The notes under the pieces are model-generated. The model was given only the letters and a program-made list of their open reading frames with translations. It had not been told where the DNA came from and searched no databases. A stretch of 64,000 nucleotides of DNA from Azolla caroliniana (taxonomy: Eukaryota; Plantae; Polypodiophyta): the NCBI GenBank assembly GCA_043228905.1, contig JBHGNT010000006.1, positions 868,001 through 932,000 of the forward strand, in the 5' to 3' direction. Within the stretch, counting starts at the first letter, position 1; the number at the start of each line of letters is the position of its first letter. This document shows, in pieces, positions 1 through 64,000 of this stretch. Made by a program: the position numbers and the translations under genes.

Positions 1-3000
1 GTCCCTCTCCTTCTCGACTTGAACATTTGCCTTCTTGACTTTAACCAATGTTGGCCACAGTTAAGAGTTTTGTGCATCTAGTTAAATTGTCACCTTAACC
101 AACTACACCCCTCCATAGCAAAGCCAAATTTGTTTCCAACATGCTTTTCTTGTTTATCAGTGCATTATTGCCAAGTCTTATAATTTACAAACATTAAGTT
201 GGCAGCCACTTTTGATCTCTTTAAGCATGGTCATCTAATCCATCTTCCTTGTTATCATTCACTCATGTAGATAGATGCCAAATTATACTCACACTATGAT
301 TACAATCAAACATACTTCTATAGGTTTTGTGAAACTTTTACATATCTAACAAACTTCAATCCTTTTGCAATCTCACAACGAAGAGGGAATCCCATAGTAT
401 GTAAAGGCAAAAAATTAAATATGAACAAATGCTAGAAAAATGGCTCTTTGAAACTTACACATTGTGTCGAAGGAGGTTTCACAAACAACGAGAACATGAG
501 CAATATTTGAATATCTCACACTCAACTTCAATGTGTTTACATTTTCATGAATTCTATGGTTGCATCAGCAAATAGTGAATGGACATAAACCCAACTATAT
601 TGACGACACATTCGCACCCTTTTCATTGTCAACTCTTTTTAATGGCAATGTTCCATTGTTTTGGGTTCATTTTTTTAGGAAAGACGTGTTGTAGAGCCAT
701 TTTTATGAGCAAATGGTGACTATATTATGATTTATAATAAATTCAATATTAAAGTCTGCGTTAGAGACTTGACCCCGCAAACTTTAATATTGCATCAAAC
801 AAATTGACCATTGTGCACACCAATATTTGAATTTTAGAGTTTCGATAAACCAACCAAATTATGTTATGCAATGCATAAAGAATTTTTTGTTATGCCGTCC
901 AAAATTTTCATAATCATTAACGATATGATTGCGCAAATGTGTGTAGGGTTGAACAAGGAATGTAAAAATATAGACATTCATGGGTACGTTATGGATGTGT
1001 GAAGGATGCTACACTTGACGGTCTATGATTATGTTAATGAATGATTAATTGACAGTGGAATGTAGGGTCATATGTTCATGGGTATATCATGGATGTTTAC
1101 AGGATCTCTAGGTAAAATGGTGTAATTAGGATAATGGATTGTGGTTCATATGGAATGAAAATAAGAGATATAAAATCATGAATAGTATCATGTATAGGTT
1201 ACACAAACATCATGGATGTATCGCGCATGGGTCGTGGAGAGCAAACCCGCATTTTTTAAAACATGCCAATCTTCACTAAAAGCTTTGCGTCATCGGAATT
1301 CCCTGTGACAGACCTATTCTTTATCAATACCTACATGTGAGCAATCCTATCAATAAGACTACTTAAAATATAATGGTTAAATATTTGGAAATCAAAGTTA
1401 TACATACAAAATACTCGCCTAAGATTGCTTCCCACATCAAAGTCACTATGTAAATGTCGCATTATAAGACTAAGAATGAGTGTTTTATGACATGCATCCA
1501 TTCCCTTTACCACTATGTGCCCTTCTCCAATAATTAAATTTATCTCAGCCCAAGACCACCTACATCTACTACTCCTTGTATCTCACCTTTCATAGTACGT
1601 AACCCCTCCATCATTGTGTATCTTTATAGGTTCTCATCCACATCCACCTACTTTTCTAGATCCATCCCTCTACCTTTCCTTGGTTTGGGATGTGTCTACA
1701 TTGTGGTCACTAACAATATGAACCAACTTGATTTTTTGCTCGGATATTTATGAATGGTCATGGAACCTTATGACTACATTTCAATGGAATAAAGACTAAC
1801 TCATTGTTATTTCATTCTAATGGAACACAAAGTTTGCAATTAACATGTACTGTGTTCGTTTGTAGTGTAAGGATGACGTATGTATGTTAGTGATAATGTT
1901 ATATGTATATCTAAGCAAAGTAACTGCAAAAGGTTATATCGAAAAAGAATACAAGAAACATATTTTAATTGCACGTGACTTTATTGTTTCAAAGTTCATG
2001 ATATTTCTATGACTCTCAAGAATCCATTCTCATTTTGGATCCACGATGTTATGAAATGTTTAAGGTAGTATAATTATGGAATTACCTAATTGATGGCAAT
2101 GTATGTACCTTGAATATGATTGTCCAAGGATATTCCTTTAGGTTTGTCTCTAAAATGTTTAATGTAGCATGTCATTGACCTTGTTTTTGGTGCTAAAACT
2201 AATTTGCAAGGCAATATATTTTATAACACTAGAGACTCGAGAGCATCTATGATTTTGGCTAAAAAAAGAATGATGGCACCATGTGTATATAGATTGACTA
2301 TCATGATCTTATGCAATTTAATAGACATATTATGCAATAATTATTTCACAAAGGGATATTTACATTTTAGTTATTATAGAAATGCACATCAACATGAATT
2401 ATATGCATATGCACTTAATGCTGATCTAGTTTTTCTGAGTTGATGTTACAATCATGCAATTTCATGGACGTTTATGCTCTTGATTTTGGAATTTTTGTGG
2501 TCGTTTTCTGCTTTCATCTTGAAGATATACTCATGTATAAGGATGCCATTTTGAAATATTAGCAATACTTACAACGTTTAAGGAAAAGTGAATGTTTAAA
2601 CTTTATACAATATATTTGAAGTGTGAATATTAGACCTTTTTGTACTACCTTGAACATATTAGTGCAAATATCAGTTTGGCATAGAAGTTTCTTAGTCTTA
2701 CGTGCCATTGTAGTATCAGAACATATAAACAGAAAACAAAGGAATGTGCAACCTTTTCTATTTGTGAAGATAAGCATTTTACTAGTAATAATTGCCTATC
2801 TTCACAAATAGCAACATAGAGGAAAAGTAAATGAATCCCCAAACTCGCAGAATCCAAAAATACCATTGTATTTTTAAAATTACCCATATATCCCAAAATA
2901 TACTCTCCTCTGTCCACAAGTGTGTGTGTGAGTGTAAAAGAGCATTTAGAAACTTCTCGTCGAATCAAAGATGTGTAACGTACTATGCAAAAGAATCTAA

Positions 3001-3407
3001 CAAGTTTCTAGTCCTACCACAATAGTGAGACATTACTAAAAAAATGATTGTATGTATCTCACGACGGATTCGTAGAACTGATTAGATATGTACAAATCTA
3101 GTAATAATAACACCTAATAAGCTTTTTACTGACTTCTGGATTCGAATCAACAACTCGACTATGAAAGCGAAACTTTTGATCATTGAGTCACGTAGATAAC
3201 TTACATATTTATGTCATACTTAGCGAGGTATTTGGAAAAAAGTATGTGCTCTATTGGAGAGAGAGGTAATGTATGAGTACAAATTTGTCCCCGACATTTA
3301 ACAAGGATATGCGCAAGCTGCATCAAACAACAATTGTTTGTAGCATCCAAGGATGAATTGTTAATAGTAATAAAAAATAATTGCATGAGTATTATTCATA
3401 AATGTTA

Positions 3408-3711
3408 GGGAAAAGTACCAGGATACCCCTGAAAGTTTGTCTATTTACCAGAATGCCCCTGGAAGTTCCAAATTTACCAAACTACCCCTATGTCCAAAAA
3501 ATTACACTTTATAAAGTAATTATACACTCAATTATTTGGTAAATGGGTCTAGTTCGGGTCCATTTCTTCCATCTTTGGTAAATAGGGCTTGTAGATTTGA
3601 GTGTATAATTACTTTAATTTTTTGGACATAAGGGTAATTTGGTAAATTTAGAACTTCTAGGGGTATTCTGGTAAATAGACGAACTTCCAGGGGTATCCTG
3701 GTACTTTTCCC
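3408..3711. mobile_element. Mutator (MULE)-type MITE, 304 bp
   Basis: ~95-bp terminal inverted repeats (GGGAAAAGTACCAGGATACCCCTG... / ...CAGGGGTATCCTGGTACTTTTCCC). Perfect 9-bp TSD TAAATGTTA at 3399-3407 and 3712-3720. No ORF. Confidence 0.9.
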
Positions 3712-3850
3712 TAAATGTTAAGTATGTTGTTGGCATAAGTGGTTGTAAGTATATACTCTTTATACGAACGGAATGCCGAATACGACGTATGATACGTATG
3801 TCATACTGAAGAGAAGCCGAGAAACAGAGGAAGAGAAGAGAAGAGAAGAG

Positions 3851-4284
3851 ATGGAGGCAGCGAGACCAGATCTCGCAGGTCTGTTTCGTGTGCCCCCTCC
3901 TCCCCGGGGCTCTCGTTCATCTCCCCATCTCCCCTCTTCTTCTTCTTCTTCTTCTTCTTCTTCTTCCTCTCTCTTCTTCTATGCTTCCTCCATCTTCCTC
4001 ATCCTCTCGGGAACCCTCTCCTTCCTCGCTTTCCTCTATGCTGCTATCCTCTGCAAAATTTTCCCTCCTCCTTCCTCACCTTCTTCGTCTGGACTATCTA
4101 AGCTCCTCACATTTATTCACAATGACTGGTAAGTGTCTTTCCTTTCATTTCATTCCACTTGCACACCGTTGGTTATGATGATCATGGCGATGAACTACGA
4201 CGACGGTGGTGGTGATGATGATGGGGACATGTGCTGATGTATTGTTTTCCTCATTGGGCCAGTAATATGGCATATGTGATTGAG

Positions 4285-4329
<45 letters not shown>

Positions 4330-4878
4330 CTGTTATAAGTTGGTTAAAGATAGAGCTTGGTAGGTGTTGTTTACATGACACATCATCTGATGTGTATGAC
4401 GGTGATAGCGAACGCTTGATGCACAATGACAATCTCATCTTCCATCCCATGCAAGAAAAGGTGTTTCTTTGAGGGCCATGCGATTGCATTTCTGATGGGA
4501 CATGTTCTTTCTGTACAATGATCGAGGAGGATAACACAAACGAACTTATATACTTGTTTGCTATAAAGTCATTTAAATTGCCATGCTATGACTCTGGCTG
4601 GACATTGTTTTAATATAAGGTAATATATGACTACCTTAGGAACACCACGATGTGTTCTTGTTTGATGTTCCCCATGGAGTATCAGAAGATGTACTGAAAA
4701 GAAATTCGATGTGGTAGTTCTCACATCTCAGCTCTCCAAGCGCATTGTCGTCAGTCAAGTTATTGTTATATCAACTAGTCATGCAAGGGCTCAGAAAGTT
4801 TACCTGGTCATAAATATCCTCACCGTTATAGGAAAAACAAGGGTTTTCTATGTCCACTACTTATATATGTGTGTGTGT

Positions 4879-4931
<53 letters not shown>

Positions 4932-5041
4932 ATTCATTGTTTACCAGGTACTATTGCCTATTGATCCCATTAACAGGTCCAGTAATTATAATTGCAGTTT
5001 ATCTCCATTGGTTGAGTATGAAACTTTTCAAGCATGCCTAA
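3851..5041 (+). CDS. PIG-Y: Phosphatidylinositol N-acetylglucosaminyltransferase subunit Y (GPI-GnT subunit); exons 3851-4128 and 4948-5041
   Basis: A GT-AG intron joins ...IHNDW to YYCLLIPLTGPVIIIAVYLHWLSMKLFKHA*. Two hydrophobic helices and the plant PIG-Y C-terminus (NDWYYC..VPLT.P...AVY.HWLSMKLFKHA) are present. Confidence 0.85.
4285..4328. repeat. (AG)n microsatellite; others at 4880-4928, 27890-27927, 54902-54924 and 58100-58135
   Basis: Read directly from the sequence. Confidence 0.95.
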
Positions 5042-6505
5042 TTGTAAATAATAACGTCCATACCATTTTCTATGGGTTGTGATTGCATCATAAACATTAT
5101 GGCGACGCCACCCAAATGGAGCAATCCATCCTCATTGATGTAGTTGGTATTCTCTTGGCTTTGTTGGTTCAATAACATAATATATGTTATGATATACTAT
5201 CATGCCTTGTGATGTCAAAACTGGTATGCAAGTTTTAAAGAAATTAATTGGATTAATGTTTACCGTTTACTTTGGTTTGCATTTTCCCTTAAAAAAAATT
5301 CTCATTAGTGGTGGTAACAATTTAGGTTATAATGTCAAAATCCATGCTTGAGATAAAGAGCTATCACACATGAATGATTCCATCAAACAAATGACAGTCT
5401 TGTGAGAACTCACGACGGAAAGTTGGATAAACTCTGAGGTTGCAACAATGGAAGCTTGGGGTAGTGAACTAAGAGGGAAGATTTAGCCATTGCCTCTTTT
5501 CTTGTATTTGATCATATACATATTGAACAGTTTACTTGCTTTATGTTTGTCAAACAATTTAGGCAGTTTTTGTTCATTGAACAATTACCATAATGACCAG
5601 GACATTTTTCATCATTCCCAATCAATAATTTCATGGATATATTTGACCTCTTCTATTACTCTGTCAAGGAGCGTGGAGAAACATCAAGCTAGCCTGTCAT
5701 AAATTATACAATATTACACCATACATACTTTTAAGGATCTTCTGAAGTAAGAAAATCCATATTTATCATGATTTCCCTGTATGCAAACCTTCTCAATTCC
5801 ATATTTATCAACCTCCAGATGTTAATGTAGTCATAACGTTTTATCTAATAACAAAATTGCAACACCTAGATGTTTCTGTCACCTACTAAAATTTATGTTG
5901 AAGATGAAAAATGGACGTCCTTCTAAAGTTCTCCTTATGTCTGACTGTGTTTAAGATGGGTAACAAATATAAAATAACTATACATAAATAAACAAATTAA
6001 TGGATCGACTTCAGACAGTATGTAGCAATTGATTTAAATTGAAGGCATGATTTCCTAGAAAAATAAAAATGCAAAAACATCACCCGTTTGGTAAATGTAT
6101 TAGACATGTTATGGTATAAACATATCACGAAAAACATCATTAATTAGCAAATTATCCAAGATACTGCCATAAAAGGTTAAGGAGTTGTTTTTGACAGTGG
6201 ATACAGACCACAAATAAATCCGTTAGTCCCATACAGCTTATTTGTTAATATACTAAAAGACTCATCAGCTTTCTGAATAGACTTGGCATGGACATATTAG
6301 GCAAGGAATCTCATGTGCAAATGCAGATGACTTCAGCATCTAATGCCAATCATCATAAAAAATATTACAAAATTTCCTACTTTACAAAAGCAATATCATA
6401 TCAGATACTCTATTTTTCTCACTTGCTATATTTTTAAATGTTACTTGCAAAAGTCTCATATGCATCTGCAAACAAATCTAACTTGTGGAAAGTTAGCAGA
6501 AATGC

Positions 6506-9500
6506 CTATTGAATCCTCTTCCTCTTCTTCACATCTATTGATTTATCCAAATTTGCATCTTTCACTCTCCTTTGATCAGAATCTTGAAGTTTATCCTGAT
6601 CTGATTGGTCAGTGCTTTCGAATCTGCTTCCATCCTTGAACACATCAGAAAATGCTTTCAAAGTACCTTCCTTGGCAGCCATTCGTTTTCTCCATTGTTC
6701 TGGGGCCTTAGAGTACCTGTAATTTAAAAAGACCATTATTGTTTGAAATTGATATCTTTTCACGAGCTTTATTTTGTTTTTAGTTTAGACAAAACTATGA
6801 CAGTTTTCATCATCTGGCACAATTGCATTTATACTATCATTTTTTCACTTCAACCTCACTTCATCACCCTAGGTTTCTCCCAGATCTCCAACCAATGCAA
6901 ATGCATATAGATCCACAGATGTGAGCATTTTCACATTTGGCAAGGTGCACACAACAAGATGAAAATGTATGATGCATGAACGTGTATTATCAAGAAAGAG
7001 GCTCAAAAAATCACGCAGGCAACTTTATAAAGGTTCAATCAAAGTTTAAACTAGACTACTCTCTGCTTGCTAATGTACCTGTTTGCGCCTTCATCAACTT
7101 CTAGACCATGCAAACAGCTTTATAAAGGTTTTAGGTTTAAATTGTAAGGCCTTCTGCTAACAGATGTACTTACTTAACCCTTCCATAACTCCTAATTACT
7201 TAGCTAGTTGTCTGCTTGTAGCACATGACCCCCTAGTTAGACATCAACCACAAAAACTCCATGTTATTATGTATGTTACTGGCCCGTTTCATAACTCAGC
7301 ACCTCAGTTTCAAATGAAGATCGCTAGAATTCTTGGTCAAGAGAAAACTCCCACAAACTGCATGCTCCAGTTATAACATGGTGAGACACAAAGAGAACTA
7401 TCAACACACTAAAACCAACTTCAATGAGAGTCCTACTTCTGCAAAGCTTACGAGAGACCTAACTAAATCCATCTTATTTTGTAGGCTTACAAACTGTATG
7501 CTCCAGCTATACCATGGTGAGACACAGAGAGCTATCAACACATTAAAGCCAACTTCAATGAGAGTCCTACTTCTGCAAAGCTTACGAGAGACCTAACTAA
7601 ATTCATCCTATACTGTAGGATTGAAAGGCCCATTTAGTGTCCATCATGACAGAAAGGAACTTCTTCTCTCCTTTTGCCTGGTTTTCCTGTATGCTCCAAA
7701 ATCATACTAAAAATATCATGCATTGCAACTCACATACCATGACCCTATGTAACTTCCAATTTTAGGACGCCTTGTAAAAACAACAGAAAAGTTTTGTCAA
7801 GTGGTAGTTTTTGTTTCTTAGAGAATATCTGTACCAATTTCATATAATATAAACAAGGACAAATGTTACACCATATTTCAACATTTAGAGCTAATACTAG
7901 ATAGTATTACATCAGTTTAGCACCCTCCAAAATCTTAATATCAATTCTACAACATCCAACTTCTGGACCTTAAATGAAATTCATGTATTAAAGCATCAGA
8001 GCAAATTAAAAGAATATTAAGGAGAACAATTTTCAGGTTTTACCCTGTCACGTCAAATTTTTTGACGAGATGTGGCCCGTGCTTAGTTTTCTCGAGTTCC
8101 ATCTGTACTAAAGCCAGCTCTGAGGTGATGGCCTCTTTCAGATCTAATTTCCCCACAGAAAAACACTTCTCAACAGTAAAAGAGCTACAGGTCTGCTTTG
8201 CTAGCTCTCCAAAATACCCTTTCAACCTAGAGATGAACAGATGATAATTGTAAATTAGAATGACAGATTAGTACAATAGTCAGGTAGCATACAGGCTTAC
8301 ATACTTTGAGAGCAGACGATTTTTCTGTTTCCACGGCGCAGTAGAAAGTAAAAAACTTTCAATCACATGACAACCCCCGAGATCCTTCACAGTCCATACA
8401 AGATCCGCAGGTTCCATGCTAATCAGGCTTAACCAAAACTGCTGGTTGCATTCCTGTATAGCATAATCAAACGAAATGCAAGAAGTTTTACACCCCTTGA
8501 AACTGGTAAACATGTCATGTTATGAAATAGAAACAAAAGAAAATTCAAATTGCATAAAACATCGACATTTCTGACCGAACTTGTGTGCAATTAAAAAATG
8601 AATATCTCAACAAGGTTTTAAAACCTCGCAATGTTCCAGATGAAGCATTTCTCTTTGTAAATGTATTGCAATGTCTGATTGAAAAATAAGTGTAGATACA
8701 GACCAAGAAAGAGATAAAAATAACTTAATGTCTTTTAAGAGGCCAAAATGACCTATAAGACCAAACAAGATATCACATCTTAGAATCAGAGGGAGACAGT
8801 AAGACAAGAATCTAAAAAGGCAAATCCAGCAGATTAACAATTTGAGATATAGCCTCAACATGATAAGACATGAGTGGATCCATAACCCAAAAGAGGCATT
8901 GACAAAGGGAATGTGTTTCAATAACAAAAATGCAAGAGATTATATAATATAAATTCAAATCAATAGAAAAAAGATAAGCAGTGTTTGGAAGGGTAAGAAT
9001 CTAGGAACTTGTATGTCAATTGATAACAAAGGAAAAAAACTAAAGAAAGATCAGCATTCTATTACTAAGTACAACGAGAAAATTCTTTGAATTAAAAGCA
9101 AGTTAAGTTAAATATCGAGTTCACATCAACATCCAATCAAAATCAAGGTCGTTCAAATTAGATCCTGAATTCACAAATGAAAAAGAAAAATTTAGAGTTT
9201 TCTTAGCAAGACCTGAGACTTGCAAGCCACTATTAAACTACCTAATAATTCTCAGACATCCATGATAGCATTTACCATTCAATCTACATTAGATGTATCA
9301 TATTTCAATCAGACTTGACTATGTCATGACACCACATTTCAGCTGTTTCATTCATTGACTTCACATTTTAGATTGATGAGTACAGATACATTTCGCAGTG
9401 ACCATGGCCACACACTAGCATTTTTCAAATCACAGCAGCAATATAAAAACAATATACAACTTCACCTCACAAATCTAACAAATGCCACATGATCCTTGAT

Positions 9501-12500
9501 ATGCAAGGCATTCATTTCATTTTTCAGATTAAATGTATCCAGAAATATAAACTAGTTAAAGGAATTTACAATCGCCACATTTAATAACTGAAAGAATTAG
9601 AATCAAAGAATACTTGCCTCTCGAAATTGGAAAATCAATTGAAGCATAGTACATCCAAGAACTGACATTTTAGTTCCAAACTGTGGCTTCCAATTTAGTG
9701 AACAGTTACTTCTGGCATAACATTCAAGGAATAATAGTCGTGAAACCAAAGAAGGCAGACAAGAACCATCGGGGGATAGTGCCTTCCCAAGCAATCTGCA
9801 AACCTTAAAATTTCAGGAAATAGGTTACACCTCCAATGCTGAAAAGTTGTTCCAATATAATATCAAGAGAATACATTTCACATACCTCTCCTTCATTGGA
9901 ATGAAACTTCTTACAAGCATTCAAAATGCTCACAATAATGCCTGATCGCATCCCCTTAATCAGTGTTGAGAAGTTAGTATTCAGCTCTGCAAGCAAAGAG
10001 TTCAACTGAAACGGGTACATTACTTTCTCTATCCTGCTCCCTCTCTCTCTCTCTCTCTGACTGTGTGGCAATCTTTGGGATCTACATAGAAATCTCTTAT
10101 TATATTATTAAAGAAGGGGATAGGGGTGTTCCGTTGCTGTATAATTGGATACCTACTCTCATATATGGTGAGAACCTGCCTGTTGAAACACCTCAGTGGG
10201 TGACCAGGTCAGGACCTGCTATCATGTCTGGACAGGACAAGGATGGATTATGTCACGTCAATGAGCAATGATGCAAATACTCGACTTATAGCACTAGGCG
10301 GACTACAGAGGATAGGTTAACAGACTCACTTGTGGCTGTTTGATACGCTTGCTACTCCTGCAATTCTTTATAAAGTGCAGATTTTGGGTACTAGCTTGAA
10401 CCATAATTGCAGATCAAGAGGCATATCTAATGGCTGGAGATTGATGGACGAACTTCTTGTGTCCATGATATCTGGAATGAGTTCAGGCCAAAGCATCTGT
10501 AACCCAAGAGATGTATCAGAGACACCAGGTTGCTTTTGAAGTTGAGATGGCTACCCTAGAAGCTTGTCAGGTCAGTGTTCTTTAATCATTGTACATGACA
10601 TCTTCCTTGGACATCAGAATGTATTCAGTATTCATGTATGGGTAATGTCTTTTTATTTTTCCTCTAGTCAAGAACCAACTATGATTCAGAATGTATTACA
10701 CCTGTCTCTCAATTAACCTATTCTCAATTTCTTGTATTACTGAGCATGGCTAAGATTGACATATTGTTGGAGGGATTTGACATCAACAACCAACATATTG
10801 TTGCTAATGGCTAAAAGGAAGCTGGCTTGTAAGGGCTTGACAGCTCCAACAGCCCACTAGTAGAAATCAACGGTTCGGCTCAAGCCTAAACTGAACCGCC
10901 AAACCGGTTTGACCTCGGTTTGGGATCGCTCAAACCAGTTAAGGCTTAATCGGCTTGGCTAAACCGATTTACAAAACGGTTTAGTTTAGGTTTGGAAACC
11001 CCCAAACCGGTTAAGGCTTAACTGGTTTGGTTTGGACAAACCAAACCGGTTAAGGCTTAACTGGTTTGGTTTGGACAAACCAAACCGGTTAAGCCTAAAC
11101 TGAACCATTGCCAATTCCTACCCACTACCATCCTCCAAATCTCTTCTACTACTCTTCATCAAAGTTTTGGAGGATGGTAGAAGAGATTTGGAGGATGATA
11201 GTGGGTAGGAATTGGCAATGGTTCGGTTTAGGCAAACCGGTTAAGCCTAAACCGAACCATTGCCAATTCCTACCCACTACCATCCTCCAAATCTCTTCTA
11301 CTACTCTTCATCAAAGTTTTGCTTTGGTAGCTCAAGAATATCCTCAGCTGTTGCAAATGCCCACTTTAGAAACCTCAACTATGACTATCTCAAAAGCTCT
11401 CTTCATTCATGGACTTCCTCATTTCAAAGTCTCCATACCTCATGTGCGGCTTGTGTGCATGAGAAGCATCACAAGAAATCTTTTCCCTCTGATGCTGTTC
11501 ATTGGCCACATCCATTTTGGAGTCAGTGCAGATGTGGTCCAATGAGACACAACTCTTGAAGGTGCATGCTATTTCAAATAAGACAACTCTCTAGCTGAAA
11601 ACCGACCTCCAAAAAGGTTTGAAAATTCAAATCTGACAATGGTGGTGGGTTAATTTCACATGCCTTCCATAGCTTTTGTTCGCAAAGAGGTATTAATCGT
11701 TAGTTTTCTGTCCAAAAAAATCCACAATAAAATAGAATGGTAGAAGGAAAGAATAGGACAGTCCACGAAATGGTTTGAGTGATGCTGTCTCAATCATATC
11801 TTCCTCTCAGCTTTTGGGGTAAAGCTATATACACAGCTATCTGTGTCACCAACTGTCGTCCTACTAAGCTAGTTGCTGAAATGACCCCTAAATAGGCATT
11901 TACAGGTGACAAACCCTTGTTTTCTCATCTTCTATTGTTTGGATCTGCTGCATATGTTTATATTTCAGTTTGAGTTTCTTAGATATTTCAGCTATTCTAA
12001 GGCATATCGACTATGGGACCCTCACACTAAATCCATTGTGCTTGCTAGGTATGTTTGTTTTTAAGAGTGACGTTTACAAGTCAAGAATTTGTCGTGGAGG
12101 TCCCTTCTCCTTCCTCTACTTCAGCTAACCCACTTACTTCCTCCCCTCCTATTTCATCTACTGAAACTTGATCCTTTCTGCCAACTTTCTATATTCAATC
12201 CTCATCTCCTACTACTCACAAACCTACCCCTCCACATCAATTTCCATGATCACATAATGCCACCCTTCACCATTCAGGTGACAAACTCTCAGCTTTTCAC
12301 TCTCTCTCTTTCTCTCTCTCTCTCTCTCCCCCCTCTGGTTTTCTGCAATGTCTGCCTAATCTCTGTATCCTGTGGTTATCTCTTTATCCATCGGTTACAA
12401 TTTGGGAAGGCCGAGTGAGGATCATGATGGATTGGCAGGTGAGCATTTATATCTATGCCTCTGACATCTTTCTCCCATTGCTAGCAAACATCTTTAATAG

Positions 12501-15500
12501 AGCTATGTGTGAAGGTTTGAAATGCCATTGATCGGTTACAATTTGGGAAGTCACAAGATCATGATGGATTGGTAGGCAAACACTTTATCTGTGCCCATGA
12601 CATCTTGTGCCTATTATTCGCATAATTTTTAATAGAGCTATGTGTGAAGGTTTGAAATGCCATTGATCAATTACAATTTGGGAAGGCCCAAGATCATGAT
12701 GGATTGGTAAATGAGCACTTATCTATGCCCGTGACATCTTGCTCCCATTGCTTCTTAGCACACATCGTCAATAAAGCTGTGTGAAGGTTTCCCTACTAGA
12801 TAGACAGAACATACCATTGCGCCAATTCCCAAGAGTGGAGACCCCATGATGCCAAGCAACTATAGGAAAATCATGATTGGCCATTATTTGGTTCAACTAT
12901 TTTGCTTCATCCTAGAGTCAGAATTGAGTAAATGGGCAGAGCAAAATGAACGCCGTTCAGCTGGACAAGCAGGCTTCCGGAAGGGGTTCACAACTTTGGA
13001 TCACATATTGACACTCCAAGTTCTTATTGAGGGCAGAGCCCATAATACGAGGATTCATTGCTGATTTGTGGATTTCTGAAAAGCCTCGTGCTCAGCTAAT
13101 ACAATGGCTAGAAGACCTTGGTGTCCTTATAGATATGCAATGGGGAATCTATGCACTGTATGAATTCGTGTCAAAAAAAGTGCAGTCTCACAATGGCTAG
13201 TCAGAGGCTGTGGCTAGCACGAATGGAGTGTTAGGTGTAAAGGCCCGTAGTTCACAAATTAGGTAATTATTCATATATGTGAACACATTGTTCACCTGGA
13301 CAGGACACCTTTTTTTGTAATGTGAACACACCACTTTCTTTGTAAGGTTAACTAATATAATAACCTTTTTTTTTTCCTTGTGTACCAATCAAGGCGGTTG
13401 GGTACACCAAAGATCTGCGTGTCTCTACTCTCATCTCTACTACAGTCCTGTTTGCTGAACGTCATCTCTCAATAGCTGATCTGTCAAACATCCCTCTTTA
13501 CCTTTAACTGGTATCAGAGCCAAATCTCTTTCCTCTACTGTGCTGTTTTTCTTTAGATTCAGAATCAGCAGAAAACACAGATTTAAAAAATAAAAATAAA
13601 AATAAAATAAAAAATCTGTCAGACCCTTTCCTATTGGTATTCTGCTCAATTTCTGAAGGCATCTGTCATAAATCTTGGGAGCAATGGCCTCCACTTCAAC
13701 TGAAGTGAAAAACCTCTTTGAAATCAAGAGATTTGATGGAAAAGGTTTCGAATTGTGGAAAGAGCGTATGCTGGGCATCCTCTTTCTAAGAGATTGTGAA
13801 GATGCTCTTGTAGAAAAGAAACCAGAGAGCATGGAAAATGATGCTTGGAACACTCTGAATAAGAAAGCCATTACATATATTAAAATGGCTGTTTCTGATG
13901 AAATTCTTGTAGATTTAAAGGGCTTGACTACTGCCCATCAAGTTTGGGAGAAACTTAAGAAAACTTACGAGAATACTACTCCTGTGAATCAGGTGCATTT
14001 GATGAGAAAACTTGTCAGTATGAGGCTTGATGAGTCGAAAGGTGCAACAGAGCATCTATCGTTATTCACAGGTACTCTCTCCCAACTACAAGATTCAGGA
14101 TTACCAGCTTTTGATGACAAGCTCAAAGCTATCTTCCTACTTATGACTTTACCGGATTCGTGGGAAACTTTAGTTGTTTCACTATCTAATAGCCCCACCT
14201 TGACCTTCGATGGTGTGCGGGGCTCTATTCTTAGTGAAGAGATTAGAAGACAATCTAGTGGAGAAGGTAGTACAATATTAGGGGGAGATATGATAAGAGG
14301 AACCCAAATGTAGGACAAAGAAATAGAAGTAAGAGTAGAGGGAAAGGAAAACAACAAGATATCACATGCTATCATTGTGGCCGTAAAGGTCATAAGAAAC
14401 CTGATTGTAGATATTGGAAGATGGAACTAGAAAGGAAGAAGAATGTAGGAGAGAAGAAAAACAAAGAGGATAAGTTTAATACAACAGAGAAAGCTAATAT
14501 GGCTTCAATATTATCATTGAAGACCTATTTGGTGAAGATGGTGATGTACTTTGTATTACAGGTGATACCTTTATAGCTCATGTTCAAGACATACAAATCA
14601 CCAAAACAGATGTTATTGATGCTTTATTGTCAATCGATGATGGATTGACACAAACATGGATAGTAGACTCTGGGGCTTCTTTTCATGTTACTCCATGTTT
14701 GGAGTGCTTTACCACATTTGATGCAGGCAGTTATGGAAAAGTTTATCTTGGTAACAATAGTGCTTGCAATATTGATGGTATTGGAACCATACACTTGTCT
14801 TTGGATAATGGTCAAGAGCTTGTGCTCAAAGATGTTAGGTATGTACCTGGCATAAAGAAAAGTTTGCTATCTGTAGGACAGATGGATTTGCATGGTTACA
14901 CCACATTATTCGGTGGTGGATTATGGAAACTAAAGAAAGGATCTATGGTTATTGTGAAAGGTTGCAAAAAGGGCACTCTGTACTGTTTGCAATGCAAAGC
15001 TTTACCTGCAAGGCTGAATTCGACTCTCGTTTAGAGCTTTGGCATAAGAGATTAGGACATATGAGCCAAAAAGGACTTGAAGTCCTTTCTGCTTTAAAAA
15101 GATTTGATGTTAAAGGATCAAAGCTGGTTTTTTGTAATGATTGTCTATTTGGCAAACAAGTGAGAAATTCTTATTATTCTGGTATCTCTCGTAAACCAAA
15201 TGTGCTAGATTTGGTGCATTCTGATGTATGTAGCATGCCTATAAAATCCTTGGGCGGTGCTGCATATTTTATTTCCTTTATCGATGATTATTCTAGGAAG
15301 ATTTGGGTGTACTTGATGAAAAGAAAAGATGATGCATTTGATGCATTTAAATCTTTTCATGCATTTGTGACTACTCAAAAAGGGACAAAACTGAAATGTC
15401 TCAGAACAGATAATGGGGGTGAGTTTACATCTGCAGAATTTAAGTCTTATTGTGACTTACATGGTATTAAAAGAGAGCTTACAGCTCCATATAACCCTTC

Positions 15501-18500
15501 ATCAAATGGGGTGGCAGAAAGGTATAATAGGACCTTGTGTGAGCGAGTACGATGCATGCTGTCCACAACTAATCTCCCTCATGAATTTTGGGGAGAAGCA
15601 TTAAAAACCGCGGTTCATATATGTAATCGTTCTCCCAACAAGTCCTTAAAAAATGGAATCCCTGAGGAGGTTTGGTCTGGCAAACCAGCCTCATATGACC
15701 ATTTACGAATTTTCGGTTGTGATGCGTTTGTACACATTAGAAGTGAGCTGAGAAATAAGCTCGATGCTAAGTCCACCATGGGCATTTTATGGGCTATGGT
15801 GATGAAGGTGAAATGGGCTATAGGATTTGGTTACCTCAGTCCAGAAAAATTGTACGCAGCCAGGATGTTTTTAATGAAGAAAAATTGCTGAAAAATGCTT
15901 GTTCCTCTGTTGGGAACTCTAAGAGCGTTACATTTCAGCAATTACAGCCATCCACAAAATCTGAAAATAAACCTCATGATGCTATACCAAAGGTTGAATA
16001 TGATGGTCAACCGGTTATCTTTGAGCCAGAAGAAGGTGGACAGCAAAGAGATGCTCATGAAGGTATTGGTCAACGAGATGAAGGTACTGAAGAACAAAAT
16101 ATAGATGTCGAACAACATGCTGGACATGGTTCACAACAGCCAGAAAGTGCTGAAAATGATTTTCCTCCAGATTTAGAACCAATCCCAGAAAATACTGATC
16201 ATTGGGTACGTAGGTCTAATTGTTCAAGGAGGCAGGTATATAGATATGACCCCTCTTTGCATTATGTCATGCTGTCAGATGAGGGTGAACCTCTTACTTA
16301 TAAGGAGGCAATGTCATGTGAACTTAGCAGTAAGTGGGAGCTTGCAATGCAAGAAGAAATAAAATCTTTATATGCAAATGATACATGGGATCTTGTGTCC
16401 TTACCTCAAGGAAGGAAAGCTCTTCCAAATAAGTGGGTTTATAAGGTAAAGGAAATTGAAGGGAAACCAAAATACAAGGCAAGATTAGTTGCCAAGGGTT
16501 ATGCACAGAAGGAAGGTATTGACTTCCAAGAGGTCTTCTCTCCTGTTGTGAAGATGACCACACTTCGTGTGCTATTTGCTCTCACTGCAATGCTTAATTT
16601 GGAGTTGTACCAAATGGATGTAAAGACCGCTTTTTTGCATGGTGATATTGATGAAGAGATCTACATGAAACAACCTGAGGGTTTTGTGGTCTCTAACAAG
16701 GAGCATTTGGTATGCAAACTAAAACGTAGCTTGTATGGCCTAAAACAAGCACCACGACAGTGGTATAAGAAGTTTGATACTTTTATGCTTTCTCAAGGCT
16801 TTGATCGTAGCTATGCAGATCATTGTTTATACACGAAAAAGGATATCGATGACAGTCCTATCATACTTGTTCTATATGTGGATGATATGTTGCTAGCTGA
16901 GAAAAGAAAGACTAGTCTTGATGCTCTAAAAGATCAACTGAAATTGGTCTTCTCTATGAAAGATTTGGGAAATGCAGAGCATATTTTGGGCATGAGAATC
17001 AGTAGAAACAGAAAAGACAAATTGTTGTTTTTGTCACAAGAAAAGTACATTGAAAAAGTGCTTAACAGATTTAATATGGCAGAAGCAAAGTCCCTTGGAG
17101 TTCCTTTGCCATCATATCTTAAACTCAGCAAGGCTGATTGTCCAAAGGATGAGATGGAAATCAATGCTATGAAGGGAATTCCTTATGCATCAGCATGTGG
17201 TTCTCTAATGTATGCTATGGTAGCTACTCGTCCAGATATTGCTTATGCAGTGGGAGTTGTTAGTCGCTATATGTCTAATCCCGGGAAAGCACATTGGGAG
17301 GCTGTCAAGTGTGTTTTCAGGTATCTTAAAGGTACACAGAGAAAATGTTTATGCTATGGGAAGGGTGCATTAAATTTGCAGGGATATTGTGATGCAGACA
17401 TGGCAGGTGACTTGGATACACGTAAGTCTACTAGCGGGTATATATTTACAGTTGCTGGTGGAGCAGTGTCTTGGTGCTCCAAATTGCAAAAGATTGTAGC
17501 GCTGAGTACTACTGAAGCTGAATATATTTCAGCTACAGAAGCTTCAAAGGAAGCTATATGGCTCAGCAGATTTGTTGAAGATCTTGGCATGTCTGTTAGT
17601 ACTCCTGTGTTAGGATGTGATAGCCAGAGTGCTGTGTATCTGGCTAAGAATGCCATGTTTCATTCGCGCACCAAACACATTGATGTGCGACATCACTTTA
17701 TCAGACAAGTTTTGGAGGATGGTCTAGTCACATTGACCAAGATCAAAACACAGGATAATCCTGCAGATATTCTCACTAAAAGTCTTGGCAAAGCTCAACA
17801 TGAGCATTGCATACAGTTAGTGGGAGTTACTTGAATGTTCACATTGGACCTTTAAGTGGGAGGTTGTTAGGTGTAAAGGCCCGTAGTTCACAAATTAGGT
17901 AATTATTCGTATATGTGAACACATTGTTCACCTGGACAGGACACCTTTTTTTGTAATGTGAACACACCACTTTCTTTGTAAGGTTAACTAATATAATAAC
18001 CTCTTTTTTTTTCTTGTGTACCAATCAAGGCGGTTGGGTACACCAAAGATCTGCGTGTCTCTACTCTCATCTCTACTACAGTCCTGTTTGCTGAACGTCA
18101 TCTCTCAATAGCTGATCCGTCAAACATCCCTCTTTACCTTTATGGAGTAAAACAAGGATGCCCCTTATCACCCACTCTATGTGGTCTCAGTACATATGAG
18201 GTACCACATTACAAAGAGAGTTTCGCAGATTTAGGAGGATGCCTAGTGGGTATAGCCATACAGATATTACTTTATGCTGATGATATTGTGCTGATCTCTG
18301 ACTATCCGGAGGGACTACAAAGACATCTAAACACCTTAAAAGTATTCGTATAGACAAAGTGATGGTGTTAACGCCACTCAAGCATGGTAACAAGATCAGA
18401 ACCAAAATTCTTCTTGGGCAAGGAAAAGGTGGCATACACACACTCCTACACATGCCAAGGAGTAACGTTCACACTGCCTAGGTTCCCCTTATGGAGGCTG

Positions 18501-21500
18501 CTTGTGCCCGACTTTCTCATGGATATGCAGCCCTTGATGCTCTTGAAAGACAATATGCACATTTGGAGTTCCAAGAGCCAGAAACTAAACTGTGGCTATA
18601 TGATACACTTATGACACCAACTCTTCTTTGTGGAGAAGAAACATGGGAACCGAGTTCTAACAAAGAAAAAACAGGAAAGTTTTAGAGAGACTTTAATATT
18701 TGCCAACTGGTGTTCTCATCATATATATGTCTTTTGTACATTATATCCTCCCCATTCCTTGTACCCATACTTTGTATAACATTGTACTTTTATCATAGCA
18801 TAGTTAAATAGAGCAGCTAGGTATTTTCGATACTATGTAAGTTTGCCTTATTTTGCCAAACATTCTATAAGATTCAAAAGAATGGAGGTAATTTTGGCCT
18901 TTTGAAGATATTAATAACACATTTCGTTTCACTTCTCCTTGTTACTGTATCACTTTATCTTTTTATTGGATCACTCGAACACTAGCGTAAGTAATTATGG
19001 TTTGTCATATAAGACGGCTGTCCATGATAGGCTAATAGCAGAAATGCAGCCCTAGGAAACTTTTACAAATGTATACTCAGATCCAATTCTAGGAAATGTA
19101 TGAAGTTTTGATGGTTGTTTAATTACCTGGTTGCACATGTTCTTCTACATCCTCAATAGTCGTGTAATTGAAGGGTATTAAATTACATATTTCACGTAAT
19201 ATTTTAATCATACAATATCAGGTTGGCAGGTTTTTAAAATATAATGCATCCATTTGAACTATTTTTCAATTGATGCTAGGTGGAAATTTACCTGATCAAG
19301 ATTTCGTATGGATGTAATAAGCGCCTGAACAACAAAATTGGCTGATTGATGAAGTGCATACTCAAGTATATGATGAGTTGAAATTTCTTGAAATATTTCC
19401 ATGTAAAGAGCATCTGGCGCTACTTCTAACATCACCTACCAGAATCATTCACAACAAAATTCAAAACTAGTATATAAGAACTGCAGCTCCTCAAAAAGTA
19501 CATTCTATATTTCGTAGTTGTCAAAGATCAACACAATCTATCAACAACTTTTACCCAAGAAAATGAAATGGACAACAGATATCATGGACTTGCCTCAACG
19601 AGGTGGCTACCGCAATTGTCAAATATAAGCTCCTTAAGATTTGCCGAAGGAAAACCATGCAAAGTGCTTCCGTTTCCATAACTTTGCTTCGAACTGCAAC
19701 CTAGAAGAATTTTAATTGCATTTGCAACCCTGAAAGCATCACCTGCCATGATCTTTAAAAGAGACTGCCAAAAATTCCATGAAAACTTTTGTTCAGATGG
19801 AGCATAATCTATTCAAAAACATAGCAAAATGAATGAAAATTGCATTGAAATAATGCATTCATTGCACAAGATAATAGATCTAGTATTTTTGCTCAAGCAT
19901 ACTCACTTGCAGCACAGGACTGGCAAAAGGATCTTTGCATAACTGGAGTGTATTCCTCTTTGCTGCTTCAAGAAGTTTTTCTGCTAGAAGCTGAAATAGG
20001 TCCGGAAAAATAATTTCCCCCTGTTTTTGAATGCTTTCTAACTTTTGCATATGGGATAATCTGTCAGGACGATTACTTAAACGTCCCCCATATTTTTTAT
20101 TTGACTCCTCTAACTTTATTCCAGTCAAAAGAGATAAAAGGCTACGTGTCACATGTGAACCATAGCAACTGCACATCATATCTCTTGCTCTCTCACCTAC
20201 ATACTGAAAATGAGCTGAATATTTAAGACTCAACTGGTTCAGAGAAACAATAGGCTTAAGAATAAATGTCGAGAGCTAAAGATTTAACAAAGAAATTATA
20301 AATGTGTTGAATTACCCGACAGATTAATTGAAGACCTTCGTTGAGTGTCTTAAACCATGCAGCTTCTCCATCAGAATCATGAAGTAGTATTGCAGCAGCC
20401 TTCAAAAGTGTTTCCGCTACATGGGAACCTGAAGCATCCATAGATATGATAGGAAATTTTGGGCTTGCCCTATGGAGAAATGATACAACCTGATTTGTGT
20501 CACTAGCATGAATAAGCATCTCCAGCACCCTGCTACAAGACTTTTCACAGGATAATTCTACTTCTTTTCCATGTGTTTCTTCCAAAGCATTTGCAATTAA
20601 GGTAGCCTTCTCCTCAGTATCATCGATGGAGCTTTGTGTTCCTAAGAGGGAGGAAATCTCCAAAAAGTATTGCATGGTATTCGCATCTACTGTCAGCCTA
20701 TAATAACCCACTACAAAACTATCAGGGTTCATGCAATGCAAAGATAATCCATAAAGTTAAACAATGGAAGGGCTCCAGAATACCATTTAATTGATGAACA
20801 TTTCTTTTGTTGATTATCAGGTTTCAGTAAGAGAATTCAGAATCTTTTATACAATCTATTCTCCAACAGATTCTTACCACATGGAAAAAGTTCATCAAGT
20901 GATGTTCGTACTAAATTACTTTTTCAGGACTCCTGTAAGTTTTTATATTTTACTGATGAAACAAATAAACAGCTACAAAGTACTTTCTGTTGATATTTCA
21001 TTTGTGTTTGCGCATTCCAACATAGACCTATTTTAATAGTTCCATTTTTGGAGTAACCACTGAGATTAAAAGCATAACCAAGAAAGGCCTTCACAAAGGA
21101 CTCTTGGGTCTCAACTATATGTGCATATGGTGTACTGATAATATTGCTTTCAAGTGACGAGGCTAGATATTATTGAGTTACAAGACATGAAGAAGGATGT
21201 GATAGGGATTTAAATGTGAACATGATGATGAGGAAACTTCTACGATTATGGGTGTCAAGGCAAAGACATGTCATGCTTTGGAACAATGGAAGACATGTCA
21301 TGAATCACAACAATTTCAAATGGGATACTATTGATTGTCAATTATGGACTCTTACCTAACTATGGTTAGGATATATGGCATCAATGTGGGGCACATAAAA
21401 TGGGACGGTGTATTCTGTCTGTCATACTTTATAGGTAAATGACCTGTGGTGAAGATATATGGTGTGTAAGTTGGTTGCCTATTAGAAACATTGTAACCTA

Positions 21501-22484
21501 AGTTTCTTTTTGAGAATATTGTGGAGTTGTTTACAGATCAAGAACCAGAATTCAAAACCAGGGTGATTTGCACATAAAATAGAGGATATTGAGCATATAC
21601 CATCGTTAACAAAATGGTCTACTGGGAAGCTTTCAATCAAACATTTTAAAATTTTGTTACTTACAGTTACCAACATGCAGAACACAATTACCACAAAACA
21701 GCTCCAATAAATTTAGCTTCAATAAAAGATAGATACATAAAACCTGTTGTAAACAGAAGATGAAGACTCTAGAAGACAGAAAATACATCAATGTCTAGAT
21801 TCTACAGAAATAAATCAATGTCTAGATTGTACAGTAAACACACTGATTGATATCACTGCGAAACTCCTGCAATGCCCCTAAGTTTCTGTTATTCCCCTAA
21901 ATTTCCCTGTTCAATCCTCACGGAGGAAAAAGGATACAGATTACCACATAAATGCCTAACTTCCACATATAATTGGCACAAAGAGATCAAGTGATAATAA
22001 TTAGTCAAATAGCACATTTTATTTGTTTAGAAGGGATTGACTAAGGGCACTGATGGAAATAAAGAAAATATCAGAGATATGTTAGACATTTTCCCAAGAT
22101 ATAATCAATGAAAAATATGAGAAACAAGAGTTATCATCATATGATCTGAGACTCTCTTAGTGTTGGGAAGGGTAAAATCTAGGGAGGAGATAAAACTTCC
22201 ATTGCAAAGCCAAAAATGCTCTCTTCAGCATAAATTGAACCTCTTTGTGCTCAAGAAAATTTTGAAAAAGCAAAGGGTAAATGACATTGATTAATTCATA
22301 AAACAGATATGGCTTACCTTTCAGTATCGATGCTTTTTTCTTTAGGATTCTTTGCATGTCCTTGTTCATAGTTGGATATTCTCCTTTGGCCATTTTCTTC
22401 ATTGGCAAAGTCATTTCTCTTCTTGCCTTTGCGTTTACGTTGATGATTTCTTTGATATGCTTCAACCACCTCCACATTGGCCAT
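6506..22484 (-). CDS. APUM23: Nucleolar Pumilio-repeat protein NOP9/APUM23; coding exons 22484-22318, 20697-20316, 20203-19907, 19764-19594, 19435-19292, 10005-9886, 9803-9618, 8453-8305, 8226-8044, 6716-6506
   Basis: Splice junctions are phase-consistent. Peptides YFLEISSL, NALEETHGKE, MDASGSHVAE, CYGSHVTRSLL, VMLEVAPDALY, ANFVVQAL, GGCHVIESFL, SSFTVEKCF and PEQWR match plant Pumilio 23/NOP9. Basic N- and C-termini. Confidence 0.9.
7352..7619. repeat. Tandem duplication, ~135-bp unit x2, in the last NOP9 intron
   Basis: CAAACTGYATGCTCCAG...GAGAGACCTAACTAAAT occurs at ~7352 and ~7489. Confidence 0.85.
10870..11320. repeat. AACCG/CGGTT-rich palindromic repeat (MITE-like remnant) with a direct-inverted-direct triplication
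   Basis: Repeated AAACCGGTTAAGGCTTAA units. Segment 11081-11168 recurs inverted (~11178-11233) and direct (11233-11320). Confidence 0.7.
11760..12080 (+). pseudogene. Degenerate Copia integrase C-terminal fragment
   Basis: Decayed FWxxA..TA....NxxP, HLxxFGS and AYRLWDP-like codons. Confidence 0.55.
13229..18142 (+). mobile_element. Full-length Ty1/Copia LTR retrotransposon; 278-bp LTRs at 13229-13506 and 17865-18142
   Basis: Near-identical LTRs with TG..TA ends, TSD TGGAG on both sides, tRNA-iMet PBS TGGTATCAGAGCC at 13509, and PPT AAGTGGGAGG. gag-PR-IN-RT-RH order with a few frameshifts. Confidence 0.97.
13684..17834 (+). pseudogene. Copia gag-pol polyprotein, frameshifted (ORF pieces 13675-14313, 14627-15034, 14923-15891, 15789-17834)
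   Basis: UBN2-type gag, protease WIVDSGAS, integrase LWHKRLGH/VHSD/RTDNGGEF, RT MDVKTAFLHG/YVDDM, and RNase H CDAD/STTEAEY/ADILTK. Confidence 0.93.
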
Positions 22485-25400
22485 TGCAATAGAATATTTC
22501 TTGAATAAACCTACCAAGTCAGCAAGTTAGGCGAGGGTGGAGAAACATGACAACAAGACATTAAAAAATATATTTTTAGGGTAATCACAGAATCTTCTCT
22601 CCCTTTTTCAAATCTGAGAGCAGATGTATAACAAAATTATGATTTTCAAACAACAGAGCCAAAAGGATATCATCATAAGAAATAATAAAACCTCCCCACA
22701 GCTCATTCTCTTCCCATGATCTTTAACATTTGCATTACTACTCCCATCTCCAAATTTCAGTACTAAATTTCTTTTATAACTCTTTCTTTAAAATTACATT
22801 ACTTCTACTTATATGACATTATCATAGCCAAATTTCAGTGCTAGAATCTCCCAATAACTCTTTCTCATATAAATTTATTCTTCGTATAATCATTTTCAAT
22901 TGTAAATTGTTACATGTGTCTAATCATTTTCAATTGTAAATTGTTACATGTGTACGTATGTGAACACATACATGAGTACATATGTAAGCACATACATGCA
23001 TACATGTGTGAGTACGTGTATGTGTGCTCCGGCATATGTACGTATGTATGAGCATGTGTGTTTACAATACAACAGCCTGAGTGGATGTATATTTTTATGA
23101 TATGACAGCCACTGACTAAAATATCACAATAGCTCTGACCTTATATGGCATTATCATTACCAATTTTCGCTTCAATGTCAATGTCCACAACTCTTTTCAC
23201 TAAAACCTATCCATAACAGAATAGTGGAAGGCATTCTAAGCTTTTCTTTCTCAACGTTTTCAGTCGCGGGAATGGCAGTGTGTAGGGATACAAGCAAGGA
23301 CAACGCAGAAGACAACCTGTCCAAGCCCGAAGCTATGGAGACGAGAAGCTTGAGCACAATTTCTATATATATCCAACTACGACGAGTATGCGTATATAAA
23401 CGTTCACACTAAAACAGTCTTCTTAAGATTAGAATGGATGTGCGTAGTAGGGTATAAACAGGGACAAAGCGGAGGAGAAACAGACGAACCTGTGCAAGCC
23501 CGAAGCTATGGAGACGAGAAGCTTGAGTAAATTTTCTGCGTGTAAGAACCACCTTCCTCTGTGTAAATCCTACTCGGCAGTGGAAGTGTGTGAATGAGTG
23601 AATTGTGTGTGTGTGTGTGTGTGTGTCTTTTTACTTACACCTGTGGCTGTGAGACATAGCTATTAGAATCCACGCGGTAATATCGACTTGAAGGTGGAGT
23701 GTCCTTGGGACACGGGGTCTCGATAATACTTGAAGGTGGAGTGTCCTTGGGACAGGAGACCCGGTGAAGCCAAGTCATCGTGTTAAAGAGGAGAGGAGAC
23801 ACGGATTCCTTTGGATACTACAAAGGTGAGCAATCCATAAAACAATATCATGCTCTTTATTATTGGTAGCAGAACCAATGGGTTGGATGAGCACTTCCAC
23901 AACAACCAAAGGTCCAAGAATGAGCACTCTTAAGATCAATAACATAATTAGGGCTAAGGAGATATAGACTTCTAGGATCTAAAATTGAAGAGTTGTGCAA
24001 ACCCTTCATATAAAACCAAGGTATGTGGATTAGGTCGAGGCACAAAGGTCATTAAGGAAATAAAAGCAGTTAAGAATGGTGGATCAAAGAAAAAAATCAT
24101 GGTGTACTTCAAACAATAGCCCAATGTGGTTTCATAAGGGCACAAGTAACAAACACTATAAACAAAAATGTATCAAAACAAAACAATCAAAATGGATTAC
24201 TAACTCTATGATTAGAAGGCTTTTTAATGGGGTTTGAATACAAGTATAAATCAATGCAAAACAAATGCAATGAAAGCTACGATCATGGGAATGATAGAAA
24301 GGAAGCATATGCCAAAATCAAGGTACCATAACGAGGTTGGCTGACTAAGGGAACATAGTTGTACAAGACCTTAAGAAAAAAACCTAGCTAGACCACCTAG
24401 CGGAAAAGATGTTGCAACATTAACCATTGTAGAGGTTTGATTAAAGTATCAATGGTTATAGGAATTGCAGAGGGCACAATGCAAGTTTTGCCAAAGTCAA
24501 GGCACCGCAATGAAGCTCACCAACTAAGGAGACATAACTAGTTAGACCACCTGATTAAAAAGACGTTGCGACATTAACCATTGTGTCCTAAGATTATGCC
24601 CAAGGGGAACATGGACCCCCCATAACACACCTCCCCATATGCAACAAGACTATCATGGTCGACACCAATTTCCATAATTAGTTCATTAGGATAACAACAA
24701 TACTAAATACTCAAGTAACCATACCAAGTATAAAAACTACCCTCAACTTAAAAAACAAGTGCATTCAATAAGTGGCAATTCTTTCAATTTGCGATCAAAA
24801 TTTAAATGATATAATAATGCAATGGATAGGCAAGCAAAAATGTGTGAATAGTCCTTGGCTTTGGTTGTTTGTGATCATCATCTTCAATGTGTGCCATAGA
24901 GTAATGTAAACAAACACTACATTTAAATGTCAAATCAAACTCACTATGGATGTACAAGCAAGGTGGTTTCATCTACAACACAGAGGCAATCCTCTAAAAT
25001 TTTCTTGAATGTATCCTCACATACATAGATGTGGACTAGCCTTCACTTTACAGATTCATATCCATTGTAATACATATGGATCGATAATATTTTGTTGGCT
25101 TATATACCCTCTTTCTTGCTCTTGATTTCACTTCCTTCAATTTCAGTCTTACCCTTTTCTTGTTTCTTAAACCAGTTCAAATCTTACCACAAACACCGAG
25201 TATATACAATAGAAAGTATTTGCAATATCATTAAAAAATCCTGACATTACCACTCATGGCTAGCCAGAATTTTAACCATCAATATCTGAATACTGTTTCT
25301 TTTGCCTTTCCCCAATCATCAAAGACATGTTCCAGCATTGAAGTGGGAACATTTCAAAAATGAAATCTTATCACAGTAAAACGACATTCAATATTTTTTT

Positions 25401-25613
25401 ACTTTGAGAAACACAAAATAAGTAGATAGCAAGGAAGCTGAAGTTATACACATCATCTAGCATTCATAAAGAAAAAAAGTCTCGGGCAAAAGAAAATTGA
25501 ACAAGAACTTAAATCTCTGATAAAATAACTTCTTGATTGGGTCTTAATCGGGTCTATAGATAAACAAGAAAGAAATTAAATCTTTGTTTAGTTATTCAAT
25601 TGGAGGTGACGAT

Positions 25614-27885
25614 TCATGATCTTGTTCTGATGATATCATTGATCAAATCTTGTTGAATACTCTGCCCTGTTGCAGAGGTTGCAGTTAAGGTATCCAATGG
25701 CTCCCGTAGAGTGAAAACCATTTCTTTAGTTTTCCCAAAGTAAACCTAGAATCAACAAAATAACTATTATAAAAAGAACACATAAATCCATTTGATTTAT
25801 AAAGCTCAATATCAAAATAAAGCTGTAGGGATAAATTTTGACTAATCGAATGTATATATATCTGAACACGAAAGAAAAAAGAAACCCAACAAAAGAGCTG
25901 TGAGTGAATAAAACTGTCTTACCTGATCCAGCCCATTTCTCAACTTGCTTTCCATGTCCTCAATCATCCTTCCCATATTGCTCAAGTGTCCCTCAGAGAG
26001 AGAAAAGTCAGTTTCCATCTGGAAGCATTTGCCACATAATTACACGTGAGACATTAGAGTATCCATAGGAAGATTGAAGTAGGGACCCTCTCCTCTATCT
26101 TGAAGTAAAATCTCTTATTATTTTCTACAAATTCTACAACAAAACAGAAAATAACAGATCATTCCTAATAAGTATTACATTGTCTCAAACTTTCCTAGAA
26201 TTTTTTTTTGGAGGTTTAATTGGAATCTGCAACCTTTAAAACTCAACAGGAATATGCACTGAAATTACCTGACGAGTGATAGATCCAGAAAGGTTAAAGG
26301 ATCCTTGAAATCTCGTGCTGGATGCCATTGATAACATCACAGTGCTAGTCAAGCGATAATGTGCAGTGGCTTCATCATCAGCTTTCTCCACCTATGTGGA
26401 CGTTGACAAATCATCATGGCGACCGTCACCACCACCACCACCATCATCATCATTAGCAATATGCCATCTGATATGGTATGTTCCTTGAACATCCAAAGTG
26501 TAAGTTTACCTCTATAACATGAATCGCATCCCACAAGCCATGTTCCAACAAGCCACGTCGACCGTCTCCACTTTGAGAACCATCTTCACACAATAAAAAC
26601 ATTAATACATTTTTTTAAATCAAGGCATATTTTTCTGTTAAAATGTTCAGACTTGACTATCATAGCAAGATGCATAATCTTCATCCTAATCATGCAAAAA
26701 GTGCTTCATACTGTGGTGATAGTAAATACTAGAATATGGAAATGTTAAATATCGGGATAAAAAAAGCACACTTACCTTTCTTTATCAGAAAACAAGCAGC
26801 AAAGCCTTCAGGAGAATCAGTTTCCCACAGATACACAGATGAAATGCCACCTTCATAATATCTATACAACAAAATAAATATGTGTGAAAATTTATATGGT
26901 GAATTCTACATTAACGATGTTGGTGAATACATGTACATATGTTAAGAAAGAAAATTTGGAAAAGGAAAGGAAAGAACCTCACTGGTCACGGTATAATGCA
27001 AATATTTCATTTGCTTCGACTTCCAGAGCTCGCAATGCAGGGGATGGTAATACACCATCTTCTAGAGGTGGAAAGTAGGCATTCGACCAGGGTGACCTGG
27101 ACATTACACCATTAGCAAAAGACCCACCAAATCATGAGAGAAAGGCATCAGTAAATCATATTCCTAAATTTTAATGTGCCCTTTCAGAGGATGTCTGAGC
27201 TTGAGAACAAGTGCAATGTCATTGAGAACCCATACACCCAAAATCAATGCATGCACATAGACAGTATATCTACCTTGAAAATAGAACAAAGCTATACTCT
27301 TGACTGAGCCGAGCTAAATCCATTGTTTATCTTCATTATTTCAAATGTATCAACGATAGAATTGTTTTGATCATAGAATTGCCTTTAGTGTCGGCCTAAG
27401 TACTCTTTGTTACTTTCTAGATCAGGTAGAAGTTAGAAAGATAGGTTTCTAAATGTCATGAAGCATGGAAATTCATTTCAAGAATTGGATGTGATTTATA
27501 TACAAGCAAGAATTAGCATATAAAATTACCACTGGGACAAAATACATCAGTTATTTAAGAAACAAAGAACATCTTACTCTAAGATCATATGCTTGAGCTT
27601 TTTCTTTCTTCACAATTTAAAGAAAAACTGTTTTTTTGGTAAGTTCCATAAGGTTGGTACTAGGTTTTTTTCTTTTTATAGCAAGAAGTTTAGAAGCAAT
27701 TAAACCACAATAACAAAAAGCGTTTGTTGAAGGGTCTTTTATTTCTCATCATAGGAAAATCAGACATAATCTAAACAGAAACTAAAACAGAAAAGCTTTG
27801 TAGCTTACCTATGGGAGTCACCATCACGGTTGTAATCACACAAAAGAAATTGTTTGCCACTGCCACTGTCCCAGAGAACCTACAA

Positions 27886-27932
<47 letters not shown>

Positions 27933-28764
27933 ATGTGTGTGACCAGATAATCAGAAAGAACTTTCCAATCTGTGAATGCATCCATGAACAAATCGCCAAC
28001 TCTGATAAGATGCAGAGTCTGTGTGCATATATCAACAGATAGCTAGCAATCTCTCCCACTCTCTCCCTTTGTATATTTGTGTGTATAAGTATGTGTATGT
28101 GTGTATCAACATATTAACAGAAAGATCTCTCTAATCAATGTACGAATCTACGAGCAAACACAAAGATACATATTTCTTTATATATGCAGATCAACAGACA
28201 GACCTCTCTCTCTAATTGATGTGCGTATAAATAAGCACACATATACACATATATGCCTTTATATAAATGCATATATCAACAGAAGACGTCTCTCTGTGGT
28301 CAATGCATGCATATATGGTCATTTACACGTATGTTGTATATGGTCGTTCATATATGCATACATATTTCTTTATATATAACAGATCAACAGAAAGATGCCA
28401 CTCTATGATCAATGTATGCATACATGAACAAATATATACACATATATAAACTAAAGATGTGCATACACGTATACACATGCATATATCAGCAGATCAACTG
28501 AAAGTAATCTCACTCTGGATCTATATATGCCTATACAAGAAAACCGCACAGCTGATATATCTAGACAAATCAACGGCTAACTAGGAAGTAAAATCATCTC
28601 TATCACTCTCACACAGAACACAGAAACAGAATTACCTCGAGGGGTTGATCGGCACGGGAGAGGAGATCGGAAGAATGGTGGGGAAGGAGAAGGAGTAAGG
28701 ATGAAAGAGCTGTCCCTGACAAGGATGGAGGCATCCTGCGCAGCAGACCCATGGCAGCTTCCAT
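25614..28764 (-). CDS. CPB: F-actin capping protein subunit beta; exons 28764-28636, 27879-27809, 27096-26983, 26861-26776, 26583-26510, 26391-26269, 26018-25923, 25745-25614
   Basis: Spliced translation [13 protein letters not shown]...[96 protein letters not shown]. All introns are GT-AG and in phase. Confidence 0.95.
28020..28590. repeat. Degenerate ~90-bp minisatellite in CPB intron 1
   Basis: Recurring (C/T)AACAGA(T/A)...TCTCT...ATCAATGTAYG units with (AT)/(AC) tracts. Confidence 0.55.
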
Positions 28765-30259
28765 AGTTTCACCGTCTTTCTGTCCCTTCTTCCTGCGTCG
28801 CTACCTGGCAGAGACAAGGATCAGAAAAATGATTCCTGAAGAAGCTTCGTTTTGGGAACAGAGGAGCTGTTTGCCCACATTGTCAGAATTTCAACCACTC
28901 CTAGCATGAATGAACAAATATATATATAATATCAATATATACCGTCTTCTCTCTTCTTTGGTTTGGTTTTTCTTGCCTCCTCGTCCGGCCTCGATTTGAA
29001 CCCATGACCTTCTCGCCTCCACTAAACAACCTTTATAAACTCGGGCACGCCTATCAAGCCCAATCCCCACGTCCAGTTTCTGTTATAAAAGTAATATACA
29101 CGAGGATCTACACGTCACGCAAAGCCTTCTTCAAATCAAGGTTGTCGAGGTTGTTCAAAGGAGAGTGTTCAAAAGTCCTCATCCCAACAAGAAGAATCTC
29201 AAGATGTAGACATAATAGTAACCAAATCCAAAACAAGGCTATAAACTTAGATTGAGAAAGAAAAATAACATTTGGAACAAGGGAAAGTGAAAAAGTGGAA
29301 GGAATCCCAAATAAGGAGAAAAAGAAAAGTTGGGAAGGTACCATATCAATTTAAATTATTTGAAGAATGATGTAATAATGTCCTTTAAACATTACACTCG
29401 ATCAACTCTTGAATTTGGTTCGACGAACCTTAATCATTCCACACTAAGTGTCCATGTCTCCAATTGTTTCATCTTCAGAACTTGAACCCTCTTTGTATGA
29501 ACTTGATTATATCAGTGATGAAAATATGTGTAGCTTTTCTTAATTGCATCTTTCGATACTTTAACACCGATAAAATATATGCACTAAGTTTCTTACGGAA
29601 GTTTCTGTATCATTATTAGTTCTGATTATAAAAGAGTTTAAGTGAAGCTTGACTGAGTGATCAGCACTATCATCAATAACCTTAGGGATGTCTTGACAAT
29701 CATACCCATCCTATCTTTAGTATTAGAGCAACATCATTCTAGCATTGTGTAACAATTTCGGCATGGAGGACAACTCTTGCCTATGAAGAATGTGTTTAGG
29801 GTGAAACCCCAAAATGTCACACATCCTTGACATTTGTGAAATACCTAACTTGCCTTCTTACCATCATGCTTCCATGGTCACTTGTAGGATGTCTAAGTTT
29901 GTAGCATTGGATGTCCAACAAAACCATAATTATGTGAGGACATCAAACATCGGGCTAGCATCTTAGATGTGGAAGTGCTCTTGTATTTGGTTTTGATGAT
30001 GTTAGACCAAAGGGCAAATGGTGTAGGTGGTGGAGAGCCTCTAGCCAATCGTGACTAGTTAGTTGTGGAATCTTTCATTATTAAGCTTTTGTTGTCATCC
30101 TATTAGCTTTCATGTGTGCCCAAGAGAGAACAACCTCCTTATGTGATGGGTTTGTGGTGTTGCTCAAGTGGTTGGCACTATGGCCACTCATTAAAGACTT
30201 AGTTGGATGGTGTAGAGAAATGGGTGACGTAGGTGATGTTGTGCAGCGGAAGTAAACTG

Positions 30260-32988
30260 TGTGTGAGTACGTAAGATGCATAGAGAGAAAAGGGAGAGAT
30301 AGAGAGAGAGACTAGAACAAGAAACTATATTAGTGAAAAATATGATAACATCCAACAGTAACTAAGTTACAAAAGGTTGGTTTAAATACCAACTAGTCTA
30401 GGGCAACTACCCTTTCTATTATTTACAAAACTAGCCTAGTGTGTCCACTACTACTGTGAACGCACTTCATTGGGGAAGTTGGGTTCGACTCTCAGCACGG
30501 CCCTTCGAACACAACTTCTGATTGTCGGAGAGGTTGTTTTGTTGTTTGGCTTCGTTTCGGCTTTGTTGCTTCGTGCTCCTTGTTCGACTCGATTGTCATC
30601 ATCATACTTCGACTCCTCAGGTTGGCTTTGATCGACTAATTGGCTACTGTTCGGCTTCGGCTGCTACTATACTCCCCCTCAAGCTCGACAATGCGGTTAT
30701 TGTGAGACCAAGGTCCGATGTAAATTGCCTGAGCTTGTCAACCCCTAAGGCCTTAGTGAAGATGTCAGCAACCTGAAGGTTCGTGTTGATGTGTTGTAGA
30801 TTGACTTCTCCAGCCTGGACATGTTCTCGGATGAAGTGATAGTGCACTTCGATATGCTTTGTGCGCGCGTGGAACACCGGGTTCCGAGCCAGATAAATAT
30901 TGCTCATGTTGTCGTGGTATAGGCGACTCAGATCCTTGATGGGAGCGCTCAAATCCTTCAATATATGCTTCAGCCAAACAGCTTCGCATGCGACAACGAC
31001 CACGCCTCTGTATTTGGCCTCTGTGCTCGATAATGCGACTATCAACTGCTTTTTACTACTCCATGAGATGGCTCTGCGGCCGAGTGAGAAGCCGAATCCC
31101 GACGTTGATCGTCTATCAGCCTTATAGCTGGCCCATCATCTGTGTACCCTTCAAGCCGAATGATCGTATCCCACTTATACATGATGTTGTAATCCATCGT
31201 CCCACGAACATATTTGAGTACTCTCTTATTCGACATGAATTGGCTAAGTAGACCGACCGAATAGCTGAGGTCGGGTCGTGTGATGGTAAGATTGATTAAG
31301 CTGCCTATCAGTTGACGGTACTGAGTCGGCTCGCACTTTGTAGTGCCAGAGTCAGCATCGAGCTTGAGATTTTGATTGAGAGGGGTAGATAGCTAGGTCG
31401 ATCCCGCGTTCTTAACTCACGAAACCACTCTTGGTGTGACATCATATGATGTGAGGCGCCGGAGTTGACAAACCACACATTTTCCGAGTTGGAGGTGCTT
31501 GTGGAGTTGGAGGCCGTCATAGAGTTCGCTCTATGTCTCATTATCAAACCATAGTCGTCGTATTCAGAGTTGGTGGCATAGTTTGTGAGTTGTCGGCATG
31601 TGGAAGCCGACTCTCTTCTTCTCTTTCGGCACTCCTCTTCGCGATGGTTGACCTTCTCACAATAGTTGCAAGTAATGGGCCACGTTTGCCGACTTGTTTG
31701 GCATGGAAGCTCCCCCTTCTTCTGAAGGTTCCTCGATGACTTCCGTCTTCTTGTTGAATGTTTGAATTCCCTTTGTGAGATGGACCGAATTGACCTCTTC
31801 TACTGCCTCAACCTCATCCTCGGCCACCATCCGAATTCGAGAAGAACATTTGTCCTTTAGACATCTTGGTCTTGGTTTGGACGTGGTTCTCTTTGACCAA
31901 TAACATTGATTGGAGGTTGAAGAACGAAGGATGGGTTTCCCTTGCCAAAATTGTCGTCCTTATCGGGTCGAATCGTTGTGCGAGGCCGCCCAAGCATACT
32001 TGAACCATCTCATCTTCGTTGACGTTTATGTTGATGGAGCTAAGTCAGTCGCAAATGCTCTTGATCTTGGCAGTGTAGTCTGACACAAACATATCTTTTT
32101 GTTGAATGTTGTTCAACGCTTGTCGGAATTGAAGCTTGCGGGCGGTCGTGTTGGCGGCGAAGATTTTCTTCAAGTTCTCCCATGCTTCTTTAGGTGTCTT
32201 GGCATCTTGAATGTGGCTAAGCATGTGATCGTGGACACATGTTGCCAAGCAATACATTACCCGACTTGATCCTTGCTCCCATGTTGGGTAGGTTGCATTT
32301 GTGATGTTGGGTTTGTTTTGGAGTGCACCGTTGATGTAGCTCCAATACCCTTGGCCGACTAGGTATTGGTTCATCTTATATTCCCATGATGAAAAATTGC
32401 TTCGGTCTAGCTTTTCACTAGGGAGCGAGCTACCCATTTCTATGTTCATGTTGATGTAGTGTCTTGCTTTTTGGTTTTTCTTCCTTCGGTCATGTAAACG
32501 TGCTACGTAGCGGCACTACGGTAGCGGATAGCTTGGTTTGTTGTCAGCCACGGGCATCTCGAACACACAATCACGAAGAGTTGGTTGGGCTAAGTGGTAA
32601 TTAACTAAGGGTTAATTAGTAACTAATTATGTGAGTAGTTAAGCAACGGAAGATTATACGATATGTGTGTGTATGTGTGTGAGATGAGAGATAGGAGAAG
32701 TTACTAACAAGAGTGTAGCTAAAGACCTTTCTCTATATTAATGATCATCAAAATACAATGATACCCACAATGTGGTATATATACATCTCATGTGCAAGGG
32801 TGCACATGTGTGAGGAGAATATAGGTACAATGAACTTGATAGTGGAGGATCTAGAATGTATCCCACTCAAGTACAAAATCCTATTTAAGGCTTTAAGGAC
32901 AACACTTTCAACTAGATTCTTATTATGTAACTACAAAGTTACATGGTTGACTAAATAGCTAAACCTAGTTGAGCTTGATATCTCGACA
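30260..32988 (-). mobile_element. Truncated, internally deleted Copia element; LTR ~32590-32988 is the same family as the 35840-53179 element
   Basis: gag EKLDRSNFSSWEYKM (32045-32449) and protease WFVNSGASHHM joined directly to the RT end/RNase H (ALSSTEAKY, RTKHIEVHYHFIRE, ADIFTK). The LTR reads TGTCGAGATATCAAGCTCAAC on the minus strand and the PBS is deleted. Confidence 0.85.
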
Positions 32989-35900
32989 ACGGCAATAAAC
33001 AAGATTTGAAGACTCCGACAAGGAGATTGTCCCGTGTCGGCATATGCAACCAATTTTCATCTCTTGGCATGCGATGTCCCTTGGGATGAGGTGACGTTAA
33101 TGGATCAATTCCGTCAAGGTTTGTGTAATTATGTCAAAGATCTTCTTCTTACTTTTCTTGAAGATGCAAGTCTCTTACAGAGGCAATTAGTCGAGTTGTG
33201 CAATGTGATAATCGCCTATTTGAGCGATGTTCTGAGCGCCAACAAATGTTACACCGTCAACCGAAACAGACGTATGCTTCAGTAGTCGCAACGCCTCCAC
33301 AAGTTTCTAGTCCTATTACGAGGGACGACCCAACTCCGATGGAAATAAAGTCAACACAGCGTCAAGGGCCATTATCAGATGTTGAGAAGCAACAACGTTG
33401 AGCACACCGCCTATGCCTATATTGTGGTGTTCCATGACATATAGCCGTGAATTGTCCAGATAAAACCTAGACGTCAAGTATACCAACTAAGTGCACATGA
33501 CAACCTTGCTTCGAGTTCTATTATTTCTTCTAATAACATAATTAAGCCTAATAGCACATGCCATGAGAATAGATTCGATGTCTTGAGCCAATTAGAGGAT
33601 GTGTTAAACGAGTAAGTCCAGGCAAAATAGGAGCCATTTGGTTGGACCATCCTAGATATGTAGAGTCGGTTCCTAGTCGTGGTTCCATTTCATCAAATCA
33701 AGTTAGTGGAGTTTTTTCTACACAAGTTGAGCTTAGCACATCTACATGTCATCGAGTCCTAGCTTCCGCCCTCCTAAATTCCGGAGCCAACTCTTGTTTC
33801 ATGGATCGTGAGCATTGACACAAAACATCCCCTTGAATAAGCTCCCGAACCCAGTAGCCGTAGGAGTCATTGATGGACACCCTATAGCATCAAGTGATAT
33901 AGTCGAAGAGTCTGAGCCATTCGTGTAGTTCATGGCGATTTGGCAAGCATAATCTCTTTCAATGTTATTCGTAGTCCATAACACCCACTAGTTCTAGGTC
34001 TCCCTCGGTTTGAGCTCCATAACCCGAAGATTGATTGGATGAAAAGAACATTTGAGGAGTTCCAAGAAAAAAGAATGAAACTTGCATCCCTCAAATCTCC
34101 GACATTTGATACTGGATCCCATACGTTATCGACCATCTCTCTACGCCGGAAGGGGGGAACGAGGACATGTTCGTATTCGCAATAGTAGCAACTCCATAAC
34201 CTATCTTACATGAGTCGGATATCAAACTACTAGTGAAATACAAAAAGTTCTCAAACTAATACATCGCCAAAGCATTGGCCATACGACTACCTATTGACTT
34301 ACAACCAGGGAAAGAACTTCCATAGCGGTCAATTTATAATCCCTCACCTGTAGAGCGAGAGACTATGCAGGAATATATTGACAAGAATCTGGCAAACGGA
34401 TTCATCCGACATTCTAGATCCCCTGCTGGTGCACCTATCTTCTTTGTTAAGAAAAAAAATGGGTCTCTTCGGTTGGTCGTGGATTATTGAGGGTTACATA
34501 AAGTGACTATCTGGAATAGATATGTGAGTCTATCATTAATCTCGAACCTTTTGGAACGTCTCAGTGGAGCAAAATATTTCATGAAGTTAGACCTTCGCGG
34601 TGCATATAATCTAGTTCGGATTCATCTGGGGGATGAATAGAAGGTTGCTTTTCGCACTCGCTATAGACATTTCGAGTATACCATGATGTCATTCGGTCTC
34701 ACGAATGTACTTGTAGTTTTCTAGCATATGGGGAATGATATTTTTTGAGATTTTCTCGATATCTTCACCATAGTTTACCTGAATGCCATTTTGATCTACT
34801 CGAAGACCAAGAGGATCATGATAAACATGTTTGTCAGGTTCTACATCGACTACGAGAATATGGTCTCTACGCAAAATTAGAAAAGTGTAGTTTTGGCCAG
34901 AATCAAGTGGAATTTTTGGGGTATGTTGTATCATCATATGGTATTTCTATGGACCCCATGAAGGTTCAAACAATTTTAGATTGGCAGACACCCATTTCAA
35001 TGTGTGACGTGCAATGTTTTCTTGAGTTTGCAAATTTTTATCAGAAGTTTATTAAAAATTATTCCAAAGTTGTGCTTCCGCTCACTCAACTCACACACAA
35101 GAATCAACCATTCATATGGAGTTCAAATGCAATCGAGGCATTTGAAAGTTTAAAACAAGCATTTATGACGACACCTATTTTGGCACATGTCGACCCAACA
35201 AAACACCTAAGCCTTCATCCTTGAAGCTGTTGTGTCCAACTTTGCACTAGCGAGTGTTCTATCACAGATTGGAGATGACAAACAACTACACCCGATCGCC
35301 TTTCATTCCTGAAAATTTGAAGTTCCAGAGATCAACTATGAGATCCATGACAAAGAACTTCTTGCAATTGTGGATTCTTTTCAACAATGGCGACATTTTC
35401 TAGAAGCTTCTTCTCAACAAATCATTGTCTACAACAATAATAAGAACCTAATATATTTCCAAAATGCTCGAGTCTTGAATCGAAGACAAGCCCGTTGGGC
35501 ACAATTTTTGACTCACTTCGACTTTGTAATCATATATCGTCCTAGGTGCAAATGCAGCAAGGCAAAGTAGATGCTCTTTCTCGATGCTCTTATATGGAAC
35601 TTCGTTCTAGGGAACCCACATTTGAGCATAAAAACAAATCCTTTTGGGTCCTGATCGCCTAAGATTAATGGCAGCTAATGCCATAACAACACATCAAGAT
35701 TCCATTCAAGATCATATGGCCATTGATGAATTCGCCAACGATGTTTTGGATCATATCGTCTCGGATCATACTTCTTGCTCATAGTCGAAAAACCCTTGTC
35801 ATGACTATAATCAGTTCTATTGGCATGATGGTTTTCTGTTGTTGAGAGATCAAGCTCAACTTAGTTTAGTTAGTTAGTCAACCATGTAACTTCGAACACG

Positions 35901-38189
35901 TTCGCGTTCACAGGTGGAAGGATTGCGCATTCCACTTGTAGAATCTTCTTAAAACGAAGCAAATACACCCTCTCTACAAAAATTGGATGCACTAGTATCA
36001 CATGTTCCTCAACTTGATGAGAATTTGCAAATATAAAAATACATGATAGATCTACGAGTGGAGATCATTAGAAATCATGCAAGTTTAGACACGTTGATAA
36101 GTTAATGTAGGCATAATAAAGTTCAACTATGGCTCAATATGTCACTACTGTGCGACAAGGGAAACACTCACTTAAAGACTTATATTAATTAGGTAAGTTT
36201 CACAAAAATATTAGGTGTACTTGTATCCATACTAATAAAATGAGTTATAATTTATACTTTGACCCATACGTGCATGTATGTAATTGTGGAAAATGTAGGA
36301 TAGTGCACATTAGGATAAGTGATTGGAATAACTAACTTATTAAAGTATTCAATACTTGTATTTAAAGTTGATCTAATCTATTCCTCAGTTTGTTCATATG
36401 GGATCAAACCATATGTATATAATTGTGGACAATGTAAGGCAGTGAACTTTAGGATAATGTCGTGGAAATAACAAACCTATTAGGCTTTCATACCTGTATT
36501 TAAAATTGATCTACTCTATTGCTTAGGTGATTCACACAGGATCAAACTCCGAACGATAACGCAACTGGAACCATTATCAACACACTACACAATCTAAGTA
36601 GCAATGGAATAGAAACATAATAGTTTTAACAATAGAAGACAAAGATCCATAATAACAACATGGACAGTCATGGCAACAATTATAGGGCCATGTTCTGTTA
36701 AGGTTAGCTTGGACCAAAATCAGCCTCAATTTAAACTAATTCATGTTTCTCCATAAATTTGGTAGTCAGCTATGCACGCGGTGAAACCAATGTCATAAAT
36801 CTACTAACCAAGTATATAAAAATAAAATTGAAACATATAGAAGATTATAAAGAATAGAATCCACTAGGTAAAACCCAAAATTTGTATTAATAATGTGAAA
36901 TCCTAACAAATCGTCAGTGTCATTTTCTTCATAGAGTCTATTACATAGCAATCAATTCATCAACGTCATTTTCTTCATCATCTTGTGTAGAACTGTCTTC
37001 GGCTATACGTGCATTGGTTTCCCCTGTTAGCCGAGCCAACGAAATATCTTCTATAAGCTCATCATCAAGCTCTATTAGCTCCCCCGGTTCGCCAGCTAAC
37101 GGAGGAATAGGCTCTCGCGAAGCAGGTTGAAACCTTTTTGTATTAGCGAGGTTCTTTGCACCGACCTCCTCATCCTGGTCTGGGCACTCCCACAAAGCCT
37201 TAATCTGCATGTTAATAAATATAACTTGGTCCTCGTCCTTCTCCAATGCAACTGTATTTCGAAAAAGCTTCAATGCACATGCAGACGTTGTTCCTGTGAT
37301 GTAAGTAACAAGAAGATTTAGTTGTCAAACGAGAAAAAAAGGGATTGGTTATCTCAAGATCGTTACCCTAGTTCGAGGAATACTTGTGCCAGAAAAGAGA
37401 TCTAATATCCAGTCTCCTTCGACAGAAAACATCTCGATCAAGCACATCATAAGTCGTTGAGGTTTTTGGTATGTCGTGGTGACATGTCGCAATTTCCGTG
37501 TCACTGCTGGATATACCAATAGATTTGAACCTCCCACTTCATTAGAATGCTCCTTGATTCTCTGTTTCTTAATTTCATCGAATTAGCCAACCGTTATGTA
37601 TTCAATGGCATTAACGAACTGAAAAGTTGGCCCTCTATTTACATTGGTCTTGATCCTATAAAAAATAATACATCGAGTTAAGAATAGATTGAACAACCTT
37701 AAGAAATGCAATATAGTGAAAGACACCTATAAATTATCCTTACCATGCAAGGTTCTCGATGCCATGGCAACGAATCTCAAAGCTTGAGCTACCGAGTACC
37801 CTTGGTCCATACTATGAAAGACAACTAACACCGGGACATTTGAAACAGGTAATATGTCGCATTTTGAGAACTGTCCATCAAAAAATGACACAAATTAGGG
37901 TGATTCACAAAAAGGGGCGCCACATGCGTAAAGGAATTTTAAAAATGACCCAAAAATATATTGATTTTTAACATGTACGGAAATTTAGGTGTTCAAAAAA
38001 ATGCCTAAATAATGGACATGCCAAACTTACAAATGAATGTCCAAAATGACTAACCCCAATATTTATAGAAATTCTGAATCCAAATCTTGATGTGCAATAC
38101 AATATTTATAGTTAACGTATCAGGACAATCATTTTTCAAGTTTATGTCATCATCTTCATACCCATTAGATGAACTAGTACGAGTTTATG

Positions 38190-38480
38190 AGGTCTCATCC
38201 TCATCATCAATGGCAACTAATGCATTGTGTTGATCCAATTGCAATCCAACCTCATCGAGTTTATGAGTCATGCTTCTTGTTTGTCTTTGTGTTGTGTCTG
38301 AAGCCACATTCCAGATCCTCTTTTAGTATCTTCATTGTTGTCTGTCACAGATAACTTGTTTTGGTCAAAGATAAGTCATACACTAATATATAAACATTAT
38401 CCAATGTAAGAGTAGATGTGCTTGATGCATCTTTCCTCCTCACTTTTTGGTTATGATATTTCATTATGTACTTTCCATTT
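38190..38480 (-). pseudogene. Remnant of the transposase C-terminus in the nested element
   Basis: STSTLTLDNVYILVYDLSLTKTSYL*QTTMKILKE...LDQHNALVAIDDEDE aligns to the host transposase tail NTLTLDISDVDIIMYNFTLTKAGQLRKSTIDIIKE...YDEDNALIGTSEDDEE. Confidence 0.75.
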
Positions 38481-38729
38481 ACAAGATTAGATTATGTGAG
38501 AGAAGCTTTCTACCAAAATCATTAGAATCTAAAAAATGTCTTAAAGATGTTTTCCATTTTTCTTAGATTCTCATAGTAAGCCTTTGATGTCGTACAGAAA
38601 GCCGATTCATTCCATCTAGATTTGACGCAACATGTCGAATTTTACTCTATACATCTAGAATTGGATATAATGCATCAGATTCCTGTAAGTCTTGGAATTT
38701 TTTTAAAAATTTCCATTAAAAAAATACTC

Positions 38730-40510
38730 TTGCATTTTAATGCATTGCATTGAATTCTAGCTACATAGACTAAAATATGATACATTGCATGGATTTCCCG
38801 AAAATACATAAATAAATACAAATTGAAAAAATAAAACATTTTCCCATAAATAAATAAATAAAAATTGAAAAATTAGATTTCAATGGAAATCCAATTCCGT
38901 GCATTGGATTCAATTGAAAATCCAATTTCTCTTATTTTTTTGAAAATTTTCTTATTTTTTGAATTGTTTTTGAATTTGTTTTTATTTTTCCCATAAAAAA
39001 ATAAATAAAAATTGAAAAAATGGATTTTCAACGGAAATCCAATGCACTGCATCAGATTTTGGTTGAAAGTCCACTTTTACGTATTTTTTTCCAAATTTGC
39101 TTTTAAATTTTTTTTTTTTTTAAATTTTTTATATAAAAAATAACTAAATATTGAAAAAATAGATTTTCAATGGAAATCCGATGCACTGCATCAGATTTCC
39201 GTAGAAAATCCACTTTTTCTTATTTTTTTCCAAATTTTCATAGTTTTTAGAATTTTTTTGGTATTTTGTTTGTCTATTTTCTCATAAATAACTATATAGA
39301 AATTGAAAAAATGAATTTTCAAAGGGCATCGGATTTCTATTGAAATTCCACTTTTTGCTATTTGTTACCAAATTTTCATATTTTAAAATATTTTTTTGTA
39401 TTTTTAAATTTTTTTTTCATTTTTTCCCATAAATAAATAAATAAAAATTGCAAAAAATGGGTTTTCAACAGAAATCCGATGCACTACATCGGATTTCTAT
39501 TGAAAATCCATTTTGTCTTATTTGTTTCCAAATTTTCAGATATTTTGAATTTGTTTTGAATTGTTTTTGTTTTTATCATAAATAAATATATAGGAATTGA
39601 AAAAAATGGATTTTCAACGGAAATCCGATGCACTGCATCGGATTTCCATTGAAAGTCCACTTTTTCTTGTTTGTTTACAAATTTTCTTATTTGTTTATAT
39701 TTTTCTCTAAAAAAGTGTTAAAAATAAACAAATTGTGATTTTCTCCATTTAAAATGATGTGTTTTCAACGGGAATCCGATGCAGTGCATCGGATTCCCGT
39801 TGAAAATAGATCATTTTCAACAGGATTTTCAATGGAAATCCGATGCACTGCATCGGATTTCCGTTCAAAATCACTGAGTTTCAACAGAAATCCGATGCAT
39901 TCCGTTGAAAGTCCAATATTTTTCTTATGTTTTTTCATAAAACATTAATTTGCAATTGAAATTCGACTCAATGGTTCAAATTTTGTTGAAAATGTAATAT
40001 TTTTTTATTATCTCATTGTTTTATGAAAAACCTAAAAGAAATTTGGATTTTTAATTGAAATTCGATGTATTGCATTAGATTTCAGTTGGAAATCCACTTT
40101 TTTAATATATTTTTATTTATTTTTTGAAAAAATGAAAAACAATTGAAAAGAAAGAGGATTGCCAGCTAAAATCTGATGCAATGCATCAATGTCTATCTAT
40201 ATAGACTACGATCTGATGTAGTGTATCGGATTTCAGTTGAAAAGCCGTTTATTATTATTTTATATGGAAAATAAATAAATAAATAACATTGGAAAAAGAA
40301 AAAAGAAAAAAGGATTTTCGACTCTAATCCAACACATTGCATTAGATTCTAGCTATATATACTAAAATATAATGTAGTGCATAGTATTTTAGCTGAAAAT
40401 CCATTTTTTATTTTTTAATGGAAAAAATTTTAAAAATTACACAAAAAAAAAAAACTTGGATTTTCAACTGAAATCTAGTGCATCGCATTGGATTCCAATT
40501 AAAAATCCAA
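38730..40510. repeat. Array of ~15 palindromes TTTTCAAYGGAAATCCGATGCACTGCATCGGATTTCCRTTGAAAA with AT-rich spacers
   Basis: Clear copies near 38878, 39025, 39164, 39462, 39611, 39762, 39826, 40050 and 40462, plus degenerate ones. Core period ~140-150 bp. Confidence 0.88.
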
Positions 40511-40702
40511 GATTTTTTATTTTTTCAAATTTTATTGTTTCAAATTTTCAATGGGTTTTAGATTAGTTTTTTGACACAGGTATATAATATAAAACTTACA
40601 TCAATTTAGATTAACGTTATATTCTATTCTTCAGTTTGATGTTACCTGTGCAATTTCATTCTACTGTCATGTACTACTAAAACATACGCCTTAAAGATTA
40701 TC

Positions 40703-41000
40703 AGGAACTCTGTTGCATTAGAGAAGGACCTTGAGCAAGTTAATGTCATCAAAATGAGGATCCAAGGTATCTGGAGTTGTCCTGATCAAGACCAAGAAGT
40801 TGGGGCAAAGCATATCAATAAAACTTAGATGTTCCAGATGACTTTTAGAAAACTTGTGGAACTATAGATGAAGACGCAGGGCAACTTGTTGAATTAGAAG
40901 ACGTTTCAGAGTCTGAACATACTAACAATTCAACTTAGCGTACTGACGAAGCCAATGAGGACAATCCTGATGAAAGAGCTAATCCTGAGTAGACGGCTTT
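40703..41000 (+). pseudogene. Remnant of the last methyltransferase exon in the nested element
   Basis: RNSVALEKDLEQVNVIKMRIQGIWSCPDQDQEVGAKHI versus host RNTVALEKDEDQVIFINMQIKALWECPDQDEEVGAKNL. Confidence 0.85.
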
Positions 41001-44000
41001 ACCAGACTTATTATTCGATTGAATGGTTATGGCTTATTGTAAATTTTGAACAATATGAATTGTTAAATTTTGACATAATATATAAGTTGAGCTTACTTAT
41101 AATTTTCGTGCAACAATCATTGAACTTAGAAATTAAGTATACTTGTATGTGTACATGTTATCTAAACTCTCCTTTATCATTTGGGGTATATCGGAGATAA
41201 GTTTATACTCTATCATTTACTCGTATGATTGGAATGTTATTGTAGACTAGTTTATTTATACATTGACAGTGTCATGTATCACGTGTCAATGGAAATTTTC
41301 TCTTGACATAGTAGTATCTCTTAATTGCAAGGTTCACAATTTGCTTTAAGATGTATTATATTTAAATATACACACATAATTAGAAGAAGTCACTTATTCA
41401 ATGGGGCATGCTTTTTAGAATATGCACAAGGATCCGTGTTACTATTATACTTGTGTTGACAAATACACCCCTGTCTAAGATTTGGACAAAAACATGGTAG
41501 ATAGAATATACGTTGAATGATTTTGTTGACGTGATATTAGTTAGTTCTTTTTTTCGCTATGTTTTCATAAACCACATACACATGCGTCGTGCCTTGTTGA
41601 AATTCTGCTTAAATAAGGCATTTTTTAACATCTCACTAAGATATGAAAAAGAGAATGCGACATATTACCTGTTTCAAATGACCTGGTGTTAACTATTCGC
41701 CACAAGGATGCAGTCGTTAGCTCAGCGAAATCCTTGACCATCTTCTCCAATTGTTTAAACCTAAACGGTTCATCGTCGTATGATGACCCAACCATTCGAA
41801 ATCCGTAAGGAATATCCGCAATCATTAGCATATATTCCTTCTTTGGCACCTTTTGGATCAAGTCGACGACATCACCGCAAACCACATTGTAGTAAAGATC
41901 TCTCGTAATATCTTTTTTGTGGCTAAATTTTTTAAAGGAGCCATCTTCCTCCATTTCGTACGCCTTGACTAAGCGACGATCCTTTTCTTTTCTGGCTCGC
42001 TCGAGATGTGCAAGGAAGGATGTAGGGAAATCGTGTATATCCTTAACTTCTCCTTGTTTCTTGCCTCGACACGGATTCTAATAGAAGCAATAGGACATCA
42101 GGTATTATTATACAAGCTCTACATATGATGAAAGGGTAATGAAAAATCATCAATACTAACCCAATCCTTGAAATTATGCAATAAAATACTCCGATAACGC
42201 CTTATATGAAGACGTTAGAGGATAATCCTCGGTCACTTGTTCCCAAGTTATACATCCAAGTTGTTTCATCATAACTTCTTGGATCTTCATGTACACCTTA
42301 TGACTGTAAAATTAGAAATCAAGATTAGAACTTTGAATTACACCAAATAGACTACAATTTCAGTATTTGAAAGACTTACTTATTGAACTCAGTGACCATT
42401 TCTTCAAGGCTTAAATCTTTCGCCACAACCCTTGACAAAACAGACACAAGAAGCTGCTCGTCCTTAATACCTTGCATCGCTTTCCACAGAGACAGCTTCA
42501 TGTCGTCTGCCGCTTCTTCAATTGTCAAGTCAATTTTCTTGGCGGCTTGTGACTTTAACTCTAGTTGAGGGTCAACCTTACATTTCTTTTGTTGTTGACC
42601 CTTTACCTCCTTATTCTCCCACATTGAGAAGATTTGATCTTGTAGGTCCCAAACTTCTCCATCTCTAAACGCCAATTGAAACCAAGACTCATACTTTCGA
42701 AGACCATCAGACTTAACATTATCATCTACCACAATGCCGACTTCATGCAGACATTGACGTCGTAGGCCTGGATGTAACTTCACACCAAACTTTTGTTTCA
42801 CGTCTAAATACTCGTGGTGGAAGAACCGTATACGCTCAATGGACGACATTTTCTGCCTATAGTCATTATCATTATTATGGTCCCATGCCAACAACTTAGC
42901 CTCTTCGGTTGTGAGCCCAACATAAAATTTGCACTCGGCATACTTGAAGAAGAAAGTCGTTGGATGTTCTCTCACAAGTTGCCGACGTGCCTCTACTGAA
43001 TGCGATCCACCAATGACAAAATAATTATATTGATCATGCTTTCTAATATCAAAATCTTCAATGGGTTCACATTCTTCAGGATCTACCATAACAATAAAAG
43101 GCACCACAGTGGCATGAGGATTAATTTTCATTTTTTTCTTGAGATTTTGAACATGCATGCGGTGTGGCTCTCTAATCTCAAGTGGTCGTCGACCTGTTTT
43201 TTCATCAATAGGGGGCCGATGGATGTGTGTTATAGGCAAATTAAACACTTGCCCTTTCCTGACCAGTTTCCGTTGCATTAACTCTCTCCTTATCTTATTC
43301 TGCTCGGATGACAAAACACCCGATGCCAGCTCAGCTCATGGCGTCCCCTTATTATCCTCTTCGTTTTCACTTGTTGAATCGGTGTCCGACATTTTGGTTG
43401 TCTTCTTCTTTGGTGGTCTTGACTGGACTTTGGATACCCTTTTTGTGGCCTTCAATGGGGAGGGCACTTCATCTCTTAGAGTTACATGGCCTTGTATATA
43501 AGGCCTCAAGGTAACAATAAGGTTTTGTGAGCTTTCAAGATCTTTTTTGAACGCTTCTGGCCCACAAGATTCCTTTACTAAAAGGTCTTCTGAAAGGAAC
43601 GCTTTACGTACCCCCTTGGAGCACTCTATCATTACCAGTATGTTGGCCGAATCCGCATCTTCGTAGTCAAATCGTAGAATACGGCCATACATAAATGGGG
43701 TTTCCTTTCCAAGCTGCCCCTCCCCCTTCTTCTTTGATGTATACAATACGACTTTTTTCTTTGAGTCGACATATTGCATACACCATTCCTTGTCCGTTAG
43801 ATCACAGTCAGGAAGGTCTTCACCTCCAGTAGCGGCGACAAGTTTCTTTTGGCTAACATCAATATGTGGCTGAGATTTTGTCTCTTTGTTGAAGAGAAGC
43901 TTTTTCCCTCTCTTCATGGTCTCAAGAGCTACCTTGGTCTGGGCTTCGATTGGAGAACCCTGTATGCGAAGCTTTATTTTCTTCACGGGTCGGTCCGACA

Positions 44001-44517
44001 AGTTCTCAAACGACCTATTTAAGAAAGTATATGCAAAAACATAAGTTAGGTGGTCACGTAGATTAAGGTTGTATATTAAAATATAAATATTAAGATGAAG
44101 AATAGTTCTCACTAGCAGGCGATTAGTGGTGAAGTGAAAATATCAATCATGCATTCAGAGTACATGGTAGTCCTATATTCAAAAATCTATTCTAGGCAGG
44201 GCTATTCAAACTAGAAAATATATATCGTAATAAGTAAACAGGGTTATATATTCTTTTAAAGAGTAGGTATGACTTATATAGATTCCAAACCTATATTGAG
44301 GAGAATTTGCTATCGTAAAGGCAATTTGTGGATCGTTTTCTTCTATTTTAAGCTAAAGTAGGTCATAAAACACCTATAATTATGGCATGTTTTTTTTTAA
44401 AAGTAAGGCAAGTCAACATAAAAAAGACTGATTTTGACAGACAATTTGATATCTTTTCCACACAATAATTAATTGTTACCCCAAAAACACAATTTTTCTC
44501 TTTCAGAGCCTTCTTTT

Positions 44518-44836
44518 ATACAGGAACTCGATACGGCGTATCGAGTTCCTGTTTAAAGTTTAGGACTTTAAACAGGAACTCGATACGCCGTATCAAGTTC
44601 TTGTGCTTTCTTTGCTTTTTAAACAGGAACTCGATACGGCGTAAACTTTAAACACGAACTCGATACGCCGTATCGAGTTTGTGTTTAAAATCCAAACTTT
44701 AAACGGGAACTCGATACGCCGTATCGAGTTCCTGTTTAAAAAGCAAAAACAAATTATGAACTCGATACGCCGTATCGAGTTCCTGTATAAAGTTTGTATT
44801 GTATACAGGAACTCGATACGGCGTATCGAGTTCTTG
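44518..44836. repeat. Array of 7 palindromes CAGGAACTCGATACG(G/C)CGTATCGAGTTCCTG in intron 1 of the ParB-MTase gene
   Basis: Copies at ~44521, 44573, 44624 (truncated), 44653, 44704, 44758 and 44806; ~50-bp period. Confidence 0.93.
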
Positions 44837-45034
44837 AGCGACGAAACATATTTACAAAACTGTCCACAGTGTCAGAGGCCTACCTGGAGTCCTCGCGCTC
44901 GATTCTCTTTGAAGACATGGTTGATCATGTGGGCAGTGGAGGCGGAGATCGCGCTTTGGTGCTTTGTGCTCTGTGTGCTCTGTGTGCTTTGTGTGCTCTG
45001 TACGCTCTTGTGAGTGAAATATGACGAGGTCTTC

Positions 45035-45044
45035 CTATTTATAG
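45035..45044 (-). promoter_or_regulatory. Putative TATA box (CTATAAATAG) of the ParB-MTase gene
   Basis: Plant-consensus TATA ~120 bp upstream of the ATG at 44918. That short exon (MSSKRIEREDS-AG|GT) splices in phase to 44014. Confidence 0.55.
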
Positions 45045-45744
45045 GGATTGACCACATTGGTTAAAGTAACCATAGTCACCTTAACCAAGGTTGGTAAGTT
45101 TGAGGATAGTTAGTTGGTAACCACAGTCACATTAACTAGAGTAACTTATGATTGCATTAATGATTACAAAGTCAAACTAACATATTGATCAATCTTTTAT
45201 AGTCATAACAACCTGCAATGACTTCAAAGGTCATGAAGGAGACAATGATAGAGGTTCATGAATGAACCAATGATTGATTACTAAAAGCAACAATTTTTAT
45301 GACTCTCAAATGCTGTGTATTAAAGATGTGGGCATGAATTAACCAATGATTGATAAGTCTAATATTTAAAATGGTGAGCATTAAAGAACCAATGAGTGAG
45401 AGGTTCTATATCAAAATGGGTGCCATTAATTAGCCAATGATTTTAACATTAATCGAACATATTCATGGCTTGTTAATGATTAGATTTATATTATACTTGA
45501 TTTAACTTCATATAGATGTAGTTTATATAATAATTGATATTTTAAGTACAATTACTTTATTAAAAATAATTTTTTTATGTATTGTATTAATAGAATATTA
45601 CATAATATAGACATTCTATTGATTTGGCTTTTGTTTAGAGAGAAGTTTATGTTTAGAGAGGAGTATATGTTTAGAGAGGAGCTTATTAGTTTTTTTCCTT
45701 ACCCTAAGCACATAACTTACAGAGCCCTATCTAGACCTTAAGCC

Positions 45745-45965
45745 ATCAGTGAAGATTCACCGTTCTCGATTGAAGAATATTGTTTGTCATTAGACTCATC
45801 GTTTCCTACTGAAGAGTATTGTTTGTCAACAGAGTCACCATATTCGATTGAAGAATATTGTCTGTCGACAGACTCACCATATTCTATCGAAGAATATTGT
45901 CTGAGCTCATCTACAGGGAATGTAAATAATGACACATGTGAAGAGTTCTCTATTGAAGAATACGA
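45745..45965 (+). repeat. 39-bp coding tandem repeat (SPYSIEEYCLSTD/E) at the transposase N-terminus
   Basis: 4-5 copies of TCACC(A/G)T(A/T)TTC.AT.GAAGAATATTGT.TGTC. Confidence 0.8.
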
Positions 45966-48525
45966 TATTAATAAAGATACGGAGAATGAAGGTAGTGCCC
46001 AGGAAACATTGAATAACATTGGCGATGGTCACAACAGAGAATTAGATTGTAACAAGGTTACACCAACCTCTATGCAGGAAGAGAAATCTGGGAGACCTAT
46101 GCATATTAGAAGAATCCCACGAAGAATTCGTCTGGCTAGATTTAGCTTGGTGACATCAGATAAACAGATTGGATTTGATGTCAAAAAAATATGTTGTGCC
46201 CGTGGTTGTATGTCTATGATTGGAAAATCAAAGTTGCGAGAATTAAGGCGATACTATTTTTCGATGACTGGTGATGAGCAAGACACTTACCTCGGGTCAC
46301 ATATGCAACTAGTATCTGACAAATGTACGGGGATCAAAGTATCATTCGAGTATTATATCTTCCATGCGCAACAGATATGTAGAGTTGCATTCAAAATTGC
46401 GTTATGTGTTAGTAACATGCGGCTACATAGAGTACAACAACGTCTACTTAGCGGGGATCAGATGCTCAATTGTAAAGAGGTTCCAAGTATGAAAGGTGCA
46501 ATTGGAAGACATGCTATTGGTTGGATGAAAACTTACTTTCAGTCAAATTGTGAAGTAATGCCCACTACAGGTAGGATGCATCTTTCTGATAATTATACAC
46601 GTCGGGAAGTTTATGATGTCTATCGATCTGATATGCTAGGCTCACGTAATAAGTCTATCACCTATAGCCAATTCACAAGATTATGGAGAGCTCGGTTTTC
46701 AAATGTTATTATTCCTCGTAAAGTACGTATGGGGTATTGCTCCATTTGTGCAAATCTTAAAAGTTTGGCTAAAGGTACAAAGACATCAATGGAAAAGGAT
46801 ACGAGTAAGAAGTTACTACAAGAGCATCGTGAGGCACAATCCTTAGAACGAAAGAAGGCGATGCATCATAGAGAGAAGTGTTTGAAGAGGCCCGAACAAT
46901 ACATGTGCTTAATGATAGATGGCATGGACCAGAAGAAGACATGCTTGCAGCATATGCGGAGGCTCCCCAAAGATGTCAATGATGAGTGCCTTGTTCAAAT
47001 GCACTTGGTGGGATGCTTGGCTTATAATAGGTCTGTTCGACCTCACGTCTTCATTACTTACCCCAATGTTCACAATGACCCTAACCTAACAGTTACAGTG
47101 ATTCACCGAGTTTTGATGTCTTGGGGCCAACCTTTCCCCCCTGTTCTATACATTCAATTGGACAATACTGCTAGAGAGAACAAAAATTCAACTGTATTTG
47201 GCTATCTAAGTATGTTGGTCAACCTAGAATTGTTTAGGAAAGTGAAAGTCAATTTCCTTTTGGTTGGCCACACACATGACCATATAGATTAGATGTTTAG
47301 CACATTCTCCAGATAGTTGTCTCGGCATGATGCTTTCACTTTACCTAAAATATTTGATGTCATTTGTGATGCATATACACCACGCCCAAAAGTGTTACAC
47401 TTGAAGGAGGTATATGACTTTAAGAGATATATATCAGATGGGGGTGGTGGGAATGTTAAAGTGCTTGCTCAGTTAAACAATATAAGTTTCAATCACATTT
47501 TTATGATAAAGAAAAATGGAATAAGTGGTTCTACACTTTTGTATGCTAAACAATATTCATCTTCTACAACATGGGAACCTGAAGGTGGTTGCCAGTTATT
47601 ACTTTGTATGCCGAGTACAATTGTCCATGGAGTTAAGCAAATGCCAATTGAGAAGAAAGGACAGTTGCAGAGCGACTTGGTATCGGAACAAAAACGGTCA
47701 TGGCTCCAAGCCTTAGAAGAAAAAAGAAAGCATATTGAGGCCGCCAAGAAATATGCCGCACAACAAGACACGTCATGGTGGGATGTATTTTATATTGATC
47801 AGAAAGAAATTATAGACAATTGTGTATCTGTTGATAATTGGAATTTGGAAACGCCATTCACATGGTCGCTGCAACATGATCGCGTAAATAGAACTCCGGA
47901 GCAACTAGTAAATGCGATTAATGACAGCTTAGTCCATCCACAACAAAGAGACATTTATGTGGGACCAAGGATGACCAAAGCAGCCGAACCTAGATGGCAA
48001 GGCAATTTGCAAGAGGTCACCGCGGGGATGTTGATTGCAACGCTGGCTGATGAGAACTCACATGGCCACCAATTTTGGGTTGGTAAAATTCTAGAAGTGC
48101 TAATGCATGAAATAGAAAACACGATCAAGTCTATAAATGTTCATTGGTACAACACTAGAAGTGCAAATGCTTTTACAGGTAAGTATACATTGGGGATGAT
48201 TGAATGCCCAACAAGAAGGGGAGGTAGGAAGAGGAAGCGAAACATTCGTAACACCTTGACCCTTGATATCTCTGATGTGGATATCATCATGTACAACTTC
48301 ACACTTACAAAAGCCGGACAATTAAGGAAGTCAACAATAGATATAATAAAAGAAAAATTACCAGGTCTACAAGGTGGCTCGAGTCAAAGGCAAACGAGAT
48401 CTGCTACATATAATCTAGAGTCAAACCATTTGGTTTATGACGAAGATAATGCACTAATTGGTACATCCGAGGATGATGAGGAGGAATTGTCATTGTATAT
48501 TAGTTATAGTAGTGATTCTCCGTAA
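45784..48525 (+). pseudogene. Sola1-like DDD transposase (~900 aa) with two in-frame TAG stops (47290, 47314)
   Basis: CCxxxC and ICRVAF N-terminal motifs, SQFTRLW, CSIC...H, catalytic IDGMDQ, LYIQLDNTARENKN and FLLVGHTHDHID*MFS. ORFs 45784-47292 and 47317-48525 share one frame. Start codon uncertain. Confidence 0.85.
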
Positions 48526-48983
48526 AGGAGTGATCATGAATGTATATTTGGCTATTAAGTGTAACTACATTCCGCTTGTAACAAATCGAGTAATATAAAA
48601 GCATGTGTTTTGAATTCTTATGATTTCTAAAAAATCGTTTCTTATAAAATAACATTGGTTGTAAAGTTTGTGATATAAATTGAGAATGTATCTTTTTGAA
48701 ATTCGTCTTTTTTTAGTTACTTCTAAATCACGAAAATAGTGGATTTTTAACCTTTTTCATAGTATGTTTGAACATGTATGATACTGGTATCAATGTGTTT
48801 TGTAAAATCATTGAAAAAGCCCTAAAATTTCCCTTATCCTTCCATTTATGCGCGATCCTTCCACTTGTGAACGCGAACGTGTTTTCGTAGTTACCTAGAT
48901 AGAATCTAGTTAAAAGTGTTGACTATAACGCCTTAAATATGACCTTGTACTTAAGTGGGATATTCTAGATCCTCCACTCCCAA

Positions 48984-49510
48984 TGTCACGGACACACCAA
49001 GCGCGGACTAGGACGGAACACAGATGATGGGGCTATGAGCGACGGATGAACTTGGAGCTAGATGTGATGAGGCTAGGAACTCTAGATGTTGTGAGCGATA
49101 GGAGAAGTTGAAGACAGAAATAAAGATTAAGGAGGCAAAGATGAGGCGAAATGAGAATACTAGATTGATGTGTCAATGACTGGTGTTAAATCCCTTGAAA
49201 GGAACCAAGGAGGTTACCAATATTTATACAAGTTCTAAGATTGAATATCTCTAGAATATACCCGAGAAATATCTCTAGAATATACCCGTCTAGAATACAC
49301 CATAGAATATTTCTATCTAATATACTAAATGCTCTAGAATATTCTAGAATGTACTTTATGCTCGAATAACATATATAATAGTAAACTTTTATACACAAGT
49401 ACATGCTCATATCGAAATTGTTAGGCATGATGTCTTGTAGATGTGAGGTTGTAGGTTCAATCCTCTTCAATCCTCACTAACTACATATTTGATGTCAATG
49501 TGTCGTGACA
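48984..49510 (-). mobile_element. Solo LTR (Gypsy-type, TGTCACG..CGTGACA) inside the Copia 5' LTR
   Basis: 7-bp terminal inverted ends and TSD CCCAA (48979-48983 and 49511-49515); absent from the sister LTR. Orientation inferred from similarity to the Gypsy LTR at 54521. Confidence 0.88.
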
Positions 49511-52500
49511 CCCAAGTACATTTAATATAGGACTATATTCTCCTCACACATGAGATCTATATATACCTAATTGATGATGCTAATTTAATATATAGTTAAT
49601 CATCCCCCATCTTGTGTTGTTCATAAGTGTACTTCTCTCTCCCTTCCTCTCACACACATATCACTTAATCTTTCACTTAACTTAATCACATAATTAGGTA
49701 CTAATTAACCCATAGTTAATTACCTCATTCTTAACATGGTATCAGAGTGTGTGGTTTAGAAAATCCACTAAGCCCACCCGACTCCGTGATTGTGTGTTCA
49801 AGATGCCGACGACAAAATCCGGCTATCGGCTACCGTAGTGCCGCTACGTAGCACGTGGACGCGATCGAAGGAAGAAAAGCAAAAGAAGAGAAGACACTAA
49901 TCAACATGAACACACAAATGGGTAGCTCGCTCCCTAGTGAAAAGCTAGACTGGAGCAATTATTCATCTTGGGAGTACAAGATGAACCAATACCTCGTCGG
50001 CCAAGGGTATTGGAGCTACATCAACGACACTCAAGAAAATAGACCAGACCCAAAGAACGCAGACTACTCAACATGGGAGCAAGCGGCGAGTCGAGTCATG
50101 TATTGCTTGGCAACATGTGTCCACAACCACATGCTTAGCCACATTCAAGACGCCAAGACGCTTAAAGAAAATGTTCGCCACCAACACGACCTCTCGAAAG
50201 CTTCAACTCCGACAAGAGTAGAACAACATTCATCAAGAAGATAGTGTCAGACTTCACCGCCAAGATAAAGAGCATTTGCCACTCGCTTGGCTCCATCGAC
50301 ATAAACGTCGACGAAGACGAGATGGTTCAAGTATGCTTGGGTGGCCTCGCACAACGATTCGATTACTTGAGGACGGTAATCCTAGCAAGGGAAAACCATC
50401 CTTCGTTCTTCGACCTTCAATCAATGCTAATGGTTGAATAGAACCACATTCGAACCAAGACCAAGATGTTGGAAGGACAAATGTTCTTCTTGAATTCAGA
50501 TGGTGGCCGAGAACAAGGTCGAGGCGGTAGAAGAGGTCGATTCGACCCATTACACGAAGGGAACTCAAACCTTCGACAACAAGACGGAAGCCACCAAGGA
50601 ACCATCGGAAGAAGGGGAAGCTTCCATGACGAACCAGGTTGGCAAACGTGGCCCATTGCTTGAAACTATTGCAGCAAAATCGGCCACCGCAAAGAGGAGT
50701 GTCGGAAAAAGAGAAGCGAGTCGGCTTCGACACGTTGATAACTCATAAACTAGGCCAACAACTCCAAATACGAAGACTACGATGGTCTATTCATAATGAG
50801 ACATAGAGAAAAATCTATGACGGCTTCCAACTCCGCAAGCACCTCCAACTCGAAAGACGTGTGGTTCATCGATTCCGGTGCCTCACATCACATGACATCC
50901 CACGAATAGTGGTTCAGTGATTTGCGCACACCCGATCAACCCGGCGTCATAGAGACCGGTAACGACACCACACATCCCATTCGGCACATCGGCAATGTCC
51001 CATTCGGGAAAGAAGGCGAGCAAACTTGCCTCAAGAATGTCTTGCATGTGCCCACAATAACGAAGAATTTGGTCTCGGTCGGCCAAATCGTGGAGCAAGG
51101 CATGCAAGTCCACTTCAACAATGAAGGATGCTTCATTGAGAAAGATGACTGAATCATAACTGAGGGGTGGAGAGATGGTCGAATGTTCATCCTCGATTCG
51201 AACGAAGTGAAATTGGAAATGTACGTTAAAGGTATCAAAACCGAGACAAGCATCAAGTTGTGGCACAAAAGAATCAGCCACATAAACCTCCAACGACTTC
51301 AAGCTATGCAATCAAAGGGAGTCTTCATCGGACTTCCGACATTCGAGTCGTAACGAGTTGACCGAGTATGCGAATCGTGTTAACTCGGCAAACACATCGA
51401 CTCCCATTCCCGAAGGAGAACTACGTAAGCAAAGGGCTCCTTGACATCATACACTCGGATGTATGGGGACCGGCTCATTCGCCGACGATCGGCAGATGCC
51501 GATACTACGTCACCTTCATCGACGACTACTCCCACTACACGTGGATCTTCCCAATGAAGAAGAAGAGTGAAGTGCTCTCCCACTTCCAAAAGCTCAAGGG
51601 TCAAGTCGAAAAATAAATCGGTCGGCACATTCGATGCCTACAATCGGACGAAGGAAATGAGTCCTTCTCCGATGAATTCACCTCCTACCTCCAAAGTGAA
51701 GGCATTCGGAGAGAATTATAGTGCCGACACACACCCCAACAAAATGGAGTAGCCGAAAGGAAGAATCGGCAAATACTCGAGGTAGCACATGCCAGGATGC
51801 ATGAGAAGCTCATGTCGAGTTTCTATTGGGCCGAAACGACATCCACGGCTGTCTATCTCATGAATCAATGCACCACCAATGGAGTGCATGAGATAACTCC
51901 ATATGAGCTCCTTGTCAGAAGGAAGTCGATCCTGTCACACCTCAAGGTGTTCGGAAGCATTGCGAATGTACGCATCCCGAACAAAAACTGACGGAAGCCC
52001 AACGTAAAGTCGGAGGAATGTATCGTCATAGGATACTCATTCGAGAAGAAGGCATACAAGTGTTATAACCCTTCGACTCGAGCGGTTTGGGTGAGTCGAG
52101 ACGTAGTCTTCGACGAATCGGCATCATGGTATAGGCCCGAGTTGACTCCACCTGACCCGACCGAGGAAGAGTTGAATGTCAACTCGAAGGATGACATTCG
52201 GCCAAGCCCTTCACCAAAGGACCGTCCAAGCTCTATCGAGCTAAGTGGACCACACGATCCTTCAATCCTTCCAAGTACGTCGCGGCCAAGTACGACCTTG
52301 GACAAAGGCAAAGGTAAGATGCCCGAATACGAAGTCGACCACCCCGACAATAGTGATTCGGATGTGTTAGATCCTTCACTAGACAGTGAGTTTGGTATAC
52401 CCACCTTGTGGACACCTAGAGTAAAGAAGGCACTCACATCGGCGAGCGAAAAACTTCGACGCTCATCTCGAGAGAAGAACCCTGTCACTTGGCTCAGCTA

Positions 52501-54924
52501 CAACAAGTACATGGCCCATCATTATGCCTTCACGATGAAGGTAATGGGTGAACAAGAGCCCGAGAGCTCTACAGAAGTGGCTCGTGACCCAGGATGGGTG
52601 AAAGCAGTCGACCCAAGCCTTCGTCATAGGCTTGAGGGGGAGGATTCGAAACTGCCACGAAAATACCGACGCCGACCGTCGCACAAAAGTTGACATCGAA
52701 AGCCGACATCGAAAGCCAGACAATGTCAAACGCCTCACACTTGAGCTTGAGGGGGTGTGTTGAGAGATCAAGCTCAACTTAATTTAGTTAGCTAGTCAAC
52801 CATTTAACTTCGTAGTTACCTAGATAGAATCTAGTTAAAAGTGTTGACTATAACGCCTTAAATAGGACCTTGTACTTAAGTGGGATATTCTAGATCTTCA
52901 ACTCCCAAGTACATTTAATATAGGACTTACATCCTTGTACCTATATTCATCTCACACATGTGCACCCTTGCACATGAGATCTATATATACCTAACTGTAG
53001 GTATTTTTGCATTTTGATGATGCTAATTTAATATAGAGTTAATCATCCCCCATCTTGTGTTGTTCATAAGTGTACTTCTCTCTCCCTTCCTCTCACACAC
53101 ATATCACTTAATCTTCCACTTAACTTAATCACATAATTAGGTACTAATTAACCCGTAGTTAATTACCTAATTCTTAACATCTGTTTCAACAAAACCCATT
53201 GTATGTTCCTGATGGTTCCCAAGTCTTACAACATTACCATGACACATCAATGGCCGGACACTTTGGATTTCGCAAAACCCTAGAATTAGTTTCTCGGCAA
53301 TATTGGTGGCGTCAACTTCATCATTTTATTGAGGAGTATGTTCGCAATTGTGATACATGTTGTCGATCAAAGAGTCCTCTGCCTTGATCATATGGCTTAC
53401 TATAACCATTTCCAATTCTTGAAAATCCTTGGATTTCATTACTGATCTCCCAGTTTCGAAAGGTTTTGATGCAATTCTCATGATGGTCAATTGACTTACC
53501 AAAATGGCACATGTTTTGCCATGTACAAACTCAACGTCTATTACTACTCAAGAGACGGTCGATCTTGTTATGTGGGAGGTATTCAGGCATCATGGTCTTC
53601 TGGATAATATTATTAGTGATCGCGGTCCACAATTCATCTCAAAGTTTTGGAAGCACATGTTCAAACTTCTCTGAATCTCAACTAAGCTTTCTTCGCGCTA
53701 TCAAACTGAGTGTATCAACCAGACTTTAGAGCAATATTTTCGTTGTTTCATCAACTACCAACAAGATGATTGGGTTGATTTTCTGCACTTGGTTGAATTT
53801 GCTTACAACAACTTAGTCCATTCTTCTACGGGATATTCCCCATTTTTCGCAAATACGGGTTGTCATCCTTGTTGGAAGATGAATGAGCATCCAGAAGTTC
53901 CTACCAACCCTAATGTTAAGGATCGTCTTAGTGGCCTCCAAGAAATTCACGCTACCATTCTCCACAATTTGCATGATGCTCAACTTACACACAAGAGGAT
54001 TGCAGATCGTCATAGCCTAGACTCCTCCAAAAAGTTTCGTGTTGGGGATCGTGTATGGCTCCTCCAACAAAACATCAAGACCACTCGGCCTTGCAGGTAA
54101 ATTGGATTACCAACGCTTTGGCCCGTACTTGATCACTAGTAAGATAAGTGATGTTGCATTTCGTCTTGGATTCCCTCCTCACATGCGTCTTCACCCGGTG
54201 TTTCATGTATCCCTTTTGGAACCTTACACCACAAGTTCAATTATGAGTCGTCTTACACCTCCCCCCCCCACCTATTGAGTTCTTGGAAGGACCAGAATTT
54301 GAGGTTTCTACCATACTCGATTCCAAAACCGTGCTCAACAAGTTGTATTACATGATTGATTGGTTAGGCTATACACCCATTAATCAAACTTGGGAACCTG
54401 CAACAAATCTTGCCAATGTTGTGGACATGGTCACCGAATTTCATTGCCAATATCCTCGTAAACCAGGTCCTAGTACAAACCATACTACCTGTGATACGTG
54501 TCATCAAAGAAGGGGGATAGTGTCAGGATGCCACTCACATAATGGTATGATGCCTTGTCATGATGACACTCACATGATGCCTCAAAGGATTTGAACCCAC
54601 AACCTTGTTCTATATATGTCAAATCCTTGCCCATTATAATAGTATGTTTATATATATAATATAAAGAATATATAATCTAAATATACATAATATCATAAGA
54701 ATATTCTAGAGTACTCTGTATTCTATCAGTCTAGAGTACGCTATATTTGAGAACCTTCTAGAATACCCTATAGGGACTTATAAATAGGCATCTATTAATC
54801 ATCGCAAACCCAAATTGGTTCAACACCATTGTAGAGCTCCTTGTTTTGCCTACTCTTTGTAATCGATCTTATAGTGCAATATAATACTTTCCATTAAATT
54901 ATCTCTCCCTCTCTCTCTCTCTCT

Positions 54925-57900
54925 TTGATATGGAAGAAAAATCCAAGACAAAGAAGAGGACAATGAGGGGTGGCATGTTTGATTAAGAAGGAAATAGAAA
55001 AATATGTGTCAATCATAAAAAATGATGAACATAAATGTTACATATGGCTCAAAATAGAAACACCTAATGATTTGCCCACTTTTGTAGTTGGATGTTACAT
55101 TCCTCATCAAGATTCTAACTTTTATGCTTGTTTGGATAAAGATCAACCTTTTGCCAATCTAGAAGATGATATTGCTTATTTCAAATCCAAAGGGGAAGTT
55201 ATTGTCTTTGGTGACATGAATGCTCGTACAATAAGTTTCCAACTTGATTCACAAGATCTTTCATGCCACATATCTCAAGGATGCTAGAGGATATGCAAAT
55301 GTATAGCCGCTCTTCTAGCGATGAAAAAGATCCGGACCAATTTGGGAAGTTACTCCTACAAATGTGCAATAGTACCGGATTGCTTATTGCAAATGGTATT
55401 TCCTTATGGCCCAACACTAATGGTTTTACATGTAGAAAACACAACGGAAATAGTGTGATTGACTATGTGCGACTTTCCGAAGGTATTGTATACATAAATT
55501 CTCACTTGGTGAATGGACACCGGAATCCGATCATAGGCCTTTATGTATTGATCTCAAATGTATGCATAGGTTTGATTGTGAGAAGGCTATAGAAGATAAT
55601 AAACAATCGCACTTGAGCATGAACCTTAAGCGAGCACCCATGTATTCCAAGATGGTTGAGGATATATTACAAAAGACAAAGATACAACATGGTGCCACAC
55701 TAGAATGCAAAGGGGAAGCTTTCAAGAAAGTCATTCTCTCCTGTACAAACAAATGTTTTTCGACCAACCGCACATCTTGGAAATGCACCAAGAAACTTAG
55801 GAAAAAATGGTTTGATAAAGAATGTCGTGAAGCTCAAAAGTGCCTTATGGTTTTGGATGTAGTTAAGGATAAAGAGAATTACCAAAAGCATTTGCATGAG
55901 TATAAAAGGCTTATTCAAAGAAAGAGAAGAATATGGGAAGTTACTCAACAATTTATCCAAATGCAAGAGAAAGCACATGCATGTGCAAAATTTTGGGGAA
56001 ATCTAAAGGGGAAACGTGTTGAGACTTAACTTCATGACTTATCTATGCATTGTAAGAATTTATATGAGTTATCCCTTGCCAGAAAGATGATGTGTTATGG
56101 TTCTCTTTCACATATGCCTCCCTTCTTTACAACTGAAGATATATGCATAGGACTTAAGAAATTGGCCCCTCGAAAGGCAAGCGATCTTCAATGCATAAAG
56201 CTGAAATGCTCAAATGGATGGGAAAGGAAGCACATGTATAGATAAGCGACATGTTTAATGATGTATTGCAACATAGTATGTCGTACGATTGGACTACAAA
56301 TTGGATCAAACCTTTACATAAAGGTGGAGATATAAATAATGTAAACAACTATCGAACCATCATGGTTGGCTCATTAATGACAAAACTATTTGGATGTATA
56401 ATGGAATCAAAGATAAGTGTATGGGCTGAACAAAATGGTAAGAGAGCTTATGAACAAGCTGGCTTTCGAAAACACCATAGCACCATTGATCACCTTATCA
56501 CCCTTCGAGTATTAATGGAGGAAAGTCGCCTTAGAGGTAAAGGTTTATATTGTTTCTTTGTAGACTTCAAGAAAGCTTTTGATATGGTACCTTATGAGCA
56601 CCTTTGGAGGCGAATGGAAGGACTTGAGGTGCTAAGTGAATATATGCTTGCAATTTCCCGAATTTATGAGAAGGTTATATGTTGTGTACACATGAGAGAT
56701 AAACTTTTAGATTTTTTCAAAAGCACTATTGGTGTTAAGCAAGGATGCCCACTGTCATCAACACTATTTGGTCTATGCATTGATGAATTGGAAGAAATGG
56801 TTACCAAGTTTGCAAAGGAAGAATGTGTTGAAGAAGTTTCCATTGGGAATGTTGTGATTATGCTTTTGCTATATGCAGATGATGTAGTGCTTTTTGCAAA
56901 TACCTTAGGAGATGCACAAAAGCTTATGAAGGCATTGGAAAATTTCTGCATGCATACTACTCTAAAACAAAGATTATGCTTGTGAAGAGCCAAAAAAAGA
57001 AATAAACCATGCATTATGTATAACAATGACTCACTTGAATGTGTGGAAAGCTTCAAATATCTTGGCCTTGAAGTTCCTTCAAATCATAGATGGAATGAAT
57101 GTGCTACACGCCGCTTAGAGGCGGGTAAACGAGCATACTATGCATTTGAGAACACATGTAATCTTGGAGATATTAAGTGTTGGGTCCTCAAGAAATATCT
57201 TTTGGACACTTTGGTGACACCGGTTCTTCTCTATGGGGTGGAAGTATGGGGCGGTAGCATCCCTAAATCTATGTGCAAAGACTTTGAAAATGTTTAAAAA
57301 CATTTTCGTACAGAGTTTCGACAAGTTAAGAAACAAACGCCCTACACCCTCCTCCTCCTTGAGACGGGATCGCTACCCATTGAGATCATGGCCATGGAAA
57401 GGGTTGTTGAATACATGCTTAAGGTTCAAAAAAGTCCCTCACATCGACTTCCTAGAATTGCATGGGAAGCAAGCAAAAAGATCCAAAATACACATTAAAG
57501 CAAAATTTTGTGTTCCGATTGGATGCAAGATATAGAAAAATGGTTTGGTAGATGGGATGCGAGACATTTGCTTCATGATGCATCACTAGATTCCTCTGTA
57601 AATGAGGCCTTTTTGCAACGCCAATGTATCATGACATGGGACAAATGTGGAGGCTCACACTTCACACATTATACTACACATGTTGCACCTAACTACAAAA
57701 CCTTATTCTTTGTGGGACGGGGAAACCGTACACATCAATACATGTTAGAGCCCATACCGCTATCTGCCATTCGAACCATTGCTTCCATGCGACTTAGCTC
57801 ACATGCATTGCGATGTGAGATAGGGTGTTGGGGCACAAGTGATGACAGTGGTCGGCTATGCACACTTTGATACAATGCTCTACCTTTGATCATATTCGAC

Positions 57901-58095
57901 CATGCTTTCCACATCTCTTCCATCGAGCCCAATCCTTGCATGAAATCCTCTCACAACCACAATGTGCACTCTCGATTGCAACATTCATTGGTAAAGTTCT
58001 TGAACATCGAGAGTCACTACTCACTTCCACGCGTATCACGTGAAATGTAATATTTTTGGTCTCATAAGTCATATTTGACCTCTAAAGACGATAAT

Positions 58096-58099
<4 letters not shown>
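54925..58099 (+). mobile_element. 5'-truncated LINE (RTE-X/L2-like): APE endonuclease + RT + C-terminal RLSSH..RLC motif, frameshifted
   Basis: GCYIP, FGDMNAR, LLIANG, SVIDY; NNYRTI, QAGFRK, FVDFKKAFD, GVKQGCPLS, LLYADD, FKYLG; RLSSHALRCEIGCW...RLC. Flanked by (CT)n on both sides. Confidence 0.88.
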
Positions 58100-58138
<39 letters not shown>

Positions 58139-58393
58139 ACCGACCGGTTAGTAGAGCTTCGAGCTCGACAAACCCACACACAGACTAGTGAGCCTTTGGT
58201 CGAGGGCACACAGGCTTCCTACGCGAGGAGAGGCCTCACCCTAGCTAGTCGAATGCATAGAGCAGAAAACCTACAACCCTTTGCTTCCCAATCCGGCAAC
58301 ACCTTCCCCTCTAACACGATTAATCCCCAAAATAGACTTCCTCCCTTCCATTTATAGCTCCAAGGAGAGGGGTGGGGGGGTTGATGTTACATC

Positions 58394-59856
58394 TATCGGG
58401 AACCGCACGCTCCCTATACGCAACGCTCGGCCACAACCGAACTTAGAATCATACACAGAAAACGGGAAATAAAACACGACACGAAGAAGAGACGAGTACA
58501 CAGGATGTTTACGTGGAAAACCCAAAAGAGGGAAAAAACCACGGTAGCCCACAGGCTACAAACTATCACTATGTTAGAATGTACAACAGTGAGTTCACAG
58601 AGGCAACGACCTCGTGCTCACAATCTTCGCCACAGGCGGCGGTTACAACAGAGGCAACGACCTCTTTCTTTCTCTCTCTCTCTCTCTCTCTCTATCTGTA
58701 CACAGTTATGCGCTCTCTCTCTCCTTGCACCAACAAGAATGACAACAGCTCAACTAAAAGTTTGCCCTAAGTCATATTTATACTAATATGACTTTTCGGC
58801 TATTTACAAATATAGCCTCGATGGACTCTCAGAAACATATTTACGAATATGTCTCTTCATCCGGTCTTGACCGGGTCTGCACCATCCGGCTCTCCGTAGC
58901 CGGGGACTCCTCATCCGATTCTCACTGGGTCTGCACCATCCGGCTCTCCGTAGCCGGGTACTCCTCATCCGGTCTTCACCGGGTCTGCACCATCCGGCTC
59001 TCCGTAGTCGGGTACTCCTCATCCGGTCTTCACCGGGTCTGCACCATCCGGCTCTCCGTAGCCGGGTACTCCTCATCCAGTCTTCACCGGGTCTGCACCA
59101 TCCGGCTCTCCGTAGCCGGGGAATCCTCATCCGGTCTTCACCGGGTCTGCACCATCCGGCTCTCCGTAGCCAGGTACTCCTCATCCGGTCTTCACCGGGT
59201 CTGCACCATCCGACTCTCCGTAGCCGGGGAATCGTCATCCGGTTCTCACCGGGTCTGCACCATCCGGCTCTCCGTAGCCGGGTACTCCTCATCCAGTCTT
59301 CACCGGGTCTGCACCATCCGGCTCTCCGTAGCCGGGGAATCCTCATCCAGTCTTCACCGGGTCTGCACCATCCGGCTCTCCGTAGCCAGGTACTCCTCAT
59401 CTGGTCTTCACCGGGTCTGCACCATCCGACTCTCCGTAGCCGGGGAATCGTCATCCGGTTCTCACCGGGTCTGCACCATCCGGCTCTCCGTAGCCGGGTA
59501 CTCCTCATCCAGTCTTCACCGGGTTTGCACCATCCGGCTCTCCGTAGCCGGGGAATCCTCATCCGATTCTCACCGGGTCTGCACCATCCGGCTCTCCGTA
59601 GCCGGGGACTCCTCATCCGGTCTTCACCGGGTCTGCATCATCCGGCTCTCCGTAGCCGGGTACTCCTCATCCGGTCTTCACCGGGTCTGCACCATCCGGC
59701 TCTCCGTAGTCGGGTACTCCTCATCTGGTCTTCACCGGGTCTGCACCATCCGGCTCTCCGTAGCCGGGTACTCATCATCCGGTTTCGGCCTCGACCGAGT
59801 TTGTTCATCGGCATTGTTCTTCTCCCTTCCCATCCGGAGGGACCTGTCTCCCAACA
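58394..59856 (-). mobile_element. Copia-type solo LTR, 1463 bp, containing a tandem array
   Basis: Ends TATCGGGA..TCCCAACA, TSD ACATC (58389-58393 and 59857-59861), and a TTTACGTGGAAAACCC..GGAAAAAACCACGG motif typical of reverse-oriented Copia LTRs. Confidence 0.75.
58853..59782. repeat. 54-bp minisatellite x17
   Basis: Unit CTCCTCATCCGGTCTTCACCGGGTCTGCACCATCCGGCTCTCCGTAGCCGGGTA. Confidence 0.97.
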
Positions 59857-60526
59857 ACATCAACCTGTTATGACAGTCGTTTTTGTCAGAGATTCTCCCC
59901 CGATTCTTTGCCATCACACACTATTATTCCCCTCTTTTTGTGGGATCATAAAAGAGTTGGGAAACATGTCCCTCCAAATGGGAAGAGTACGACCTGAATC
60001 TGTAAGGATTATAACTTTGAAGGACAGAGATGAAAAAGGCAAGAGATTACAAACTAGATATTGGAATTAACATATAAACTTGTCCATATATTCTTTGATG
60101 AACTCACACTCAAATAAGTGGTATTGTTGTGATTTAAATACATCTAAAATGTGGTTGTTGCAGCTATAACAATCACTCCTATTTTTAGATAATGCTACCT
60201 AACTAATTAGTTTTTATTAAAATTAGAGTTATTTTCAACAAAATTGAATAGAGAGTCGATAGGAAATTTGGCCGAGGCCAATAGGCCGAAGCCAAAAATC
60301 GAATTATCGAAAATCGACAAATCAAATGATCGATTTAATAGCCAATTCAGGAGATTAATTTTGTAAATAGTCTTAATGTGGCCCTGTGGGCCATATTTGT
60401 AAATAGCCCAGAAAGTTGTAATTAGTATAAATACAACTAGGACAAACATTATGGTAGTGAGTTGAATCATGTGTAGTTGATCATTATAGTTGAATAGTTA
60501 CTGATGAGGTCGTTGCCTTTGTAACT

Positions 60527-63389
60527 TTGTGTAAGAGTGAGACGCCAGAACTTAATGGGATGGCTGAGAGAATGAACCGGACCATCATGGAGAGGGTTCG
60601 AAGTATGCTTGCACATGCCAAGGTGTCCAAGATGTTCTGTGTTGAGGCATTGATGACAACAACGTATGTGATAAACCGATCACCCTCAACACCCTTGGAT
60701 GGAGATATTCCACAACGGGTGCGGACCGGCAAAGACATATTGTACCGACATCTGAAGGTGTTCGGTTGTCTTGCCTATGTGCATGTGGCCAAGGACCAAA
60801 GGGGGAAATTGGATACGAAAACTCGGCCATGCATATTTCTCTGCTACGGTCACGACGAATTCGGCTATCAACTATGGGACCTAATCGACATGAAAGTAAT
60901 TAGGATCCGAGACATGAGGGTGGATATTCCTGTGTCATCACTATGGCACCGAAGATTAGGACACCTCAGCAAGGCCGGTATTACGCATCTATCTAGAGCC
61001 GGATACATCCCCAAACTCTCCTTCTCCGACCATCAATTCTGCGAGCATTGCCAGTATGGCAAACAAGCAGCCGCATCACACCCGACATCAGCACCAAGAG
61101 AAACGAGACCTCTCGATTTAGTCCACTCGGACGTCTGTGGCCCAATGCCGCATCAGTCTCTCGGCGGTGCCTCTTACTTCGTCAGTTTTATTGACGATTC
61201 GACTCGAAAGGTGTGGGCTTATCCAATTCGCACCAAAGATCGTGTCTTCTCGATCTTCACCGATTGGCTCGCTATGGTAGAAAATCAAACCGACCGAAAG
61301 CTGAAATGCTTTCGGACAGACAATGGGGGAGAGTTCAAATCCGAAGAATTCGTCAAATTCTGCCGACAACGCGGCATCCGACGTGAATTTACGGCACCAC
61401 ACAGCCCGGAGCAAAACGGGATTGCCGAACGCATGAATCGGACAATCCAAGAACGGATAGTTTCCATGCTCCAACACTCCGGACTGTCGGATGGCTTCTG
61501 GGCAGAGGCTCTACTCACGGCAGTACACATAATCAATATGTCGCCAAGTAGACCTCTAGGACTTCAAATTCCTCAGGAACTATGGATCGGCAGTAAGCCG
61601 AATTACGACAAGCTGAGGATCTTCGGATGCGAGGCGTACACCCTTATTCCGAAAGATGATCGCCGAAAACTTGCACCTCGGTCCAGGAAATGCATTTTCC
61701 TTGGATATGGATCCGACGGCGAAATGGGATACCGACTCTGGGATCCCGAACGCAGACAAATCGTCCGAAGTTCGGACGTTGTGTTCAACGAGTCGGCTAT
61801 GAATCCATCAGTCGAAAAACCGATCGAAGTCCGAAGGGTAACATTTTCCGATGTGCCGACCCTTCAAGAAGGCCCCGCTCTTAACACACGGTCAGCTTCA
61901 CGGGTAGCTGAACCTTACACTACCGACTCGGACAACCCCAACTCGGCACAACAGAACAATCCGCTTTCGGACCATCCGACCTCGATACCCGATGCGACCA
62001 GTCCAATCATACCTCGACGATCCGAGAGACTGTCGCAACCTCCGGAGAGGTATTCTCCTGGAATTTTCTTCACCGACGCCGGCGAACCGACGTCTTACGA
62101 AGAAGCATCGACATCTGTCGATTCAGCCACCTGGCATCTGGCGATGGAGTCGGAAATGCACTCCATTCGGGCAAACAAGACTTGGGATCTGGTCGAATTA
62201 CCTAGGAACCGACGTGCTCTTCCTTGCAAGTGGGTTTATCGACTAAAAGAGACGTCTGATTCGACCACCCCAAAGTACAAGGCCAGATTAGTTGCGAAGG
62301 GCTTCCGACAAGAATATGGCGTCGACTTCGACGAGATTTTTTCACCAGTGGTGAAAATGACAACCCTTCGTTTTCTACTCGGCGTAGTGGCAGCCGACAA
62401 CTTGGAGCTGATTCAGCTAGATGTCAAAACAGCCTTCCTCCATGGTGATCTTGAAGAGGAAATTTATATGGAGCAGCCAAAAGGCTTCGTGGCACCTGGC
62501 CAAGAACATCTAGTCTGCCGACTCAGGAAGAGTCTATACGGCCTCAAACAGGCACCGCGACAATGGTACAAGAAGTTCGACGACTTCATCCAATCGATTG
62601 GCTTCTCAAAAAGCGATGAGGACCATTGTCTTTTTACCAACACAGCTCAAGATGGATCACCCATCTTCCTCATCATTTACGTGGATGACATGCTAATTTC
62701 TGGACGCCACGCGGGCGAACTTGCCGATCTCATTCGGCAACTGCGGTTGAAGTTTGCCATGAAGGACCTCGGTCCGGCACGACACATACTTGGCATGAAG
62801 ATTAGTCGGCATCGCGATCAACGACATCTTTTTTTGTCTCAGACCGACTATATCGGACGTGTCTTGGAACGCTTCAACATGCAATCAGCCAAATCTGCTT
62901 CAACCCCGCTCCCCATGAATCTTCGGCTCTCTCAGCGAGACTGCCCGACATCCGGTCCGGAGGGGGAAGATATGAAGTCGGTACCGTATGCACCGGCAGT
63001 CGGCTCCCTTATGTACCTGATGGTCGCGACACGGCCTGATATTTCTCACGCCGTAGGAGTCGTTAGCAGATTTATGCACAATCCCGGCCGATCGCATTGG
63101 AACGCAGTCAAGCATGTGTTCAGATATCTGGCTGGCACAAAAGACCACGGCATTCTTTTCGGTCCGAACCGAACCTCAGGCGTAGTCGGTTACACCGACT
63201 CGGACTTCGCTAGCTGTATAGACAGTCGGAAATCAACAACCGGATACTGCTTCAAATTCGGCAATGGAGCAATCTCGTGGAAGTCGAAACTTCAGGAGTG
63301 CACAACGACCTCAACGACCGAAGCAGAATATGTAGCTGCGTCCGACGCAGCAAAAGAAGCTTTGTGGCTCGGTCGGCTGGCGCACACGT
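60527..63389 (+). mobile_element. Copia pol (IN-RT-RNase H) open for ~950 codons, with an extra integrase fragment at the front; lacks gag/PR and is cut in RNase H by an LTR insertion
   Basis: LWHRRLGH, VHSDVCGP, RTDNGGEF, NGIAERMNRT, YKARLVAKG, LDVKTAFLHG, YVDDM, DSDFA and STTEAEY. The coding signal ends at KEALWL.RLAHT. Confidence 0.92.
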
Positions 63390-64000
63390 TGTCGCGAAGA
63401 TTCGCGCGTGCGTGTGCTACTCGAGCGACCACCGGGGTCTTGGACTGGGGAGGATGATCGCGGAATTATCGACGCTAGATGACGATCAATGTAAGATTAA
63501 ATGAAAATGGTTTACTTGAGAAGAAGAAAAATTGTACACTTGAGAAGTAGAAAAATATGAAGAAGATAAAGACAAATATTATATTGATGATAATGGTGTT
63601 GGTGATATCACATATTGAGCCCCCCTTACACAAGCCCAACTAGAGGCTTTTATAGGTCTTTCCATGCTCGTGACATGCACAAAACTATGGGCTAAAACCA
63701 TGGTTTTGTGCACACGGTTTTGCTTATGTCATGCACAAACCATGGGTTTAAAACCATGGTTTTGTGTACACGGTTTTCTATGGTTGTTTCGTCTATAATT
63801 TGTATATGAAAAGGAAATACATAAAATTTACACTATATGATAGTTGTCCTAGTGGTAAGGCAATTGTCTTGTATCTTAGAGGTGCAAGGTTCAAACCTTG
63901 CTTGCACCCCTCTATATGAACTCAAGTGCCACTAGGCCTTAGGAGGCTTATTTGCTAAGTGTATGTGCACATCCTTGGTTTATTCATCTCACTCGGTTTC
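63390..64000 (-). mobile_element. Probable Gypsy-type LTR (starts TGTCGCG) inserted in the Copia RNase H; runs off the window
   Basis: Abrupt loss of RNase H homology at TGTCGCG. Layout resembles the solo LTR at 48984, including a tRNA-like block ~450 bp in. Confidence 0.6.

What the first reader, a model, noticed from the sequence alone, without database searches (positions are those of the whole stretch)
37827..41690. A second, diverged family member carries the same transposase + MTase + palindrome layout
Seen: the nested element has different TIRs that share only the AACAC terminus and a 4-bp TSD with the host element. It still retains the transposase tail near one end (38190-38480, minus), the last MTase exon near the other (40703-41000, plus; about 60% amino-acid identity by eye) and a palindrome array between them. 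Inference: the MTase is an ancient, retained component of this transposon lineage rather than a Pack-type passenger. This is internal replication of the main claim within the window. The nested element also disrupted its relative's MTase just downstream of the catalytic motif.
Basis: partly seen in the sequence, partly recalled or inferred. Interest (0 to 1): 0.85.

Follow-up and report, generated by a model that had tools for sequence, protein, structure and literature searches.

The report
Nested dead relative of ParB-methyltransferase transposon
A 3.9-kb gene-less copy from a second, anciently diverged family of a plant cut-and-paste transposon has jumped into the DNA-methyltransferase gene of a relative. 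Complete members of that second family, fetched from public data, carry the same methyltransferase gene under strong selection, so the gene is an old core part of this transposon lineage and not a picked-up passenger.

Summary
Window 37827-41690 is a 3,864-bp non-autonomous element with 37-bp inverted ends (35/37) and an AACT duplication. It sits inside a coding exon of the ParB-like/amino-methyltransferase gene of a 13-kb host element (35895-48883, TTCG duplication).

It keeps only a broken transposase tail, a broken last methyltransferase exon and 11 palindromes.

Both tails group with a separate family ("B"), not with the host family ("A").

Public contigs hold complete family-B elements. 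L042 has near-identical ends (36/37), the same palindrome, an intact 897-codon transposase frame, and an open 573-codon ParB exon followed by the downstream methyltransferase exon blocks.

Between families the methyltransferase and the transposase have diverged equally (dN 0.37 each). Synonymous sites are saturated, and omega is about 0.05-0.2. Eight-taxon trees of the two genes have the same topology, which includes a liverwort element.

The design (Sola1-type transposase, opposite-strand ParB-methyltransferase) was published for a brown alga in 2025. This scan has already flagged it many times elsewhere in this genome.

New here: several deep families, and a multi-copy non-autonomous subfamily that keeps and expands the palindrome array.

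The parts
37823..37826 (.). Target-site duplication AACT, left copy
37827..37863 (+). Left inverted end of the nested element, 37 bp, starts AACACCGGG
   Evidence: 35/37 match to the right end; 36/37 to the L042 left end
38194..38452 (-). Remnant of the last ~90 codons of a family-B transposase: two blocks with a frameshift between them and one in-frame stop
   Evidence: tblastx to L001 64% over 47 aa, to host 44% over 34 aa. The DNA tree puts it with L001, support 91/98
38886..40496. Expanded array of 11 palindromes (core AATCCGATGCA-N-TGCATCGGATT), period ~139-150 bp. Places 39378-39423 inside it were not sent to any search tool
   Evidence: The same palindrome occurs once in L042 and L063, and 4 to 12 times in L072, L023 and L028
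40655..40991 (+). Remnant of the last exon of a family-B ParB-methyltransferase gene, with at least 2 in-frame stops
   Evidence: tblastx to L001 65% over 74 aa, to host 55% over 60 aa, E 7e-18. The DNA tree puts it with L001/L004, support 95/95
41654..41690 (-). Right inverted end of the nested element
41691..41694 (.). Target-site duplication AACT, right copy
35895..48883 (.). Host family-A element: 35-bp ends matching 33/35, TTCG duplication at 35891-35894 and 48884-48887, 9.1 kb without the nested insert
36941..44112 (-). Host ParB-like/amino-methyltransferase gene. Exon blocks: 44112-42373 (in-frame stop at 43336-43338), 42329-42177, 42080-41695 plus 37826-37775 (split by the nested element; motif IV DIPY), 37666-37472 (one stop), about 37504-37379 (motif I), 37312-36941
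   Evidence: tblastx blocks shared with L001-L007. PF01555 at 27.4 bits on 37379-37504. ParB/Noc/Srx fold matches
44522..44835 (.). Host palindrome array, 6 copies, 51-bp period (core ACTCGATACG-S-CGTATCGAGT)
45784..48525 (+). Host transposase: one frame of about 913 codons with a single in-frame stop at 47290-47292; DUF7869 domain

Best explanation
The nested element is a non-autonomous, internally deleted member of a second family (B) of the same transposon lineage as its host (family A). The lineage has DUF7869 (Sola1-type) transposases, ends starting AACAC and 4-bp duplications.

[quoted passage not shown] One or more palindromes lie between the two gene starts.

Shown:
- Two internal deletions removed nearly all of both genes from the ancestor of the nested copy. 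What remains is the ends, the two gene tails next to them, and the central palindromes, which then expanded to 11 tandem copies.
- Related copies that share the same left breakpoint exist elsewhere.

Inferred:
- This derivative was moved in trans by a family-B transposase that recognises its ends.
- One copy landed by chance in the exon between motif IV and motif I of a family-A methyltransferase gene and inactivated it.
- Because both families, a third and fourth fern family and a liverwort element all share gene order, exon blocks and palindrome core, the methyltransferase was already in their common ancestor and has been kept by selection.
- The ParB domain most likely binds the palindromes and brings the methyltransferase to the element's own DNA.
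For: - Exact ends and duplications. The empty-site frame is restored and aligns to L003.
- Both tails group with family B and are closest to L001.
- L042 is a complete family-B element with 36/37 identical ends, an intact 897-codon transposase frame, a 573-codon ParB exon, downstream exons and the identical palindrome core.
- L078 aligns to nested positions 1-1407 at 85% and L094 to 1-1040 at 94%, both running through the left deletion breakpoint near position 630.
- 10 listed runs, including 71-83 million-letter ones, hold 62-73% of the element's 31-mers (8 of organism A, one of organism B, one leaf metagenome), as expected of a multi-copy repeat.
- Equal dN for the two genes: host vs L001 0.369/0.367, vs L006 0.334/0.348, vs L007 0.309/0.341.
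- Pairwise omega is 0.01-0.05 between families and about 0.14-0.23 within family B where synonymous sites are unsaturated.
- The methyltransferase and transposase trees have identical 8-taxon topologies.
- The Riccia element L008 has AACAY ends, a TCTA duplication and both genes.
- Palindromes of all fern families share a CGAT(A/G)C...G(Y)ATCG core.
- The ends are alignable across families.
Against: - No copy from this genome other than the one in the window was read. The full-length family-B elements come from metagenome assemblies of unnamed plants; high-coverage contigs may be collapsed consensus, and their flanks show no matching duplication.
- L001's transposase lacks the N-terminal third.
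- Synonymous sites are saturated between families, so those omega values are upper-bound style estimates. The tblastx-anchored alignments favour conserved blocks.
- Two ML pairwise runs gave discordant values (host-L005 transposase, L042-L072), which I treat as optimiser failures.
- Several inner nodes of both trees have bootstrap support below 50.
- There is no evidence of transcription, splicing, methylation or ParB-palindrome binding.
Confidence: 0.85

Rival explanations
1. The methyltransferase is a passenger: each family captured a cellular or bacterial gene independently, or recently (Pack-type).
For: The gene is of bacterial/phage type. Some DUF7869 transposases have no such gene nearby (L009, L011, L012).
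Against: All fern families and the liverwort element share the same position, orientation and exon blocks. Divergence equals that of the transposase. Tree topologies are identical. Omega is far below 1.
Confidence: 0.03
2. The nested element is not a separate family but an old, heavily mutated or recombinant copy of the host family.
For: The ends match the host ends at 20/37 positions, and the layout is the same.
Against: Both tails fall in the L001/L004 clade with 91-98% support, apart from the host clade. The ends are 36/37 identical to L042, which is 56% identical to the host at the protein level with saturated synonymous sites. The palindrome type is family-specific.
Confidence: 0.04
3. 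The palindrome array in the nested element is an unrelated satellite that happens to sit there and is not part of the transposon design.
For: It is AT-rich and tandem, with a period (~149 bp) unlike the host's 51 bp. Autonomous L042 has only one palindrome.
Against: The palindrome core is identical to the one between the two genes of L042 and L063, and 4 copies lie just upstream of the ParB exon in L072. Related cores lie at the same place in every family. There are none elsewhere in the 64-kb window.
Confidence: 0.05

Closest known systems
Sola1-1_Ec32 of Ectocarpus (Genome Biol 2025, PMC12477816)
   Same: [quoted passage not shown] The authors propose that the protein binds and marks its own element.
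   Different: That element is 21.5 kb and from a brown alga, and no palindrome array is mentioned in the passage read. Here the elements are 6.5-9 kb, from ferns and a liverwort, in several deep families with conserved palindromes. Sequence homology to the Ectocarpus protein was not tested.
Plavaka (CACTA-type) elements of the red alga Bostrychia, with accessory gene PAG3 (bioRxiv 10.1101/2025.02.11.637652)
   Same: A ParB-like domain fused to a DNA-modifying enzyme, with tandem arrays of inverted repeats next to the gene; the same self-targeting idea is proposed.
   Different: A different transposase superfamily. The ParB domain is fused to a 2OG oxygenase, and the N6-adenine methylase sits in a separate gene (PAG2) together with a SET domain.
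Bacterial and phage ParB/Noc/KorB proteins
   Same: The predicted fold of the 312-aa exon matches Noc, ParB, Spo0J, KorB and sulfiredoxin as the top 25 Foldseek hits. Their binding sites are palindromes, often repeated.
   Different: No sequence-level match to any solved chain or to the Pfam ParB models. The model is of low confidence (pLDDT 63). No partition ATPase partner is present.
Internally deleted non-autonomous DNA transposons (the Ds / dSpm type of derivative)
   Same: Same ends as the autonomous element, internal deletions, dead gene tails, multiple copies sharing a breakpoint, presumed movement in trans.
   Different: This derivative has kept and multiplied an internal palindrome array that is not part of the ends.

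Membership tests
   AACT for the nested element, TTCG for the host, TCTA for Riccia L008
Sola1-type (Sola superfamily) cut-and-paste transposon | Terminal inverted repeats | tested here: met
   35/37 and 33/35
Sola1-type (Sola superfamily) cut-and-paste transposon | Transposase homologous to curated Sola1 DDD transposases | not testable with these tools
   Only Pfam DUF7869 matched (1.6e-32 for the host, 1.7e-52 for L042). No Sola1 reference profile is on hand. The label comes from earlier scan notes and from analogy with the Ectocarpus element.
Transposons with a ParB-methyltransferase accessory gene | Accessory gene on the strand opposite to the transposase, inside the ends | tested here: met
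   Host, L001, L042, L005, L006, L007 and L008
Transposons with a ParB-methyltransferase accessory gene | N6_N4 amino-methyltransferase domain with motif IV and motif I | tested here: met
   PF01555 at 27.4 bits (cut-off 26.7) on window 37379-37504 and 37.5 bits on L003. DIPY and LDLFSGT motifs.
Transposons with a ParB-methyltransferase accessory gene | ParB-like DNA-binding domain | tested here: inconclusive
   Foldseek top hits are all ParB/Noc/KorB/Srx, best E 8.6e-4 and probability up to 0.98, but TM is only 0.2-0.39 on a pLDDT-63 model. There is no sequence-level hit.
Non-autonomous deletion derivative of family B | Ends the same as an autonomous element, no intact gene, copies sharing a breakpoint | tested here: met
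Pack-type gene capture | A captured cellular gene fragment, not conserved across families, evolving neutrally | tested here: not met
   Omega is far below 1, dN equals that of the transposase, and the trees are identical

The most novel reading that the evidence does not exclude
The palindrome array is a third cis-acting part of the system. Non-autonomous derivatives that have lost both genes keep and multiply it because the ParB-methyltransferase supplied in trans by autonomous relatives marks array-bearing copies. That marking would favour their survival or movement, for example by escaping host silencing or by being recognised as 'self'. Family-specific palindrome variants would then act as family-specific addresses, co-evolving with the ParB domain.
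Probability: 0.25. Interest if true: 0.75.

Novelty: new member of a known kind. Interest (0 to 1): 0.5.

Why it matters
It shows that the ParB-methyltransferase gene is a long-kept, selected core gene of a whole clade of land-plant DNA transposons, spanning at least four fern families and a liverwort element, and is not an accident of one copy.

That makes these elements a good place to test whether a transposon can direct amino-methylation (6mA or 4mC) to its own DNA in plants. The non-autonomous subfamily, with its expanded palindrome array, is a natural experiment on what the palindromes are for.

As a single finding it is corroborating evidence for something this scan and a 2025 paper have already flagged.

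Tried and rejected
There is therefore no depth, empty-site or copy-number evidence from reads. Those places were masked in scripts and kept out of every later search.
- A profile search of the ParB exon against solved structures found nothing, and Pfam gave no ParB hit.
- An IQ-TREE codon model for a joint omega timed out. Biopython YN00 failed on all pairs. Two ML pairwise values (host-L005 transposase omega 0.94; L042-L072 omega 0.73) contradict the NG86 counts for the same pairs (pS 0.66-0.74, pN 0.11-0.19) and were set aside as optimiser artefacts.
- Ungapped and blastn-short searches found no ends for L006 or L007; L006's flanks are microsatellites.
- The repeat finder with a small max_distance missed the palindromes, so a script was used instead.
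- Bao et al. 2009 could not be read. A literature search for DUF7869 found nothing.
- The search of earlier findings by place (near) and by sequence gave nothing.
Exons were searched one by one by reference. Exon blocks were concatenated only inside local alignments for dN/dS and trees.
Full report
**Setting.** The window is AT-rich, plant-like DNA full of retrotransposon debris: copia-type gag at 32045-32449 and 49855-50244, and an RT/RNase H fragment at 34745-35224. The nearest named relatives of the transposase are in the ferns Ceratopteris and Adiantum, the liverwort Riccia, and Ginkgo. The sequencing runs that hold the element have coded names.

**The host element.** It spans 35895-48883. 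Its 35-bp inverted ends match 33/35 and start AACACGTTCG, and it is flanked by a TTCG duplication.
- Transposase, plus strand, 45784-48525: one frame of about 913 codons with a single in-frame stop, carrying Pfam DUF7869 at 1.6e-32.
- ParB-like/methyltransferase gene, minus strand, about six to seven exon blocks between 44112 and 36941.
- The 312-aa exon 42376-43314 has no Pfam or PDB sequence match. An AlphaFold model (pLDDT 63) gives Noc, ParB, Spo0J, KorB and sulfiredoxin as all of the top 25 Foldseek hits, best E 8.6e-4.
- Later exons carry motif IV (LMIADIPYGF) and motif I (LDLFSGTS). The latter exon scores 27.4 bits on PF01555, just above Pfam's cut-off of 26.7.
- Six palindromes with a 51-bp period lie between the two gene starts.

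**The nested element.**
- It spans 37827-41690, with 37-bp ends matching 35/37 and an AACT duplication on both sides.
- It lies in the motif IV exon, 37 codons after DIPY. Removing it plus one AACT copy restores a frame that aligns without a gap to L003 at 86% over 146 aa. This is empty-site evidence for a true insertion.
- It has no intact gene.
- On the minus strand, 38194-38452 encodes the last ~90 codons of a transposase, with one frameshift and one stop.
- On the plus strand, 40655-40991 holds the last methyltransferase exon, with at least 2 stops; it is 55% identical to the host exon over 60 aa, E 7e-18.
- Between these remnants are 11 palindromes with a 139-150-bp period. None occur elsewhere in the window.

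**The ends are related across families.** In fact the host and nested ends match at 20 of 37 ungapped positions, including an inner CGCATT block in the same register. The end of a third family (L002) begins like the host end and continues like the nested end. The ends are therefore homologous too.

**Which family does the nested element belong to?**
- A protein search with the ParB exon found two identity bands, 87-96% and about 72-74%. Local comparison split the hits into three clades: A (host, L003, L005), B (L001, L004) and C (L002, L007). Ceratopteris L006 stands apart from all three in the trees.
- The nested element aligns to L001 at both tails and both ends at 72-78% nucleotide identity.
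- DNA trees place its methyltransferase tail with L001/L004 (support 95/95) and its transposase tail with L001 (91/98). Both are apart from the host clade.

**Full-length relatives of the nested family.** A scan of metagenome contigs with 22 bases of the nested end found 90 contigs from a run of adjacent ENA accessions, ERZ1034375-ERZ1034427.
- L042 (7,870 bp, 111x coverage) is bounded by ends 36/37 and 35/37 identical to the nested ones. It has an intact 897-codon transposase frame (DUF7869, 1.7e-52), a 573-codon ParB exon, the downstream exons, and one palindrome whose core is identical to the nested palindrome.
- L063 is 97-98% identical to L042 (aligned codons). It comes from the same assembly (ERZ1034411) as L094, which matches the nested element at 94% over 1 kb.

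**The nested copy belongs to a non-autonomous subfamily.** Homology to full-length L001 stops near nested position 630, which marks the left deletion breakpoint. L078 (85%) and L094 (94%) continue to align through it into the array. These copies therefore descend from one deletion derivative that spread. Small sequencing runs hold 62-73% of the element's 31-mers, which fits a multi-copy repeat. Autonomous family-B contigs have 1 to 4 palindromes; L028 and L023 have 12 and 7, and the nested copy has 11.

**Selection.**
- On tblastx-anchored codon alignments, host versus family B gives pN 0.29 against pS 0.86, which is saturated. dN is 0.369 for the methyltransferase and 0.367 for the transposase. 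The two genes are equally matched for L006, L007 and Riccia L008.
- Pairwise ML omega is 0.01-0.05 between families.
- Within family B, where synonymous sites are not saturated, L042-L013 gives pS 0.31 and pN 0.06 (omega about 0.17), and L042-L063 gives omega 0.14-0.23.
- Because copies also decay neutrally after insertion, these values overestimate omega in the active lineages.

**Tree congruence.** ML trees of the two proteins for the eight elements that carry both genes (host, L005, L001, L042, L063, L006, L007, L008) have the same topology. The well-supported clades are A (92/99), B (97/99) and L042+L063 (100/100). The inner nodes joining B, L006 and L007 are weak in both trees. This is consistent with co-divergence, but the sample is small.

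**Palindromes across families.** Every fern family has palindromes at the same place, with a shared CGAT(A/G)C ... G(Y)ATCG core and family-specific flanks. Riccia has different ones. This fits a binding site that evolves together with its protein, but binding was not tested.

**Limits of the claim.** The transposase copies in L009 (Adiantum) and L011/L012 (marine) have no detectable methyltransferase nearby. The association is therefore old within the sampled fern-liverwort clade, not universal for the domain.

**Comparison with what is known.**
- The Ectocarpus study describes Sola1-1_Ec32 with an opposite-strand ParB plus N4C/N6A methyltransferase gene. [quoted passage not shown]
- The Bostrychia preprint describes ParB-fused accessory genes next to tandem inverted repeats in Plavaka elements.
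- The design is therefore known. I found no description of it for land plants.
- Earlier agents of this scan reported the same element type on other pieces of this genome.
- The Sola1 label could not be tested against curated profiles.

Noticed in passing
window 31396-32539 and 49815-50941: Two copia-type gag-bearing retrotransposon pieces, 77-87% identical, lie in opposite orientation on either side of the region. The host element itself sits just downstream of an RT/RNase H fragment (34745-35224).
   Followed up: partly
L002:4204-4248 and L007:4642-4686: The ends of the third family start like the host end (AACACGTTYGCGT) and, in L002, continue like the nested end (GAAACAGGTAATAT). This looks like an intermediate or mosaic end sequence.
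   Followed up: partly
L028:216-1110 and L028:3812-5290: A 50x-coverage contig carries 12 nested-type palindromes and a nested-type end, together with a ParB exon only 56% identical to L001. It may be a further family or a chimeric assembly.
   Followed up: no
L011:1026-5845, L012: Marine (TARA) contigs with a DUF7869 transposase have different neighbouring genes of 798, 182 and 266 aa with no Pfam match, and no methyltransferase.
   Followed up: partly
L008:4297-15227 (Riccia sorocarpa CM100795.1): A complete liverwort element with AACAY ends, a TCTA duplication, an annotated 689-aa methyltransferase gene divergent from the transposase, and unrelated 42-bp palindromes at 8376-8541.
   Followed up: partly
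window 44965-45012: A short 9-bp tandem repeat (TGTGCTCTG, 5.4 copies) between the host palindrome array and the transposase start.
   Followed up: no
L042 vs L001: In the same pair of elements, synonymous differences are higher in the methyltransferase gene (pS 0.84) than in the transposase (pS 0.60). The cause could be alignment of non-coding blocks or a real rate difference.
   Followed up: no
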